Source: Ignavibacteriales bacterium
GTDB taxonomy: Bacteria; Bacillota; Clostridia; Acetivibrionales; UBA4821
DNA length: 64,000 nt
Direction: 5' to 3'
NCBI GenBank assembly: GCA_050260055.1
Contig: JBLNBO010000005.1
Location: 129,613-193,612 of the forward strand
This document shows positions 1-64,000 of this stretch, one piece after another (position 1 is the stretch's first letter; each line of letters begins with the position of its first letter). The notes beneath the pieces were generated by a model. That model had not been told where the DNA came from. It saw only the letters and a program-made list of their open reading frames with translations, and searched no databases. Both the position numbers and the translations under genes were made by a program.

Positions 1-1
1 T

Positions 2-3000
2 CTAAAACCGGAGAGAGACGGATTATTCTGTGAAAGAATATTTGGACCGCAGAAAGACTGGGAATGTCACTGCGGAAAGTTCAAAAGAGTAAGATACAAA
101 GGTATTGTTTGTGATAGATGCGGAGTTGAGGTTACCCGTTCGAAGGTTCGTAGAGAAAGAATGGGACATATTGAACTGGCAGCACCGGTTTCACATATTT
201 GGTATTTCAAAGGAATCCCTAGCAGAATGGGACTTCTTCTTGATATATCTCCGCGTGCTCTTGAAAAGGTGCTTTACTTTGCCTCATATATCATTATCGA
301 TCCAGGACAGACACCGCTTTCAAAGATGCAGCTTCTTTCAGAAAAGGAATATAGAGACAGCATAGATAAATTTGGTCATAGATTTAGAGCAGGTATGGGC
401 GCAGAAGCTATAAAGGATTTGCTTGCTGAAATTGATCTTAATTCCTTGTCTGATGAATTAAGAGAAGACTTGAAAAATTCGACAGGACAAAAGAAGATAA
501 GAACAATAAAGAGACTTGAGGTTGTTGAAGCTTTTAAAATGTCAGGAAACAGACCAGAATGGATGATTCTTGACGTTGTTCCGGTTATTCCTCCGGAATT
601 AAGACCGATGGTTCAGCTTGATGGTGGAAGATTTGCGACTTCTGACCTAAACGATTTATACAGAAGGGTTATAAATAGAAATAATAGATTGAAGAGACTG
701 CTTGATTTGGGAGCACCTGATATCATTGTTAGAAATGAAAAGAGAATGCTTCAAGAAGCGGTTGATGCTCTTATTGATAATGGAAGAAGAGGAAGACCTG
801 TTACCGGACCTGGAAATAGGCCTTTGAAATCACTTTCTGATATGCTTAAAGGAAAGCAGGGAAGGTTCAGACAGAATCTTCTTGGAAAGCGTGTTGACTA
901 TTCCGGCCGTTCAGTTATCGTTGTTGGGCCTGAATTAAAATTATATCAGTGTGGACTTCCGAAAGAAATGGCATTGGAATTATTTAAGCCATTTGTTATG
1001 AAAAAGCTTGTTAATGATGGTTTAGCTCATAATATTAAAAGTGCAAAGAGAATGGTTGAAAGGGTTAGAAATGAAGTTTGGGACGTTCTTGAGGAAGTAA
1101 TCAAGGAACATCCAGTTCTCTTAAACCGTGCACCTACACTTCATAGACTTGGTATACAAGCATTTGAACCTATACTTGTTGAAGGAAAAGCTTTAAAGCT
1201 TCATCCTCTTGTATGTACAGCTTACAATGCTGACTTTGATGGTGACCAGATGGCTGTTCACGTTCCTCTTTCAGCAGAAGCGCAGACAGAGGCAAGACTT
1301 CTTATGCTTTCTGCAAACAACCTGTTAAAGCCTCAGGACGGAAGACCTGTTGTTGTACCTACTCAAGACATGGTACTTGGAAGTTACTACCTAACAATAG
1401 AAAAAGAAGGAGCAAAAGGTGAAGGTAGTACTTTTGCTAACCCTCAAGAAGCTGAAATGGCTTATTACAATGGATTTATTGAATTACATGCATTGATAAA
1501 TGTCAGAGTTGAAAAAGAAATCAATGGAGAAATCAAAAGAAAAATAATCAAAACTACAGTTGGTAAACTGATATTCAATGCAGCTATACCTCAAGACATA
1601 GGTTTTGTTGATAGAAGTAATCCGGATAAATTTTTTGACATGGAAATAGACTTCCTTGTTGATAGAAAAGCACTTGGCAGGATTGTTGATAAGTGTATAA
1701 GAGTACATGGAGTTACACAGACAGCAATCGTGCTTGATAATATTAAAGCTCTTGGCTTCAAGTACTCAGCAAAAGGAGCAATAACCATAAGCGTATCAGA
1801 TATGGTTATACCTGAAGAAAAAGAAAAGCTGCTTAAAGAAGCAGATGAGAATGTAGAGAAGATTGTTAAACAGTTTAAAAGAGGACTTATATCTGATGAA
1901 GAAAGATATAATTCCGTTATTAACACATGGGCTAATGCCGTTGAAACTGTTACATCAACATTAATGAAGCGCCTTGATAAATTTAATCCGTTGTATATGA
2001 TGGCTCATTCAGGCGCGAGAGGTAATATAAACCAAATAAGACAGCTTGCCGGTATGAGAGGTCTTATGGCAAATACATCTGGTAAAACCATTGAAATACC
2101 AATAAGATCAAATCTTAGAGAAGGACTAAGCGTTTTGGAATACTTTACATCAACCCACGGTTCCAGAAAAGGTCTTGCTGATACAGCTCTAAGAACAGCA
2201 GACTCTGGGTACTTAACCAGAAGGCTTGTTGATGTAAGCCAGGATGTAATTGTAAGAGAAGTTGACTGCCGCACCAAAAAAGGTTTCGTGGTTTCGGATA
2301 TTAAGGATGGTACAGATGTTATTGAACCTGTTAAAGAAAGGTTAATAGGAAGATTCCTGGTTGAAAAAATTGTTAATCAAGAAACAGGCGAAGTAATTGC
2401 CGATACAGATGTTATGATAGATGAAAGCTTGTCTGAAAAAATTGTAGCATCGGGAGTTAAGAAGGTTGGAATAAGATCAGTTCTTACTTGTCAATCGGAA
2501 TATGGAGTTTGCTCAAAGTGCTATGGCGCAAACCTTGCGACAGGCGAATTGGTTAATGTAGGGGAAGCAGTTGGAATTATAGCTGCACAATCAATCGGAG
2601 AACCTGGAACTCAGCTTACTATGAGAACCTTCCATACCGGTGGTGTTGCAGGAGAAGATATAACTCACGGTTTGCCTAGAGTTGAGGAGCTTTTTGAAGC
2701 TCGTAAACCGAAGGGACTTGCAATAATTACAGAAATAAATGGAACAGTAAAAATAAGCGAAACAAAGAAGAAGAGAGAAATTATAGTAACATCAGAAGAT
2801 GGAGATTCAAGGACATATTTAATTCCTTATGGTTCAAGAATCAAGGTTGTTGATGGAGAGGTACTTGAAGCTGGAGACGAAATTACTGAAGGTTCAATAA
2901 ATCCTCATGATATTCTCAAAATAAAAAATGTTAGAGGTGTTCAATCATACCTGATTCAAGAAGTTCAAAAGGTTTATAGAATGCAGGGTGTTGATATCAA

Positions 3001-3391
3001 TGACAAGCATATTGAGGTAATAGTTAGACAGATGCTCAGAAAGGTCAAGGTTGATGAACCTGGAGATACAAGCTTATTACCAGGTGCAATAGTTGATATG
3101 TTTGACTTCGAAGAAGAGAATGCAAGAGTATCAGTTGAAGGTGGAGAGCAAGCAGAAGGAAAGCGTGCACTCTTAGGAATAACAAAGGCATCACTTGCAA
3201 CAGATTCCTTCTTGTCGGCAGCATCATTCCAGGAAACAACCAGAGTTCTAACTGAAGCTGCTATAAAAGGTAAGATTGACCCATTGGTAGGATTAAAGGA
3301 AAACGTTATCATAGGAAAACTTATTCCTGCAGGAACCGGAATGAGCAGATACAAGGATATTAGCATAAGTACAATGAGCGGCGAAGAATAA
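2..3391 (+). CDS. rpoC: DNA-directed RNA polymerase subunit beta' (5' end cut by window edge)
   Basis: Frame is open from nt 2, upstream of the listed ATG at 161 ([29 protein letters not shown] zinc-finger region). Catalytic [12 protein letters not shown] motif and beta'-like sequence over the whole length. Confidence 0.98.
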
Positions 3392-3426
3392 TCCACCATA
3401 TAGTTTAAAGAAAAAAACTTATAATT

Positions 3427-3460
3427 GGCCCTCTCTTAAACAGAGAGGGCCTTTGTTCTT
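3427..3460 (+). terminator. Rho-independent terminator after rpoC
   Basis: GGCCCTCTCT-taaac-AGAGAGGGCC, perfect 10-bp stem, followed by TTTGTTCTT. Confidence 0.8.
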
Positions 3461-3526
3461 ATAATTACCAAAGAAGAATAATAAATGTTAAAATATGAGC
3501 ATAAATAGTTTTTTGAAGGTGGTATT

Positions 3527-4825
3527 ATGAACTGTTTAGATAATATCGAAAAGAAGATTAAAAATTTATTGAAAACAATATCCGAAAACGGAGGATGTTT
3601 ATATCTTGTTGGAGGAGCAGTTCGTGATATCATAATGTTCGATTTGGGGGTTATTGAGAAAAGGCCTCAATCAAAGGATTTTGATTTTTGCATTACAGGA
3701 CTTTCCCAGTCCGAATTTGAGAAGATTTTTTCCAATGCAATAATCCAGGGAAAAGATTTCCCTGTGTATATATTTAAAAATTTTCCTGGTTATGAGTTTT
3801 CATTAGCTCGCAAAGAACGTAAGGTAGGAATCGGATATAGAGGGTTTGAAATTCTGACGTCTTCCGATGTTACAATTGAAGATGATTTAATACGCCGAGA
3901 TCTTACAATAAACAGTATTGCATATGATTTTTGTGCTAAAGGAATTGTTGATCCTTTCGGAGGAACTGAAGATATAAGAAATAAGACTTTAAGAGCTGTT
4001 TCTCCTGCGTTTGGAGAAGACCCGTTAAGGGTTTACAGGGTTGCACAGTTTGCATCAAGATTTTCTTTTGATGTTGAATTTAACACCATTCAGATGATGA
4101 AGAGCCTCAAAGGAGAACTTGACGTCATCTCGCCGGAGAGGGTATTCGTTGAAGTGCGAAAAGCAATCAACTCCAAAGAACCATCAAGGTTTTTTAAGAT
4201 TTTAAATCAAGCAAAGGTATTAGAAATCCATTTTCCTGAGATGGCAAAGCTTGCAGGTCAGCCTCTTTTTGAACATAGCCATTTTGCAGGAGATGCATTT
4301 TATCATACCATGAATGTTCTAGACAAAGTATCAGATAAAACAGATAAAGAGGAAATTAGATTTGCTGCATTGGTTCATGATATCGGAAAAGGGGAAACGG
4401 ATTTGTCATTATGGCCAAAGCATATAGGGCATGACAGAATAGGAGCTTATTTAGTCGGAGAAATGGCAAAAAAGCTTACCTACCCGAAGACCTGGATATC
4501 GGCAGGCAAATTAGCTTCAGATGAACATATACACGCCGGTAGATTTAATGAAATGGGGCCTGCAAAAAAGGTTGAGTTTATTGAAAAAGTTGCCGGCTCA
4601 GGACTTGGGTTGAGAGGATTAGAATTTATTGTAAATGCAGATGGCGCGAATGTAGAATTTGCAGATCTAGGAGAAAAAATGATTAAAGAAGTCAATGGAA
4701 AGTCCTTGGGAGTCGAAGAAGGGTTGGAAGCAAGGGAAATAATTCATCGTGCTAGAATTGAATGGTTAAAGAATCAGAAGGCAGGGAAAGAAATTAATAT
4801 AGAGATAAATCTAAACAGAAACTAA
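3527..4825 (+). CDS. class II tRNA nucleotidyltransferase (CCA-adding / poly(A) polymerase family) with C-terminal HD domain
   Basis: LVGGAVRD, DFDF and RRDLTINS head-domain motifs; ERVFVE motif; HD motif ALVHDIGKG; RBS GAAGGTGG upstream. Confidence 0.75.
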   Translation: MNCLDNIEKKIKNLLKTISENGGCLYLVGGAVRDIIMFDLGVIEKRPQSKDFDFCITGLSQSEFEKIFSNAIIQGKDFPVYIFKNFPGYEFSLARKERKVGIGYRGFEILTSSDVTIEDDLIRRDLTINSIAYDFCAKGIVDPFGGTEDIRNKTLRAVSPAFGEDPLRVYRVAQFASRFSFDVEFNTIQMMKSLKGELDVISPERVFVEVRKAINSKEPSRFFKILNQAKVLEIHFPEMAKLAGQPLFEHSHFAGDAFYHTMNVLDKVSDKTDKEEIRFAALVHDIGKGETDLSLWPKHIGHDRIGAYLVGEMAKKLTYPKTWISAGKLASDEHIHAGRFNEMGPAKKVEFIEKVAGSGLGLRGLEFIVNADGANVEFADLGEKMIKEVNGKSLGVEEGLEAREIIHRARIEWLKNQKAGKEINIEINLNRN

Positions 4826-4942
4826 ATTGCATATTAACTAAAAGATTATCAATGGTTCCAAATACCATTTCCGATAAATATTGACATATATTTCAATAAA
4901 CCATAAAATTTGTTATGTAGAAATTATTATGCGGAGGTAGGA

Positions 4943-6802
4943 ATGAGGCAAATATTTGATAATCTTAAACTTAAAATTCATAGAAACCGAACAAGCTTGA
5001 GTATAATATTAGTTTATGAGGCAGTAACAATTATTATTGCTATACTATTTCAACGAATTTTTCCAACTCTGCTGAATTTTCCTCCCGGGTCCATTAATAC
5101 AAAATTTGATGTTGAAGTTTCATATATTTCAAGTAATGATCAATATATTGGTGTAGTTAGTGTGATTATAATCCTAAGCTTTTTTCTTTTAAGAAGACAA
5201 TTAAAAGGTATTGACACATGGAAAGAGTTAATGGAAGAGGAAGAAACTGAAGAAAATAGAAAAAGGCTTGAAGAAATAAGGCATAAATGTTTATATTTGC
5301 CTTATATAATATACATCTCGGGACTTATAATACCAACTTTTGCAGTTGTGTTTATATTATCAATAACAGGAAGCCATTTATTCATTGCAATTCTAAAGAT
5401 GGCAATATTAATTTTTGCTGTATCAACTCTGGCAATAGTTATTGCAACAATATTTGCAAAGAGAATGTTTACTAAAGTTTTACTTTGTACATATCGGGAG
5501 GGATTGCCAAAAGGGGCAAGAATCAGTCTTAGAACCAAAGTGTTTTTGCAGATTATTCCTATTATGCTGGTGTCAATAGTCTTTACGTCATTAATTGGAT
5601 ATTCGAGAATAATAACTGAAAAGGGAGACATTTTATTCGAATATTATGAACTACAGTTAAAAAACGTTTTTAAAAGCTATGACAAACCTGTGGATGCTGG
5701 AGCTTTAAAGAAGGCGCTGAAGCAAATAAAACCAATGAATCAAAAAGATTGCACTTTTATTATTCCGCCTGGAGGACAAATAGAAACTTCAAATAACTCC
5801 AAGGTAAGCAGTTTCTTCATGAAATACCTGAATGAACTTTCAGACCAATATGGAGGAAGGGTATATGAAGTATATGTTGTAGACACGCAGGCGTCAACAT
5901 TAAAGATTATTGACGGTGATAAGAAATGGATAGTAGGAGTAAAATACGAGGTCGGATCTGCTAAAACGCTTCGCTTTTTCCTAATAGGATTAGTAGTACT
6001 TTTTTCTGTATGCTTCTTTGTAGTATATTATTTAATCAAAACATTGACCGATGACATAAAAATTATAGCGGAAAGCCTTGCAGGATTAGCTGAAGGCAAT
6101 ATTGTAAATCTTGAAAAGCAGATACCCATCACCTCTAACGATGAAATAGGGGATTTGGTTGAGGCTTTTAACGATATTCAGAAAATTGAGAAGCAGAGTA
6201 TGGAAATATTAAAAGAAAATGAGAAAAGACTAATTGAAATGGCAGAGATGGATGGCCTTACAGGAGCATATAACAGGAGATTTTTTGACCAATATTATGA
6301 GCTGGAAGTAAAAAGAGCACAAAATCAAATCAGGTATAAACCGGAACAAGGAAAACATATGAATTTTGGCCTTGCCATGCTAGATATAGATAATTTCAAG
6401 AAGGTAAACGATACATATGGTCATTTGGCAGGAGATAATATTCTAAAACAACTGGTTGAAACCATTAAGGAAGTTTCCTTCACCAAAGATATCATATGTA
6501 GGTATGGGGGCGAAGAGTTTATAGTCCTTTTCACTAGAACTGATACTCAAGGGGCTGTTATAGCATCAGAAAAGATACGGCAGGAAATAGAAGCAAAAAA
6601 ATTCTTTTTTGATGAGGATTACCCGAATGGGCGTATAACCGTAAGTATAGGGGTAGCAGTATTTGATGATGATTTTACAAAATATAATAAAGATATTCTC
6701 CGCGTAGCCGATGAAAGGCTGCTGCTGGCTAAGAAGTTAGGCAAAAACAGGGTTGTATCCATAAGCCCGGCAATGGAAGAGATTAATAGTTTTCCTTTAT
6801 AA
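4943..6802 (+). CDS. membrane-bound diguanylate cyclase (multi-TM sensor, HAMP, GGDEF)
   Basis: GGEEF active-site motif (RYGGEEFIVLF), HAMP-like segment (DEIGDLVEAFNDIQ) and several hydrophobic helices. ATG at 4943 follows GGAGG; the listed TTG at 4910 is less likely. Confidence 0.85.
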   Translation: MRQIFDNLKLKIHRNRTSLSIILVYEAVTIIIAILFQRIFPTLLNFPPGSINTKFDVEVSYISSNDQYIGVVSVIIILSFFLLRRQLKGIDTWKELMEEEETEENRKRLEEIRHKCLYLPYIIYISGLIIPTFAVVFILSITGSHLFIAILKMAILIFAVSTLAIVIATIFAKRMFTKVLLCTYREGLPKGARISLRTKVFLQIIPIMLVSIVFTSLIGYSRIITEKGDILFEYYELQLKNVFKSYDKPVDAGALKKALKQIKPMNQKDCTFIIPPGGQIETSNNSKVSSFFMKYLNELSDQYGGRVYEVYVVDTQASTLKIIDGDKKWIVGVKYEVGSAKTLRFFLIGLVVLFSVCFFVVYYLIKTLTDDIKIIAESLAGLAEGNIVNLEKQIPITSNDEIGDLVEAFNDIQKIEKQSMEILKENEKRLIEMAEMDGLTGAYNRRFFDQYYELEVKRAQNQIRYKPEQGKHMNFGLAMLDIDNFKKVNDTYGHLAGDNILKQLVETIKEVSFTKDIICRYGGEEFIVLFTRTDTQGAVIASEKIRQEIEAKKFFFDEDYPNGRITVSIGVAVFDDDFTKYNKDILRVADERLLLAKKLGKNRVVSISPAMEEINSFPL

Positions 6803-6864
6803 ATAAATACAATTGAATAATAAGTTTATAAAAGATAATAAAGATTAAAATTTTAACATTTTTA

Positions 6865-6892
6865 TTGATAAGGTCATATTATGTGTTATAAT
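6865..6892 (+). promoter_or_regulatory. sigma-A-type promoter (TTGATA, 16 nt, TGtTATAAT)
   Basis: -35 TTGATA at 6865-6870, 16-nt spacer, extended -10 TGT-TATAAT at 6884-6892. Confidence 0.5.
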
Positions 6893-6898
6893 TAAATA

Positions 6899-6950
6899 GA
6901 ACAAAGACGTTCTTCGGCATTTATGATGTTGAGAGAGCGTCTATTTTTTT
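6899..6950 (+). promoter_or_regulatory. leader hairpin plus intrinsic terminator (possible ANTAR-type attenuator)
   Basis: GAAC-AAAGAC-GTTC hairpin (hexaloop with A1/G4) at 6899-6912 overlaps the 5' arm of a 10-bp stem (AGACGTTCTT / GAGAGCGTCT, two G-U pairs). The stem is followed by a run of seven T at 6944-6950. Confidence 0.4.
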
Positions 6951-6959
6951 ATAACTTAT

Positions 6960-7121
6960 GCAGAAGAAGAACCTACTGCTGCAACATATGATAATGCAGG
7001 ATATTTTGACCTTGGAGAACATCTTTTTGACAAGTATGTTGAAGCCAAGAAACTCGAATGGGAAGATTATTCTGTAAAAGTGCACGAGTGGGAGCCGGAC
7101 AAATACCTTGACAGATTTTAG
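6960..7121 (+). pseudogene. glnA: glutamine synthetase type I, C-terminal relic only
   Basis: Translation ..YFDLGEHLFDKYVEAKKLEWEDYSVKVHEWEPDKYLDRF* matches my recollection of the GlnA C-terminus of Firmicutes (B. subtilis-type [36 protein letters not shown]). No start codon and none of the ~400 upstream residues; in-frame TGA at 6930. Confidence 0.65.
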
Positions 7122-7196
7122 ATAATAATTCATAATCTTTGCAATAAATATTATCTCGGTACTCTGCTTATAAAACTTTCGAAAGGCAGCAGAATA

Positions 7197-7775
7197 ATGA
7201 ATATTGTTAGGGTCTTAGTTGCTTTAGCAGCTGGTGAACCCCAACTGCTAAAGCTTAGGAATATGCTCACAGAGCATGGATACGATGTAGTATCAATAGC
7301 TAGAGATGGTCATGAATGTATTAGAAAGGCAAGGATGCATAGACCGGATATAGCCTTGATTGATTATGACCTTATTCAATATACAGGCTGCGAGGTTGCT
7401 AAAATATTATCAGACGATGAGATTTGCAGTGTTATTCTTTTGCTGAATGAAACACAAAAATCTTTGATAAATGAGAATGCTGGTGAGTGGAATCTTGCCT
7501 ATCTTCTAAAACCTATAAATATTTCTGGGCTTATAAGCACAATTGAGTTGACCTTAAAGAGCAATAAAAAGATTAAGAGCCTTGAAAAAGAGGTGCAAGG
7601 TTTAAAGGATATAATTGAAACAAGAAAGATAATTGAAAAAGCAAAAAGGATATTGATGAAAAAGTTTAACATAAGTGAAGATGAAGCTTTCAGAAAGATA
7701 CAAAAGCAAAGCATGGATAAAAGGCTTCAGATGATTGATATAGCAAAATCTATAATAGTTTTATATGATATTTAA
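7197..7775 (+). CDS. ANTAR-domain RNA-binding antiterminator with atypical receiver domain
   Basis: C-terminal ANTAR signature (IIEKAKRILMKKFNISEDEAFRKIQKQSMDKRLQMIDIAKSII); N-terminal CheY-like fold with Asp in ALIDYDL and LKP. Confidence 0.85.
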   Translation: MNIVRVLVALAAGEPQLLKLRNMLTEHGYDVVSIARDGHECIRKARMHRPDIALIDYDLIQYTGCEVAKILSDDEICSVILLLNETQKSLINENAGEWNLAYLLKPINISGLISTIELTLKSNKKIKSLEKEVQGLKDIIETRKIIEKAKRILMKKFNISEDEAFRKIQKQSMDKRLQMIDIAKSIIVLYDI

Positions 7776-7789
7776 AAGAATAGGATAAT

Positions 7790-7859
7790 TATGCAGTGAA
7801 GCATAAAAGCAATGGGGCTTAAAACGGCAATAACCGTTTTAAGCCCCATCGTTGTTTTT
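7790..7859 (+). promoter_or_regulatory. ANTAR target RNA: two hexaloop hairpins overlapping an intrinsic terminator, upstream of amtB
   Basis: P1 TATGC-AGTGAA-GCATA (7790-7805) and P2 AAGC-AATGGG-GCTT (7807-7820); both loops have A at position 1 and G at position 4. P2 overlaps a perfect 16-bp terminator stem ATGGGGCTTAAAACGG/CCGTTTTAAGCCCCAT (7812-7849) followed by CGTTGTTTTT. Confidence 0.75.
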
Positions 7860-7984
7860 AGGAATCTTAACAGAGTTTGATAAAAATTGTTTTCTATTTC
7901 TATTCAACTAAAATGATTCAGAATTTATACAGATTTTAAAAATTTTGAATTGTTGATTATAAATTAACTTAAGGAGGAATTAAT

Positions 7985-9325
7985 ATGAAAAAGGTTTTTA
8001 TGCTCTTGACCCTAATGGTAGTATTAATGATGTTTTTTCAAGCCGCAGCCTTTGCAGAAGGAGCAGCTAGCATTGATACGGGGGATACGACATTTGTCTT
8101 GATAAGCTCTGCTTTGGTATTTCTAATGACACCAGGATTAGCCTTGTTCTACGGAGGGATGGTAAGAAAGAAAAATGTTCTAAATGCAATTATTAACGTG
8201 TTTTTTATTATAGGGTTAGTATCTGTATTATGGGTATTAATAGGTTACTCATTGTCATTTGGCCCAGACAAAAATGGCTTGATAGGAAGTTTTCAGTGGG
8301 CTGGATTTAAAGGAGTCGGTGCAGAACCAAATGCAGCTTATGCTGCTACAATTCCTCATTCAGCCTTTGCAGTATTTCAACTAATGTTTGCTATAATCAC
8401 TGTTGCCATTATTACAGGTGCATTTGCAGAAAGAATAAAATTTTCTGTTCTTGTAATGTTCTCAACCCTATGGATATTGCTTGTATATTCTCCTCTTGCA
8501 CATTGGGTATGGGGAATCGGGGGATGGCTGAGAAACTTGGGAGCACTTGATTTTGCGGGTGGAACTGTGGTTCATATAAGTTCCGGCATTGCAGGATTAA
8601 CTGCGGCTATAATAATCGGTAAAAGAAAGGGGTATGGTACTACTCCTATGCTCCCTCATAACATACCTTTTGTTGTTATTGGGGCAGCAATGCTCTGGTT
8701 TGGCTGGTTCGGATTTAATGCAGGGAGTGCCTTGTCAGCAAACGGCCTTGCGGTAAATGCTTTTCTTACTACCAATACCGCAGCCGCTGCAGCAATGCTG
8801 TCATGGATGACCTTGGAATGGATATTTCATAGAAGACCTACTACCCTTGGAGCGGCAACAGGCGGCGTTGTGGGGTTGGTTGCAATAACTCCAGGGGCAG
8901 GTTTTGTAGATGTAATGTCTGCAATAATTATTGGTTTAATAGCTGCACCGCTTTCATATTTTGCTATTAGTGTTGCAAAAAGAAAGATTGGTTATGATGA
9001 TTCGCTTGACGCTTTTGGATGTCATGGTGTCGGGGGAACCTGGGGTGCGATTGCTACTGGACTTTTTGCATCAAAAAGTATAAATCCTGCGGGGGCCAAC
9101 GGCTTGTTTTTTGGCAATACTTCACAGTTAGGAATACAACTTATAAGTGTGGGAGCTACAATAGTTTTTTCAGCGGTAATGACATTAATAATTCTCGAGG
9201 GAATCAAATTATTTACAAGCCTGCGGGTGGATGAAAAATATGAATCGAATGGCCTTGATATTGAACAGCATGGTGAGGATGCGTATGGTGCAATTTATTC
9301 CGAGGAGAGAATTATAGCCGGATAA
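7985..9325 (+). CDS. amtB: ammonium transporter
   Basis: Amt-family sequence (signal peptide, FVFLMTPGLALFYGG, DFAGGTVVHISSG, WFGWFGFNAGS); RBS AAGGAGG. Confidence 0.95.
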   Translation: MKKVFMLLTLMVVLMMFFQAAAFAEGAASIDTGDTTFVLISSALVFLMTPGLALFYGGMVRKKNVLNAIINVFFIIGLVSVLWVLIGYSLSFGPDKNGLIGSFQWAGFKGVGAEPNAAYAATIPHSAFAVFQLMFAIITVAIITGAFAERIKFSVLVMFSTLWILLVYSPLAHWVWGIGGWLRNLGALDFAGGTVVHISSGIAGLTAAIIIGKRKGYGTTPMLPHNIPFVVIGAAMLWFGWFGFNAGSALSANGLAVNAFLTTNTAAAAAMLSWMTLEWIFHRRPTTLGAATGGVVGLVAITPGAGFVDVMSAIIIGLIAAPLSYFAISVAKRKIGYDDSLDAFGCHGVGGTWGAIATGLFASKSINPAGANGLFFGNTSQLGIQLISVGATIVFSAVMTLIILEGIKLFTSLRVDEKYESNGLDIEQHGEDAYGAIYSEERIIAG

Positions 9326-9438
9326 CAAATGATAAGCTATAATGCTTTCTAAAAATTGTGATAATATTAGATACTTATCGCAAATGCAGGTGGGATTTTA
9401 ACTTTATACTATCAACTAATATAAAGGAGGGATTTTGA

Positions 9439-9777
9439 ATGAAAAAAGTTGAAGCGATTGTTAGGCCTTCTAAACTGGAAGATATCAAAGATGCATTGAA
9501 TAAATATGGAATCCATGGCATGACTGTAACACCTGTCACTGGATGTGGTTTTCAGAAAGGGTATAAAGAAGTATTTAGAGGAACAGAATATACAATTAAT
9601 TTGATACAAAAAGTAAAAATAGAGATAGTCCTAAAAGATGAAAGTTTAGATAATGTAATACAAATATTATTAGAAGCTGGTAGAACCGGGGAAATTGGAG
9701 ATGGCAAAATATTTATTTGCGATATCGAGGATGCAATAACTATTAGAACAGGTGAAAGAGGAGAAAATGAAGTATAA
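9439..9777 (+). CDS. glnK: nitrogen regulatory protein P-II
   Basis: 112 aa, MKKVEAIVRPSKLEDIKDAL.., T-loop RGTEY; sits directly downstream of amtB. Confidence 0.93.
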   Translation: MKKVEAIVRPSKLEDIKDALNKYGIHGMTVTPVTGCGFQKGYKEVFRGTEYTINLIQKVKIEIVLKDESLDNVIQILLEAGRTGEIGDGKIFICDIEDAITIRTGERGENEV

Positions 9778-9778
9778 A

Positions 9779-9804
9779 AGAGGGCCGAATTCGACCCTCT
9801 TTTT
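9779..9804 (+). terminator. Rho-independent terminator after glnK
   Basis: AGAGGG-ccgaattcga-CCCTCT followed by TTTT. Confidence 0.7.
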
Positions 9805-9864
9805 ATGCAGCTATATTTTCTTAAGCTAAATATCCATAATTGTATTAATTTCCACGTCTAATTC

Positions 9865-9893
9865 TTGACATAAATTTAATCTGATGGTAAACT
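9865..9893 (+). promoter_or_regulatory. sigma-A-type promoter for the L7Ae-rpsL-rpsG-fusA cluster
   Basis: TTGACA (9865-9870), 17-nt spacer, TGg-TAAACT extended -10 (9885-9893). Confidence 0.5.
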
Positions 9894-9986
9894 ATAGACT
9901 GTTCTCTCTGGGGAGAGAATATTTATGATGCTTTTAAGGAATTAATAAATATTAGAAATTGGTTCCGTGATGCAGGAGAAAGGAAG

Positions 9987-10238
9987 TTGACGATGCTTGA
10001 GGAACTAAAAAGGGCAAAAAAGAAAATTGGTATAAAAGAATGCAGTAAGGCAATAGAGAATGAAAAAGCTTTAATTGCATTTGTTGCAAGTGATGCAGAG
10101 AATAGGGTTGTAAAGCCGTTCGTTGAGCTTTGTAATCAAAAAGCAGTTGAAATAACCTATGTGGACACAATGAGCAATCTTGGAAAAGCTTGTGGAATAG
10201 ATGTAGGAGCCGCTACAGTAGTAATGCTGAAAGAGTGA
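9987..10238 (+). CDS. rplGB: ribosomal protein L7Ae family (YbxF/RplGB-like)
   Basis: ~80 aa L7Ae/L30e-like sequence (ALIAFVASDAE.., NLGKACGIDVGAA); lies between rpoC and rpsL as in Bacillus. Start may be ATG 9993. Confidence 0.85.
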   Translation: MTMLEELKRAKKKIGIKECSKAIENEKALIAFVASDAENRVVKPFVELCNQKAVEITYVDTMSNLGKACGIDVGAATVVMLKE

Positions 10239-10459
10239 CCAGTTGCCAACAAACTAAATAATTAAAAATATCATTTGATATACAAGACGATAAAGCGTTA
10301 ATGGTATATAGAAAAGCAATCTTCAGAAACGAGCAGAGCAAGGCGCAAGGGAAATGAGGGAACGGAGCATATTTTTTATATGTGAGTACCCGAATGACCG
10401 CAGCAACACAGCTATGCGAAGTTTATCATGATTGCATAACAATGAAAGGAGGTGAATAA

Positions 10460-10873
10460 ATGCCAACGTTCAGTCAGCTAACAAGACAAGGTAGGGAAGT
10501 TTTAAAGAAGAAATCAACCGCGCCAGCACTTTTAAGAGGATTTAATTCACTTAAAAAGAAGCCGATTGATATTAACAGCCCTCAAAAAAGAGGAGTATGT
10601 ACAGTTGTTAAAACAACTACACCAAAAAAGCCTAACTCAGCACTCAGAAAAGTAGCAAGAGTAAGACTTACAAATGGAGTTGAAGTAACAGCTTACATTC
10701 CAGGAATCGGACATAACTTGCAAGAGCATAGTGTTGTTTTGATAAGAGGAGGAAGAGTTAAGGACCTACCTGGAGTAAGATACCACATAATCAGGGGAAC
10801 ATTAGATGCTGCTGGTGTTGCCAAAAGAATGCAGGCGAGATCAAAATATGGAGCAAAAAGACCCAAGAAATAA
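10460..10873 (+). CDS. rpsL: 30S ribosomal protein S12
   Basis: [13 protein letters not shown].., [19 protein letters not shown]; RBS AAGGAGG. Confidence 0.98.
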
Positions 10874-10875
10874 GA

Positions 10876-10906
10876 GTTGACAGTTGGCGGTTGACAGTTG
10901 ACAGTT
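10876..10906. repeat. tandem GTTGACAGTT-type short repeats
   Basis: GTTGACAGTT-ggcg-GTTGACAGTTGACAGTT immediately after the rpsL stop. Degenerate relatives at 10241-10250, 11540-11565, 37216-37240 and (reverse strand) 46130-46155. Confidence 0.7.
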
Positions 10907-11023
10907 TAAAACAATAAATTGCCAGTTATCAACTTTTAAACAGTAACTATTATGTAGTGCAAGGGCTTAACATAGATTTGTTATTTACCAGCACTAACGG
11001 GACTTATTCTCGAGTACCTGTGA

Positions 11024-11524
<501 letters not shown>

Positions 11525-11652
11525 GAGTTAAATTGCTAGTTGGCAGTAACCAGTTAACAATTTAAAAACTATTAACTACAGAAGAAAACTATTGAATTAA
11601 AGCGTAGAACTTTAGTAATAAAGACAGCTTAGGTCATGAAAGGAGGAGAGTT

Positions 11653-13731
11653 GTGCCTAGACAATTCTCGTTAGAAAAAACAAGAAATATAGGAATAATG
11701 GCTCACATAGATGCTGGAAAAACAACTACAACAGAAAGAATTCTGTTTTATACGGGTAAAGTACACAAATTGGGAGAAGTTCATGAAGGTGCTGCAACTA
11801 TGGACTGGATGGAACAAGAGCAGGAGAGAGGTATAACAATTACTTCCGCTGCTACTACCGCTGAGTGGAAAGACCATAGAATAAATATTATTGATACACC
11901 AGGGCACGTGGATTTTACCGTTGAGGTAGAGCGCTCTTTAAGGGTACTTGACGGAGCTGTTACTGTTTTTTGTGCAAAAGGTGGCGTTGAGCCGCAATCA
12001 GAAACAGTATGGAGGCAGGCTGACAATTATAGTGTTCCAAGGATGGCTTATATCAATAAGATGGATATCATGGGAGCTGATTTCTTTAATGTTATCCAAA
12101 TGATGAAGGATAGACTAAAAGCAAATCCTGTACCAATACAATTGCCTATAGGCAAGGAAGACCATTTCCAAGGAATAATTGACCTTGTAAAAATGAAAGC
12201 AGAGTACTATCTTGATGATCTTGGGAAAGAAATAGAAGAGAGACCTATACCAGAAGATATGAAAGATATTGCTGATGAGTACAGGACTATACTTGTTGAA
12301 GCTATCGCTGACCAAGACGAAGAGCTTATGATGAAATATCTTGATGGGAAAGAAATATCCGAAGAAGAAGTTATGAAAGCCATAAGAAACGCAACAATAG
12401 GCATAAACATTATTCCTGTTACGTGTGGTTCATCATACAAGAATAAAGGCGTTCAGCCTCTTTTGGATGCTGTTGTAGCTTACATGCCTTCACCATTGGA
12501 TATACCACCTGTAAGTGGAGTTTCAGCAGATAATGAAGAAGTAATTGAGAGAAAAGCAGATGATAATGAACCATTGTCAGCATTGGCTTTTAAAATAATG
12601 ACTGACCCATATGTGGGTAAGCTTTGCTTCTTTAGAGTATATTCTGGAACACTTACCTCAGGTTCTACAGTAATAAATACAACTAAAGGTAAAAAGGAAA
12701 GAATTGGTCGTTTGCTTCAGATGCATGCAAACCATAGAGAAGAAATAGATATGGTTTATGCTGGAGATATTGCTGCTGCAGTTGGGTTAAAGGATACTAC
12801 AACAGGGGATACCCTATGTGCTGTAGATAATCAGGTTATACTTGAGTCTATGGAATTTCCGGAGCCAGTTATTCAGGTTGCAATAGAGCCTAAAAATAAA
12901 GCTGGTCAAGAAAAAATGGGTATTGCTCTTCAGAAATTGGCAGAAGAGGATCCTACATTTAAGACATTTACAAATCAGGAAACGGGGCAAACCATTATTG
13001 CTGGTATGGGAGAGCTTCATCTTGATATAATAGTTGACAGAATGATGAGAGAGTTCAAGGTTGAAGCAAATGTAGGAAAACCACAGGTTGCTTATAAAGA
13101 GACAATCAAGAAAAAGGTTAAGCAGGAAGGCAAATTTATTCGCCAATCTGGTGGACGTGGTCAGTTTGGTCATGTCTGGATTGAGGTTGAACCTCAAGAG
13201 CCAGGAGTTGGTTATGAATTTGTAAACAAGATTGTAGGAGGAGCTATTCCTAAAGAATATATTCCTGCAGTTGATGAGGGTATAAGAGATGCAATGAATA
13301 GCGGCGTTTTGGGTGGATATGAGGTTATTGATTTGAAGGTAACCTTGGTAGACGGTTCATTCCATGAGGTTGACTCTTCAGAAATGGCATTTAAAATAGC
13401 TGGCTCAATGGCATTTAAAGATGCTTGCAAAAAAGCTGACCCTGCATTGCTTGAACCTATAATGAGAGTTGATGTTGTTGTTCCTGAGGAATATATGGGA
13501 GATGTAATTGGTGATATTAACTCGCGCAGAGGTCGTATGGAAGGTATGGAAGCTAGATCAGGGGCACAGGTTATAAAATCCTTTGTTCCATTATCTGAGA
13601 TGTTTGGATATGCTACTGACCTTCGCTCAAAGACACAGGGGAGAGGAATATACACAATGCAGTTTGACCATTATGAGGATGTTCCTAAATCAATCAGAGA
13701 GAGTATCGTAACAGCATCCCCAAAAGAATAA
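11653..13731 (+). CDS. fusA: translation elongation factor G
   Basis: [27 protein letters not shown] GTPase motifs; 692 aa; follows rpsG. Confidence 0.98.
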
Positions 13732-14021
13732 AAACCTATTGCATTTGAGACAAACACAGTATAAAATTATCCTGCAAATAAAAGCAGGTAATAAATGTAT
13801 GTAAAGGTAAAGACCTTAAGCATAAACAGATTTCTTAGATTCGTTAGCATATGAATTTTAGAAATCGTTATCCAGGTTCATATTGTCACTTATTTGCCAC
13901 TTGAAAGGTGGAATATTAGTGGCAGTAGACATCGGATAAAAATTAAGCCTACAATCAGGCACAAAAATAAATGAAAACGCAGAAACAACCGTTTTCGTAA
14001 TAATGAGGAGGAATTTTAGAG

Positions 14022-15224
14022 ATGGCAAAAGCTAAATATGAAAGAACCAAACCGCACGTAAATATTGGAACAATCGGTCATGTTGACCATGGTAAGACTT
14101 CTTTGACAGCGGCTATAACAAAAGTACTTGGTTTTCAAGGAAAAGCTCAGTACACAGCATATGACCAAATTGATAAGGCTCCAGAAGAAAAAGAAAGAGG
14201 TATTACAATCTCTACAGCTCACGTTGAATACGAAACAGACAATAGACACTATGCACACGTTGACTGCCCAGGACACGCTGACTATGTTAAGAACATGATA
14301 ACAGGAGCTGCTCAGATGGATGGAGCTATCCTCGTTGTATCAGCAGCTGATGGCCCAATGCCACAAACAAGAGAACATATACTTCTTGCTAGACAGGTTG
14401 GCGTTCCTCACATAGTTGTATTCTTAAACAAATGTGATATGGTTGATGATGAAGAATTAATAGAACTTGTTGAAATGGAACTCAGAGAGCTATTAAGCAA
14501 ATATGAATTCCCTGGTGATGATATTCCGATTATTAGAGGTTCAGCTCTTGTTGCATTAGAATCATCAGCTACTTCAGTTGATGCTCCTGAATATCAACCA
14601 ATAATGAAGTTGATGGAAGCTGTTGACTCCTTTATACCAACACCTGAAAGAGCAACTGACAAACCGTTCTTAATGCCTGTTGAAGATGTATTTACAATCA
14701 CAGGTCGTGGAACTGTTGCTACTGGTAGAGTTGAAAGAGGAACAATTAAAGTTTCTGAAGAAGTTGAAATTGTTGGTATGACAGAGGAAACAAAAAAGAC
14801 AGTTGTAACAGGCGTTGAAATGTTCAGAAAATTGCTTGATTCTGCTATGGCTGGAGATAACATTGGAGCACTCCTTAGAGGTGTTCAAAGAAATGATATC
14901 GAAAGAGGACAGGTTCTTGCAAAACCAGGTTCAATCAAACCACACACACACTTCAAAGGTCAGGTTTACATCTTGACTAAAGAAGAAGGTGGAAGACATA
15001 CACCATTTTTCAATGGTTACAGACCTCAGTTCTATTTCAGAACAACTGACGTTACAGGTGTTATCGATTTGCCACAAGGAACAGAAATGATTATGCCTGG
15101 TGACAATATCACAATGACAATCAAACTTATTACTCCTATCGCTATCGAAGAAGGACTCAGATTCGCTATTCGTGAAGGTGGAAGAACAGTTGGTTCCGGA
15201 GTTGTTACATCAGTTATTGAATAA
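14022..15224 (+). CDS. tuf: translation elongation factor Tu
   Basis: [20 protein letters not shown] motifs; 400 aa. Confidence 0.98.
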
Positions 15225-15234
15225 TTATTAAATT

Positions 15235-15270
15235 AAAAAAATCTACGCACTTTCATGCGTAGATTTTTTT
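15235..15270. terminator. bidirectional Rho-independent terminator
   Basis: A-run, ATCTACGCA-ctttca-TGCGTAGAT, T-run. Serves tuf (+) and the small minus-strand ORF. Confidence 0.85.
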
Positions 15271-15294
15271 GTTGTAAGAAAACAAGATATTTTC

Positions 15295-15459
15295 TTAAAG
15301 TTCATCTTCGTTCATATAATTTTCTGTATCGCCTGGCGGGGCCGTGAGCTCCATAAGTTTGGGGTAAGCGGCATCGAAAAAGCCTAATGCTTCTTGTACT
15401 TCCCGAGCGACAGTGGCTTCAATTTTTTCTTCTGATAGGGTTTGGCTACTATTAGCCAC
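15295..15459 (-). CDS. small hypothetical protein (54 aa; below the ORF-track size cutoff)
   Basis: GTG start 7 nt after GGGAGGAG. Translation MANSSQTLSEEKIEATVAREVQEALGFFDAAYPKLMELTAPPGDTENYMNEDEL; ends at the bidirectional terminator. Confidence 0.4.
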   Translation of the reverse strand: MANSSQTLSEEKIEATVAREVQEALGFFDAAYPKLMELTAPPGDTENYMNEDEL

Positions 15460-15744
15460 ATAAGCTCCTCCCTTCGATTGAATTAAATAAGAATTTAAAC
15501 TTATATTCCCCCTTTACAAAATTTTGTAATGGATAAACTATAGTTATAATTTACAGATGATATGAAATAGATTCTAATATAAATTATTAAATTGGTCAAT
15601 GATGTTAAAATATTTGACTTAGTAAACTAATCCAAATAAAATATAATTGGAAAATCAAGAGATAACGAAAGGATGTCAACACAGTATTGGCGTAAAATGG
15701 ATTCTTAAAAATTGTGAATTTATTGTTTTATTATCATTAGTAGA

Positions 15745-16815
15745 ATGGAGATACATATGGAAAAGAAGAAAGTTAATTATAAAAAAATCGGAATAATTAC
15801 CGTGGCGTTGGTACTGGTAGGCTTGAGCGGGTTGATTTATGCCAATTCTGGGAAAATCCTTACAGTTCTTACACCTTTTATTATGGGACTTGTAATAGCA
15901 TATTTGCTAAATCCCCTTGTTAAAATGCTTGAGGCAAGGAAGGTGTCTAGAGGTATAGCAATTGCATTAATCGGGCTGGTGTTTTTGATAATTATATCTA
16001 TTTTGTTGAGTTTATTCATTCCTCTGCTTTACTCAAATATTGTGGACCTGATTTCAAATATTCCAAAATACACTAAGCATTATGAAAATGTTGCCAACTG
16101 GTTTCAGACCAAAGTGAACTACAGTAATATGCCGGTGCAGGTTAAAGATATTTTGGTTTCGCAGACCAAGAATAATCTTGCTTATATTGAAGGGATTTTG
16201 CTTGCTGTGCTAAAGAATTCCCTCAGCGCAGTAGGAAGTATTTTTTCATTCTTTCTAAATTTCCTTATGGCTATATTTTTAGCATATTATTTTCTCAAAG
16301 ATTTGGATCTATTTAAAATGCAGATTGAAAAACTAATCCCCAGAAGATGGCGAGGAGGAGTAAGCGTAACGGCAGGAGAGATAAATGTTATAATTTCAAA
16401 ATATATACAAGGACAGCTTGTAATAGTTGCAATAGTTGCAATTATGGAAACAGTAGGTCTTGCGGTATGCGGAGTAAAGTACTTTATTATATTGGGTTTA
16501 ATCGGAGGCCTAGCAAATTTAATCCCATATTTCGGGCCTTTTATAGGCGCTGCGCCCGCAGTTGCAATAGCATTTCTTGACTCACCGACTAAAGCATTAT
16601 TCGCTCTTCTTGTATTTGTAATAGTTCAGCAAATTGATAATTCAATAATTTCTCCAAAAATAATGAGCGATTCAATAGGGTTGCATCCGGTAACAATAAT
16701 TTTTGCGATATTATTTTTTGGCACTTTTTTTGGAATTTGGGGTCTTCTTATTGCAATCCCTATAACGGCTATAATAAAGGTGATTGGAAAGAAGGTTATT
16801 GAAAAAATAGTATGA
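15745..16815 (+). CDS. AI-2E family transporter (PerM/YtvI-like permease)
   Basis: 8-TM profile and C-terminal NLIPYFGPFIGAAP.. / QQIDNSIISPKIM motifs typical of the family. Confidence 0.85.
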   Translation: MEIHMEKKKVNYKKIGIITVALVLVGLSGLIYANSGKILTVLTPFIMGLVIAYLLNPLVKMLEARKVSRGIAIALIGLVFLIIISILLSLFIPLLYSNIVDLISNIPKYTKHYENVANWFQTKVNYSNMPVQVKDILVSQTKNNLAYIEGILLAVLKNSLSAVGSIFSFFLNFLMAIFLAYYFLKDLDLFKMQIEKLIPRRWRGGVSVTAGEINVIISKYIQGQLVIVAIVAIMETVGLAVCGVKYFIILGLIGGLANLIPYFGPFIGAAPAVAIAFLDSPTKALFALLVFVIVQQIDNSIISPKIMSDSIGLHPVTIIFAILFFGTFFGIWGLLIAIPITAIIKVIGKKVIEKIV

Positions 16816-17948
16816 GAACAATTAAGTTTATACATACTGCGGATATCCACATGGATATCCCTTTAACTTCATTAAATTCATTTAACAATGCTTCGGCAGA
16901 AAGAAGATATCAACAAAGAATTTTGTTTAAGAAGATTATTCAAACCGCTGTTGATAAAGAAATTGATATGCTGCTTATTTCAGGTGACCTCTTCGAGCAT
17001 GAATATACTTCGAAGGGGGCAATTTCTTTTCTGAATGAATGCTTCAATTCTATTCCAAATATCAGGGTTTTCATTAGTCCAGGGAATCATGACCCAATAG
17101 TTCGAAGTTCGTACTATTCTTTTTTTGAATGGGCACCAAATGTTCATATTTTTAACCATACAATTGAAGAGGTAGTTTTAGAAGAACTTGGAGTAAGCAT
17201 ATTTGGCACATGTTTTAATGATTTCCATGTTTATGAATCTGCTCTGAAAGATTTTGAAATTTTGAGTAAAAGCAGGACAAATATTTTGATATCACATGGG
17301 ACGCTTGATTCTATTGGAGGACCAGAAGGTTATCACACTATTTATTCTAAGGAGCTTGAAAAAGCAGGCTTTGATTATATTGCTCTCGGACATATTCATA
17401 GATATCTCCCGGAGCTTGCCGGCAAAAAGGCTTTTTATCCTGGAAGCCCTATGTCACTTGGATTTGATGAGCCAGGGCAGCATGGCATAATTTATGGGAC
17501 ATTAACAGGGAAAAGCTTAGAATACGAGTTTATTCCTATTGACTTAAGGGAGTGCGTCACTCTCCAAATAGATATTAAGGGGTGTGCAACATCAGGGGAG
17601 GCAGTTTCAAAGATTATTTCGGAATGTGAAAATGTTTTAAGGCGTGATAATTACCATCGAATAATAATTGAAGGAATTGTGGAGCCTGAGGTTATCGAAG
17701 AAATTGAATATATCAAAAAAGCTGTTGAATCGCAAACCCAAGGGTATATGGCTCGCTATGATTTTAATCTTTCTTCTGGTTATGATTTGAAAGATATTTC
17801 TAAAGGTAATGACCTTAGAGCAATATTCGTAAGAAAAGTAATGTCAGAAATTGAAAATGCCAGTGATGAATTAGAAAGGCATCGGCATGAGATAATTATG
17901 CAAATAGGATTAAAGGCAATAGACGGGAAGAAGGTGAAATACCTTTGA
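16812..17948 (+). CDS. metallophosphoesterase, SbcD/YhaO-like DNA repair exonuclease
   Basis: FIHTADIHMD, ISGDLFE, GNHD, GHIH calcineurin-like motifs; 4-nt overlaps with both neighbours. Confidence 0.85.
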   Translation: MRTIKFIHTADIHMDIPLTSLNSFNNASAERRYQQRILFKKIIQTAVDKEIDMLLISGDLFEHEYTSKGAISFLNECFNSIPNIRVFISPGNHDPIVRSSYYSFFEWAPNVHIFNHTIEEVVLEELGVSIFGTCFNDFHVYESALKDFEILSKSRTNILISHGTLDSIGGPEGYHTIYSKELEKAGFDYIALGHIHRYLPELAGKKAFYPGSPMSLGFDEPGQHGIIYGTLTGKSLEYEFIPIDLRECVTLQIDIKGCATSGEAVSKIISECENVLRRDNYHRIIIEGIVEPEVIEEIEYIKKAVESQTQGYMARYDFNLSSGYDLKDISKGNDLRAIFVRKVMSEIENASDELERHRHEIIMQIGLKAIDGKKVKYL

Positions 17949-19942
17949 GACTTGAAAAAATGAGAGTAAACGGTTTTGGTAAAATAACAGAAAAAGAGAT
18001 TGAGCTTAATAGAAATTTAAATATAGTTTATGGGTCCAATGAATCAGGCAAATCAACAATCCAAGCTTTTATTAAAGCTATGCTGTTTGGCTTGGGGAAA
18101 AACTTAAAAGCTGGAATACCGGAGAAAGAGAGATTCAGGCCTTGGAAAAGCAGAGAGTATGGAGGTATGCTGGAATATTCTCTTGATAATTTAAAAAAAT
18201 TCAGCATTTGGAGAGATTTTGGCTCAAATCAGGTAAAGGTTAGTGATTCTGGGTATAAAGATATAACCAATGAGTTTGACAAAAGCAAAGCCGGAGGAGT
18301 CCTTTTTGCGCAAGAGCACCTAGGTATCAATTCTGTAATGTTTGAGAGTACATGCTTTATTTCGCAGCTTGGAATAAGGCTTGACTCGGAGAGAGAATTG
18401 CTGATGTCAGATAAAATAACCAACATGCTTGAAACAGGCAACGAAAATGTTTCATATATTCAGGCAGTAAAAGCTCTTGAAAAAGCATTAATTGAAGAAG
18501 TTGGAACTGATAGAACATCTGAAAGACCGCTTAATAAGATAAGAGAAAGAATTCATTTTCTGGAAAAAGAGAGGGCATCATTTGCAAGAATCCTTGAACG
18601 GACAAGAGTTCTCGAAGAAGAACTTGAAGAATTAAAGAGAAACGAATTGGTTTTAAAGCATAAATTTATGGCGGTGGAAGCTTTATGCAATGGTATAAAA
18701 ACAGAGCAGAAATTAAAGAGTATACAATCATCAGATAATAGAATCGGTGAATTAAAATACAATTTGGAACAAAAAAAATCAGAAATCAGCCAAGTTTTAA
18801 GAAATATTCCATCTGGTTCTGCCGTTTTTGATGAAGATGTAGCCAACCATCTTACCAAACTTCAAAGCGAGATTGGAAAGATTGTAAGAAAGTTCAGCCT
18901 TTTGTTTGGCGGTGGAATGGGCATGCTGGTCTATGTGCTCGGAAGAAGTATTGTCATGAGGGATTTTCTAATTACGGATATTATTTTAGAAGCAGCAGCA
19001 CTGATTATAATAATTGTTGGAATCGCTTTATATATTAAGCCTCTTATTACTGGTAAATCTGAAGTCAGGGATATATTATCTGCCGGTTCGGTAAAAACCA
19101 TATCAGAATACTTTGAAAAGAAAAAGGAAATTCAGTTTCTTCTTGAAAAGAAGGGAATATTAGAGGAATCAGCTGAAATCATTCGCAGCCAGATTGGTTC
19201 AATATATGAAGAGAATAAATCAATTCCAGACTCAGGTGAAAGTTATAAAAATATTGATATTCAGGGAATTCCAGATAATATCATTGAAGAGATTAAATTA
19301 ATACAATCGAGTGAGGTTGAAGCTTATTCTAAAGAAACAATAAATCAGCTCAGAAAAGCTGAATTAAAGATAAATGGAGTAGAAACCGAAATCAAGATTT
19401 TATCAGAACAAGCGTCAAGGCTGCCAGAAATTGAAGAACAGCTAGAAGGAGAGAGGCAAGAAGAATTAAAACTAAAAGAATTTGCATGGTGCTTAACAAA
19501 AGCTAAAAAAATACTTGATGAAAGCAGCCAGGAGCTAAAAAATAATACGACTCCGGAATTGTCTAATAGGATTTCAAGTACTGTTTATGACCTAACGAGA
19601 AGATATAACCATGTAAAAGCTGATGCTGGGGGCCAAGGAATAAAGATTATTCTGGAGGATGGAAACGTGATTCCACCAGAGCTGCTAAGCGGAGGGACAA
19701 TAGACCAGGTATATTTTGCATTGAGAGTAGCAGGAATACAGATGCTTTCAGAAAATGGAGAAACTTTGCCTCTTATTATAGATGAACCTTTTTCTCAGTT
19801 TGATGATGATAGGATTAAGCTGACTGCACAAATGTTAGGTAGAATTTCAGAAAAGAATCAGGTAATAATATTCACTTGCAGGCAAAATGAAGTAGACCTC
19901 TTTTTAAAAGAGGTCCCCAGTGCTCAATTAATTAGACTTTAA
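17945..19942 (+). CDS. AAA/SMC-like ATPase, YhaN/SbcC-like, with central TM hairpin
   Basis: Walker A GSNESGKST, coiled-coil middle, two hydrophobic helices, LSGGTIDQ signature and IIDEPFSQFD Walker B. Confidence 0.8.
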   Translation: MRLEKMRVNGFGKITEKEIELNRNLNIVYGSNESGKSTIQAFIKAMLFGLGKNLKAGIPEKERFRPWKSREYGGMLEYSLDNLKKFSIWRDFGSNQVKVSDSGYKDITNEFDKSKAGGVLFAQEHLGINSVMFESTCFISQLGIRLDSERELLMSDKITNMLETGNENVSYIQAVKALEKALIEEVGTDRTSERPLNKIRERIHFLEKERASFARILERTRVLEEELEELKRNELVLKHKFMAVEALCNGIKTEQKLKSIQSSDNRIGELKYNLEQKKSEISQVLRNIPSGSAVFDEDVANHLTKLQSEIGKIVRKFSLLFGGGMGMLVYVLGRSIVMRDFLITDIILEAAALIIIIVGIALYIKPLITGKSEVRDILSAGSVKTISEYFEKKKEIQFLLEKKGILEESAEIIRSQIGSIYEENKSIPDSGESYKNIDIQGIPDNIIEEIKLIQSSEVEAYSKETINQLRKAELKINGVETEIKILSEQASRLPEIEEQLEGERQEELKLKEFAWCLTKAKKILDESSQELKNNTTPELSNRISSTVYDLTRRYNHVKADAGGQGIKIILEDGNVIPPELLSGGTIDQVYFALRVAGIQMLSENGETLPLIIDEPFSQFDDDRIKLTAQMLGRISEKNQVIIFTCRQNEVDLFLKEVPSAQLIRL

Positions 19943-20313
19943 TTAAGTTTATCAGATATAAAGAGATATATTATGAGGCCAAGAAGGATTTCATCATCTA
20001 TGCCGTCCTGAATAAGTAAGATAAATACAAATATCAATAATGCGTCATCGCTCTTTATAAAACTCATTATCCTATTTATTAGAGTTTGAAGGCTCTTGTT
20101 TAAATTATGTGGTTTATGAATATTTTTTTTAGGAATATGATTCTCTTGAACCAGATGGATGTCTTTTTCCATATGGTGTTTTTTTTCATTATAATCTAAG
20201 GGTGCAAAATCATTTGTCCTTTTACTTTTTTTCTCTGTATGAATTCTGCTTATTTTTGAATCCTGGATATAAGCCTTATCGTTATAATTAATCTTGGCGC
20301 GTTGATTTTGCAT
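19939..20313 (-). CDS. hypothetical protein (basic N-terminus, hydrophobic C-terminus)
   Basis: ATG at 20313 lies 1 nt after the upstream stop (TAGaATG), so translation is probably coupled. C-terminal hydrophobic segment ALLIFVFILLI..LLGLIIYLFI. The listed TTG at 20331 is less likely. Confidence 0.55.
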   Translation of the reverse strand: MQNQRAKINYNDKAYIQDSKISRIHTEKKSKRTNDFAPLDYNEKKHHMEKDIHLVQENHIPKKNIHKPHNLNKSLQTLINRIMSFIKSDDALLIFVFILLIQDGIDDEILLGLIIYLFISDKLN

Positions 20314-20314
20314 T

Positions 20315-20683
20315 CTATTCACTACCTTCAATTTTAGTAAAGGTTTCCCAAAGATTTATCATTTTTAAAATCATGAGGCAATCGGCCAATTTATCCTTTT
20401 TTTTATCTGTTAAGTATGGTTTTAGAGAATTCAGCAGTTTTTCCCGGGGGTCATTGCTTTTTTGGGAGGTGTCTAAAACCTGTTTTATCTTAAAGAACAT
20501 CTGCAGAGTTTCTGCATCAAAAGTACCGGATGAATCTTTATTCTCATCAGATTGTGAGTGTGAACTGTTTTCGGAATTTTGCTTTCCCAATAAGCTTAGC
20601 ATATTTTTGATACTGTCTTGAGGGCTGCCTCCTGTTAACAGCTCTTTAATCTGACTCAGGTTTTTTTCCATGTCTTGATTCAT
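20315..20683 (-). CDS. hypothetical small acidic protein
   Basis: RBS GGGGGTGA before the ATG; 122 aa; no recognisable motif. Confidence 0.6.
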   Translation of the reverse strand: MNQDMEKNLSQIKELLTGGSPQDSIKNMLSLLGKQNSENSSHSQSDENKDSSGTFDAETLQMFFKIKQVLDTSQKSNDPREKLLNSLKPYLTDKKKDKLADCLMILKMINLWETFTKIEGSE

Positions 20684-20749
20684 ATTATCACCCCCGTAAA
20701 AATAGTTGCTAGTTAACTTACTCCATTTTAATAGAAGGAAAGAAGTTGA

Positions 20750-21088
20750 TTATTCAGCAATAGCTTGCATTAGAATCTCTATTGCCTTATTTCTATCTGA
20801 GTTAAGGAGTTTTTGAAAATCGGGGCTATTGAATTTTTCAATTATAATAGATTTTTTAGAATCAGGAAGTGAATCAATCACTTTTCCTATATCAAATCCC
20901 ATATTTTTTGGAACCCCTGATATTTTAGAAAAATCCTGGTTTATTATTGCATTCTTTATATCATTAATATCATGGTTCTTAAGTATTTCAATTGCTTTAT
21001 TAACAGATTGTGACATCTTCTTGTCCTCCACATTTGAGAACATACCCATCAGTTGATTTATTAACTTGTCATTCATATAATTGATCAC
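20750..21088 (-). CDS. hypothetical small protein
   Basis: 112 aa ORF, first gene of a three-gene minus-strand unit; start may be ATG 21076. Confidence 0.55.
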   Translation of the reverse strand: MINYMNDKLINQLMGMFSNVEDKKMSQSVNKAIEILKNHDINDIKNAIINQDFSKISGVPKNMGFDIGKVIDSLPDSKKSIIIEKFNSPDFQKLLNSDRNKAIEILMQAIAE

Positions 21089-21120
21089 TCCTATAAGATT
21101 ATTTAATAAATATGAAACTA

Positions 21121-21148
21121 TTCTGAGTATATTAAAATATACTCAGAA
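21121..21148. repeat. perfect 12-bp inverted repeat (possible operator)
   Basis: TTCTGAGTATAT-taaa-ATATACTCAGAA, about 35 nt upstream of the 20750-21088 gene. Confidence 0.6.
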
Positions 21149-21210
21149 TAAACAATGTTATGACTTTGGAATTTGCTTCATCCTATTCTGAAGGCAATTA
21201 AAGTGTTACA

Positions 21211-21243
21211 AAAAAGCACTGCATATTTTATGCAGTGCTTTTT
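21211..21243. terminator. bidirectional terminator
   Basis: AAAAAGCACTGCATA-ttt-TATGCAGTGCTTTTT. Confidence 0.8.
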
Positions 21244-21253
21244 GATAATTCTT

Positions 21254-21466
21254 TTATTGAGGATTACTACTGGATTGTTCTGAAAGTTCGTACGAATATT
21301 TGGACTTTTTTAAGCTTTCCCCAATTACTATGTCGATCCCCTCTTCGGTTTTAAGCAAATCAAAATCGTTCTCTATATAAGGAGTAATCACGCAGCTTTT
21401 TAACTTTCTATCTATTATCTCATTTGAACTTCTTACCTTTTTACCTCTAAAAAGGTTGAAAATCAT
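21254..21466 (-). CDS. hypothetical small protein (70 aa)
   Basis: ATG at 21466 preceded by AAAGGAG. The listed longer ORF (to 21574) has no RBS. Confidence 0.5.
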   Translation of the reverse strand: MIFNLFRGKKVRSSNEIIDRKLKSCVITPYIENDFDLLKTEEGIDIVIGESLKKSKYSYELSEQSSSNPQ

Positions 21467-21692
21467 GTAATTCGCTCCTTTCAGAATCGTTTTTTTACTC
21501 CTTTTCAAGTTGATTATAGCATATGTATTTAAATTTAAAAAGATGTAACCAGTAAATTTAAGAAAAATATACATTTATGTAAAAATATTCATTTTTATTT
21601 AATTAGTTTAATACCACAATAACATTGAAAAACAGAAATTATTTTATTATGCTATACATGAAAACATTTTAGTTACTGAATGGAAATATTCA

Positions 21693-22511
21693 ATGAAAAA
21701 GTTGATTGAATTTTACAAACCTCAAGAAACAATTCCAATAAGTATTACTGGGCAGTATTGCGCTCTTGATTGTGCTCACTGCGGAGGACATTTTTTAAAG
21801 GCAATGGTGCCGATTAATATGGCATTTGAAGAAATTAGAAAAAGAAAATCAAAGAGCTGTCTTATTAGCGGCGGTTGTAATGCAAATGGTAAAGTTCCAT
21901 GCATTTCTTCGGTGCAAAAAGAAATAGCTGGATTTAGAAATAATCATAAGATAAATATGCATGTAGGAATGATTGAAGATACTGAGATAGATGAAGTTTG
22001 CGGTCTTGCTGATGTAATTTCTCTTGACATTCCTGTTAGTACACGGGTTGTGAGAGATGTTTATGGGTTGCAATATGAGTATAAGGATTATATTTCTTTA
22101 TATAATAAATTGCGAAGAAAAACTGCTGTAGTACCCCATATTTGTTTAGGGTTAACTGATTCGCCTGAATTAAAAGACGAAATTGCCCTATTAGAAGAAC
22201 TTGCTATAATAAAACCAGAAAAATTATGTTATATAATATTTACACCGGTTGCAGGAACAAAATTTGAAAGCAAAAAGCCTCCTAAGATTTCGGCAGTTAG
22301 CGAATTTTTTAAGAAAACCAGAACAGTACTGCCTGATACTCAATTTTATCTTGGTTGTATGAGACCGGGCGGTATATATCGAGATGAAATAGATGTAAAA
22401 GCTGTTGAGGCAGGGGCACAGGGTATCGTAATGCCTTCAAGAAAAGCAGTCAAAGGAGCTCAGGAATTGGGAATGGAGATTATCTGGAAATATGAATGCT
22501 GTTCTTTTTAG
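21693..22511 (+). CDS. radical SAM protein, biotin-synthase-like (candidate LipS1/LipS2-type lipoyl synthase subunit)
   Basis: CALDCAHC (CxxxCxxC) near the N-terminus; further Cys clusters (CLISGGC..C, ECC at the C-terminus). Confidence 0.6.
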   Translation: MKKLIEFYKPQETIPISITGQYCALDCAHCGGHFLKAMVPINMAFEEIRKRKSKSCLISGGCNANGKVPCISSVQKEIAGFRNNHKINMHVGMIEDTEIDEVCGLADVISLDIPVSTRVVRDVYGLQYEYKDYISLYNKLRRKTAVVPHICLGLTDSPELKDEIALLEELAIIKPEKLCYIIFTPVAGTKFESKKPPKISAVSEFFKKTRTVLPDTQFYLGCMRPGGIYRDEIDVKAVEAGAQGIVMPSRKAVKGAQELGMEIIWKYECCSF

Positions 22512-22521
22512 GAGATGAGTC

Positions 22522-23469
22522 ATGAAAATTTCAATTGGAACCGAAGGTGTGCTTGGAATTAAAAAAATAAAAATGGATGCTGCTCCAACAACAGCTTATC
22601 TTATGCTGGGAACAAAATGTTCAAATAATTGCATTTTTTGTCCGCAAGCTAGGGCAAGCAAGTCTGGAGAGAATCTTCTTTCAAGGGTTTCATGGAATAA
22701 TGCTACTGTAAATGTATGGCCTCTTATTGATAAAGCATATAAAAAAAATATGATTAAGAGAGCTTGTATCCAGGTGATAAGCCAGCCAGGAATATCTGAA
22801 CTATTAGCAAAGGAGCTTGCTAAATATAAAAGTATTTCAAAGGTGCCTCTTTGTATATCTGGAGGAGTAAATTCAATTGAAGATATAGACAAGCTTATTG
22901 AGCTTGGAGTAGACCGTATAGGTATTGCACTTGATGCAGCAACGCCGGAAATCTATAGAAGAGTAAAAGGGTTGGATTTTTTAAGGAAGCTATATCTACT
23001 TCAAAAAGCAGCAGCAAAGTATCCTGGAAGAATCTCAACCCATTTGATTTCTGGGTTGGGAGAAAAAGAAGATGAAATGCTGGAAATGATTCAGGTTATG
23101 TACGAAAAAGGTATTAATGTTGCGCTGTTTGCGTTTACTCCAATACAGGGAACGCTAATGGAATATGAGCAGCCTCCGGAGATTAGCACATATAGGCGTA
23201 TTCAGATAGGCCATTACTTAATCAAGGAGAAAATCTGCCAGAAGGAAGATATTATTTTTGAAAATGGAGAAGTCAAAGAATTGCCTATGAAAATTGCAGA
23301 ACTTATGGAGACAGCTAAGGGAATACCTTTTATGACTACAGGCTGTTCAGGCTGTAATAGACCATATTACAATGAAAAGCCAGGAGGAATAATGTATAAT
23401 TATCCAAGGGAATTGACCGAAGAAGAAATTCATAAAGCTTATAAGGAAAGTGAATTATTATTAGATTAA
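22522..23469 (+). CDS. radical SAM protein, biotin-synthase-like (candidate LipS1/LipS2-type lipoyl synthase subunit)
   Basis: CSNNCIFC (CxxxCxxC) motif; C-terminal TGCSGCNRPYY auxiliary Cys motif; 10-nt gap from the preceding gene. Confidence 0.6.
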   Translation: MKISIGTEGVLGIKKIKMDAAPTTAYLMLGTKCSNNCIFCPQARASKSGENLLSRVSWNNATVNVWPLIDKAYKKNMIKRACIQVISQPGISELLAKELAKYKSISKVPLCISGGVNSIEDIDKLIELGVDRIGIALDAATPEIYRRVKGLDFLRKLYLLQKAAAKYPGRISTHLISGLGEKEDEMLEMIQVMYEKGINVALFAFTPIQGTLMEYEQPPEISTYRRIQIGHYLIKEKICQKEDIIFENGEVKELPMKIAELMETAKGIPFMTTGCSGCNRPYYNEKPGGIMYNYPRELTEEEIHKAYKESELLLD

Positions 23470-23643
23470 GCATGAATAAAAACTAATTTCTTTACAAAAT
23501 TTTGATAACATCAGAAACCCATTTTGATGTCCACCCCGAAGGAGTGATTCACAAATGGTTTTCTTTAGAGGTATTCCAATAGTGACAAAAATTTTGCTTA
23601 TAAATTGTTTTTATTCATGTCTCTAAAGAGGATGGCGGAATAC

Positions 23644-24429
23644 ATGAAATGGAGATTTATAAATTCCGGGACAGCTGATGGATATACCAACATGGCTGTT
23701 GATGAAGCAATAATGAATTGCTATATAAAGGGCGAAAGTAAACCTACTCTAAGAATTTATGGCTGGGACCCGCCGACAGTTTCTCTGGGTTATTTTCAGA
23801 AGATTAATAAGGCAGTAAATATTGATGCATGCAAAGAGCTTGGAATTGACATAGTAAGAAGGCTTACAGGTGGAAGAGCAGTACTGCATGAGCATGAAAT
23901 CACTTATTCCATAATAATCGGCGAAGACTACCCGGACATGCCGGAATCGGTAGTTCAATCTTATAAATTTTTATGCAGGGGAATAACTGAGGGCTTAAAA
24001 TTAGCTGGGGCAAATGTCATGATGGAAAGCGGTAAAAAGAATCTAAGAGAAAATGCTACACAGGCCTGCTTTGATTCCCCTTCAACATATGAAATAGTAT
24101 ATAAGGGGAAAAAGCTTGTCGGAAGTGCGCAAGCACGAAGAAAAGGTGTTATCCTTCAGCATGGCTCAATACTTATCAAGATAGATTTGGAAAAACAAAT
24201 TAAGGTTCTAGGCTCAAAACTACAAAATGATAGATTAAAAGAAATATTTGAGAACAAGGTTATAACAATAAGTGATATAATTAATGAAGATATTAATCGC
24301 GATAAGCTAATCAATAATATTTTATCTGGATTTGAACAGGCTCTTAATATAGAATTTATTAGCCAGGGTTTGGCAGGCGCTGAAATTATCATGGCACAAC
24401 AGCTTAGCAATGTATATAAAACATATTAA
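23644..24429 (+). CDS. lipoate/octanoate-protein ligase (LplA/LipM family catalytic domain)
   Basis: MKWRFINSG.., NMAVDEAI, RRLTGGRAVLHEHEITYS, KKLVGSAQARRKGVILQHGSI (BPL/LPL catalytic-domain motifs). Start placed at ATG 23644. Confidence 0.8.
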   Translation: MKWRFINSGTADGYTNMAVDEAIMNCYIKGESKPTLRIYGWDPPTVSLGYFQKINKAVNIDACKELGIDIVRRLTGGRAVLHEHEITYSIIIGEDYPDMPESVVQSYKFLCRGITEGLKLAGANVMMESGKKNLRENATQACFDSPSTYEIVYKGKKLVGSAQARRKGVILQHGSILIKIDLEKQIKVLGSKLQNDRLKEIFENKVITISDIINEDINRDKLINNILSGFEQALNIEFISQGLAGAEIIMAQQLSNVYKTY

Positions 24430-24525
24430 TCTATATAGAAATTTCTTAGAGGTTTTCGTGAATTTCATTAATAACAATAGTAAATATTATATAATGTAAG
24501 CAATTATCAAATGAAGGAGCAAGCC

Positions 24526-25455
24526 ATGTCATTATTTCTTGTAACAGGCGGGGCTGGATTTATTGGCTCAAATATCTGTAAGGCGCTTTTGGAAAATGGG
24601 CATAAGGTAAGAGTTCTAGATAACTTAGTAACTGGGAAGATGGATAATATCAATAGCTTTATAAATGATATTGATTTCATAAATGGAGATATCCGAGACC
24701 AAGAAATTGTTAGAAAAGCAGTTACGGGGACTGATTTTGTTCTTCATCATGCAGCTATTTCTTCTGTACAATATTCGATTATGGATCCGGTATTTTGCAG
24801 TGACGTTAATACTCAAGGTACGTTGAATCTACTTTGTGCAGCAAGGGATACAGGGGTTAAACGTGTTGTATTTGCTTCATCAGCTTCAGTATATGGACAA
24901 AATGAGATAATACCAAAAAAAGAAGATATGAAGGCGGAACCAGCGTCCCCATATGCAGTAACCAAATATAATATTGAAGTCTATGCCAGAATATTTTATT
25001 CAGTTTATGGATTGGAAACAGTATGTTTAAGATATTTTAATGTTTTTGGGCCAAATCAGGATCCAAGGTCATCATATTCAGGTGTAATTTCTTTATTCAT
25101 TAAAGCTTTGCGGGAAGGAAATGTAATAGAGATTTTTGGTGATGGTGAGCAAACCAGAGATTTTATTTATATAGAAGATGTTGTAAGGGCAAATCTACTC
25201 GCAGTTGCTTCTGACAGGGTAGGTAAGGGAGAGGTAATAAATATTGCCACTGGTGTTGGTAAATCGTTAAATGAGCTTATTAGTATTCTATCGGCAATAA
25301 CAGGGGTAAATCCCGAAATAGCATATAGTTCAGAGAAGAAAGGGGATATTAGACATTCAAAAGCCGATATAGAATTAGCAAAAAAGCTTTTGAATTTTGA
25401 AGCAAAAGTAAGTCTTGAAAAAGGTTTGAAAGGATTATATGGAATAAATAATTAA
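24526..25455 (+). CDS. NAD-dependent sugar-nucleotide epimerase/dehydratase (SDR family)
   Basis: VTGGAGFIGS Rossmann motif, YAVTK (YxxxK); ATG 24526 follows AAGGAG. Confidence 0.85.
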   Translation: MSLFLVTGGAGFIGSNICKALLENGHKVRVLDNLVTGKMDNINSFINDIDFINGDIRDQEIVRKAVTGTDFVLHHAAISSVQYSIMDPVFCSDVNTQGTLNLLCAARDTGVKRVVFASSASVYGQNEIIPKKEDMKAEPASPYAVTKYNIEVYARIFYSVYGLETVCLRYFNVFGPNQDPRSSYSGVISLFIKALREGNVIEIFGDGEQTRDFIYIEDVVRANLLAVASDRVGKGEVINIATGVGKSLNELISILSAITGVNPEIAYSSEKKGDIRHSKADIELAKKLLNFEAKVSLEKGLKGLYGINN

Positions 25456-25462
25456 CCTACAA

Positions 25463-25505
25463 AGAAAAAACAAGTCTGGGGTCACCCCAGACTTGTTTTT
25501 TCTTT
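25463..25505 (+). terminator. Rho-independent terminator
   Basis: AAAAAACAAGTCTGGGG-tca-CCCCAGACTTGTTTTTT. Confidence 0.85.
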
Positions 25506-25575
25506 GTAATGGGAATTTGAACCTGTGAATATAAATATTTATCAGGGCACCAAAAAACATATTTATGGAGAGACC

Positions 25576-26544
25576 ATGAAGGCTTTAGGATATTATTACT
25601 TAATTATCATATTTGCTGTAATTGTTATTCCTCTTTTGATTGTAAAGGGATGCGGAGGATTAAATAAAGAAAGTATTAAGGGCCTGAAGGATAACCAGAT
25701 TAAGGTTTATTTTCATATGCAAAAAAAAGTTAAAGATATTGATTTCGACGAATATATAAAAGGAGTGCTGGCGGCTGAAATGCCGGCTTCTTATAATATT
25801 GAAGCATTAAAAGCGCAGGCTGTTGCTGCAAGGACTTATGCTTATAACAAGATTTTTTCAGGAGGGAGAGATATAACTGAACACCAGGGAGCAGATGTTT
25901 GTACTGATTCTACTCATTGCCAAGCATGGATGAGCAGGGAAGAAGCGCTTGCAAAGTGGCCTGCATCAAAAGCAAAATCATATTGGGATAGAATATCATG
26001 GGCTGTTAGAAGTACTTCTGGAGAAATGATTTATTATGAAAATGAAATTGCGAATCCGGTTTTTCATGCAAATAGTGGAGGAGAAACAGAAAATTCGGAA
26101 GATGCATGGGGAGGGGTAGTTGTTCCTTATTTAAGGGCAGTAAAAAGTTTGGGAGAGGAAAATTCCTCCGGATACTATTCTGAGGTAGAAATAACGATTA
26201 GTGATTTCATACAGAAACTTAAGAAGTTTAATTCCGAATTCAGCATAGATTTAAAGAAAGTTTTTCAAAACATAAAGATTATTGATTATACAGGAGGTGG
26301 CAGGGTCAAAAATATTAAAATTGGGAACATAAGCTTTAAAGGTACTGATATAAGAACAATATTCAACCTAAAATCTACTAATTTTAAAATTGAGGCTAAA
26401 GAGGGAAAGGTACTTTTTAAGGTAAAGGGTTTTGGACATGGCGTAGGGCTTAGCCAATGCGGAGCTGATGCTTTAGCCCAGAAGGGGTATAGCTATAAGG
26501 AAATACTTGACTATTATTATAAAGGAACTCAAGTAAAGGAATAA
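25576..26544 (+). CDS. spoIID: stage II sporulation protein D (SpoIID/LytB family)
   Basis: N-terminal TM anchor, EEYIKGVLAAEMP, EALKAQAVAARTYA, FHANSGG, GHGVGLSQCGA motifs. Confidence 0.9.
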   Translation: MKALGYYYLIIIFAVIVIPLLIVKGCGGLNKESIKGLKDNQIKVYFHMQKKVKDIDFDEYIKGVLAAEMPASYNIEALKAQAVAARTYAYNKIFSGGRDITEHQGADVCTDSTHCQAWMSREEALAKWPASKAKSYWDRISWAVRSTSGEMIYYENEIANPVFHANSGGETENSEDAWGGVVVPYLRAVKSLGEENSSGYYSEVEITISDFIQKLKKFNSEFSIDLKKVFQNIKIIDYTGGGRVKNIKIGNISFKGTDIRTIFNLKSTNFKIEAKEGKVLFKVKGFGHGVGLSQCGADALAQKGYSYKEILDYYYKGTQVKE

Positions 26545-26643
26545 AAAATAATTAGTTCTAATTTATTAAAACAAGCAATATATATAAATTAGCTTACAGT
26601 AATTCTGTTATTATTAACAATTAAAGCGGGAGGGATTTTGAAT

Positions 26644-28224
26644 ATGGCTATAGAGTTAGTCAGAGAGCCTTTAAGGATAAAAAGGGTAGTCGGAGAAGAA
26701 TCTCTGCAATTTTCTGTGCAGGGAGATTTAATAATTCCAGATATAAAAGCTGATTTACTGGGAGTCCTCAGTATTGACAGTGATATTGTTGTTAATGAGA
26801 GGGAAGTTCTTACAGATAAGGTGCTTCTCGGCGGGGTGGTAAACTTCAATATAATATATCTTGCAAAAGACGAAGAGAGACCGATAAGATCTCTTAGTGC
26901 AAGCGTTCCGTTTAAAGAACCCCTTGATGTTGATGGCGCACGGCCGGGTATGATGATTGAGATTGAGGGAGTAATACTGAATTCGGAATATGAAATCCTT
27001 AATGAAAGAAAGATTGTTGTTGAAGCTATAGCCCAGTTGGGGACAGTCGTATCTGAAAGGGCTGAAGCAGGAATTATAGTCGATACAATGGATGAAGACA
27101 ATATTCAGAAACTAAAAGAAGAATTTGAAGCTTATCAATTCATTGGCGAATGTAATGATAGGTTTGCAATAAAAGAGGAAGTAGACTTGCCTGAAGATAT
27201 GCCGGCAGCATTCGAAATTTTATCGACTAATGCAAATGTTTCTAGAGATATTAAGCTTTCAGATAATAAGGTAATCATTAAAGGAGAAATTAATCTTAGA
27301 ACGCTTTATTCAGGGAATGATGAAGATAGAAACATAGAAACTGTAGAATATACTTTCCCGTTTACTCAATTTGTTGATATTCCAGGCGTTGATGAAAATT
27401 CTTTTTGTGATGTGGATGCAAGCGTTGGAGAAATAAGCGTAATTCCGGAAGAGGATACCGAAGGGGAGCTCAGGATTCTAAAGTATAAGGCATCAGTTGA
27501 ATTGAATGCCAGAGCTTTTTTGAAAGAACAAAAGCAAATGATTGTTGATATGTACAGCCCTGAGTATATGATAGATATTGGACATCAGGAGCTTTATGCA
27601 AATCAGATGATTAATCAAGCGGAAAATGAGTTGATATTAAAAGATGAGATTCAGCTCCCAGAAAAATTAGAGGTAAAAAAGATTTATAATATAGCTAGCA
27701 AGCCTGTTGTTGTGGATGTAAAGGTTCAAGGGGGAAGAGTAATAATAAACGGGGCAGTTGAGGTGAAGCTCATATATTCATCAGGCGAATCCAATGTACC
27801 TTCATCTTATAAACATGAAATTCCTTTTATGAACACAATTGACATTAAAGAGGCTGAACCTGGGATGATGTATAAGGCAAATGCAGAATCGGTTTCCTGC
27901 TCTTATAATCTTGGTACAGATGGGGATTTGGATATAAAAATTATTCTTAAAACACAAATAAAACTTTATAAAAATACCAAATTAAAAATAATAGATAAAG
28001 CAGAACAAATAATGCCGGACGAACAAGCAATGAAGCAACAGCCAAGTATAATAGTATATTTCGTTCAATTAGGGGATGTTCTTTGGAAGATAGGTAAAAA
28101 GTTCAATGTATCCCTGGAAGACCTTATACAAATTAATAATCTTACTAATCCGGATCAGCTTGCTGTAGGCCAGGTAATATTAATTCCTAAAAAACAGATG
28201 AAGAAAGTATATATTAAAAAATAG
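26644..28224 (+). CDS. DUF3794-like repeat protein with C-terminal LysM domain (SipL/SafA-like spore morphogenetic protein)
   Basis: C-terminal LysM (YFVQLGDVLWKIGKKFNVSLEDLIQINNLTNPDQLAVGQVILIP); repeated beta-rich N-terminal modules; next to spoIID. Confidence 0.6.
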   Translation: MAIELVREPLRIKRVVGEESLQFSVQGDLIIPDIKADLLGVLSIDSDIVVNEREVLTDKVLLGGVVNFNIIYLAKDEERPIRSLSASVPFKEPLDVDGARPGMMIEIEGVILNSEYEILNERKIVVEAIAQLGTVVSERAEAGIIVDTMDEDNIQKLKEEFEAYQFIGECNDRFAIKEEVDLPEDMPAAFEILSTNANVSRDIKLSDNKVIIKGEINLRTLYSGNDEDRNIETVEYTFPFTQFVDIPGVDENSFCDVDASVGEISVIPEEDTEGELRILKYKASVELNARAFLKEQKQMIVDMYSPEYMIDIGHQELYANQMINQAENELILKDEIQLPEKLEVKKIYNIASKPVVVDVKVQGGRVIINGAVEVKLIYSSGESNVPSSYKHEIPFMNTIDIKEAEPGMMYKANAESVSCSYNLGTDGDLDIKIILKTQIKLYKNTKLKIIDKAEQIMPDEQAMKQQPSIIVYFVQLGDVLWKIGKKFNVSLEDLIQINNLTNPDQLAVGQVILIPKKQMKKVYIKK

Positions 28225-28230
28225 AACTTG

Positions 28231-28265
28231 AAAAAAGAAAAGCCCGAAAGGGCTTTTCTTTTTTC
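28231..28265 (+). terminator. Rho-independent terminator
   Basis: GAAAAGCCC-gaaa-GGGCTTTTC followed by a T-run. Confidence 0.85.
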
Positions 28266-28412
28266 AAAGAAATAACCTTGAAGGATTTTAAAAAGGAGTG
28301 TAAAATGTATTTGTTAAAATTATCTATTCAGCTAAATTCATAGCAATATTTCCCAGTTATATTTTTTAAATTAATAGGTCAGTTTATTCTCGAGAGATAA
28401 AGGAGGATGATT

Positions 28413-30563
28413 ATGAGTAATAATGCGGTAAGTTGGTGTGCGAACAACGTAGGATATCTAATTTGGGCGGCTGTTTTTGTGGCGCTGATAATGATTACTT
28501 ACTTTGTTTATTATGTTTTTAAACAGGACAAGGGTACTGCCAAAATGCAGGATATAAGTTCCGCAGTAAGGGAAGGAGCTATGGCTTTTCTGCACAGACA
28601 GTATGAAACAATAGGATTCTTATCTATTATTGTGGCTGGACTATTGTGGTTGGCTACGATGGATTATCATACTCCTATTGCTTTCATAACAGGAGCAATA
28701 TGTTCTGCGGTATCGGGGTATATTGGTATGTACATTGCAGTAAGCTCAAATATAAGGGCTGCATCAGGAGCTCAGAAAAGCTTAGACAGAGCTTTGGGAA
28801 CTGCATTCAGAGGCGGTGCGGTAACAGGCTTGGCAGTTACAACATTAAGCCTTGTTGGAGTAGCAAGCCTTTTTTATATTTTCGGTGGTGCTTCTAATAA
28901 TCCGGACATAGTTAAAAATGCTCCTCATTTAATAATTGGATTCGGATTTGGTGCAAGCTTTGTTGCATTATTTGCACAGCTTGGCGGAGGAATTTATACT
29001 AAGGCAGCGGATGTTGGTGCAGACCTTGTTGGTAAGGTTGAAGCTGGAATCCCGGAAGATGACCCTAGAAACCCTGCAGTAATAGCTGACTTGGTTGGAG
29101 ACAATGTTGGTGATTGTGCTGGCCGTGGAGCTGATTTGTTTGAATCTACAGCAGCTGAAAATATAGGTGCTATGATATTAGGAATAGCTTTATTCCCTGT
29201 TTTCGGAATATATGGAATACTATTTCCTTTGGTTGCCCGTGCAGCAGGAATTATAGCTTCAGTAGCCGGTATGTTTTTTATAAAGGCTAGAGAGAATGAA
29301 GACCCTATGCGTGCACTTAATAGAGGATATCTGGTTACTACAATGCTTGCAGCAATATTACTTTTGCCTGTAACATATTTCATGCTTGGAGGAATTGGAG
29401 GAACAACATATTATCTAAATTATTATGGCTGTGCAATTATAGGGCTTCTTTTAAGCTTCGTATTTGTATTTATTACACAGTATTATACATCTTATGATTT
29501 CAGACCTGTAAAAAGCATTGCCAAGGCTTCAGAAACCGGGCCTGCAACCAATATTATTATGGGTATTTCTGTTGGTATGGAAAGTACAGCTCTTCCTGTT
29601 GTATTTATTTCAGGAGCAATCTTTGCAGCCTATAAGCTTGGTGCAATGACCGGCCTGCCAAATGGAGGACTTTACGGTACAGCTGTTGCGACCATGGGTA
29701 TGCTTGCAACATGTGCTTATATTCTTGCAATGGACACATTTGGTCCTATAACAGATAATGCAGGTGGAATAGTAGAAATGTCCGATGCACCTGAAGAAGT
29801 AAGGAAAAGAACTGACAGGCTGGACGCTTGCGGAAATACAACTAAGGCTTTAACAAAAGGTTATGCAATAGGAAGTGCAGCTTTAGCAACATTTCTTCTT
29901 TTCTCAGCATACATTGAAGAGGTTGTTAAGAAGGTTACCGAAACAGGAGACGCTAATCTTATTAAGAGTTTTGGAATAACAGGAAATACTTTTCCTGTTG
30001 ACATTGGAAAGCCTGAGGTTTTTATAGGTGCATTTATAGGTGCAATGATAGTTTACCTCTTCAGTTCAACAGCTATTAAAGCAGTAGGAAATGCAGCTCA
30101 ATATGTAATAATGGAAGTAAGAAGACAGTTTAAAGAAATTCCGGGAATAATGGAAGGAACACACAAACCTGATTATGGGAAGTGCGTTGATATCGTTACT
30201 GCCGGTGCGCTTAAAGAAATGATTCTTCCAGGTATTATTGTTATCATAGCACCGATATTGGTTGGTATAATACTTGGTGCAGAAGCAGCAGCAGGATTCT
30301 TGATGGTTGGTACAATAGCAGGAATCATACTTGCGCTGTTCTTGAACAATGGCGGTGGTGCATGGGATAATGCAAAAAAATTCATTGAGCTTGGAAATCA
30401 CGGAGGCAAGAAATCAGAAGCTCACAAAGCTGGAGTTGTTGGAGATACAGTCGGAGACCCATTCAAAGATACTGCAGGTCCATCACTTCATGTTTTAATC
30501 AAACTAATTAGTACAATAACGCTTGTTCTTGCAGGGCTTTTCGTAAGCGGTGGAATAAGATAA
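28413..30563 (+). CDS. hppA: membrane-bound ion-translocating pyrophosphatase
   Basis: GGGIYTKAADVGADLVGKVE, DNVGDCAGRGADLFES, GGAWDNAKK, GDTVGDPFKDTAGPS signature motifs; ~16 TM. Confidence 0.95.
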   Translation: MSNNAVSWCANNVGYLIWAAVFVALIMITYFVYYVFKQDKGTAKMQDISSAVREGAMAFLHRQYETIGFLSIIVAGLLWLATMDYHTPIAFITGAICSAVSGYIGMYIAVSSNIRAASGAQKSLDRALGTAFRGGAVTGLAVTTLSLVGVASLFYIFGGASNNPDIVKNAPHLIIGFGFGASFVALFAQLGGGIYTKAADVGADLVGKVEAGIPEDDPRNPAVIADLVGDNVGDCAGRGADLFESTAAENIGAMILGIALFPVFGIYGILFPLVARAAGIIASVAGMFFIKARENEDPMRALNRGYLVTTMLAAILLLPVTYFMLGGIGGTTYYLNYYGCAIIGLLLSFVFVFITQYYTSYDFRPVKSIAKASETGPATNIIMGISVGMESTALPVVFISGAIFAAYKLGAMTGLPNGGLYGTAVATMGMLATCAYILAMDTFGPITDNAGGIVEMSDAPEEVRKRTDRLDACGNTTKALTKGYAIGSAALATFLLFSAYIEEVVKKVTETGDANLIKSFGITGNTFPVDIGKPEVFIGAFIGAMIVYLFSSTAIKAVGNAAQYVIMEVRRQFKEIPGIMEGTHKPDYGKCVDIVTAGALKEMILPGIIVIIAPILVGIILGAEAAAGFLMVGTIAGIILALFLNNGGGAWDNAKKFIELGNHGGKKSEAHKAGVVGDTVGDPFKDTAGPSLHVLIKLISTITLVLAGLFVSGGIR

Positions 30564-30584
30564 AAATAGTGCTTAAAAACCTGA

Positions 30585-30624
30585 AAACAAGGCAAGGGAA
30601 CAACCCTTGCCTTGTTTTATTTTG
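30585..30624 (+). terminator. Rho-independent terminator
   Basis: AAAACAAGGCAAGGG-aacaa-CCCTTGCCTTGTTTT. Confidence 0.85.
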
Positions 30625-30891
30625 TCGCAATATATCGATGAAATAATGTTGACTAAAATAGTAAAATAATGTAACTTTATAACAATAAATAACTTATTTT
30701 TCCAGAAAATTACAGCAAAATGAAAAATCCTAAAATAATAGGACATATATAATTTTAAATCTTTCGAGCTGTTTATAATTTTATGTAAAACATAAATTAA
30801 TAATAGAAGTGAATCCTATATGACTTATATCCATAAGTCGTTTTTTTAATCAAAAAAACAAAAATATAATAAAACTATTGGAGGGGTTAGA

Positions 30892-32811
30892 ATGGGTTTT
30901 GAAGGTGATGTAATATTTACTAATGAAAGCAAGTGTCTTGGATGCAATAAATGCATAAGGAATTGTCCTGTTATGGGAGCAAACATTTCTTATTCTGTTG
31001 AAGGAAAAAATAAGGTAAAGGTTGACCAAACTAGGTGTATCAGATGCGGACGCTGTATTGAGGTTTGCGACCATGAAGGGCGCGAGTATTATGATGATAC
31101 GGAAAGGTTTTTTGCGGATTTGGCAGCTGGAAAGAAAATATCTATGGTTGCAGCACCTGCGGCAAGAACGAATTTTGAAAATCTTAAAAGGCTTTTCGGA
31201 TTTCTAAAAGCTGTCGGGGTTAATCTTATTTATGATGTATCCTTTGGTGCAGATGTAACAACCTGGGCGTATTTAAAAGCAGTGACAGCGAATAAACTAA
31301 ATACTATTGTTGCACAGCCATGTCCTGCTGTCGTAAACTATGTAGAAAAATACCAACCCGATTTAATTCCTTATATGGCACCTATTCACAGTCCGATGTT
31401 GTGCACAGTTGTTTATATGAGAACATATGATAAGGTTTCCGATGATATTGCCTTATTATCGCCTTGTATTGGTAAAATTGACGAAATAAACAATGAGAAT
31501 ACAGAAGGGTTGGTCCAGTATAATGTTACTTATAAAAAACTAAAGGAATACATAAACAAACATGGAATCAATCTTTCAAATTACAAAGAAGCAGGGTTTG
31601 ATGATATCGGATGCGGATTAGGCTTTGTATTCAGTAGACCTGGCGGGTTGAAAGAAAATGTTGATAACCGTGTTCCTGGGTTGTGGGTAAGGCAGATTGA
31701 GGGATGTGAAATTGCATATCCATATTTAAGAGAATATAGCCATAGAGTTAAAAGCGGACAGCCGGTTCCACTTCTAGTAGACATTCTGAACTGTCAGGAA
31801 GGATGTAATCTTGGAACAGGAACAGAAAAGAATATAAGCATTGATGATGTTGATTCAAAATTTAACTCAATGAAAAAGGTGAAAGTTAGTGAAAAGACTA
31901 AGAATATGATGAAAAAGAGACAAGACTGGCTGTATGATTATTTCGAAAAGAATCTAAAATGGCAAGATTTTATAAGGCATTATATTAAAATGCCTATTCA
32001 TGAAGTAAAAGAGCCTTCTGATCTTCAGCTAAATGAAATTTTCAATAAATTGCATAAGTATGACAGAGATTCAAGACAGCTTAACTGTTCCGCTTGTGGT
32101 TACGGTACATGTAAGGAGATGGTTAAGGCAATATTCAATGACCTGAATAATTATTCTAATTGTATGGATTTCAACCGCCGTGAGGTAGCAATTGATAATG
32201 AAAAACTTGAAGGCAAAAACAAAGAAGTAAATAAAGCCCTTCTAGAAGTCAAAGCTATGGGTGAAGAGAAACTGGCACAAGCTGATAAGTTGAAGCATCA
32301 CGTTGAAGATATTACCCGCTCTCTTGATGAAGTTGCAAAAGGCAATGAAGAAAATAGTATTGAAATAGGGCGTATCTCAAATGAAGTATCGGATATAGTA
32401 AATACTGCAAAAGTACTTCGTAAAAGCGTTAATGAGATGGAAAGCAAAATTAGGAAGTTCTCTGAAGCTTCATCGGAAATTGTTGACATTGCAAACCAAA
32501 CCAACCTACTTTCATTAAACGCTGCAATTGAAGCGGCAAGGGCAGGAGAAAATGGTATGGGTTTCTCCGTTGTTGCTGAAGAAGTCAGAAAGCTTGCTGC
32601 ACAATCAAAAGAAGTTGCTGCATCAACAAATTCAGACCAAAGAATGCTATTTGACCTTATTAAAGCAATACTTAATATATCTATAGAACTTGAAGAAAAG
32701 ATACATGCGATTAACGAATCTGTTGCTAATATGTCTGCTACAGTTGAAGAAGTAACAGCAAAAGGTGAAGAGATTGCATCTACTGCAATTAGCATAATTA
32801 AGAATAATTAA
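30892..32811 (+). CDS. soluble chemoreceptor: 2x[4Fe-4S] ferredoxin plus [FeFe]-hydrogenase-like H-domain plus Cx2Cx4Cx16C motif plus MCP signalling domain
   Basis: [12 protein letters not shown] and [11 protein letters not shown]; H-cluster-like motifs [27 protein letters not shown]; CSACGYGTC(x16)C; MCP tip [35 protein letters not shown]; no TM helix. Confidence 0.85.
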
Positions 32812-32821
32812 CCTTTTCCCT

Positions 32822-32859
32822 AAACGAAAAAAGAACCTTTCGAGGTTCTTTTTTCGTTT
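32822..32859. terminator. bidirectional terminator
   Basis: AAACGAAAAAAGAACCT-ttcg-AGGTTCTTTTTTCGTTT between convergent genes. Confidence 0.85.
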
Positions 32860-32862
32860 GCT

Positions 32863-33999
32863 TTAATCTAAAGATTTTTTAAATCTAAGGGTTGCAATCG
32901 ATAGAAGTACAACCATAAATATCAGGAGGGCTAGAACATTAGGCCATAAATACTGTATTCCTATTCCCTTAAGTATTATTCCTCTTGCAATATCAAGAAA
33001 ATAAGTAAGAGGAAGAAAATAACCAATTGCGCTGATTATCCAAGGCATGGCTGCTCTTGGGAACATAAAACCTGACAAAATAACGCTAGGAAGAATAATT
33101 AGTATTGTCATTTGCATTGCCTGTAATTGATTTTTAGCTATTGTAGATATAAGCATTCCCATTGCCAAGGATACGATAACAAACAAGAGCCCTAGAAGAA
33201 GTAAGAGAGATATACTTCCTGCAACAGGAACATTAAAAAGCAGTGAACCTAAGATAAAGGTGAAAAGAAAGCCTGTATATCCAATTAAAATATAGGGTAT
33301 CATTTTTCCAAGAATTAACTCTGATGATTTTACAGGAGTAACAATTAACTGCTCTATGGTGCTTCGCTCCTTTTCGCGTACCAATGCAAATGCTGTAAGC
33401 ATAACAGTTATATTTTGAAGTATCAAACCAATCAAGCCTGGAACATTAAACTTTGCGCTTTCTAAATTCGGATTATACCAAACCTTAGTAGCAAGGTCGA
33501 TTCCGGGCGACGATTGAATACCTGAAGCTCCTCGTTTGGCGAGAAACTTCTGTTTCTGTTCCAGTGAATACATTTGAGATATTATGATGCCTGAGTTCAT
33601 TGCTGTTCTTGCAGTAGTGGGATCAGAGCCATCAATAATCAACTGTGTGCGAGGCGTTTTATTCTTTTTCAAATCCATAGTATAATCAGGAGGAATTATT
33701 ATCCCCGCTTTTACCCTTCCGCTTTCGATAAGCTCAACAAGCTCATTTTCGCTGGATACCTGATATTCCGGAATGAAATAAGTTGACACTCTGAATTTAT
33801 CAACATATTCACGGCTTTCCTGGGTTTTATTCTGGTCAAAGACTGCGAGGGTGATATTATCAACATCAGGCTTTACTGCATATCCAAAAAGAATAAGCAT
33901 CATAATCGGCATGATTATTGGTATTCGCATGCTGAATTTATCGCGGCGAATCTGAATGAATTCCTTTTTAACTATAGCCCAAAAGCGTTGAAGATTCAT
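32863..33999 (-). CDS. ABC-2 type transporter permease
   Basis: N-terminal TM, large extracytoplasmic loop, then 5 TM; 4-nt overlap with the upstream ATPase gene. Confidence 0.85.
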   Translation of the reverse strand: MNLQRFWAIVKKEFIQIRRDKFSMRIPIIMPIMMLILFGYAVKPDVDNITLAVFDQNKTQESREYVDKFRVSTYFIPEYQVSSENELVELIESGRVKAGIIIPPDYTMDLKKNKTPRTQLIIDGSDPTTARTAMNSGIIISQMYSLEQKQKFLAKRGASGIQSSPGIDLATKVWYNPNLESAKFNVPGLIGLILQNITVMLTAFALVREKERSTIEQLIVTPVKSSELILGKMIPYILIGYTGFLFTFILGSLLFNVPVAGSISLLLLLGLLFVIVSLAMGMLISTIAKNQLQAMQMTILIILPSVILSGFMFPRAAMPWIISAIGYFLPLTYFLDIARGIILKGIGIQYLWPNVLALLIFMVVLLSIATLRFKKSLD

Positions 34000-34787
34000 G
34001 ATTCACCTCCTGGGCTATCTTTTAAGAACTTCATATCTTGATAAGAAGATACTTTTTTATTTGTGGCTTTTTCAACATATGAAATAAATATATCCTCAAG
34101 ATTATTGGCTTTTTCCTCTTCTATTAGCTGTTTTGGAGGCGCAATCTTCATTAAATTGCCGTTGAATATAAATCCTACTTCATCACAGCTTTCAGCTTCA
34201 TCCATATAGTGAGTTGTTACGAAAATCGTAATTCCTTGTGTCGAGAGTTGGTGGATGATTTGCCAAAAAACCCTTCTTGAGACAGGATCGACGCCTGCTG
34301 TTGGTTCGTCAAGAATCAGGATTTTAGGCTTATGAATCAAAGCACAGCCTAAGGCAAGTCTTTGCTTCCAACCTCCGGAAAGAGTTCCTGCAAGGTTGTT
34401 TTCTTTACCATCAAGGCCTGCCATGGAGATTAGTTCTTTTTTTCTATCTTGAAGAACTTCTTTTGACAACGAATAAATGCCCGCATAAAAATCCAAGTTC
34501 TCTGCAACCGTTAAATCTTCATAAAGGCTGAAACGCTGGGACATATAACCAAGATTCTGGCGAACCTTTTCAGTATCTTTAACAATATCGTTTCCAAGAA
34601 CAGTTCCGCTTCCTGATGTAGGCCTCAGAACCCCGCAAATCATTCTAATTGTTGTTGATTTGCCAGAACCATTAGGCCCTAAAAAGCCAAAAATGCTTCC
34701 TTTTTTAACATTGAAGCTTATATCATTGACAGCGGTAAAATCACCGAATTTTTTTGTTAAGTTTTTTACAATAACAGCATAATCCAT
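33996..34787 (-). CDS. ABC transporter ATP-binding protein
   Basis: Walker A GPNGSGKST, signature LSGGWKQRL, Walker B ILILDEPT. Confidence 0.93.
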   Translation of the reverse strand: MDYAVIVKNLTKKFGDFTAVNDISFNVKKGSIFGFLGPNGSGKSTTIRMICGVLRPTSGSGTVLGNDIVKDTEKVRQNLGYMSQRFSLYEDLTVAENLDFYAGIYSLSKEVLQDRKKELISMAGLDGKENNLAGTLSGGWKQRLALGCALIHKPKILILDEPTAGVDPVSRRVFWQIIHQLSTQGITIFVTTHYMDEAESCDEVGFIFNGNLMKIAPPKQLIEEEKANNLEDIFISYVEKATNKKVSSYQDMKFLKDSPGGES

Positions 34788-34887
34788 CTGTTTACCTCCG
34801 GAAATTTGTTGCCAGTGTGTAGTTTAAGAGTAAAAATTTGTTGTGAAATATTTATTATTCAATACTAGTTTTAAAATAAAAATTTTG

Positions 34888-36039
34888 CTATATTTCAACT
34901 TCTGCAGTCATTCCCGGTCTTAATATATTTAAATGATCCATAATCTTTACTTTAACTTCAAAAACAGTATTTTCCTTTGCCTCTACAGTCTCTATGTTTT
35001 TTGGAGTGAATTCAGCCTTTGAAGAAACATAAGTTATCTTTCCCATGATTTTTTCTTTTGGAAATGCTTTTGTTTTGATTATCAAAGAAGAACCTACGCC
35101 AATTTTATGCTTATACCTCTCAGGAATATAAAATTTGAGCCACAAATCATTTTCATCCAAAATAGAAGCGATATTTGTTCCGGGAAATACAACTTCTCCG
35201 ATATCTACATAAGAAGGCTGTATTCTCCCTGTGATAGGTGATTTAACATTAAACTTTTCAAGCTGTAATTTTGCAAGCATTGCAGCATCTTCAGCCTGCT
35301 TTACGCCTGCTTCGCTAATAGTAATAGTTTCTTTGGTTGAACCGTTTTTTACAAGGTCTAATTGAGCCTTAGTCTGCTGATAAGCTGCTTCTGCAGCTTT
35401 GATTGCTTCAGATGTAGGGCCGCTAACTAACAAATCGAGCTGAGACTGAGCTGATTTTAACTGTTCCTTTGCTGTATTGAATTGAGTTAATGCACTTTCT
35501 GTAAGATTCTCCAAGTCATTGACGTTTTGCTGTGAAGTGCCGCCGTATTCTAATAGTTCTCTAGCTTTTTCAAGGTTATCAAGCCTATAGTTATAAGTTT
35601 TTTCTGCAAAAGAAACTGCTGTTTTTGCTTGCTCCACTACAGAGCGAGCCTGGTTAATTTGTTCCTTCCTTGAGCCGGATCTTAGTTCATCAAGCTTGGC
35701 TTTAGCTGCATTGACAGCTGCTTGAGCTTGATTTATCTGTTCGATTCTAGAGCCCTTCTTGGTTTCTGCTAATTTTGCTTTTGCTGATAAAACGCCTGCT
35801 TCGGCTTGCTTAAGTTGTAATTCTGCAGAAGAAGAATCAAGAAAGACCAAAGTATCGCCTTTTTTTACATTCTGACCCTCTTGAAAATTTATTTTAAGAA
35901 TCTTACCATTTACTTCAGAGTTAATGTCAACTTGAGTTGATTCAATGGTGGATGAGAAAACAAGTCTTTGCTGATTACAGCCAGTAAGCGCGAAGATTAT
36001 TGATAAAATGATTACAATTATGGATACTGTTTTCTTCAT
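34888..36039 (-). CDS. HlyD-family membrane fusion / periplasmic adaptor protein
   Basis: Lipoprotein-like signal (LTGC), long coiled-coil with repeated SG-SR-EQINQA segments, C-terminal beta-barrel. Confidence 0.85.
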   Translation of the reverse strand: MKKTVSIIVIILSIIFALTGCNQQRLVFSSTIESTQVDINSEVNGKILKINFQEGQNVKKGDTLVFLDSSSAELQLKQAEAGVLSAKAKLAETKKGSRIEQINQAQAAVNAAKAKLDELRSGSRKEQINQARSVVEQAKTAVSFAEKTYNYRLDNLEKARELLEYGGTSQQNVNDLENLTESALTQFNTAKEQLKSAQSQLDLLVSGPTSEAIKAAEAAYQQTKAQLDLVKNGSTKETITISEAGVKQAEDAAMLAKLQLEKFNVKSPITGRIQPSYVDIGEVVFPGTNIASILDENDLWLKFYIPERYKHKIGVGSSLIIKTKAFPKEKIMGKITYVSSKAEFTPKNIETVEAKENTVFEVKVKIMDHLNILRPGMTAEVEI

Positions 36040-36098
36040 AATCGGCCTCCATTCTAATTATGATTTTATAGAATATAGCTTATAAAGTATTAATAGTA

Positions 36099-36728
36099 TC
36101 ATTTGCTTATAGATTCTGCGGAAATTCCATTCATAAGTACATCAACAGTGTTTTCTATTTCTCGATTTAATTCTTCTGGAGTCAGTTTTATATTAAAAAT
36201 CTGCTGGTAAACAATCATCATCATAAATGAGCCTACAAACAATCTTAACGCAGAAAGCCTATCACAATCCCTCAATTTATTTTCCATTACCATGTTGTCA
36301 AAGAATTTTTCGAAAGATGGCTTTACTCTCATTATTATATTGTCCCTTAATGATTCTCTAATATCCTCATGAAATAGTGCTTCAGCAAAAACCGTTTTTA
36401 TGATAGGAAGCTTGGGAGATATGAAGGATACACGTTCCTTTAATATCTCAACAAGTATTTCTTTTGCAGATTTATTATTATAATTTGAAAGAATCTCGAT
36501 TGGCTTTGATACAACCTCAGGTGCAATAACTTCGATTGCTTTTATCATTATTTTTCTTAAGATGTCTTTTTTTGTACTAAAATATCGGAAAATGGTTCCT
36601 TCAGCTACACCAGCTTCTTTGGCAATTTCACTGGTTGTTGCAGAAGCGAATCCTTTCTCTGAAAATATCTTTAATGCTGCATCAAGTATTTGTTGTTCTT
36701 TAGTTTCTTTAGGTTTTTGCTTTGCCAT
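36099..36728 (-). CDS. TetR/AcrR family transcriptional regulator
   Basis: N-terminal HTH (ILDAALKIFSEKGFASATTSEIAKEAGVAEGTIFRYF); ATG 36728 follows GAAAGGTGA. Confidence 0.9.
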   Translation of the reverse strand: MAKQKPKETKEQQILDAALKIFSEKGFASATTSEIAKEAGVAEGTIFRYFSTKKDILRKIMIKAIEVIAPEVVSKPIEILSNYNNKSAKEILVEILKERVSFISPKLPIIKTVFAEALFHEDIRESLRDNIIMRVKPSFEKFFDNMVMENKLRDCDRLSALRLFVGSFMMMIVYQQIFNIKLTPEELNREIENTVDVLMNGISAESISK

Positions 36729-36750
36729 AATTTTCACCTTTCAAAAAATG

Positions 36751-36764
36751 AGTGAGTGCTCACT
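36751..36764. promoter_or_regulatory. candidate TetR operator palindrome
   Basis: AGTGAG-tg-CTCACT, 23 nt upstream of the TetR start, in the divergent intergenic region. Confidence 0.4.
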
Positions 36765-36856
36765 TTTATTATAACATTATTGGAAATTATATTCAATCTT
36801 GATACTTATCTTGTATATATTATTTTTTATTTAACAAAATATTAGTGGTGAAGACA

Positions 36857-37207
36857 ATGAATCATATCAAAAGTTTTATTATTGGACTATTAGCGGGAAT
36901 TGTAAACGGGTTGTTCGGCTCTGGAGGGGGTGTAATTGTAGTTCCTGCTCTTACAGCTTTTTTTAATATTGAGCAATATAAGGCACATGCTACTGCAATT
37001 GCAATTATTCTTCCAATAACCCTTGTAAGCTCTTATTTCTACATTCAAGGGAAATACATTAATTTTAACCTTGCATTATGGGTTGCAATCGGAGGTATTA
37101 TTGGTGGATTTATAGGAGCAGCTCTGCTTAAAAAGATACCTTCCCGTATTCTAAGAATTATTTTTGGAGTTTTTATGCTGATTGCAGCTGTAAGAATGAT
37201 ACTTTAG
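36857..37207 (+). CDS. TauE/SafE (TSUP) family permease, N-terminal half-size ORF
   Basis: 4 TM; GLLAGIVNGLFGSGGGVIVVP motif typical of TSUP repeats. Confidence 0.75.
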   Translation: MNHIKSFIIGLLAGIVNGLFGSGGGVIVVPALTAFFNIEQYKAHATAIAIILPITLVSSYFYIQGKYINFNLALWVAIGGIIGGFIGAALLKKIPSRILRIIFGVFMLIAAVRMIL

Positions 37208-37215
37208 AAGTGTAA

Positions 37216-37240
37216 AGTTAACAGATGACAGTTGATAGTG
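37216..37240. repeat. GTTGACAGTT-family degenerate repeat in the gap that splits the TSUP gene
   Basis: AGTTAACAGATGACAGTTGATAGTG directly after the stop of the first half. Confidence 0.5.
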
Positions 37241-37375
37241 AAGACCAAGAATACAGAGTAATGTAGGGACCATACCTTGTGGTTGCCTATATTAATTATC
37301 AAGGACTTTGCAAGGAGTTGAAAAGGTATAATTATTGCATTAATTATAGGGATAGCGGCTGGAATTATTAGCGGA

Positions 37376-37705
37376 ATGGGTATTGGGGGAGGAACAATTT
37401 TGATTCCTGCCTTAGTAATATTCTTGGGCATAGAACAGCATAATGCGCAGGGTGTAAATCTTGCTTTTTTCATACCTACAGCGGTTGCTGCTTTGATAAT
37501 TCATATAAAAAACAAAAACATTCATCTAAAAACTGCTTCCCAGATTATTATATGGGGTATTATAGGTGCTGTTCTAGGGGCCTATATTGCTGTTTCGATT
37601 CCTTCGTTAATATTAAAAAAAATGTTTGGCTTTTTCATGCTTTTCATGGGAATTTATGAAATATTTAAAGGTGCAAAAACAAAGAGTGAAAAAACTATAA
37701 ATTAA
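37376..37705 (+). CDS. TauE/SafE (TSUP) family permease, C-terminal half-size ORF (start ambiguous, possible frameshift)
   Basis: GIGGGTILIPALV motif. The in-frame sequence upstream (from 37322, KGIIIALIIGIAAGIISG) looks like the missing first helix but has no canonical in-frame start. Confidence 0.65.
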   Translation: MGIGGGTILIPALVIFLGIEQHNAQGVNLAFFIPTAVAALIIHIKNKNIHLKTASQIIIWGIIGAVLGAYIAVSIPSLILKKMFGFFMLFMGIYEIFKGAKTKSEKTIN

Positions 37706-37966
37706 TACCCGATTCCTACAACCGCTAATACTTTTAAAAGCGGTAGTACGTCACGTGGATAACGGTCTCTAATATTCAGGATAAAAATCCTGAACATAAG
37801 AGTCCTGTTTATTGACGTTCTAATATAGCTGGGTTATAATACCAGCATAATATATCTTAAGTTCTAATTGATAGTGTAGATAAGCTATGAGACTTATTAA
37901 AATATAGTTCTAGATTTTTTAACTATCATCTTTACACTGTCGACTATCTTAAAGGGGGGCACACCT

Positions 37967-39118
37967 ATGAAAAAAGACAAACTCCTTATGACTCCAGGAC
38001 CTACTATGATTCCACCTAGCGTACTTGAAAAATTAGGCAAACAAATCATTCATCACAGGACAAAAGAATTCGGAGCAATATTTACCGAATTTAACGATAA
38101 TCTAAAGTTTGTTTTCCAAACCAAAAACCATGTTCTTACTTTTGCATCTTCAGGAACAGGCGCTATGGAATCTGCCATAGCTAATTTATTCTCTGTTGGG
38201 GATAAGGTTATTGTTGCCAGTATAGGAAACTTTGGTGATAGGTTTGCAAAGATTGCGGCTGCTTTTGGGCTTGATGTAGATAAAATAGCAGTTGAGTGGG
38301 GAGGAGCAGTGGACCCACAGATTATTGAAGATAAACTGAAAGAAGATAAGGAAGATAAAATTAAGGCGGTAATTGTAACCCATAATGAAACATCAACTGG
38401 TGTTTCAAATGATATTGAAACCATAGCCAAAATTGTTTCTAAAACGAATAAGATTTTTATTATAGATGCCATAAGCTCTATTGGCGGTCTTGATATACAA
38501 ACCGACAACTGGGGAATTGATGTTGTAATAGGATCTTCGCAGAAAGCATTAATGGCACCACCAGGGCTTGCATTTGCAAGTGTAAGTGAAAAGGCGTGGG
38601 AAGCACATAAAAATTCAAAGCTTCCAAAATTCTATTGGAATTATAGTGCATATAGGAAGGTATTGGAGCAGGATTCGCCTGATACTCCATATACGCCTGC
38701 TATTTCATTAATAATTGCCCAGAATGAGGCTATTAAACTTATTAAAGAAGAAGGATTGCAAAATGTGTTTAAAAGACATAAAAAGCTTGCACTTGCAACC
38801 CAGGCGGGAGTTGAGGCACTTGGACTTGAACTTCTGCCGGATAAGAAGGTTTCGTCATATATCATTACAGCCATAAAAGCTCCTGAAGGCATAGATATAG
38901 AGAATGTAAGAAAAATAATGAACAATAAATATGACATAATGGTAACAGGAGGTCAACAGCACTTAAAAGGAAAAATCTTAAGGATAGGTCACTGTGGATT
39001 TGTAGATAAGTTTGATTTGATAAAGGCATTTACAGCCTTGGAATATTCACTGCAAGAATGCGGTTATCAATTTGAGTTAGGAAAAGGAGTAACTTCGGTA
39101 GAAAAGGTATTAGTTTAG
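37967..39118 (+). CDS. class V aminotransferase (serine-pyruvate / AGXT-type phosphoserine aminotransferase)
   Basis: MTPGPT N-terminus, SQKALMAPPG PLP-lysine motif; 383 aa; immediately upstream of serA. Confidence 0.8.
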   Translation: MKKDKLLMTPGPTMIPPSVLEKLGKQIIHHRTKEFGAIFTEFNDNLKFVFQTKNHVLTFASSGTGAMESAIANLFSVGDKVIVASIGNFGDRFAKIAAAFGLDVDKIAVEWGGAVDPQIIEDKLKEDKEDKIKAVIVTHNETSTGVSNDIETIAKIVSKTNKIFIIDAISSIGGLDIQTDNWGIDVVIGSSQKALMAPPGLAFASVSEKAWEAHKNSKLPKFYWNYSAYRKVLEQDSPDTPYTPAISLIIAQNEAIKLIKEEGLQNVFKRHKKLALATQAGVEALGLELLPDKKVSSYIITAIKAPEGIDIENVRKIMNNKYDIMVTGGQQHLKGKILRIGHCGFVDKFDLIKAFTALEYSLQECGYQFELGKGVTSVEKVLV

Positions 39119-39140
39119 AATTATTTGGGGGTATTTGATT

Positions 39141-40748
39141 ATGAAGGTACTAATCTCAGAAAAAATTGCGCAAGAAGGAATTGAAATAATAAACAAGACC
39201 GCAGAGGCTGATGCGAAATATGGGCTGACCAAAGAGCAGATTCTTGATATAATTCCAGAATACGATGCAATAATAGTCAGGAGTGCTACCCAGGTTGATG
39301 CTGAGCTAATTGAAAAAGGAATAAATCTTAAAGTCATCGGAAGGGCAGGAACCGGAGTAGATAACGTTGATATTGAGACAGCTACGAAAAAGGGAATAAT
39401 GGTTGTAAACACTCCGGAAGGAAACTCAAACGCAGCGGCTGAACTTGCAATAGGCATGATTTTTGCGGCTTGCAGGCATATTCCACAGGCATATATGAGT
39501 TGTAAAAATGGAGATTTCAGAAGAGGAAAGTTTAAAGGGATTGAGCTTGAAGGGAAAACCCTTGGTGTAATCGGATTGGGAAGAATTGGTTCGATAGTTG
39601 CGTCAAGGCTTAAAACTTTTAATATGAGGGTGCTTGCTTATGACCCATATATCTCTGAGGAAAGGTTGAACAAGGTTGGGGCAGAAAAGTGTGAAACCAT
39701 CGAAGACCTCTTGCAGCAGTCCGATATAGTAACACTGCATATGCCAAAGATTGAAGGCACAGTAAATCTTATTGATGAGAAAAGAATCAATATGATGAAA
39801 AAGGATGCCGTATTAATCAATTGTGCTCGTGGAGGGTTGATTGATGAAAATGCATTGTATACTGCATTAAAAGAAGGAAAGCTTGGTGCTGCTGGCTTGG
39901 ATGTGCTTGAAGACGAACCGAACTTTGAAGCAAAACCTGGTGAGCAGGATTATAAAAATCCGCTTATGGAATTGGATAATGTTATTTTTACTCCACATTT
40001 GGGAGCATCCACACTTGAAGCACAATATAATGTCGGCATAATGGTAGCGCAGCAGGTTTCTTCAGCACTGCAGGGCGAAATCGTCAGTGCGGTTAATCTT
40101 CCTACGCTAAGGGTAAAAGATATTAATGAAATAAGGCCTTATATCGAACTTGCAGAAAAGATGGGCAAGATATATTTTCAGGTAGAAAAATCCCCTGTTG
40201 AAAAGATTGAAATGCTTTACAGCGGCGAGATTGCAGAAAAGGAAACAAAGATTATCACTCTTGCATTTTTAAAAGGCTTTTTAGAGCCAATAATCGAAGA
40301 TGAGCAGATTAACTTTGTTAATGTTGAAATGCTTGTTAAATCTAGAGGTATAAAGGTTGTTGAATCAAAATCAACAACAAGTGAAAGGTTTACCAGCCTT
40401 GTATCTGCAAATTTAATAACTAAGGAGAAAACCCTATCGCTTAGCGGTACTGTGTTTGGAAGGGATGAAGTGAGGTTGGTCGACTTTTTTGGTTATCATA
40501 TGGATTATGAACCTGAAACATCATATGCTATTGCCATTCAAAATCTTGATAAGCCTGGGATAATTGGCAGTATTGGGACAATACTGGGACAGGAAAATGT
40601 TAATATTGCTTCGATGAGGCTTAGTAGAAATAGAAAAGGTGAAAAAGCTGAAGCTTTCTTGGGTATAGATAATGAGGTATCCGATCAAGTCTTAAATAAA
40701 GTAAGAGAGGTTGACGGAATACTTAAGGCAAGCTTGATAAGGTTTTAA
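39141..40748 (+). CDS. serA: D-3-phosphoglycerate dehydrogenase (long form with ASB and ACT domains)
   Basis: GIIGLGRIGS NAD motif, NCARGG, TPHLGAST, C-terminal ACT (NLDKPGIIGSIGTILG). Confidence 0.92.
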   Translation: MKVLISEKIAQEGIEIINKTAEADAKYGLTKEQILDIIPEYDAIIVRSATQVDAELIEKGINLKVIGRAGTGVDNVDIETATKKGIMVVNTPEGNSNAAAELAIGMIFAACRHIPQAYMSCKNGDFRRGKFKGIELEGKTLGVIGLGRIGSIVASRLKTFNMRVLAYDPYISEERLNKVGAEKCETIEDLLQQSDIVTLHMPKIEGTVNLIDEKRINMMKKDAVLINCARGGLIDENALYTALKEGKLGAAGLDVLEDEPNFEAKPGEQDYKNPLMELDNVIFTPHLGASTLEAQYNVGIMVAQQVSSALQGEIVSAVNLPTLRVKDINEIRPYIELAEKMGKIYFQVEKSPVEKIEMLYSGEIAEKETKIITLAFLKGFLEPIIEDEQINFVNVEMLVKSRGIKVVESKSTTSERFTSLVSANLITKEKTLSLSGTVFGRDEVRLVDFFGYHMDYEPETSYAIAIQNLDKPGIIGSIGTILGQENVNIASMRLSRNRKGEKAEAFLGIDNEVSDQVLNKVREVDGILKASLIRF

Positions 40749-40750
40749 TT

Positions 40751-40792
40751 AAACAAAAAAGGAGGCAAATTTATTTGCCTCCTTTTTTGTTT
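40751..40792. terminator. bidirectional terminator
   Basis: AAACAAAAAAGGAGGCAAAT-tt-ATTTGCCTCCTTTTTTGTTT between convergent serA and the DUF1015 gene. Confidence 0.9.
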
Positions 40793-42119
40793 AAAATTTG
40801 TTTATTACCAGTCCGGTTGTAATCTTGGGATAAAAGTAGGTTGACTTCTGCGGCATTTTTTCATTTGAGAGGGAAACATCCCTCATTTGGCTAACCTTTG
40901 TAGAATTGAGAAAAAATGCACATTCATACTCTTTAGATTTTACTTTTTCAATAGCGGTTCCTGCATCTTTGACATAGGTTAGATTACTTTGAGCGGCCAT
41001 ATTCTCAGCATCAATTTTAAAATATTGCTCCAGAATAACTGAATGCAAAACAGCAACATCAAGGTCTCGGTAGGCAGGTGACTTATCAGGGACAAGCTTA
41101 TCCATTATTGATACATCTTTAATAGTAAGGATATAGTAATAATCTCCGAGCCCATCAAAATAACCGAATGATTTTCCAAATTCCCCGCTTTGGGCAAGGG
41201 AAATGGTTAGCTGTTCTGGAACGGAGTTTGTATCAAAACTTTTACTATACTCTATTTTTTGAATTCCAAAGTTCTCTTTTGCAAAAGATAAGAATTCTTC
41301 TGAATTAAAATTTTTAATGGATAGAGCCCTGTGCGTAGGGAAAATAACTAATCCGGGGTCCGCCATATCAACAATAGTCATCATTACATAGTTGTAAGAC
41401 TCGGTCCCGTTATGGTTTGGGTTTTCAGAAGCCTTCTTATTTCTGTAGTTTAATGCGGTTTCATATCTATGATGACCATCAGCAATAAAAAGTTTTTTGT
41501 CTTTAAATAATTCACTAATCGAAGATGTTATTTTAGAATCTTTTACTACCCATAATCTTTCAAAGATGTCTTCGCTGTTTACGTAATCAATATCAGGCTT
41601 GTTTTGGATGGTAAAAGAATTTAATATTTCTGATATTTTTCCATCATCATTATATAGTGAAAAGATTTGGCTTATATTTGCATCAGTAGTTGACATTAGA
41701 TTAAATCTGTCTTGCTTCGCCTTGGAAAGTGTGTATTCATGAGGAAGAACAACTCCTTCAGAGAAATCGGATAGTTTAACAAGAGCAATTATTCCACGGC
41801 GGGTTTTTCGTTCCCATTCCGAAACAGTAAAGTCCTGCTCATATATATATATAGCAGGTGAATCTTCCTGTACAAGAATTCCTTCTTCAATCCATTTGCG
41901 AAGATAATTTCCTGCACGGGTATATTTATTATCTGTTTCACTGTCTCCATCAAAATCTTTTCCGAGTTCAATTCTTATTATGTTATTTTCGTGAAGCGAG
42001 TAAAATTCTTCTTGGGCTTCTAAAGAGATTATGTCATAAGGCGGAGTTGTAACCAAAGAAAGATTTTCAATCTTTTTGGAATTATATCTAATTCCTTTAA
42101 AAGGAGATATTACAGCCAT
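40791..42119 (-). CDS. DUF1015 family protein
   Basis: MAVISPFKGIRYN N-terminus and ADGHHRYETAL motif, as I recall them for DUF1015; 442 aa. Confidence 0.7.
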   Translation of the reverse strand: MAVISPFKGIRYNSKKIENLSLVTTPPYDIISLEAQEEFYSLHENNIIRIELGKDFDGDSETDNKYTRAGNYLRKWIEEGILVQEDSPAIYIYEQDFTVSEWERKTRRGIIALVKLSDFSEGVVLPHEYTLSKAKQDRFNLMSTTDANISQIFSLYNDDGKISEILNSFTIQNKPDIDYVNSEDIFERLWVVKDSKITSSISELFKDKKLFIADGHHRYETALNYRNKKASENPNHNGTESYNYVMMTIVDMADPGLVIFPTHRALSIKNFNSEEFLSFAKENFGIQKIEYSKSFDTNSVPEQLTISLAQSGEFGKSFGYFDGLGDYYYILTIKDVSIMDKLVPDKSPAYRDLDVAVLHSVILEQYFKIDAENMAAQSNLTYVKDAGTAIEKVKSKEYECAFFLNSTKVSQMRDVSLSNEKMPQKSTYFYPKITTGLVINKF

Positions 42120-42280
42120 ACATTTTCCTCCTAGTTATAAAATGTAATTTAATTTTATATAAAAGCTTAGAGCCAGTCAATCTATTTAAAGATATAGACA
42201 TACAAAAAAATTTCTTATTTAAAATTTGCTGCATTTAAGGCATAATTAATTATAACTTAGTTATTGGAGGTATTGCTGCT

Positions 42281-42766
42281 TTGAATCCGAAAATTTTCAG
42301 AAAAAGGTTTATTCCTGATGAAATAGTAGATATTTCAGGAGACGAAATTCTTTTCAACGACAGAAATATTATTGTTACCCGATGGAAGCCAATCCATGAA
42401 CGGAACGATTTTGCTGGGGGAATATCCTTTGCATTTTTATCAGAGGGATACAAGATTGGATATTTTTACAAAGAAAACAATGAATTTCTCTATTGGTATA
42501 TAGACATAATTGAAGTCGAGTATAATGAAAAAAGTAATTCTTATACATTTATTGATCTTCTTACTGATGTAAAGGTTTTGCCCGATGGAAGCTGCGATGT
42601 TTTGGATTTAGATGAGCTTGAGCAATCTCTCGAAAAAGGTTATATAGATAATAGACAATATGAGTTGTCTCAAAAAAATCTAAAAAAAGTAACCGAAATG
42701 ATTGAAACTAAGACCTTTCCCCCAAAATTTGTTTCAGATTTTCTGAAAAATTTATATAATGTATAA
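42281..42766 (+). CDS. DUF402 family protein (nucleoside di/triphosphatase-like)
   Basis: YWYIDIIEV..FIDLLTDVKVLPDG..VLDLDEL core typical of DUF402; TTG start after GGAGG. Confidence 0.65.
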   Translation: MNPKIFRKRFIPDEIVDISGDEILFNDRNIIVTRWKPIHERNDFAGGISFAFLSEGYKIGYFYKENNEFLYWYIDIIEVEYNEKSNSYTFIDLLTDVKVLPDGSCDVLDLDELEQSLEKGYIDNRQYELSQKNLKKVTEMIETKTFPPKFVSDFLKNLYNV

Positions 42767-42794
42767 AGAATGCGCCGATTTCGGCGCATTCTTT
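42764..42794 (+). terminator. Rho-independent terminator
   Basis: AAAGAATGCGCCG-attt-CGGCGCATTCTTT. Confidence 0.85.
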
Positions 42795-42897
42795 ATACAT
42801 TATCTTCTTATCTATCCATTAACTACAATAACTTATAAAGAATTAATAAGTTCAATTTTGACATAATACTAATAAAGAAATTTTTCAGGAGAAAAAA

Positions 42898-43425
42898 GTG
42901 GTAAGTTATAATAGGATTATTGGTTTGCCCTTATTTATACTAGATGAGGGAAGAAAATCAGGAATAATTCATGATGTTGTCTTTGATATAAAACGTAATA
43001 TTGTTGAGGGATTCACAAATATTGGTATAAATAAAAAACGAAGCAGCATAAAGATAGCAGAAATCAAACTTCTTGAAGATAAAATCGTAATCCAAAATGA
43101 AAAAAGCATAAAGAGTTGGAATAAAAGTAAAGACGAAAAAGAGAGATTTGTATGTGGTAAAGAATTTATAAAAAAGAAGGTATTTGATTATGATGGAAAT
43201 GATATAGGTTATGTGTATGATATTTTTATTGATATTGAAAACGGTTCTTTAGAGGCATTTCATATTACAGATGGATTGATCGAAGACCTTATTGAAGGAA
43301 GAAAGATAATACCTGTTTTAAGTAAAATTGAACTCAAAGAAGAGGGACTATTCGTTGGCAGGGAGTCGATTGAGGAATTTGTCGATGTTAAAAAGGGATT
43401 TAAACAAATATTTTCGATAGATTAA
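42898..43425 (+). CDS. PRC-barrel domain protein (two PRC-like modules)
   Basis: IGLPLFILDEGRKSGIIHDVVFD and VFDYDGNDIGYVYDIFID resemble PRC-barrel / YlmC-YmxH-type modules. Confidence 0.55.
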   Translation: MVSYNRIIGLPLFILDEGRKSGIIHDVVFDIKRNIVEGFTNIGINKKRSSIKIAEIKLLEDKIVIQNEKSIKSWNKSKDEKERFVCGKEFIKKKVFDYDGNDIGYVYDIFIDIENGSLEAFHITDGLIEDLIEGRKIIPVLSKIELKEEGLFVGRESIEEFVDVKKGFKQIFSID

Positions 43426-43462
43426 TACATTATTAAAATTTTCAAAGGAGGGATTTAAAGTG

Positions 43463-43639
43463 ATGCTTAGAAGCAGTAGATTTACAAGTGGACTGATAAT
43501 TGGAGGTATAATAGGAGCAACTGTTGGAGTTATGAATAGTGGGAATGCAAACAGAATGAAAAGAAGAATTGCTAGAGCAGGTAGAAATGTAATGAACAGA
43601 GGAAATGGAATTGTAGGTGCGATAGCTGACTTGTTTTAA
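43463..43639 (+). CDS. small Gly-rich membrane protein (58 aa; below the ORF-track cutoff)
   Basis: AAAGGAGGG RBS. Translation MLRSSRFTSGLIIGGIIGATVGVMNSGNANRMKRRIARAGRNVMNRGNGIVGAIADLF; followed by a terminator. Confidence 0.55.
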   Translation: MLRSSRFTSGLIIGGIIGATVGVMNSGNANRMKRRIARAGRNVMNRGNGIVGAIADLF

Positions 43640-43643
43640 ATCA

Positions 43644-43679
43644 AAAATTCGGGATTACCTACCTAAATCCCGAATTTTT
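43644..43679. terminator. bidirectional terminator
   Basis: AAAATTCGGGATT-acctaccta-AATCCCGAATTTT. Confidence 0.85.
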
Positions 43680-43703
43680 ACATAAAACTATTATTGTATT
43701 TGT

Positions 43704-45038
43704 TTATCTGGAATAAGAATAGTCTGGTTTTGAGAGAGTTAATGGTTTTTGTTTCCTATCATCTTTGCTTTCAAATATTTCTTCAAAGAATTTAATCCCA
43801 TTACGGAGATTTTCATTTCTCATAAGGTCCATGTGGCTGCCATCAACATTTTTGAAGTGTTTAAATATATTGCTGTCTTCATCCTTAATTGGTACTATTC
43901 CGTCATTCCTTTTATATCCGGCTTCGCTTAAAATGTAATTTCCAAGCCAGCATACCAATGTTTGGGGCCTGGTTATTAGTAAATCTTCCCTGCATTCCTG
44001 TATTTCTTCTTTGCTTTTAGGGATAAACTCCTTTGCTGCTTTATAAATAGCTTTTTGAGCTGCAACTGTTGGCTCTTTCAGAATTCTTTTTGCAGAGGTT
44101 TCTTTGGTTTTTGCATGTAAATCTCTCTTACCCGGAATAACTCCTTTTGTTATATGATAGAGTGTTAATTTTGAAGCCGCTTTTGGAACGCGAAGCATCT
44201 TTTTACGAAAATGCCCTGGCTTTAACTCTCCACGGACAAAATGGGTTTTATCTAGTATTTGATTAAGTATTATTTCGTTTTCCTTGGTTTTATATTTACT
44301 TTCATGAAACTGTCCTCCAATGCAATGTTCATCATATATTTTTTTCCCCTTCGTAGCTTTTTCTTGAAACCTGCAGAACATTTCTATTAATATCTTTTTA
44401 TACAGGGTCTTTTGGTTATCAACAAGAATTTTTCTTAGTTCATCGACACTTCCCATAGGGGTTCCTGACATAGGTGCTCCAAAAGCAAGAGAACCATTTA
44501 TCAATTTGTTAAAATTTTTATTTTCATCAGACTTTTTATTTTGAATTAGATTTTCACTTTCCATCATAGCCCAGTTCCCGATCAAGGTGCCTTTACTAAG
44601 TGATGCCATAATTACTTTCGGTTTGGCAGATTCCTTTCCATAATCTTTGGTACCTTCAAGCAGATTATATAGACCAGAAGCTTCAACTAAAGGAAGCAAT
44701 TGATCTTTTGCAATATCCCTATGACCATGGTCACCTTCGAACTGAAAGAAAATAGGCAGATATCTTTTGCCATCCTCTTTAAAATCAAAGTTATCATATA
44801 AAACTTCTAAAGCAGGATTGGGTAATACATCGGGAGAGCTTTTCGGGCAAAATAAGAACCTGGTATAATCAGGAATACGCTCATTAGAGTTCAATAATTG
44901 ATATGCTTCATATGACATAGTAAGGGTACCGCATTTTTCACCATTTTTACGGTGATATACCGTTACATTCCCCTTTTTGTCTTCTGGCAGCACTACAGTT
45001 ATTCCATTTGGATTAATAGACTTATCATTTTTGTTCAT
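43704..45038 (-). CDS. hypothetical protein, possible alpha/beta-hydrolase fold
   Basis: 444 aa, monocistronic, no signal peptide. Candidate HG (FEGDHGH), nucleophile elbow (ASLSKG), NDGIVP and DGSHMDL motifs in alpha/beta-hydrolase order. Confidence 0.35.
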   Translation of the reverse strand: MNKNDKSINPNGITVVLPEDKKGNVTVYHRKNGEKCGTLTMSYEAYQLLNSNERIPDYTRFLFCPKSSPDVLPNPALEVLYDNFDFKEDGKRYLPIFFQFEGDHGHRDIAKDQLLPLVEASGLYNLLEGTKDYGKESAKPKVIMASLSKGTLIGNWAMMESENLIQNKKSDENKNFNKLINGSLAFGAPMSGTPMGSVDELRKILVDNQKTLYKKILIEMFCRFQEKATKGKKIYDEHCIGGQFHESKYKTKENEIILNQILDKTHFVRGELKPGHFRKKMLRVPKAASKLTLYHITKGVIPGKRDLHAKTKETSAKRILKEPTVAAQKAIYKAAKEFIPKSKEEIQECREDLLITRPQTLVCWLGNYILSEAGYKRNDGIVPIKDEDSNIFKHFKNVDGSHMDLMRNENLRNGIKFFEEIFESKDDRKQKPLTLSKPDYSYSR

Positions 45039-45288
45039 ATGCCTAAAATCCTTTCATGTGTAGTTAATCTAATTATACAGTATTTTCCTGATGAAGTAAA
45101 TGCGGAAGACCCTATTTAGATTTTATCACATGGATGAGCAAATAAAATTTTAAGAATAATATAAAAAGAATAGTTATAGATAGGGTCAATAATAACTCCA
45201 TTATTTTTCTATAACTATAAAGTAATTATTATATAAAGTCGATATATTATCAGAGAGAAATTTATCATGATTCCTAATGGAGGATAAG

Positions 45289-46065
45289 ATGTTAAGAGGT
45301 ATATATACTGCAGGAATGGGATTGCAAGTCCAAGAAAAGAAGATGGATGTTATTTCAAATAATCTTGCCAATGTAAATACTAATGGCTATAAAAAAGATT
45401 CAGCGGTTTTCAATTCTTTCAATTCTATTTTGGTTAAAAGAATAAATGATTATTTTGTTCCATCTCAGCCATCTAACCAGGTTGGAGATATGAGCCTTTC
45501 TACAGATATTGGCCGAATATATACCGATTACAAACAGGGAAATATATCTAATACAGGTAATAATACTGATGCAGCTATTTCCGGAAGTGATAATTCCTTT
45601 TTCACTGTTGAGATATCAGATGACGCAGGAAGTGTTGAAAGATATACGCGTGATGGTGCCTTTTCTCTTGATTCAAACGGAAAATTAGTTACCCAAGAGG
45701 GGTATACTGTATTAGGAGAAGATGGCCCAATTACATTAACCAGCCAGAGCTTCACTATTAATGATAAGGGTGAAATCATAGAAAATGGAGAATTAGTTGG
45801 AAAACTTAAAATAAAGACATTTAAAGAAACAAATTTACTTAGAAAGATGGGAAACAATCTGATTTCAGTTGAAGGAGAAGCAGAAGAGAAGCCTTTTGAA
45901 GGTAAGGTTATGCAGGGATTTGTCGAAGGTTCAAATGTAAATTCAATAAAAGAAATGGTAGATATGATTTCAGTTGTTAGGTCATATGAAGCTAATCAAA
46001 AAGTTATAAAGATGCATGATGAAATGCTTGGAAGAGCAGTAAATGATATACCAAGCCTGAGATAA
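45289..46065 (+). CDS. flagellar basal-body rod protein (FlgF/FlhO-type)
   Basis: MLRGIYTAGMG..DVISNNLANVNTNGYKKD N-terminus and conserved C-terminal rod motif (VDMISVVRSYEANQKV); ATG 45289 follows GGAGGA. Confidence 0.85.
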   Translation: MLRGIYTAGMGLQVQEKKMDVISNNLANVNTNGYKKDSAVFNSFNSILVKRINDYFVPSQPSNQVGDMSLSTDIGRIYTDYKQGNISNTGNNTDAAISGSDNSFFTVEISDDAGSVERYTRDGAFSLDSNGKLVTQEGYTVLGEDGPITLTSQSFTINDKGEIIENGELVGKLKIKTFKETNLLRKMGNNLISVEGEAEEKPFEGKVMQGFVEGSNVNSIKEMVDMISVVRSYEANQKVIKMHDEMLGRAVNDIPSLR

Positions 46066-46167
46066 TAATGCATGATTGAAAATTACTAACCATCAAACAT
46101 TAAAATTTATTATTAATTTCAAATTATACATTGTCAATTCTTAACTGATTTAAGGGGGAACATTACT

Positions 46168-46971
46168 ATGATGAGAGCACTTTGGACATCAGCACTTGGA
46201 ATGACAGGACAGCAAATGAATGTCGATGTTATTGCCAACAATCTTGCAAATGTTAATACAACAGGATATAAAAAGGAAAGAGTTGAATTCAAAGATTTAA
46301 TATATGAAAAGATGAATAATGCATATAGTTATGATGGAGAAGGAAAACCTGTAAACTTGCAGGTCGGTCATGGCGCATATCCGGTTGCAACTGTTAAAAG
46401 TTATTCGCCAGGTAATTTCCAGCAAACAGAAAATCCTTTGGATTTTGCTATAGATGGGCCAGGTTTCTTTGCGTTTAAAGACGCTCAGGGTAATTCAATA
46501 TATTCTAAAGACGGTAGTTTTAAGCTGAGCGTAAGTGATGAAGGAACAAAGCTTGTCAGTACAGATGGATATCCGGTTTTGGATGATGCAGGAAGTGAAA
46601 TATTTTTAACTACAGATGCCAGCAAGCTGAGCATATCAAGTTCAGGAGAACTAATGTATACTGATGAAAATGGTGTGCCCCAATCGATGGGTCAAACATT
46701 AGGAATGGTAAGCTTCATAAATCCGGCAGGATTAGAAAGCTTGGGACACAATATGCTGGGCGTAACGTCAGCCTCGGGGCAGCCGATTTCACAAGATGAA
46801 GCATCAATAAAAAGTACTGTCCAGCAAGGATTTTTAGAATCTTCTAATGTACAGGTAGTTGAAGAAATGGTAAAATTGATTATGGCACAAAGAGCCTATG
46901 AAATAAACTCTAAATCAATACAGAGTTCTGATGAGATGCTTGGGATTGCTAATAACCTAAGAAGAGGCTAA
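46168..46971 (+). CDS. flgG: flagellar basal-body rod protein FlgG (FlhP-type)
   Basis: MRALWTSALGMTGQQMNVDVIANNLANVNTTGYKKERVEFKDL and C-terminal MVKLIMAQRAYEINSK. Confidence 0.9.
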   Translation: MMRALWTSALGMTGQQMNVDVIANNLANVNTTGYKKERVEFKDLIYEKMNNAYSYDGEGKPVNLQVGHGAYPVATVKSYSPGNFQQTENPLDFAIDGPGFFAFKDAQGNSIYSKDGSFKLSVSDEGTKLVSTDGYPVLDDAGSEIFLTTDASKLSISSSGELMYTDENGVPQSMGQTLGMVSFINPAGLESLGHNMLGVTSASGQPISQDEASIKSTVQQGFLESSNVQVVEEMVKLIMAQRAYEINSKSIQSSDEMLGIANNLRRG

Positions 46972-47009
46972 AAAATTATGATGAGCGCTAAAACTAAAGG
47001 GTGGATTTT

Positions 47010-47405
47010 ATGAGTACAAATCAAATAGGCGGAATTAATAATAATCTGGTTGATTTTTCGGTTGATAATGCTAAAAGCCAAGTGAAAACTAATGAATTCG
47101 AAAATACCCTAAAAAAGGCTTATAGCGAAAAAGACGAAAAACAGTTAAAAAAAGTCTGTAAAGATTTTGAACAGATAATGCTTAATATGATGTTCAAACA
47201 GATGCGAGCCACTGTTCAAAAATCTGATTTAACCGATAACAGTTTTGCAACAGAAACCTTCCAAAGCATGTATGACGAAAAGATTACTGAAGAAATGGCA
47301 AAAGGGAAAGGGATTGGGCTTGCGGATATGCTTTATAAGAGCTTATCCAAAGATATGGACAAAACTTATGCTCCTTCAGACAAAAAAATAGAAACAAAAG
47401 AATAA
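47010..47405 (+). CDS. rod-binding protein (FlgJ N-terminal domain-like)
   Basis: FEQIMLNMMFKQMR..FQSMYDEKITEEMAKGKGIGLADMLYKSL matches the Rod-binding domain pattern; directly after flgG. Confidence 0.7.
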   Translation: MSTNQIGGINNNLVDFSVDNAKSQVKTNEFENTLKKAYSEKDEKQLKKVCKDFEQIMLNMMFKQMRATVQKSDLTDNSFATETFQSMYDEKITEEMAKGKGIGLADMLYKSLSKDMDKTYAPSDKKIETKE

Positions 47406-47433
47406 AAGCTGCGCAGCAGCTTTTTCTTTTTTT
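47405..47433 (+). terminator. Rho-independent terminator
   Basis: AAAGCTGC-gca-GCAGCTTT followed by a T-run. Confidence 0.75.
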
Positions 47434-47474
47434 CTAAATATTATATAATACTTTTAATAAGAAAATGGAGGTGA

Positions 47475-47900
47475 ATGATGCTTAGCAATAGCGAGATTCA
47501 AAAAATAATTCCCCATAGGTATCCATTCCTCTTAGTTGATAGAATAGATGAACTCGAACCCGGGAAAAAGGCGGTAGGGACTAAGAATGTTACAATAAAC
47601 GAACCCTTCTTTCAAGGGCATTTTCCGGGCAATCCTATTATGCCGGGAGTGCTGATTGTTGAAGCTCTTGCACAGGTTGGCTGTGTCGCAATGCTATCCC
47701 TTGAAGAGAACAAAGGAAAGTTGGGCGTTTTTACGGGAATAAATGATGTAAGAATACGAAAACAGGTTGTACCTGGCGATACATTAAGGCTTGAAGCAGA
47801 AATGACAGCAATGAAAAGAAATATTGGGAAAGCAAAGATATGTGCAACTGTTGATGGCAAGGTTGCGGTTGATGGAGAAATAATGTTTGCTTTGGTATAA
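47475..47900 (+). CDS. fabZ: 3-hydroxyacyl-ACP dehydratase
   Basis: [36 protein letters not shown] hotdog motifs. Confidence 0.95.
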
Positions 47901-47903
47901 ATA

Positions 47904-47938
47904 AAAAATGCGATAGGGATTTTTCCTATCGCATTTTT
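47904..47938. terminator. bidirectional terminator
   Basis: AAAAATGCGATAGG-gatttttc-CCTATCGCATTTTT between convergent fabZ and murC. Confidence 0.85.
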
Positions 47939-47946
47939 GTAGTTAA

Positions 47947-49332
47947 TTATTTTTCCAGAAGCATTTCTCCAATTTTAAATACATTTCCTGCGCCCATTGT
48001 CATTACCAAGTCTCCGGGCATTGCACCCTCTCTAATCAGTCTTACTGCTTCCTCAAAGCTATATGCATAGACTGCATTTGCGGATTCCTTATTTATTGCA
48101 TCTACAAGGTCTTTTGAATGAATTTCTCCCGTATTATTTTCTCTTGCTGCATAAATATCTGTAATTATAACGTGATTTGCTGATTTAAATGCGGATGCAA
48201 ATTCATTTAAGAGTGATTTGGTTCGTGTGTATGTGTGAGGTTGAAATATGCACCAAAGCGAATTTGGGTTTTGTTTTGAAGCAGCCTCAAGGGTTGCCTT
48301 TACTTCAGAAGGGTGATGTGCATAATCATCTACAATCCTAAAACCGCTAGTTTCACCAACATACTCAAACCTTCTTTTTGCGCCAGAGAATCTTTCAAGA
48401 GAAGCCTTAATTCTTTCAAAATCTGTCCCATAATAAGCACAGGCGGCAATACAGGCAAGCGCGTTGTATACGTTGTGCCTTCCAGGGATTGAAAGCTGAA
48501 TATTTCCGATTAGCGAACCTTTGTGATATACATTAAAGCCGGCGCATCCTCTTACATTGAAAGATATTTGCTCAGCTTTCCAATCGGCATTACTACTAAT
48601 TCCAAAAGATATTTTATTTCTGTCAATTCTTTTAAATATATCAATTACGTTCTCATCGTCAAAATTCCCTATAACAACCCCGGAAGATGAAACCTTATTT
48701 CCGAATTTCAAAAACGAAGATTTTACATGATCAAGATCCTTAAAGAAATCAAGATGATCCATTTCTATATTAAGAATGATGCCACAGTCTGGATAAAATT
48801 TTAGAAAACTTTCAACATACTCGCAGGCTTCGGTTACAAGGAGCTCGCTGGCCCCTATTCTATAATTTCCTCCAATGGAACTTAGCTCTCCTCCGACTAA
48901 TACTGTCGGGTCTGAACCTGATTCGGTTAAAGCCGAAGCGACCATGGAAGTAGTCGTTGTTTTTCCATGTGTTCCCGATACTGCAATTGTTTTAGAATAA
49001 ATACCTGTAATTTCCCCTAGCAAACTTGCACGGTCTACCAAAGGTAGATTTAATTCCTTGGCCCTTATCATTTCAGGGTTATCGGCCTTAACAGCTGCCG
49101 TATAAACAACGCCATCAGCACCATCAACATTTTGAGCTTGATGTGGAATATTAATCTCGATTCCGGAATTTTTCAACCTATCTGTAATATGCGAAGGATT
49201 GAGATCAGAACCTGAGATGACATAGCCCCATTTTATAAGAATTTCAGCCAATCCGCTCATACTGATTCCGCCTATTCCTATCATATGTATCCGTTGCCCT
49301 TTTTTTATACTGTTTAAAAACAAAACATACAC
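47947..49332 (-). CDS. murC: UDP-N-acetylmuramate--L-alanine ligase
   Basis: HMIGIGGISMSGLA, AVSGTHGKTTTTSM Mur-ligase motifs; 461 aa. Confidence 0.95.
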   Translation of the reverse strand: MYVLFLNSIKKGQRIHMIGIGGISMSGLAEILIKWGYVISGSDLNPSHITDRLKNSGIEINIPHQAQNVDGADGVVYTAAVKADNPEMIRAKELNLPLVDRASLLGEITGIYSKTIAVSGTHGKTTTTSMVASALTESGSDPTVLVGGELSSIGGNYRIGASELLVTEACEYVESFLKFYPDCGIILNIEMDHLDFFKDLDHVKSSFLKFGNKVSSSGVVIGNFDDENVIDIFKRIDRNKISFGISSNADWKAEQISFNVRGCAGFNVYHKGSLIGNIQLSIPGRHNVYNALACIAACAYYGTDFERIKASLERFSGAKRRFEYVGETSGFRIVDDYAHHPSEVKATLEAASKQNPNSLWCIFQPHTYTRTKSLLNEFASAFKSANHVIITDIYAARENNTGEIHSKDLVDAINKESANAVYAYSFEEAVRLIREGAMPGDLVMTMGAGNVFKIGEMLLEK

Positions 49333-49655
49333 CTCGATTCGTTATACCTTGATGAAATTATAGAAATTATATTCCATTAACAAGTATATATTACCAGTAC
49401 GAACAAAAAAGTAAATAGTAAACCTAAAATATATTATATCAAAAATTCTCCCGATTATAATTTTTTTAGAATACCCATAAAAATAATCAAAACAGGTAAA
49501 TTTAAACTTAATACTGAGAGAAATATTGGCTATGACGGTAAAATTTTAAAAATATCATAAAAAATGTTAGAATTTTATTGCAAAAAGAAGGAAATTTAAA
49601 AAATATATCGAACTTAACAGTAAGCGTAATATTATAACCGAAGGGTGGTAGCAGT

Positions 49656-49919
49656 ATGGAAATCACAGATATCCGCATAAGGAAAATCAACACAGAATCT
49701 AGAATGAAGGCAGTCGTTTCAGTGACTTTTGACAATGAATTCGTAGTGCACGATATTAAGATTATTGAAAGTCAAAACGGCCTATTCATTGCAATGCCAA
49801 GCAGAAAAACTCCAGAAGGAGAATTTAAGGACATTGCACATCCAATAAATGCTGAAACAAGAGAGAAAATTCAGACAGCTATACTTTCAAAGTTTGAGGC
49901 TGCAGCTGAAACTGAGTAA
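49656..49919 (+). CDS. spoVG: septation/sporulation protein SpoVG
   Basis: [46 protein letters not shown]. Confidence 0.95.
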
Positions 49920-49938
49920 AAATTATATATAAATCAAG

Positions 49939-49990
49939 AGACACTTTGAAGACACAATCTTAGTTGTGTTTTCAAAGTGTCTTCTATTTT
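49939..49990 (+). terminator. Rho-independent terminator
   Basis: AGACACTTTGAAgACACAA..TTGTGTtTTCAAAGTGTCT long stem followed by TCTATTTT. Confidence 0.8.
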
Positions 49991-50110
49991 GCACTTTAAA
50001 TAAAAAGATGATAAAATTTTTATCAGAATAAACCTGTGTTAATAATTAAAAACAAGGCAAATTATAATACTAGTATTTTTGATATTAATTAGCTGATAAG
50101 GGGTTTGATT

Positions 50111-51946
50111 ATGTTTGACATAAAGGAAGAAGTAAAAAAGCTTCCATTAAAACCTGGTGTTTATATAATGAAGGATGCATATGACAATATTTTGTATATT
50201 GGAAAAGCTGCATTTTTAAAAAAACGAGTCAGCCAATATTTCAGGCCGTCGGCAAACCTATCGCCAAGAATAAGCAATATGGTTTCAAGGGTTGACAGCT
50301 TTGAGTATATAATTACAGGCTCGGAGACGGAAGCTCTTATTTTAGAATGTAATCTCATTAAAGAGCATAAGCCAAGATTTAACGTACTCATGAAAGATGA
50401 TAAAAATTATCCCTATATAAAAGTAACAATGATGGACGAGTTTCCGAAAATTTATATTACGCGCAAGATAATAAAGGATGGTTCTAAATACTTCGGTCCA
50501 TATGCGGATTCGGGAGCAGTCAAAGAGATAGTAAACCTAATTAACAAGATATTTCAACTCAAGACATGCAGCCGTGATTTACCAAAAGAAATTGGCAGAG
50601 GAAGGACTTGCTTAAATTATCATATTAATCAATGCCTGGGTCCATGTCAGGGATATATTTCGTCTAATGATTACAGAGAGATTATTACTGAGATATGTAA
50701 TTTCCTAGATGGTAAGCACCAGAGAATAATTCAAAGAATGGAACAGCAAATGAAGGAAGCCTCAGAAAATACGGAATTTGAAAAAGCGGCAGCTTTACGT
50801 GATAGAATTAACTCTGCAAATATACTGCTCCGGAAACAATTTGTTGAAGAAACGGGAGATTCGGATACAGATATAGATATAATTGGTTTGGCAAGGGGTA
50901 TAGATGATGCCTGCATACAAGTTTTTTTCGTAAGAAATGGCAAATTGGTAGGGCGTGAAAACTTTTTGTTTAAAGGAATGATGGGGGTAGATGATGAAGA
51001 AATCATTTCTTCATTCCTTAAACAGTTCTACTCATTAATTATCTATATTCCAAGAAAGATATTGCTTAGTAATAATGTTCAAGAAAAAGAATCTATTGAA
51101 AAATGGCTTACAGAAAAGAAAGGTTCACGGATAGAAATTAGAGTACCGCAAAAGGGAGACAAAAGAAATCTTCTTGAAATTGCACGAAGAAATGCAGAGC
51201 TGGAACTTCATAGGCAGGGAATAGGATATGATGCAGCTTTATTACAGCTCAAGGGAATGTTGAATATTGAAAAGAATATTTTTAGAATAGAGGCTTTTGA
51301 TATATCAAACCTTTCAAGCTCTGCTGTTGTTGGGGCAATGGTAGTATTTGAGAATGGAAGGATGGATAAGAGCCAATACAAGAGGTTTAAGATTAAAACA
51401 GTCAAAGGACAGGATGACCCTGCCTGTATAAATGAGGTTATAAGCAGAAGACTGAGACGTGCATTAAGTCCAAACACGACGGATGCTGAGACCAGAGGGT
51501 TTCTAAAGCTTCCAGATTTAATTTTGATTGATGGGGGAATTAATCAGTTAAGAGCTGGTATACAGGGAGTTAGAGAATCGAATATGAATATTTCCTGCGC
51601 AGGGATGGTTAAGGATAGAAAGCATAAGACTAGAGGGCTTGTAACAGAGTTGGAAGAAGATATAGAGTTGAAGAAAAGCGGGCAAGTCATGAAGCTTATA
51701 TCTGAAATTCAAGAAGAGGTTCATCGCTTTACGGTTGATTATCATAGAAAGCTAAGAACCAGAGAAACAATAAATTCAGTGCTTGATGATATAGAAGGGA
51801 TTGGAATTACACGTAAAAAAGAATTATTAAAGCATTTCGGTTCAATTGAAAGAATTAAAGAAGCATCGGTTGAGGATTTATTAAATGTCAAAACTATGAA
51901 TACAAAATCTGCAGAAACTGTTTATAAATATTTTCACAATCAATAA
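50111..51946 (+). CDS. uvrC: excinuclease ABC subunit C
   Basis: GIY-YIG N-terminus (PGVYIMKD..ILYIGKA), UVR domain (FEKAAALRDRI), C-terminal HhH; ATG 50111. Confidence 0.95.
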   Translation: MFDIKEEVKKLPLKPGVYIMKDAYDNILYIGKAAFLKKRVSQYFRPSANLSPRISNMVSRVDSFEYIITGSETEALILECNLIKEHKPRFNVLMKDDKNYPYIKVTMMDEFPKIYITRKIIKDGSKYFGPYADSGAVKEIVNLINKIFQLKTCSRDLPKEIGRGRTCLNYHINQCLGPCQGYISSNDYREIITEICNFLDGKHQRIIQRMEQQMKEASENTEFEKAAALRDRINSANILLRKQFVEETGDSDTDIDIIGLARGIDDACIQVFFVRNGKLVGRENFLFKGMMGVDDEEIISSFLKQFYSLIIYIPRKILLSNNVQEKESIEKWLTEKKGSRIEIRVPQKGDKRNLLEIARRNAELELHRQGIGYDAALLQLKGMLNIEKNIFRIEAFDISNLSSSAVVGAMVVFENGRMDKSQYKRFKIKTVKGQDDPACINEVISRRLRRALSPNTTDAETRGFLKLPDLILIDGGINQLRAGIQGVRESNMNISCAGMVKDRKHKTRGLVTELEEDIELKKSGQVMKLISEIQEEVHRFTVDYHRKLRTRETINSVLDDIEGIGITRKKELLKHFGSIERIKEASVEDLLNVKTMNTKSAETVYKYFHNQ

Positions 51947-51978
51947 AAATAGCTTGAGAGAAACTCTCAAGCTATTTT
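51945..51978. terminator. bidirectional terminator
   Basis: AAAATAGCTTGAGAG-aaa-CTCTCAAGCTATTTT. Confidence 0.85.
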
Positions 51979-52205
51979 TACTCACTATTTTTTTTAAATT
52001 GATTGCATTTTTCCATATACTCTAAGTATTTACACATGTACTTATAATACATATACATGTATTCAAGATACATCATCGGATTTTGCATATAAGGTTCAGC
52101 AAAAGGCATTCCCATTTTTGGCATGCCCATTTGGGGCATTTCCATTGCAATATCTCCGGTTGGATTATAACCCATCATTGCTGAATAGTCTTTCATTATG
52201 TCCAT
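51978..52205 (-). CDS. small Met/Tyr-rich protein (75 aa)
   Basis: ATG 52205 follows TTAGGAGG. Translation MDIMKDYSAMMGYNPTGDIAMEMPQMGMPKMGMPFAEPYMQNPMMYLEYMYMYYKYMCKYLEYMEKCNQFKKNSE. Confidence 0.6.
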   Translation of the reverse strand: MDIMKDYSAMMGYNPTGDIAMEMPQMGMPKMGMPFAEPYMQNPMMYLEYMYMYYKYMCKYLEYMEKCNQFKKNSE

Positions 52206-52444
52206 AATAAACCTCCTAAGGATTTCATATATAATTAGTATATAAAATTTAGGCTTCAAGGTTACACTGAAATTTGTGATGAATTGTTATTAATGATATA
52301 TAGACTAATTTAAAAGATAATTGGAAATAATATTGAAAAACCATTGGAAAAGCTATTTTTGTATGGTATAATAGATGTTGATAAGTAGACAAGCAATATG
52401 ATTTGTTCATATGGGTACTCATTAATTTGCGGGAGGTGATACCT

Positions 52445-52837
52445 ATGAGAAAAATCAACAGTAAAGCGGTTTACAATAGGTTAATGAAAACCTATGGAAA
52501 CTCTTTTCAAAGCATACTTGATTATCACTCGCTAAAAACCAATGATGAAGGAATATATACCCAAGACGCAACGGTTAGGCAAATTCAAGAACGGGACTTG
52601 CTAGATTATCAGAGAGAAGCGTTTGTTGAAGAAACGCTAGTACTAGCCGGAAGTCTATGCAAAACTAATGATTCAATAGACTGTGTTGAGAAAGAAAGTA
52701 TAATTTTCTTTACAGAAGGTTATGTCGAAGCAGAGGAAATTCCATTCACTTCAAAAAGGGTACAGGAATCTATTGAGGTATTAGCGCAAAGGGTAACCAG
52801 AAATATTATCAATTCTAAAGGTGTGTATAAAGTATAA
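52445..52837 (+). CDS. hypothetical protein (130 aa)
   Basis: ATG 52445 follows GGGAGGTG; own terminator at 52863-52902. Confidence 0.6.
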   Translation: MRKINSKAVYNRLMKTYGNSFQSILDYHSLKTNDEGIYTQDATVRQIQERDLLDYQREAFVEETLVLAGSLCKTNDSIDCVEKESIIFFTEGYVEAEEIPFTSKRVQESIEVLAQRVTRNIINSKGVYKV

Positions 52838-52862
52838 GTGGTATCCTGAATATGAAAATTAT

Positions 52863-52902
52863 AACCTTGGGCGTATTTTAAAAGCTCAAGGTTTGTTTTT
52901 TT
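52863..52902 (+). terminator. Rho-independent terminator
   Basis: AACCTTGGGC-11-nt loop-GCTCAAGGTT (one G-U pair) followed by TGTTTTTTT. Confidence 0.7.
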
Positions 52903-53034
52903 GCAGATGACAAATTTTTCATTTTGTTATATAATATAATCATAGGCAAAAGAATAATATGTATTCTAATGACGAAATCTTGATAAACATTCTTTAATTT
53001 CCCAAATATACTTTCCTCTTGAAAAGGAGGGCTA

Positions 53035-53484
53035 ATGATGGAAAGCAGTAATCAAAGTAGTGCGCAGGCAGGTTTGGGGTTTTCCCATGCCAGCATCAAT
53101 ACTCTGGTAATTATGGATGAGCCGGAGGAAAACACAATTGTTTATGCCTGGAAGGAAGGAGGCTTTAAAAAGCTTCCGTATGATGAGCATATTGCAAAAT
53201 CGGGGCAGAAGGTAAAAACCTTCATGAGTCCGAATAAATCAGAGAGGGTAACAGTAGTTACAATAAACAAAGAAGAATTATGTATTACTTTAACGGTCGG
53301 GTTGATTGAGGATAACAGCTTAAAGGCTATTGGAAAACCTTTAAAGTATTATGGAAATAGAAACCTAGCAAAAGTAACAGAAAAATACATGCATAAAGTA
53401 CCAATTGATAATCCAGTTATGTTTTTCTCTCTTAATCCGGATAATTTCGGGGAAGAGATTAAACCAGTCATAATAAATAAGTAA
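53035..53484 (+). CDS. hypothetical protein (149 aa), first gene of the T4CP operon
   Basis: AAGGAGGG RBS; no recognisable motif. Confidence 0.65.
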   Translation: MMESSNQSSAQAGLGFSHASINTLVIMDEPEENTIVYAWKEGGFKKLPYDEHIAKSGQKVKTFMSPNKSERVTVVTINKEELCITLTVGLIEDNSLKAIGKPLKYYGNRNLAKVTEKYMHKVPIDNPVMFFSLNPDNFGEEIKPVIINK

Positions 53485-53508
53485 TTTAAGAAGTTTGGGG
53501 GAATTGTT

Positions 53509-54135
53509 ATGGGTAAAACTCCAGCTGAAAAAGGATATTATGTAGATGGTGCACTGGCTTTTGGCTTTGATGAAAGAGCGTTCAAAGAAGGAAAATCTGT
53601 TGCTTTTGCTACAGAGATTGATGCTAGCCAGCCAAATTTAGAAACCTTTGAAAACACTCATGCGATTATTCAGGATATAGGAGACCATGAATTAAACCCT
53701 AGATATATTACTAAGGAACAGGAAAGAGACCAAGAACAGCAGCCAATAAGTACAAGGCAGGAACAAGTGCGTTCTGGACAAGAACCTATTCAAGCAAGTC
53801 AGGTCCAACAGCCTGTTCAAGATGGGCCCAATATGGCAGAATTGAACAAACATCCAGTATTAGATGCTGAAAGACTAAAGGAAAATAAAGACCAAACAAT
53901 AGATGCAAGAAGTAATGAACAAAATAAAGATGAGAAACCAAGAGGACCTGAGATTAATCCAAAGGATTCTTCTATTTTCTCTATGTCAAGACAGCAAGCT
54001 GCTCCTACTGTTGAACAATCGAAGACCCCTGCAGATGGGCAGCAAAAGCCGCTTGACCCAAGAGAAGCAAGTGCTAGAAGGGTTGCAGAACAAAGAAAGG
54101 CAATGGAGCAGGGAGACAAAGAAGTGGGCAGATAA
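53509..54135 (+). CDS. hypothetical protein with long Q/E/P-rich low-complexity tail (208 aa)
   Basis: GGGGGA RBS; ~65-aa N-terminal part looks globular; the rest is Q/E/P/K-rich. Confidence 0.65.
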   Translation: MGKTPAEKGYYVDGALAFGFDERAFKEGKSVAFATEIDASQPNLETFENTHAIIQDIGDHELNPRYITKEQERDQEQQPISTRQEQVRSGQEPIQASQVQQPVQDGPNMAELNKHPVLDAERLKENKDQTIDARSNEQNKDEKPRGPEINPKDSSIFSMSRQQAAPTVEQSKTPADGQQKPLDPREASARRVAEQRKAMEQGDKEVGR

Positions 54136-54178
54136 CGGTTCTGACAATACCATTACTAAGGAGGAAAAAGGATAGAAC

Positions 54179-56050
54179 ATGCTTAGAATACCCAAGGATT
54201 TGCAAAAAAGACTTATCGTATATGCGGTAATAATTGTTATATTTTGTGTTTATGTGACTTCATGTATGGCTGTTGCAAGCTTTTCTATAGAACAAGAAAA
54301 CAAGAAAATGCCTAAGGAAAAAAGAATAGGTGGAATAGATTATCTTGTAGCTTTACAAGATAAAACTACGGTTAACTTATCTAACCCCTTTGGCAACTTA
54401 GGTACGGTTTTTACTAACAAAGATGTAAGGAAAGTATACTTTGAATTTTCAAAGCTTGCTTTCCTTTTATTGTTTGGGTTATTTACCTTCTCAGAAATTA
54501 AGGTGTATTTGGGTAAAAGAGAATATGAAAACATAGAACATGGTTCGAGTAAATGGGCTACAGGAGAAGAGTTTGAGATACTTAACAAGAATAAAGGATT
54601 ACTCCTAGGAGTTGGTAGATATCTTGATATAGACAGCAGGAAAATTAATAAAAACGTATTAATATTCGGTGGAGCCGGTTCTAGAAAATCAAGAGGCTAT
54701 GTTATGCCTAATATATTGAATATGCTTGGTTCCTATGTAATAACAGACCCAAAAGGTGAACTTTATGATACTACTGCAGGGTTTTTAAAAGCAAACGGCT
54801 ATGACGTAAAGGTTTTCAACCTGGTAAACCCGGACTGCAGTGATAACTACAATCCGCTTGCTCATGTAAAAACCAATATAGATGTTGATATAATTGCAGA
54901 TTCAATAATTGATAATACGAATGCTGGTGCAAAATCTGAGGACCCATTTTGGCCGTTGGCAGAAAAGGCGCTGCTAAAATCCTGTATCTATTATATTTGT
55001 TCAAAATGCCCTCCGGAAGAACAGTCTCTCGCAAGCTGTCTTGCACTTGTTCGTGCAGGTGCTGATTTTGACTTAATGGATAATATGTTTATGGAGCTTC
55101 CATTTGACCATATGGGAAGGAAGAACTATGAAACCTTTAGATTGGCTGTTGATAAAACAAGAGCAGGAGTTTTGGTTGGATTGGCAACCAGGCTCAATCC
55201 TTTTGATACGCCGGAAATAGCATCTGTAATGAGTACAAATAATATTGATATTGAGGCTTTGGGGAAAAAGAAGACTGCAATATACTGCATAACTCCTGAC
55301 AGCCACAGCACATTTAACTTCCTTGCAACCATGTTCTTTGGGCAGATTTTGCAAAGACTTTACGATGTTGCTGATAAGAATGGAGGTTCTTTGGATACTC
55401 AAGTATTCTTCATGTTGGACGAGTTTGCAAACACGGGAAGAATTCCTGACTTTAACCAAAAAATTAGTACCAGCCGAAGCAGAAAGATTAATATCAGTAT
55501 AATACTCCAGAGTTTGGACCAGCTTATAGACCTTTATAAGGAAATTCATGAAAACATTATTTCAAACTGCGATACCCAGCTATTCTTGGGAAGCCAGGCG
55601 CTAAAAACCTGCGAATACATTTCAAAGAGTCTTGGTGAAACCACAATCTCTAAAAAGACAGAGTCTTATAATACTCCATTTAAAGGAATCATGGGAAACA
55701 TGCTTGGATCAGGCAGTGGACAGGGGAGTTACTCCATGACCAGCGGGGAACAGTCAATGGCTAGAACACTTATGACTGTTGATGAATTGAAGAGACTTGA
55801 TTTGTGGACAGAAATTATAATGATAAAGGGTATAAACCCAATTAAATGTAAAAAGTTTGATATTGCACAGCATCCGGGATATGAGCAATCAGTCCAAACA
55901 AAAATACACCATAATGAAATTAAGGCTGATAGCAGGCCGGAATGGCGAATATTCAATCCATACAACTATACTCCTTCGAATAACAACGAGCAGGAAATAT
56001 CTGATGAAGAGCTAGAAAAGAGATTTGATGAATTGTTCAATATAGTATAG
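54179..56050 (+). CDS. VirD4/TraG-family type IV coupling protein (T4CP)-like ATPase
   Basis: Two N-terminal TM helices; IFGGAGSRKSRGYVMPNILN..VITDPKGELY (Walker A region); FFMLDEFANTGRIP (Walker B); SRSRKINISIILQSLDQL. Confidence 0.8.
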   Translation: MLRIPKDLQKRLIVYAVIIVIFCVYVTSCMAVASFSIEQENKKMPKEKRIGGIDYLVALQDKTTVNLSNPFGNLGTVFTNKDVRKVYFEFSKLAFLLLFGLFTFSEIKVYLGKREYENIEHGSSKWATGEEFEILNKNKGLLLGVGRYLDIDSRKINKNVLIFGGAGSRKSRGYVMPNILNMLGSYVITDPKGELYDTTAGFLKANGYDVKVFNLVNPDCSDNYNPLAHVKTNIDVDIIADSIIDNTNAGAKSEDPFWPLAEKALLKSCIYYICSKCPPEEQSLASCLALVRAGADFDLMDNMFMELPFDHMGRKNYETFRLAVDKTRAGVLVGLATRLNPFDTPEIASVMSTNNIDIEALGKKKTAIYCITPDSHSTFNFLATMFFGQILQRLYDVADKNGGSLDTQVFFMLDEFANTGRIPDFNQKISTSRSRKINISIILQSLDQLIDLYKEIHENIISNCDTQLFLGSQALKTCEYISKSLGETTISKKTESYNTPFKGIMGNMLGSGSGQGSYSMTSGEQSMARTLMTVDELKRLDLWTEIIMIKGINPIKCKKFDIAQHPGYEQSVQTKIHHNEIKADSRPEWRIFNPYNYTPSNNNEQEISDEELEKRFDELFNIV

Positions 56051-56065
56051 AATAGGTGAAGAAAT

Positions 56066-56767
56066 ATGGAAATAAGCAAACGTGCGAATAGTTTAGTTAG
56101 ATTCTTTGGGACTGAATTTTCAGGAATGGAACCTAAAGAAGGCGTAGAAAAGCTTGAGGGCCTTATTTCGCAATACGTAAAAGCTGAAGGAAAGTATACA
56201 GGTGTTGGAGTTATCGAAGCAAAAGATATAGAACGCTGGAACTATACGCTTGACATATATAAAGAAATTTCAGGAATCGTATTTGGTCTTGAAAAGAATT
56301 ATCCGAATTGTAATGAAACAATTTCGAATTTTTTTGACTTAAAAATGGTTGAAGCTTTTCTATCTGCAGTGATACTAAGGGGCTCGAAAGTGTTTAGGGA
56401 TATAGAAGACAAACAGAAGATTACTCTTGAAGAAAAGAAATTGTTCGAAGGGGACAACTTTGTGGAGCAGGAGCATTTAAGCCTAATCGAGAATTTTATG
56501 AAATCCCCGGTTCCATTCATTAAGGAAAATGATACTCAGCAGTTTTTTATCGGTATTCCCGAAAATACTAGAGAGGTAGAAAAGTTTTTCGAAAAAGGGC
56601 AAATCGTAAAGTGGTATCTGGTATACTATCTTGCATTAGTACAAAAGGAAAAAGAAATATTAGAAAATAAAGGAATCAAAGTCGATTTGAGTAAAACAGA
56701 AAAAAGAGTAAAGTCAATGATGAATGAGTTTGTTCAGCATAACAAAGCAAAGTCGAAAGAAAGATAA
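56066..56767 (+). CDS. hypothetical protein (233 aa)
   Basis: AGGTGA RBS; 15-nt gap after the T4CP gene; no recognisable motif. Confidence 0.65.
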   Translation: MEISKRANSLVRFFGTEFSGMEPKEGVEKLEGLISQYVKAEGKYTGVGVIEAKDIERWNYTLDIYKEISGIVFGLEKNYPNCNETISNFFDLKMVEAFLSAVILRGSKVFRDIEDKQKITLEEKKLFEGDNFVEQEHLSLIENFMKSPVPFIKENDTQQFFIGIPENTREVEKFFEKGQIVKWYLVYYLALVQKEKEILENKGIKVDLSKTEKRVKSMMNEFVQHNKAKSKER

Positions 56768-56949
56768 CTTTTCTAATCATCGTTTTATAGTAGTTCAAAA
56801 ATGCATTACTGTTTAGAATTAGCTGATATGGTTTGACTTTATGTTTGTCTAAAAGGAGGTAAAAAGAGAAGCAGTTTAAGGCTTTAAGATTTACCGCTCC
56901 GCTATAAGAATCTTTGTATTTTACGTCAATTCAAGGAAGTGAAACTATC

Positions 56950-58428
56950 ATGTATCTAATAAAAAAGCATGTTTTATTTACAGCGCTTTGCTTTTTTGTG
57001 TTTTTAAAATTGAGCAATCAATGCTGGGCGGTTGATTCTGCTTGGGAATATATTCCGTATGACATTAATGCCCAGGCAATCAGAAGCGACGGCAGTGTTG
57101 TTTTTGCTGGAGAAAATGGTTTTTACCATATCCTTGACAGTGATGGCACGACTGTATTAGTATCCGGGTTCTGGAAGTATGGTGAATATGGAATAAATAC
57201 TTTAGTGCTTCTTGAGGACGATAAGGTTTTAATGGCAGGAGAGGGCGGATTTTATCAAATACTGAAAAAAGATAATAGTCTTGGTACTTCAGGACAGTGG
57301 GGTGGCGGAAGCTATAGCATAAATACATCTGTGAAGCGTGCAGATGGAAAAGCTGTTTTGGCGGGAGATGAAGGATATGTGGAGTTTGTAGAAAGTAATG
57401 GGACCCTTGATGAAAGCTCGTTGCTAAAATGGGGAATGGGGTCTCAGGAGGCAGACTATAATATCTATGCTGCTGCATGCAGGTCTGATGGTATTATTGT
57501 ATTAGGAGGCGAAAACGGCTACTATCAAAAGATTAGCGCAGAAGGAGCCTTGATTAACCCCGGAAACTGGTGGAATAACGGTAGCTGCGATATAAGGGCA
57601 ATGGCGGCAAGGAGCGATGATGTAATTATAATGGCAGGGGATGATGGTTTTTATCAAACTATTGATGCATATGGAGCTCTCCTTGATACTGAAAAATGGT
57701 GGGACAATTTATCAAGAGAAATTAAAGTATTAAAGGCGCTGGCAAATGGAAGTGTCATTATGGCTGGGCAGGAAGGATATTACCAGAGATTATTGCTGAC
57801 TGATGAACTGGAGGCTGGAGACTGGTGGAAATATAGGATAAATTCTGTAAACTCAATTGCAGAAAACCTTAGTTCCAAGCTGATAATGGCAGGAGAAGAC
57901 GGATTTTATATGATATATAATCCAATTCAGGTGATTGATTTTACCGATAGGGTAACTGCTGCAAACTATTGGATGGATACTCCGGAAGAAATTCAGGCTT
58001 TTAACTATTATATACTTAAGGCTAATATAGTTTCAAAATTTGTAATTGACCCTGCAGGAGAGTCATATGACAGCTATGAAGTCCAAATAGATTTAAACTC
58101 TCGAGGAAATGATGAAATTAGTATTGACTCAGGTGATGTTGTTAGAATTACAAACTTATCAAATGGAATAAGGCTATCTGCACAAAATAAACAAATAATC
58201 AATAACGGCAGAAATATCAGTTTTAATGTTCCTGGTGGAAGCAATTCGAAAATTGAGATTTATTTTAAATATAAAGTAGATAAGAAAAATGAAGCGGCAT
58301 TAAGTGAAAGCAAAAAGACCGTAATTAATAAAGTTACTGTTACAGGAATCAAAGGGACGGAAAGAAATGCTGTAACTCCGGTTTCTAATACCATAAAAAT
58401 TAAAGATATAAAAATAATTCTAATGTAA
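56950..58428 (+). CDS. secreted protein with seven ~42-aa repeats (beta-propeller-like) plus C-terminal beta-rich domain
   Basis: Signal peptide MYLIKKHVLFTALCFFVFLKLSNQCWA. Seven copies of a h-h-h-AG-[ED]-[NGDE]-G-[FY]-[YV] core (AGENGFY, AGEGGFY, AGDEGYV, GGENGYY, AGDDGFY, AGQEGYY, AGEDGFY), most followed by a W-containing segment. Confidence 0.7.
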   Translation: MYLIKKHVLFTALCFFVFLKLSNQCWAVDSAWEYIPYDINAQAIRSDGSVVFAGENGFYHILDSDGTTVLVSGFWKYGEYGINTLVLLEDDKVLMAGEGGFYQILKKDNSLGTSGQWGGGSYSINTSVKRADGKAVLAGDEGYVEFVESNGTLDESSLLKWGMGSQEADYNIYAAACRSDGIIVLGGENGYYQKISAEGALINPGNWWNNGSCDIRAMAARSDDVIIMAGDDGFYQTIDAYGALLDTEKWWDNLSREIKVLKALANGSVIMAGQEGYYQRLLLTDELEAGDWWKYRINSVNSIAENLSSKLIMAGEDGFYMIYNPIQVIDFTDRVTAANYWMDTPEEIQAFNYYILKANIVSKFVIDPAGESYDSYEVQIDLNSRGNDEISIDSGDVVRITNLSNGIRLSAQNKQIINNGRNISFNVPGGSNSKIEIYFKYKVDKKNEAALSESKKTVINKVTVTGIKGTERNAVTPVSNTIKIKDIKIILM

Positions 58429-58442
58429 AAGGAGACTTTTTT

Positions 58443-59240
58443 ATGAAAAAAGTATTGAATGGTATTTTTTGTGCAGTATGCTTGATGATATTATTTTCAG
58501 CAAGTCCGGCGCAGGCTGAACCAAGCGGAACTGTAGGGGATAGTTATTATATGTTTACAACAGGTACTTGTGAGAGATCAGAGCCTTCAAGTAAATACTA
58601 TTATAATGGCAGTGCGCATTACGAGGTAGAAGTAGGTCACGTCTCTGATGAGGAGACATATAACTATATAGTTGAAGTAACTCCTGTGGTTCCAAGCATA
58701 GGGATGGGGACTTTCTATCCTGTAATAAGGGAGTATACTAGTGATGTTAATCGTTATAGAATTTATAATTTATATATAGAGGACTTACCATATCCGGGTA
58801 CAATGTATTATTATACCGTAAGACTTGTTGGGCAACAAGAAATTAGTGTAGGTTCATTTACAACTACTGGTACTGCTCCGGCATGGATAGCTAATCCGGT
58901 AAGCTCAGGCGGAGGAGGGGCTGCTGGCGGAGATACCGAACCGCCAGAACTTACTTTGCTTTGGCAGGGGAATAAAACAACCATAGCAAAAAATACATCG
59001 GTTAAGCTGGTTGTAATTGTGCAGGATAATATAAGTGCAATAGGCAAGATTAAACTGGAATACAGCAAGGATGACGGAAGTATATATACAGAGTTTAACA
59101 AGGATGCGAACCAAAAGTATACCCAGTCTGCGAATATAACATTTTCTGAAGGGAACAAGTTTGTAAACGTCCTTGTTCGGGCTACAGATGAAGCAGGGAG
59201 ACAATCCATGGGATATAAAACGATTTATGTAACTGAATAA
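58443..59240 (+). CDS. secreted two-domain protein (FN3-like N-domain, Gly-rich linker, Ig-like C-domain)
   Basis: Signal peptide ..LFSASPAQA; YYYTVRL..GSFTT; linker SGGGGAAGGDTEPPE; C-terminal beta-rich module; AAGGAG RBS. Confidence 0.65.
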   Translation: MKKVLNGIFCAVCLMILFSASPAQAEPSGTVGDSYYMFTTGTCERSEPSSKYYYNGSAHYEVEVGHVSDEETYNYIVEVTPVVPSIGMGTFYPVIREYTSDVNRYRIYNLYIEDLPYPGTMYYYTVRLVGQQEISVGSFTTTGTAPAWIANPVSSGGGGAAGGDTEPPELTLLWQGNKTTIAKNTSVKLVVIVQDNISAIGKIKLEYSKDDGSIYTEFNKDANQKYTQSANITFSEGNKFVNVLVRATDEAGRQSMGYKTIYVTE

Positions 59241-59256
59241 GGTGAGGGTTTTCTAC

Positions 59257-59285
59257 TTGACACAATTTTTCATATCATTTAATAT
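59257..59285 (+). promoter_or_regulatory. sigma-A-type promoter upstream of the riboswitch candidate
   Basis: TTGACA (59257-59262), 17-nt spacer, TAATAT (59280-59285). Confidence 0.5.
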
Positions 59286-59307
59286 AATAACTAATAAAAT
59301 ACGTTGT

Positions 59308-59411
59308 TTATAGAGCAGGCGATCGGGCAACCGGTGGGGCTGGGCTGGTTAATCAGCAGCAGGTTAAACCTGTGGGACTATAATTTTAAATTATGGTTTC
59401 ACAGGTTTTTT
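59308..59411 (+). ncRNA. candidate czcD (NiCo)-type metal riboswitch with terminator expression platform
   Basis: P1 UUAUAG/CUAUAA closes three hairpins: AUCGG-GCAA-CCGGU, GCUG-GUUAAU-CAGC and CAGG-UUAAA-CCUG. Junction strands are G-rich. The 3' half of the last hairpin is shared with terminator AAACCUGUG..CACAGGUUU plus U-run. Sits upstream of a CDF transporter. Confidence 0.5.
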
Positions 59412-59477
59412 ATGTGGAACTGATTAAAGAAGTTTTGCATCAACAAATAAAATTATTAAACGAGAGGATGGATTTAA

Positions 59478-60380
59478 TTGAACAGCACTAGCAAAAAAGC
59501 AAAGGTAGCAATGCTGTCCATAATATCAAATATTAGTTTGATATTGATGAAAATTATTGCAGGTATAATAAGTGGTTCGGTAAGTATAATTTCGGAGGCA
59601 ATACATTCAAGTATGGATCTTTTGGCTTCAGTTATTGCTTTTATTTCCGTAAAAATATCAGGGAAGCCGGCTGATAAGGAGCATCCTTATGGCCACGGAA
59701 AGATAGAAAACTTCTCAGGCTTGATAGAAGGCTTGTTGATATTTGTAGCAGCTTTTTTGATAATAAATGAAGCGGTTAAGAAGATAATAAACCCTACTAA
59801 GATTGAAGATACTTGGGTTGCTGTTGCGGTAATGTTTATTTCTGCAGTTGCAAATACTATCGTATCTAGAAAATTATATAAGGTTGCTAAGGAAGAAGAC
59901 TCTATTGCACTGGAAGCAGATGCTTTGCATTTGAAAACTGATGTTTATACTTCTTTGGGAGTAGGCTTAGGGCTAATTCTAATTGCAGTAACAGGAATAA
60001 ATATTCTTGACCCAATAGTTGCGATTGCTGTTGCATGTTTGATAATAAAAGAATCCTGGGTTCTTTGCAGGAATGCATTTAATCCTCTTTTGGATTCTAG
60101 TCTGCCGATAGCGGATGAGGAACAGATAAAAGTAGTTATGGATAAATATAAAAATGAAATACTTGATTATCATATGTTAAGAACCAGAAAAGCAGGAGAT
60201 GTAAAATATATTGATTTTCATATGACTGTACAGCAAGAACTTACGGTTAAAGAATCACATGAGTTAAGCGAACGCATTGAAACAGATTTGGAAAATACAT
60301 TAACGCATACAAATGTAAATATTCACATAGAGCCGGGAGAGGTTGAACAGAGAAAGAATATAAACGATAATATAATCTAA
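59478..60380 (+). CDS. cation diffusion facilitator (CDF) family metal efflux transporter
   Basis: SEAIHSSMDLLASVIA, HPYGHGKIE, LHLKTDVYTS motifs; cytoplasmic C-terminal domain. Confidence 0.9.
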   Translation: MNSTSKKAKVAMLSIISNISLILMKIIAGIISGSVSIISEAIHSSMDLLASVIAFISVKISGKPADKEHPYGHGKIENFSGLIEGLLIFVAAFLIINEAVKKIINPTKIEDTWVAVAVMFISAVANTIVSRKLYKVAKEEDSIALEADALHLKTDVYTSLGVGLGLILIAVTGINILDPIVAIAVACLIIKESWVLCRNAFNPLLDSSLPIADEEQIKVVMDKYKNEILDYHMLRTRKAGDVKYIDFHMTVQQELTVKESHELSERIETDLENTLTHTNVNIHIEPGEVEQRKNINDNII

Positions 60381-60441
60381 TATGATTATGGCTATATTTA
60401 AAACAGAAGAAAACTCTATCGCAGAAAGAGGAGAACCTTGA

Positions 60442-61650
60442 ATGGATACAGAAAAAAGAAAAAAGATTTTAGGTATGGAGCCTAATGTATTTTTCACAGG
60501 ATTGACAAGTTTTCTTACTGATACATCTACAAAAATGGTCTATGCAGTTATGCCGCTTTTTTTGCTTTCGATTGGTGCCTCCAAAACCGAGCTTTCATTG
60601 ATTGAGGGGATTGCAGAGAGTACGGCCTCGGTCCTCAAGGCTATTTCGGGATGGTGGAGTGATAAGATAGGCAAAAACAAACCTTTCATGACTCTTGGGT
60701 ACCTTGTCACTGCACTTATTACCCCAATTTACTCTTCTGTTGCCAGTCCGATTCAGGTTTTATATCTAAGGTTCATAGAAAGAGTCGGAAAGGGAATAAG
60801 GACTGCTCCGAGAGACAGCTTGATTGCTGGCTCAACAGATGGAAAGAAAATCGGTAAAAACTTTGGTTTCCATAAAACAATGGATAACGCAGGTGCTATA
60901 ATTGGACCTCTTCTTGCTGTTTGGATTATGGCCATGTTTGCTAACAATTACAGGTTAGTTTTCTTATTGGCTGCAATACCTGCTGCTTTAGGAGTAATTG
61001 TGATTATGTCGTTCATTAAGGAAGCTAAAAAGTCTAAGGAAAGCCTGCCGGGGAAGATTGTATTTAAGGATTTTTCAAAAAGATTTTATGCATTTCTTTT
61101 TATTGCTTTCATATTTACTTTAGGAAATTCAACCGATGCACTTTTGCTTGTCAAGGCAAAAGATGCGGGATTTAGTAATATTGCTATTCCAATGCTGTAT
61201 TTAGTTTTTAATGTTGTATCGGTAATCTTTGCAATTCCAATGGGTATGCTCTCAGACAAAATCGGCAGAGAAAGGTTGATTATTTTTGGCTTTTTCTTAT
61301 ATTCAATTATTTATCTCTGTTTTGGAGCATTCAGTCTGCATTATATAATTATTACTTTATTTGCATTATATGGACTTTACAGTGCGTCTACAGATGGAAT
61401 CCAAAAGGCACTCGTTTCTGATTTGATTGATTCAGATAAAAGAGGAACCGGTCTAGGTTTATATAATGCTGTTCTTGGAATAACGCTGCTGCCAGCAAGT
61501 TTAATTGCAGGGGTTTTGTATGACAAAGTAAATTCAAGTGCACCTTTTTATTTTGGCGCAGCAATGTCATTTATTGCAGCGGTATTAATGATAATCTTTT
61601 ATGGTAAAAGACTTATTAGCAACAAAAATGTGGGAGAAAGCAAAGCATAA
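60442..61650 (+). CDS. MFS transporter
   Basis: 12-TM profile, GWWSDKIGKNKP and LSDKIGRER loop motifs. Confidence 0.85.
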   Translation: MDTEKRKKILGMEPNVFFTGLTSFLTDTSTKMVYAVMPLFLLSIGASKTELSLIEGIAESTASVLKAISGWWSDKIGKNKPFMTLGYLVTALITPIYSSVASPIQVLYLRFIERVGKGIRTAPRDSLIAGSTDGKKIGKNFGFHKTMDNAGAIIGPLLAVWIMAMFANNYRLVFLLAAIPAALGVIVIMSFIKEAKKSKESLPGKIVFKDFSKRFYAFLFIAFIFTLGNSTDALLLVKAKDAGFSNIAIPMLYLVFNVVSVIFAIPMGMLSDKIGRERLIIFGFFLYSIIYLCFGAFSLHYIIITLFALYGLYSASTDGIQKALVSDLIDSDKRGTGLGLYNAVLGITLLPASLIAGVLYDKVNSSAPFYFGAAMSFIAAVLMIIFYGKRLISNKNVGESKA

Positions 61651-61683
61651 TCTACAGCTTATGTTTATGAATTGGGGAAATAA

Positions 61684-61828
61684 GCAGAAAAATAATTTAT
61701 TTACACAAGCTGTAGATAGCAACGCCAGATAGTTCTGAGGTCCCGTCTGAAAAGTACATCATGAACTATCTAGCTTAGAAGTATTCTTTTTGGGATATAC
61801 AGCTCATGCTCGCAAATTATTTTTCTGC
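61684..61828. repeat. 145-bp nested inverted-repeat element
   Basis: Perfect 15-bp arms GCAGAAAAATAATTT / AAATTATTTTTCTGC. Inner arms AGATAGTTC / GAACTATCT and AAGCT / AGCTT, with a duplicated AGATAG. Confidence 0.7.
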
Positions 61829-61834
61829 TATAAT
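61826..61834 (+). promoter_or_regulatory. extended -10 element (TGcTATAAT) for the rib operon
   Basis: TG-c-TATAAT 34 nt upstream of the ribE ATG; no good -35. Confidence 0.35.
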
Positions 61835-61867
61835 ATGATTATATAAATATGAAATACGGAGAAAATT

Positions 61868-62521
61868 ATGTTCACAGGTATTGTTAAAGAAATTGGAACC
61901 ATAAGAACAATAAGTTTTTCAGGAAATATCAATAAACTCAGGATTGAATGCTGTGAAACAATTAAGGATGCTGGTCTTGGAGACAGTATAGCTGTAAATG
62001 GAATATGCCTGACTGTTTGCAATATGGGAGATAATTGGTTTGAAGCGGATGTTATGCCTGAGACAATGAGAAGAACAAGCTTAGCTGGTCTAAAACCTTC
62101 TTCCAAGGTTAACCTTGAACCTGCTTTAAAAATTGGTGATAGACTTGGAGGACATCTTGTGACTGGACATATTGATGGTGTTGGAAAGACAGCAGAAATT
62201 AAGAAAGAACAAAATGCAGTGTGGATTAATTTTGAAACATCATCGGAAATACTGAAATACATAGTCGAGAAGGGCTCTGTGGCAATTGATGGAACTAGCC
62301 TTACAGTAGCTGATGTCGATGGCAGTACTTTTAGTGTTTCATTAATACCTGCTACGCTTGAGAATACCATTCTCGGGATGAAGAAGATTGGAGATTTAGT
62401 AGATATTGAATGTGATATTGTTGGAAAGTATATTGAAAAATTTCTAGGGATTAAAGGGGAAAAATCCAAAGAAAAGAAAGAGCTGGATATAGAGTTTTTT
62501 ACACAAAACGGATTCATATAA
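61868..62521 (+). CDS. ribE: riboflavin synthase alpha subunit
   Basis: MFTGIVKEIGTI.., GDSIAVNGICLTV and second-repeat GSVAIDGTSLTV. Confidence 0.95.
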   Translation: MFTGIVKEIGTIRTISFSGNINKLRIECCETIKDAGLGDSIAVNGICLTVCNMGDNWFEADVMPETMRRTSLAGLKPSSKVNLEPALKIGDRLGGHLVTGHIDGVGKTAEIKKEQNAVWINFETSSEILKYIVEKGSVAIDGTSLTVADVDGSTFSVSLIPATLENTILGMKKIGDLVDIECDIVGKYIEKFLGIKGEKSKEKKELDIEFFTQNGFI

Positions 62522-62533
62522 AGATTTAGTAAA

Positions 62534-62563
62534 AGAATGCGGCAAAAGCCACATTCTTTTTTT
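62534..62563 (+). terminator. hairpin plus T-run between ribE and ribBA (internal attenuator/terminator)
   Basis: AGAATGcGGC-aaaa-GCCaCATTCT (one C/A mismatch) followed by TTTTTTTC. Confidence 0.5.
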
Positions 62564-62664
62564 CTTTTATTCCAAATCTTGCACAATAAACATAGACATA
62601 GTATACTTTCATCGTGATTAAGTGTCATGAAAAATTTTTAAGCAGTAAAAAGCAGGTGATAGTG

Positions 62665-63906
62665 ATGGATATGCATTTTAATACTATTCAAGAAGCAGTT
62701 GAAGATATTAGGCAGGGCAAAATGGTTATTGTTGTTGATGATGAGGACAGGGAAAATGAGGGAGACCTTGTTGTTGCAGCTGAAAAAATCACACCTGAAA
62801 TTGTTAACTTTATGACCAAGTATGCCAGAGGAATGATTTGCGTCTCAGTTACCGAAGAGAGGGCAATTGAACTTGATCTTCAACCTATGGTCAAAAATAA
62901 TTCGGATAATATGGGAACTGCATTTACGATTACAATAGATCATGAATCTACAACAACCGGAATTTCCGCCTTTGAGCGAGCAAGAACAATTAGGGAAATG
63001 GTAAATCCCAATGCGCAATCCTCTGACTTTAAACGGCCTGGCCATGTATTCCCTCTTATAGCTAAAAACGGCGGAACTTTAAAGAGGGCAGGACATACTG
63101 AAGCTTCGGTTGATCTGGCAAGACTTGCCGGGCTAGTTCCCGCTGGAGTTATCTGTGAAATTATGAACCAAGATGGAACAATGGCACGGGTTCCCCAGTT
63201 AATGGATTTTGCCAAGTTGCATAATATGAAAATAATAACCATAGCTGATTTGATAAATCATAGAAGAAATACTGAAAAGCTGATTAAAAGGGCTGCTTGT
63301 TCTTATTTACCGACAGAATACGGTGAATTTAAGATAGTAGCTTATGAAAATATCATAAATGGCGAGCATCATGTTGCTTTAATAAAAGGAGATGTTCAAA
63401 AAACCGATGAGCCTATATTGGTAAGGGTTCATTCAGAATGCTTAACTGGAGATGCTTTTGGTTCGCTGCGTTGTGATTGTGGCGGTCAGCTTAAAACTGC
63501 TATGATGGCCGTTGAAGAAGCGGGCACCGGTGTGATATTATACATGAGACAGGAAGGCCGTGGAATAGGTCTTTTGAATAAAATCAGGGCATATGAACTC
63601 CAAGATGCAGGGAAAGATACTGTTGAAGCAAATCTTATGCTTGGATTTCCGGCAGATCTAAGGGAATATGGAATAGGAGCGCAAATACTTGCTGATCTTG
63701 GCATAAGAAAAATTAGACTTCTCACAAATAATCCCAAGAAAATAATTGGTTTAAGCGGTTACGGACTTGAAGTTGTTGACAGAATTCCTTTGCAGATTCC
63801 TGAGAATAAGCACAACACAGGATATCTTCAAACCAAAAAGAATAAAATGAATCATCTTCTGGATTTTCATATAGAGAATACAATTATCTCAGATACTCAG
63901 GTTTAG
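62665..63906 (+). CDS. ribBA: bifunctional 3,4-dihydroxy-2-butanone-4-phosphate synthase / GTP cyclohydrolase II
   Basis: [12 protein letters not shown] (DHBP synthase) and [24 protein letters not shown] (GCH II); ATG 62665 follows AGGTGA. Confidence 0.95.
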
Positions 63907-63979
63907 GCTTTTACTGCCTTTTCGCATTTGATTTTAATTTGCACTTTACATTTTACACTAATTTTAAGGGGGAATTATA

Positions 63980-64000
63980 ATGATAAAAACCAATGAGGGA
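63980..64000 (+). CDS. ribH: probable start of 6,7-dimethyl-8-ribityllumazine synthase (cut by window edge)
   Basis: AAGGGGG RBS then ATG; MIKTNEG..; called mainly from its position after ribBA. Confidence 0.45.

Follow-up and report, generated by a model that had tools for sequence, protein, structure and literature searches.

A 64-kb stretch of DNA, referred to below as the window, contains six co-directional genes in which the first-pass annotation saw an orphan operon, lying between uvrC and a riboswitch-controlled CDF transporter gene: a VirD4/TraG-type coupling protein (T4CP) and five partners. The six open reading frames lie exactly where it placed them, separated by short gaps of 24, 43, 15, 146 or 182, and 14 nucleotides, the fourth depending on the start of E504, and an SD-like purine tract is present at each of the six starts (Table 1). 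The flanks are also as described: uvrC is recognised from its translation, with a Pfam match in the syntenic locus L011, and a NiCo riboswitch stands 5' of the CDF gene. The syntenic block contains two further conserved open reading frames, o93 and o144, upstream of the six. The GC content of the locus, 0.364 against 0.355 for the window, resembles that of its flanks, and the 20 largest other open reading frames of the window are, according to NCBIfam, housekeeping or sporulation genes only: rpoC, cca, amt, spoIID, SafA-like, PPase, serA, murC and the like.

Table 1. Features of the locus, in window coordinates.
Feature	Position	Strand	Remarks
o93	51978-52259	-	tblastn matches in relatives
Sigma-A-like promoter of o144	52344-52372	+	promoter scan
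o144	52403-52837	+	counterparts at same position in relatives
Sigma-A-type promoter for A149, B208 and T4CP	52907-52935	+	ATGACA-17-TATAAT, 11/12 consensus match; ~100-nt leader follows
A149	53035-53484	+	ORF list
B208	53509-54135	+	ORF list
T4CP-like membrane NTPase (VirD4/TraG, CD1115-type)	54179-56050	+	clade I, chromosomal family
T4CP N-terminal membrane domain	54197-54511	+	two hydrophobic segments around a ~50-residue loop
T4CP non-canonical Walker A	54668-54697	+	GGAGSRKSRG; DNA read
T4CP Walker B	55406-55423	+	FFMLDE (D414 E415); conserved
T4CP C-terminal tail motif	56012-56038	+	LEKRFDELF, residues 612-620; proposed A/A2 docking peptide
D233	56066-56767	+	ORF list
Window-specific insertion with E504 and F265	56768-59250	+	no counterpart in any locus
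E504	56914 (TTG) or 56950 (ATG) to 58428	+	ORF list
F265	58443-59240	+	ORF list
NiCo riboswitch	59301-59382		55.7 bits; 5' of CDF gene

The promoter core TGACAA...TGnTATAAT is shared by the loci of four relatives (L001, L011, L002 and L003), and near-consensus sigma-A promoters are found 5' of the A2 gene, the family to which A149 is assigned below, in every other lineage. Taken together, the hits of the promoter scan do not exceed chance expectation, and the promoter call rests on this conservation.

A chromosomal family of coupling proteins

The identification of the central gene as a VirD4/TraG-type T4CP is borne out by the NCBIfam model NF045973, 'VirD4-like, CD1115 family' (419 bits, for a cutoff of 250), and by the Pfam families PF02534 T4SS-DNA_transf (233.8 bits), PF12696 TraG-D_C (111.7 bits) and PF10412 TrwB_AAD_bind (73.2 bits). 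Its membrane anchor appears as two N-terminal hydrophobic segments on the Kyte-Doolittle scale, residues 7-38 and 86-111.

The gene belongs to a single identity cluster of at least 123 chromosomal sequences (32 in clade I, 72 in clade IIa, 15 in clade IIb, plus frameshifted genes), which share about 33% identity with two plasmid T4CPs; in the plasmid collection, even their best matches do not exceed 38% identity. We examined 18 of the chromosomal loci with flanks of up to 10 kb. Every sublineage has its own stable neighbourhood of housekeeping or sporulation genes, and the neighbours are often genes of DNA metabolism or sporulation: uvrC, recN, sbcCD, dnaB, spoIID. Five diverged relatives (L002, L003, L005 and L011/12) keep the order uvrC-o93-o144-A-B-T4CP...rib, and L001 is syntenic with the window on the downstream side only. 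In the syntenic relatives, the T4CP is 64-88% identical to that of the window, equal to or higher than the 60-78% observed for uvrC; its dN/dS, approximate because dS is saturated, is 0.058-0.076, and its dN is lower than that of uvrC in every comparison. These comparisons indicate a stably inherited chromosomal gene in spore-forming Clostridia. When the conservation of the cassette at this locus is checked, A149, B208 and the T4CP hold together but the six genes do not. The conserved unit is A149 and the T4CP with a small, disordered protein (B) encoded between them; o144 and D233 are lineage-specific.

The window protein fails to match the canonical Walker A motif of T4CPs, GxxGxGK[ST]: it reads GGAGSRKS, where R169 replaces an invariant Gly, and is also changed by S166A and A172R. 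Position 169 is not Gly in 32 out of 32 clade I sequences, being Arg in all but two, which have Lys, and the Arg codon differs among relatives (AGA, CGA or AGG); the P-loop changes of clade I are fixed, and the synonymous codons point to selection for Arg. The P-loop of clade II (n=87) reads GGSG[ST/A]GK[ST]A, and both clades keep Walker B (LDEFAN) and the STSRSR and NCDT motifs. Because the Gly that precedes Lys in Walker A is replaced by a selected Arg, the label of 'motor' is questionable: from general knowledge of P-loops, R169 would be expected to affect ATP binding.

The T4CP gene of the window is in frame. Four sister genes (L007, L008, L016 and L017) have a +1 frameshift site, TCN-C-GGA-AAA, in the Walker A motif, and the gene of L006 has a second site, GGT-C-GGT. 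The TCN-C-GGA site is common to sequences that are just about 45% identical, and the open reading frames on either side of the sites are intact, with lengths of 161-165 and 503-509 amino acids. The codon read in frame 0 at the shift site is CGG, which is absent or rare elsewhere: in other long open reading frames it accounts for 0/3210 codons in L006, 0/3863 in L008 and 5/6034 in L007. On two criteria, these five genes are candidates for programmed +1 frameshifting, with a putative full-length product.

Partners of the coupling protein

A149 has no match in Pfam, PHROG, PADLOC or PDB; its AF2 model (pLDDT 74.9) has a beta core at residues 21-110, and its orthologues are 50-86% identical with a dN/dS of 0.06-0.13. 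Comparison by hhalign relates it to the A2 family (71.7% probability, E 3.5e-5), whose 824 members are neither named nor annotated in Pfam. The A2 HMM matches A149 at 1.1e-34, in a profile that itself includes A149-type rows; A149 is shortened and divergent relative to A2, and is without the last A2 strands. This HMM picks exactly one open reading frame per locus, immediately upstream of the T4CP, in 16/16 chromosomal loci tested, and has no match in two plasmid T4SS loci; many members of the family appear to co-occur with a T4CP match in one genome. With moderate profile-profile support, A149 can be taken as a cytoplasmic all-beta partner of the T4CP belonging to the A2 family, a type of partner protein that is previously undescribed.

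The E/Q/A/K/P-rich composition of B208, with an Arg-rich C-terminus, agrees with its description as a mostly disordered protein, and disorder is probable. B208 evolves fast (dN/dS 0.30-0.65). A small open reading frame of type B is found in every locus, variable in sequence, and about 40% of the A2 proteins have a conserved C-terminal extension where it would be: B208 is the positional equivalent of this small frame, or of the extension, in other lineages.

The remaining genes are more restricted. The likely start of o144 is the ATG at 52445, with the Shine-Dalgarno sequence GGGAGGTG; L001, L002, L003 and L011/12 have 33-58% identical counterparts in the corresponding place, with a dN/dS of 0.14, and none is found in the remaining T4CP lineages. 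We class o144 as a lineage-specific cytoplasmic protein. D233, also cytoplasmic and starting 15 nucleotides 3' of the T4CP gene, has orthologues in L001 and L011/12 only (45-63% identical, dN/dS 0.07-0.13); its slot holds an unrelated frame of 203 amino acids in L002, and nothing in L003. The Met/Tyr-rich o93, between uvrC and o144, has tblastn matches in L002, L003, L011 and L012, and its membership in the module is uncertain. Neither D233 nor o93 matches a known family.

The C-terminus of the T4CP links it to A2. The motif F.[ED][LIM]F occurs within the last 45 amino acids of 114/120 members of the T4CP family. It is also found 54-80 amino acids upstream of the A2 domain in 19 of the 34 multidomain A2 proteins, and within the first 100 amino acids in seven of these 34, against a mean of 0.10 for shuffled sequences; standalone A2 proteins have 0 occurrences in 38,031 residues. 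The multidomain architectures are TIR-motif-A2-Sel1, SEFIR-motif-A2 and Pkinase-motif-A2-Sel1, with heads that match ThsB-like, bSEFIR and PD-T4-6/mad6 models. Since the KFDELF tail is also upstream of the A domain in these fusions, the A protein probably docks on the tail of the T4CP. One Paenibacillus plasmid T4CP ends in LEKQMDELI, so that the tail is perhaps older than the orphan family, with another binding partner.

Explanations of the module

The T4CP is always paired with its partner, without conjugation genes, and was thus probably recruited for another cellular job. The explanation that we favour, with rather more confidence than doubt, is a vertically inherited, chromosomal, T4SS-independent module, in which the T4CP has been exapted into an attenuated membrane NTPase complex. 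Its direct support consists of family membership, synteny, selection, co-occurrence with A and B, a T4SS-free neighbourhood, the state of the P-loop and the motif-domain fusions. The core of the module would be the T4CP-derived NTPase with two TM segments, the all-beta A149 encoded just upstream and the small disordered B, all three transcribed from the sigma-A-type promoter, with o144 and D233 as accessories in the near lineage. The T4CP would form the usual membrane-anchored hexamer, A would dock on its conserved LExKFDELF tail, and B would be bound by A or fused to it. In the window clade, where G169R, S166A and A172R would have retuned a P-loop whose companion motifs, Walker B included, are kept, nucleotide binding is most likely atypical or hydrolysis slow, so that the T4CP most likely works as a scaffold or receptor under regulation, and not as a processive conjugative DNA pump. 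The earlier proposal of a T4CP motor recruited into a new module thus went in the right direction, except for the word 'motor' and for the inclusion of E504 and F265.

There is some possibility, to which we give limited weight, that the module serves immunity, conflict or signalling. The T4CP ATPase would then be the effector head, in the role that TIR, SEFIR and Ser/Thr-kinase domains have in the multidomain proteins, and A2, with B replacing the Sel1 repeats, would be a sensor or regulator. The motif and A2 unit is indeed shared with proteins that have such defence-like heads, and the P-loop has been impaired several times independently: if an active ATPase is costly, attenuation by Gly to Arg or by low-efficiency +1 frameshifting would follow. 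A2-B-T4CP could even, though we doubt it, be a new system, an immunity-like or stress-signalling membrane device with a conjugation-derived ATPase as output head of a sensor/adaptor made of the FxELFG motif and A2, which in other proteins would drive the TIR, SEFIR and Ser/Thr-kinase heads; a dangerous ATPase would be throttled by the Gly to Arg P-loop in the window clade or by a programmed +1 frameshift at a hungry CGG in the Walker A motif of the sister clade. However, PADLOC gives no match for A149, A2, the motif and A2 region, the accessory proteins or o144, and a sub-threshold match only for the T4CP (mad8, E 0.039). The module is syntenic and conserved like housekeeping genes, outside variable islands; A2 is not found in the phage collection; and TIR, kinase and Sel1 proteins need not be immune.

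It is unlikely that the T4CP is a host-encoded coupling protein still serving a T4SS-like channel, or conjugative or mobilisable elements, whose genes lie in another part of the genome. Its domain set is complete, including TMD and AAD, and the window is just a 64-kb part of the source genome. In L007, moreover, a protein of 1002 amino acids with about 6 TM segments, positive for Pfam T4SS_pilin, sits 5.7 kb upstream of the T4CP, and T4SS-like partners may therefore exist elsewhere in module-bearing genomes. However, this protein is the sole T4SS-like exception in the 18 loci, and neither the window nor any other locus has a counterpart of it. Relaxase, MobC, VirB4, PrgI, NlpC/P60 and FtsK-like probes from a genuine CD1115-type plasmid T4SS were used with tblastn: as the first-pass annotation claimed, nothing but the T4CP is matched in the window, and the control plasmid NZ_CP118103 (L014, Paenibacillus urinalis) shows the complete set. 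VirB4, relaxase, PrgI and hydrolase are absent from the 18 flanked loci (tblastn for L001-L013; Pfam tables for L009-L013 and L018-L020). Vertical inheritance over deep divergence is also ill-suited to dependence on ICEs, which are transient, and the P-loop is non-canonical.

An envelope or secretion operon of six genes, with the T4CP exporting E504 and F265, is highly improbable and is contradicted by the comparative data. The genes are co-directional, no terminator is predicted before 59366, and the two proteins do look secreted: after a hydrophobic N-terminus, E504 has the seven repeats announced for it (7 x G[EDQ]xG[FY][YVM], with a period of about 43 amino acids), then a C-terminal domain, and F265 has a signal-like N-terminus. 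However, Sec signals imply export independent of the T4CP, and the absence of E504 and F265 from relatives 86-88% identical and from every other locus argues against such an operon. The boundaries are sharp: the sequence 3' of the F265 stop aligns with the sequence directly 3' of the D stop in L011. We read the two genes as an unrelated insertion outside the conserved module.

The other reading put forward at first, a decayed fragment of an ICE or of an integrative mobilisable element, is so improbable that we consider it refuted: the conjugation-type T4CP is the only recognisable domain and the nearby small frames are unannotated, but the gene, with a dN/dS of about 0.06 and a dN under that of uvrC, is constrained by purifying selection no less than uvrC, keeps its chromosomal position and synteny across genomes whose uvrC is 60% identical, has no integrase (NCBIfam on the 20 largest other frames), att site or, in the 64-kb window, tRNA gene, has the GC content of its flanks, and belongs to a family of at least 123 whose 18 sampled loci are all in housekeeping or sporulation contexts.

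Comparison with known systems

The window T4CP resembles the CD1115-family plasmid and ICE T4CPs of Firmicutes in its Pfam and NCBIfam families, two-TM N-terminus, Walker B and AAD; it is 35-38% identical to the plasmid members over the NBD, and one of these has a similar acidic/hydrophobic C-terminal tail. However, plasmid T4CPs have canonical P-loops (GGAGTGKS, GAPGTGKS) where the window protein has G replaced by R. The L014 plasmid gene lies among relaxase, MobC, FtsK-like, PrgI, VirB4 (CD1110) and NlpC/P60 genes, and the window gene has none of these; it has instead a fixed chromosomal position and A2 and B partners, both missing from the plasmid loci.

Adaptors are known to dock on the C-terminal tails of T4CPs: TraM on TraD in the F plasmid, and IcmS/IcmW, DotN and LvgA on DotL in Legionella. 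The module likewise combines a conserved acidic/hydrophobic C-terminal peptide with a small cytoplasmic partner encoded nearby. Here, however, the partner is an unrelated all-beta protein without PDB neighbour, a relaxosome or effector repertoire is not evident, and the contact is suggested by domain fusions only.

The FtsK/HerA superfamily includes stand-alone membrane DNA translocases, such as SpoIIIE/FtsK and Streptomyces TraB. The module shares with them a membrane-anchored P-loop NTPase, proposed here to be hexameric, without a multi-protein secretion channel, and a setting of spore-forming hosts and, often, of DNA-metabolism or sporulation neighbours. However, the window protein is in the T4CP branch, its promoters are of sigma-A and not sporulation type, the P-loop of its clade is non-canonical, and a DNA-binding gamma-like domain was not detected in it.

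Programmed +1 shifts of the prfB type are known. The sites of the sister genes resemble these, and those of glass-sponge mitochondria, by a rare CGG in frame 0 and intact flanking reading frames. In glass-sponge mitochondria, +1 frameshifting occurs at rare CGG_(A) codons, with a C or T insert 5' of GGA (Atkins et al. 2016, PMC5009743); the sites described here, by contrast, are in bacterial chromosomal genes, inside the Walker A motif.

Finally, the unit made of the FxELFG motif and A2, which belongs to no PADLOC model, is shared with TIR, SEFIR and kinase proteins that have ThsB-like, bSEFIR and PD-T4-6-like heads. There, one polypeptide carries the head, the fused unit and then Sel1 repeats, whereas in the T4CP and A pair the unit is split over two genes.

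The coupling protein and the ORF upstream of it

The six open reading frames of the locus lie exactly at the coordinates proposed in the first-pass annotation, with gaps of 24, 43, 15, 146 (TTG start) or 182 (ATG start), and 14 nucleotides, and with a Shine-Dalgarno-like tract at each start. The 623-aa product, there called a VirD4/TraG-like membrane ATPase, is by its sequence a bona fide type IV coupling protein (T4CP): it has two N-terminal hydrophobic segments, matches the NCBIfam model "VirD4-like, CD1115 family" at 419 bits (cutoff 250), and also matches Pfam T4SS-DNA_transf, TraG-D_C and TrwB_AAD_bind. An exact-sequence look-up of this protein found no record. Nothing usable was found in Pfam, NCBIfam, PHROGs or PADLOC for the five other products (A149, B208, D233, E504 and F265), or for o144 and o93, two small conserved ORFs between uvrC and A149; weak matches of accessory proteins to SlmA-like_C, Dph2 and the delta-60 repeat were all below cutoffs and were rejected.

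A protein search with the T4CP gave 1538 matches at E<=1e-60. The best 120 of these 1538, which we inspected, fall into two groups: clade I (at least 692 bits), with the window and 31 others, has the P-loop GGAGS[R/K]KSRG, and clade II (at most 559 bits) has the canonical P-loop GGSG[ST/A]GK[ST]A. By identity, the two clades group into a single cluster of three subclades, cI, cIIa and cIIb, which share about 33% identity with two plasmid T4CPs; in a plasmid collection, the best matches are 35-38% identical and all annotated as CD1115 family.

The universal feature of these loci is an unannotated ORF immediately 5' of the T4CP gene. In most lineages it belongs to a family of 166-221 aa, A2, whose HMM matches exactly one ORF, the one upstream of the T4CP gene, in each of the 16 chromosomal loci tested, and none in two plasmid T4SS loci. 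All 824 members of the family are unnamed and lack Pfam domains, and for many of them the longest contig is as long as that of a T4CP match. A149 aligns with A2 over 128 columns (hhalign probability 71.7%, E 3.5e-5) and lacks its last strands. Both are predicted to be all-beta, in AF2 models that are confident (A149, pLDDT 74.9, core 85-92; A2, pLDDT 81.8, pTM 0.76). Foldseek against the PDB gave no credible analogue of A149 (best AFV1 ORF157, E 0.01, TM 0.40) or of A2 (TM <=0.22), nor did a PDB profile search, and a phage collection searched with A2 gave no match.

Between A and the T4CP gene lies B, a small, fast-evolving and probably disordered ORF whose dN/dS of 0.30-0.65 is approximate, dS being saturated. 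In about 40% of A2 proteins, B is replaced by a conserved C-terminal extension, NRGAVVATDG[KR]R[IL]EAMS[HY]G...DD[DE][LM]IV, and these proteins are, as their sequences read, A-B fusions. Fusions of T4CP and A2 number 0 among the 120 T4CPs.

Nearly all T4CPs of the family end in LExKFDELF(G), and 114 of the 120 have F.[ED][LIM]F within their last 45 residues. An exhaustive profile search with A2 yielded 370 cluster representatives, and 34 of the best 150 of these 370, used for architectures, are long multidomain proteins, of the Pfam architectures TIR-A2-Sel1, Pkinase-A2-Sel1 and A2-Sel1, one of them with a SEFIR head according to PADLOC. Of these 34 proteins, 19 carry the F.[ED][LIM]F motif 54-80 residues before A2. 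It is found in the first 100 residues of 7 of the 34, against a mean of 0.10 (maximum 2) in shuffled sequences, and nowhere in standalone A2 proteins (38,031 residues). Since the motif keeps a near-constant place before A2 and is never found in standalone A2, motif and domain would thus form one unit, which is divided in the orphan module, the motif lying in the T4CP tail and the domain in the A gene, and the simplest reading of such a unit is that A docks on the tail. A Paenibacillus plasmid T4CP ends in LEKQMDELI, so that the tail may have existed before the orphan family.

The reading that we favour, and hold as a whole to be moderately probable, is that of an exapted, vertically inherited T4CP-A-B membrane complex. 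The T4CP would have been recruited away from conjugation for a T4SS-independent role with A and B; A would probably dock on its C-terminal tail; and its NTPase activity would be attenuated in the window's clade. A clearly less probable reading, which keeps some weight, makes the T4CP the output head of an immunity- or signalling-type system.

As an observation apart, the FxELFG motif, a linker of about 65 aa and the A2 beta-domain make up a new unit of many large proteins (P0294-P0394), in which it follows a TIR, SEFIR or Ser/Thr-kinase head and precedes Sel1 repeats; it has no Pfam or PADLOC model. One lead was discarded: P0385 matched the bSEFIR model over a span overlapping A2, and the isolated motif and A2 region had no PADLOC match.

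Features of the window and of related loci and proteins
Feature	Source	Position	Remarks
sbcD-like phosphoesterase and 665-aa SMC_N/AAA_23 (SbcC/Rad50-like) ATPase	window	16812-19942	same pair directly 3' of T4CP in cIIb (L006-8, L020)
spoIID	window	25525-26544	adjoins T4CP in cIIa
639-aa protein	window	30892-32811	N-terminal [FeFe]-hydrogenase-like region, C-terminal methyl-accepting chemotaxis signalling domain; NCBIfam matches to both halves
442-aa DUF1015 protein	window	40791-42119 (-)	neighbour of the 444-aa ORF
444-aa ORF	window	43704-45038 (-)	no NCBIfam match
o93	window	51978-52259 (-)	small, Met/Tyr/Cys-rich (…NPMMYLEYMYMYYKYMCKYLEYMEKC…); no family match; kept beside uvrC in L002, L003, L011
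o144	window	52403-52837 (+)	promoter of its own
sigma-A-type promoter	window	52907-52935	ATGACA-17-TATAAT, upstream of A149; kept in L001, L011, L002, L003
local hairpin	window	53015-53030	CCTCTT-GAAA-AGGAGG; would sequester A149 Shine-Dalgarno; present in L001, L011, absent in L002, L003
A149	window	53035-53484	
B208	window	53509-54135	
T4CP	window	54179-56050	
Walker A	window	54668-54697	GGT GGA GCC GGT TCT AGA AAA TCA AGA GGC = GGAGSRKSRG
D233	window	56066-56767	
E504	window	to 58428	
F265	window	58443-59240	
NiCo riboswitch	window	59301-59382	upstream of CDF gene; terminator at 59366
T4SS_pilin-like protein	L007	1284-4292	1002 aa, about 6 TM; Pfam PF18895, 36 bits; 5.7 kb upstream of T4CP
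Tad/Flp pilus locus	L013	14771-21048	about 3 kb downstream of T4CP
candidate shift site	L007	10445-10475	Walker A coding sequence, clade II
candidate shift site	L008	5755-5785	Walker A coding sequence, clade II
candidate shift site	L016	1679-1708	Walker A coding sequence, clade II
candidate shift site	L017	1966-1995 (-)	Walker A coding sequence, clade II
candidate shift site	L006	~10146-10170	Walker A coding sequence, clade II
motif EELEAKFEELFG	P0329	residues 16-25	A2 at 100-278
motif LDKKFEELFG	P0305	residue 328	A2 from 397

Chromosomal neighbourhoods

Sampling of neighbourhoods took in cIIa, cIIb and a second cI lineage, and all are core chromosome of spore-formers. The order is (ssb-rpsR-)gdpP-rplI-dnaB-tilS-ftsH...A2-T4CP-spoIID-M23-spoIIID-mbl, or dut, in cIIa (L009, L010, L018); sleB-ypeB...dnaJ-like-A2-small-T4CP-sbcD-sbcC in cIIb (L006-8, L019, L020); and, in the second cI lineage, prs-nadK-recN-A2-B-T4CP-ispG (L013) or spoIIR-like/acyl-CoA ligase-A2-B-T4CP (L004). 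Except for one T4SS_pilin match in L007, no T4SS, relaxase or integrase genes were found at these loci. That protein, whose long C-terminal part is acidic/coiled, is the one T4SS-like neighbour among the loci examined, and has no counterpart in the window or at any other locus. That the T4CP cooperates with a T4SS-like channel encoded elsewhere seems to us unlikely, a little more so than a role as output head. On a C. sporogenes plasmid (L015, pRSJ11_1, 267 kb), a Tad locus and a spoIIID copy were seen, with two adjacent CD1115-type T4CP genes and no adjoining VirB4.

The predicted absence of other T4SS or relaxase genes from the window held: tblastn probes from a genuine CD1115-type plasmid T4SS (relaxase, MobC, VirB4, PrgI, NlpC/P60 and FtsK-like proteins) match the T4CP alone. 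The absence of tRNA and the riboswitch control of the CDF gene were likewise borne out. Among the 20 largest other ORFs of the window, all of housekeeping or sporulation function, are rpoC, cca, amt, ytvI-like, sbcD-like, spoIID, SafA-like, PPase, serA and murC.

The earlier view of a six-gene unit with two secreted proteins did not survive the comparison. E504 and F265 do have signal-like N-termini, followed in E504 by seven repeats of about 43 aa, as had been described; neither has a counterpart in any compared locus or resembles the giant surface proteins encoded close to the T4CP genes of L004 and L011. After the F265 stop comes CTTGACA...TATAAT and the riboswitch, which align with the sequence directly after the D stop in L011. 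The pair is therefore a window-specific insertion, and a six-gene secretion operon is very improbable. D233 is limited to the closest relatives (L001, L011/12), and o144 and o93 to the uvrC-locus lineage.

Least probable of all is the suggestion that the locus is a decayed ICE fragment, from which such synteny, selection and base composition would not be expected. Eight reference-genome loci were found to encode T4CP relatives, with identities to the window of 64-70% (L002, L003, L005), 88% (L011/L012) and 86% (L001). The order murC-(spoVG)-uvrC-o93-o144-A149-B-T4CP ... ribD/E/BA or CDF-MFS-ribE is common to L002, L003, L005 and L011/L012; L001 keeps o144-A-B-T4CP-D-CDF-MFS, with a PBP-like gene upstream in place of uvrC. 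The T4CPs are as similar as the uvrC products (60-78%) or more so; their dN/dS is 0.058-0.076, approximate since dS is saturated, with dN below that of uvrC in every comparison; and the GC of the locus is like that of its flanks.

Near-consensus TTGACA/TATAAT pairs are found upstream of A2 in every other lineage; sigma-A-type hexamers being thus present in all, sporulation-specific promoters were ruled out. No terminator was predicted before that of the riboswitch, and in the A149 leader neither a conserved RNA structure (-0.5 kcal/mol) nor an Rfam match was found.

The source MAGs are labelled "Ignavibacteriales bacterium" and "Deltaproteobacteria bacterium" by NCBI (P0001, P0005/P0011; L001 title). 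The gene content (spoIID and SafA-like, with sleB/ypeB in relatives) and every relative indicate spore-forming Clostridia, so that a binning or labelling error is probable for these contigs.

The P-loop and candidate frameshifts

In the window's clade, an Arg stands in place of the invariant Gly of the P-loop, encoded by AGA, CGA or AGG depending on the relative. This use of different codons indicates selection, not error, behind the Arg. Three P-loop changes and no others are fixed between the clades, S166A, G169R and A172R, and conservation is complete in both for Walker B (LDEFAN), STSRSR and NCDT. From general knowledge of P-loops, the clade I changes should weaken or alter nucleotide binding, and retention of the rest of the nucleotide site argues for a P-loop retuned rather than lost.

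Several sister genes carry a candidate +1 frameshift, programmed or compensatory. L007, L008 and the metagenome contigs L016 and L017 have an additional C before the Gly codon, TCN-C-GGA-AAA, and L006 has one 9 nt upstream, GGT-C-GGT. At both types of site the 0 frame reads CGG, the +1 frame gives back GGSGSGKS, and the ORFs on both sides are intact (161-165 aa and 503-509 aa). The L007 T4CP is only about 45% identical to the other shifted genes, and unshifted relatives at 70-74% identity have GGT AAA at the site. Elsewhere, these low-GC genomes use CGG rarely or not at all (in other long ORFs, 0 of 3210 codons in L006 and 0 of 3863 in L008). In glass-sponge mitochondria, a +1 shift is documented at the same C-GGA configuration, a C 5' of GGA giving CGG_A (PMC5009743).

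The clade I reading S-R-K-S results when one G is removed from CGGAAAATC, and the window's Arg may therefore be the fossil of a frameshift site; a simple substitution of GGA to CGA/AGA accounts for it equally well.

Significance and known systems

Coupling proteins are regarded as hallmarks of type IV secretion and conjugation, and are used as markers to detect ICEs and plasmids. A literature search on orphan, chromosomal or domesticated T4CPs and on "CD1115" returned nothing relevant, and the searchable literature holds no description of a T4SS-independent exapted coupling protein, which this one would be. Since the family is large, chromosomal and vertically inherited, and without T4SS neighbours (the L007 pilin-like match excepted), its loci will be wrongly labelled by ICE callers and by automated annotation ("conjugal transfer protein").

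The retuned P-loop and the recurrent +1 frameshift in Walker A would be a natural experiment on attenuating a potentially harmful hexameric NTPase, and the frameshift, if confirmed, a bacterial example of CGG-hungry-codon recoding. A2 would be a new partner domain, with a short motif linking T4CPs to TIR/SEFIR/kinase-Sel1 proteins, and this link a concrete, testable protein-protein interface. The docking of TraM on TraD, and of adaptors on DotL, is well established; the docking of A on the T4CP tail, which we infer here, would resemble both.
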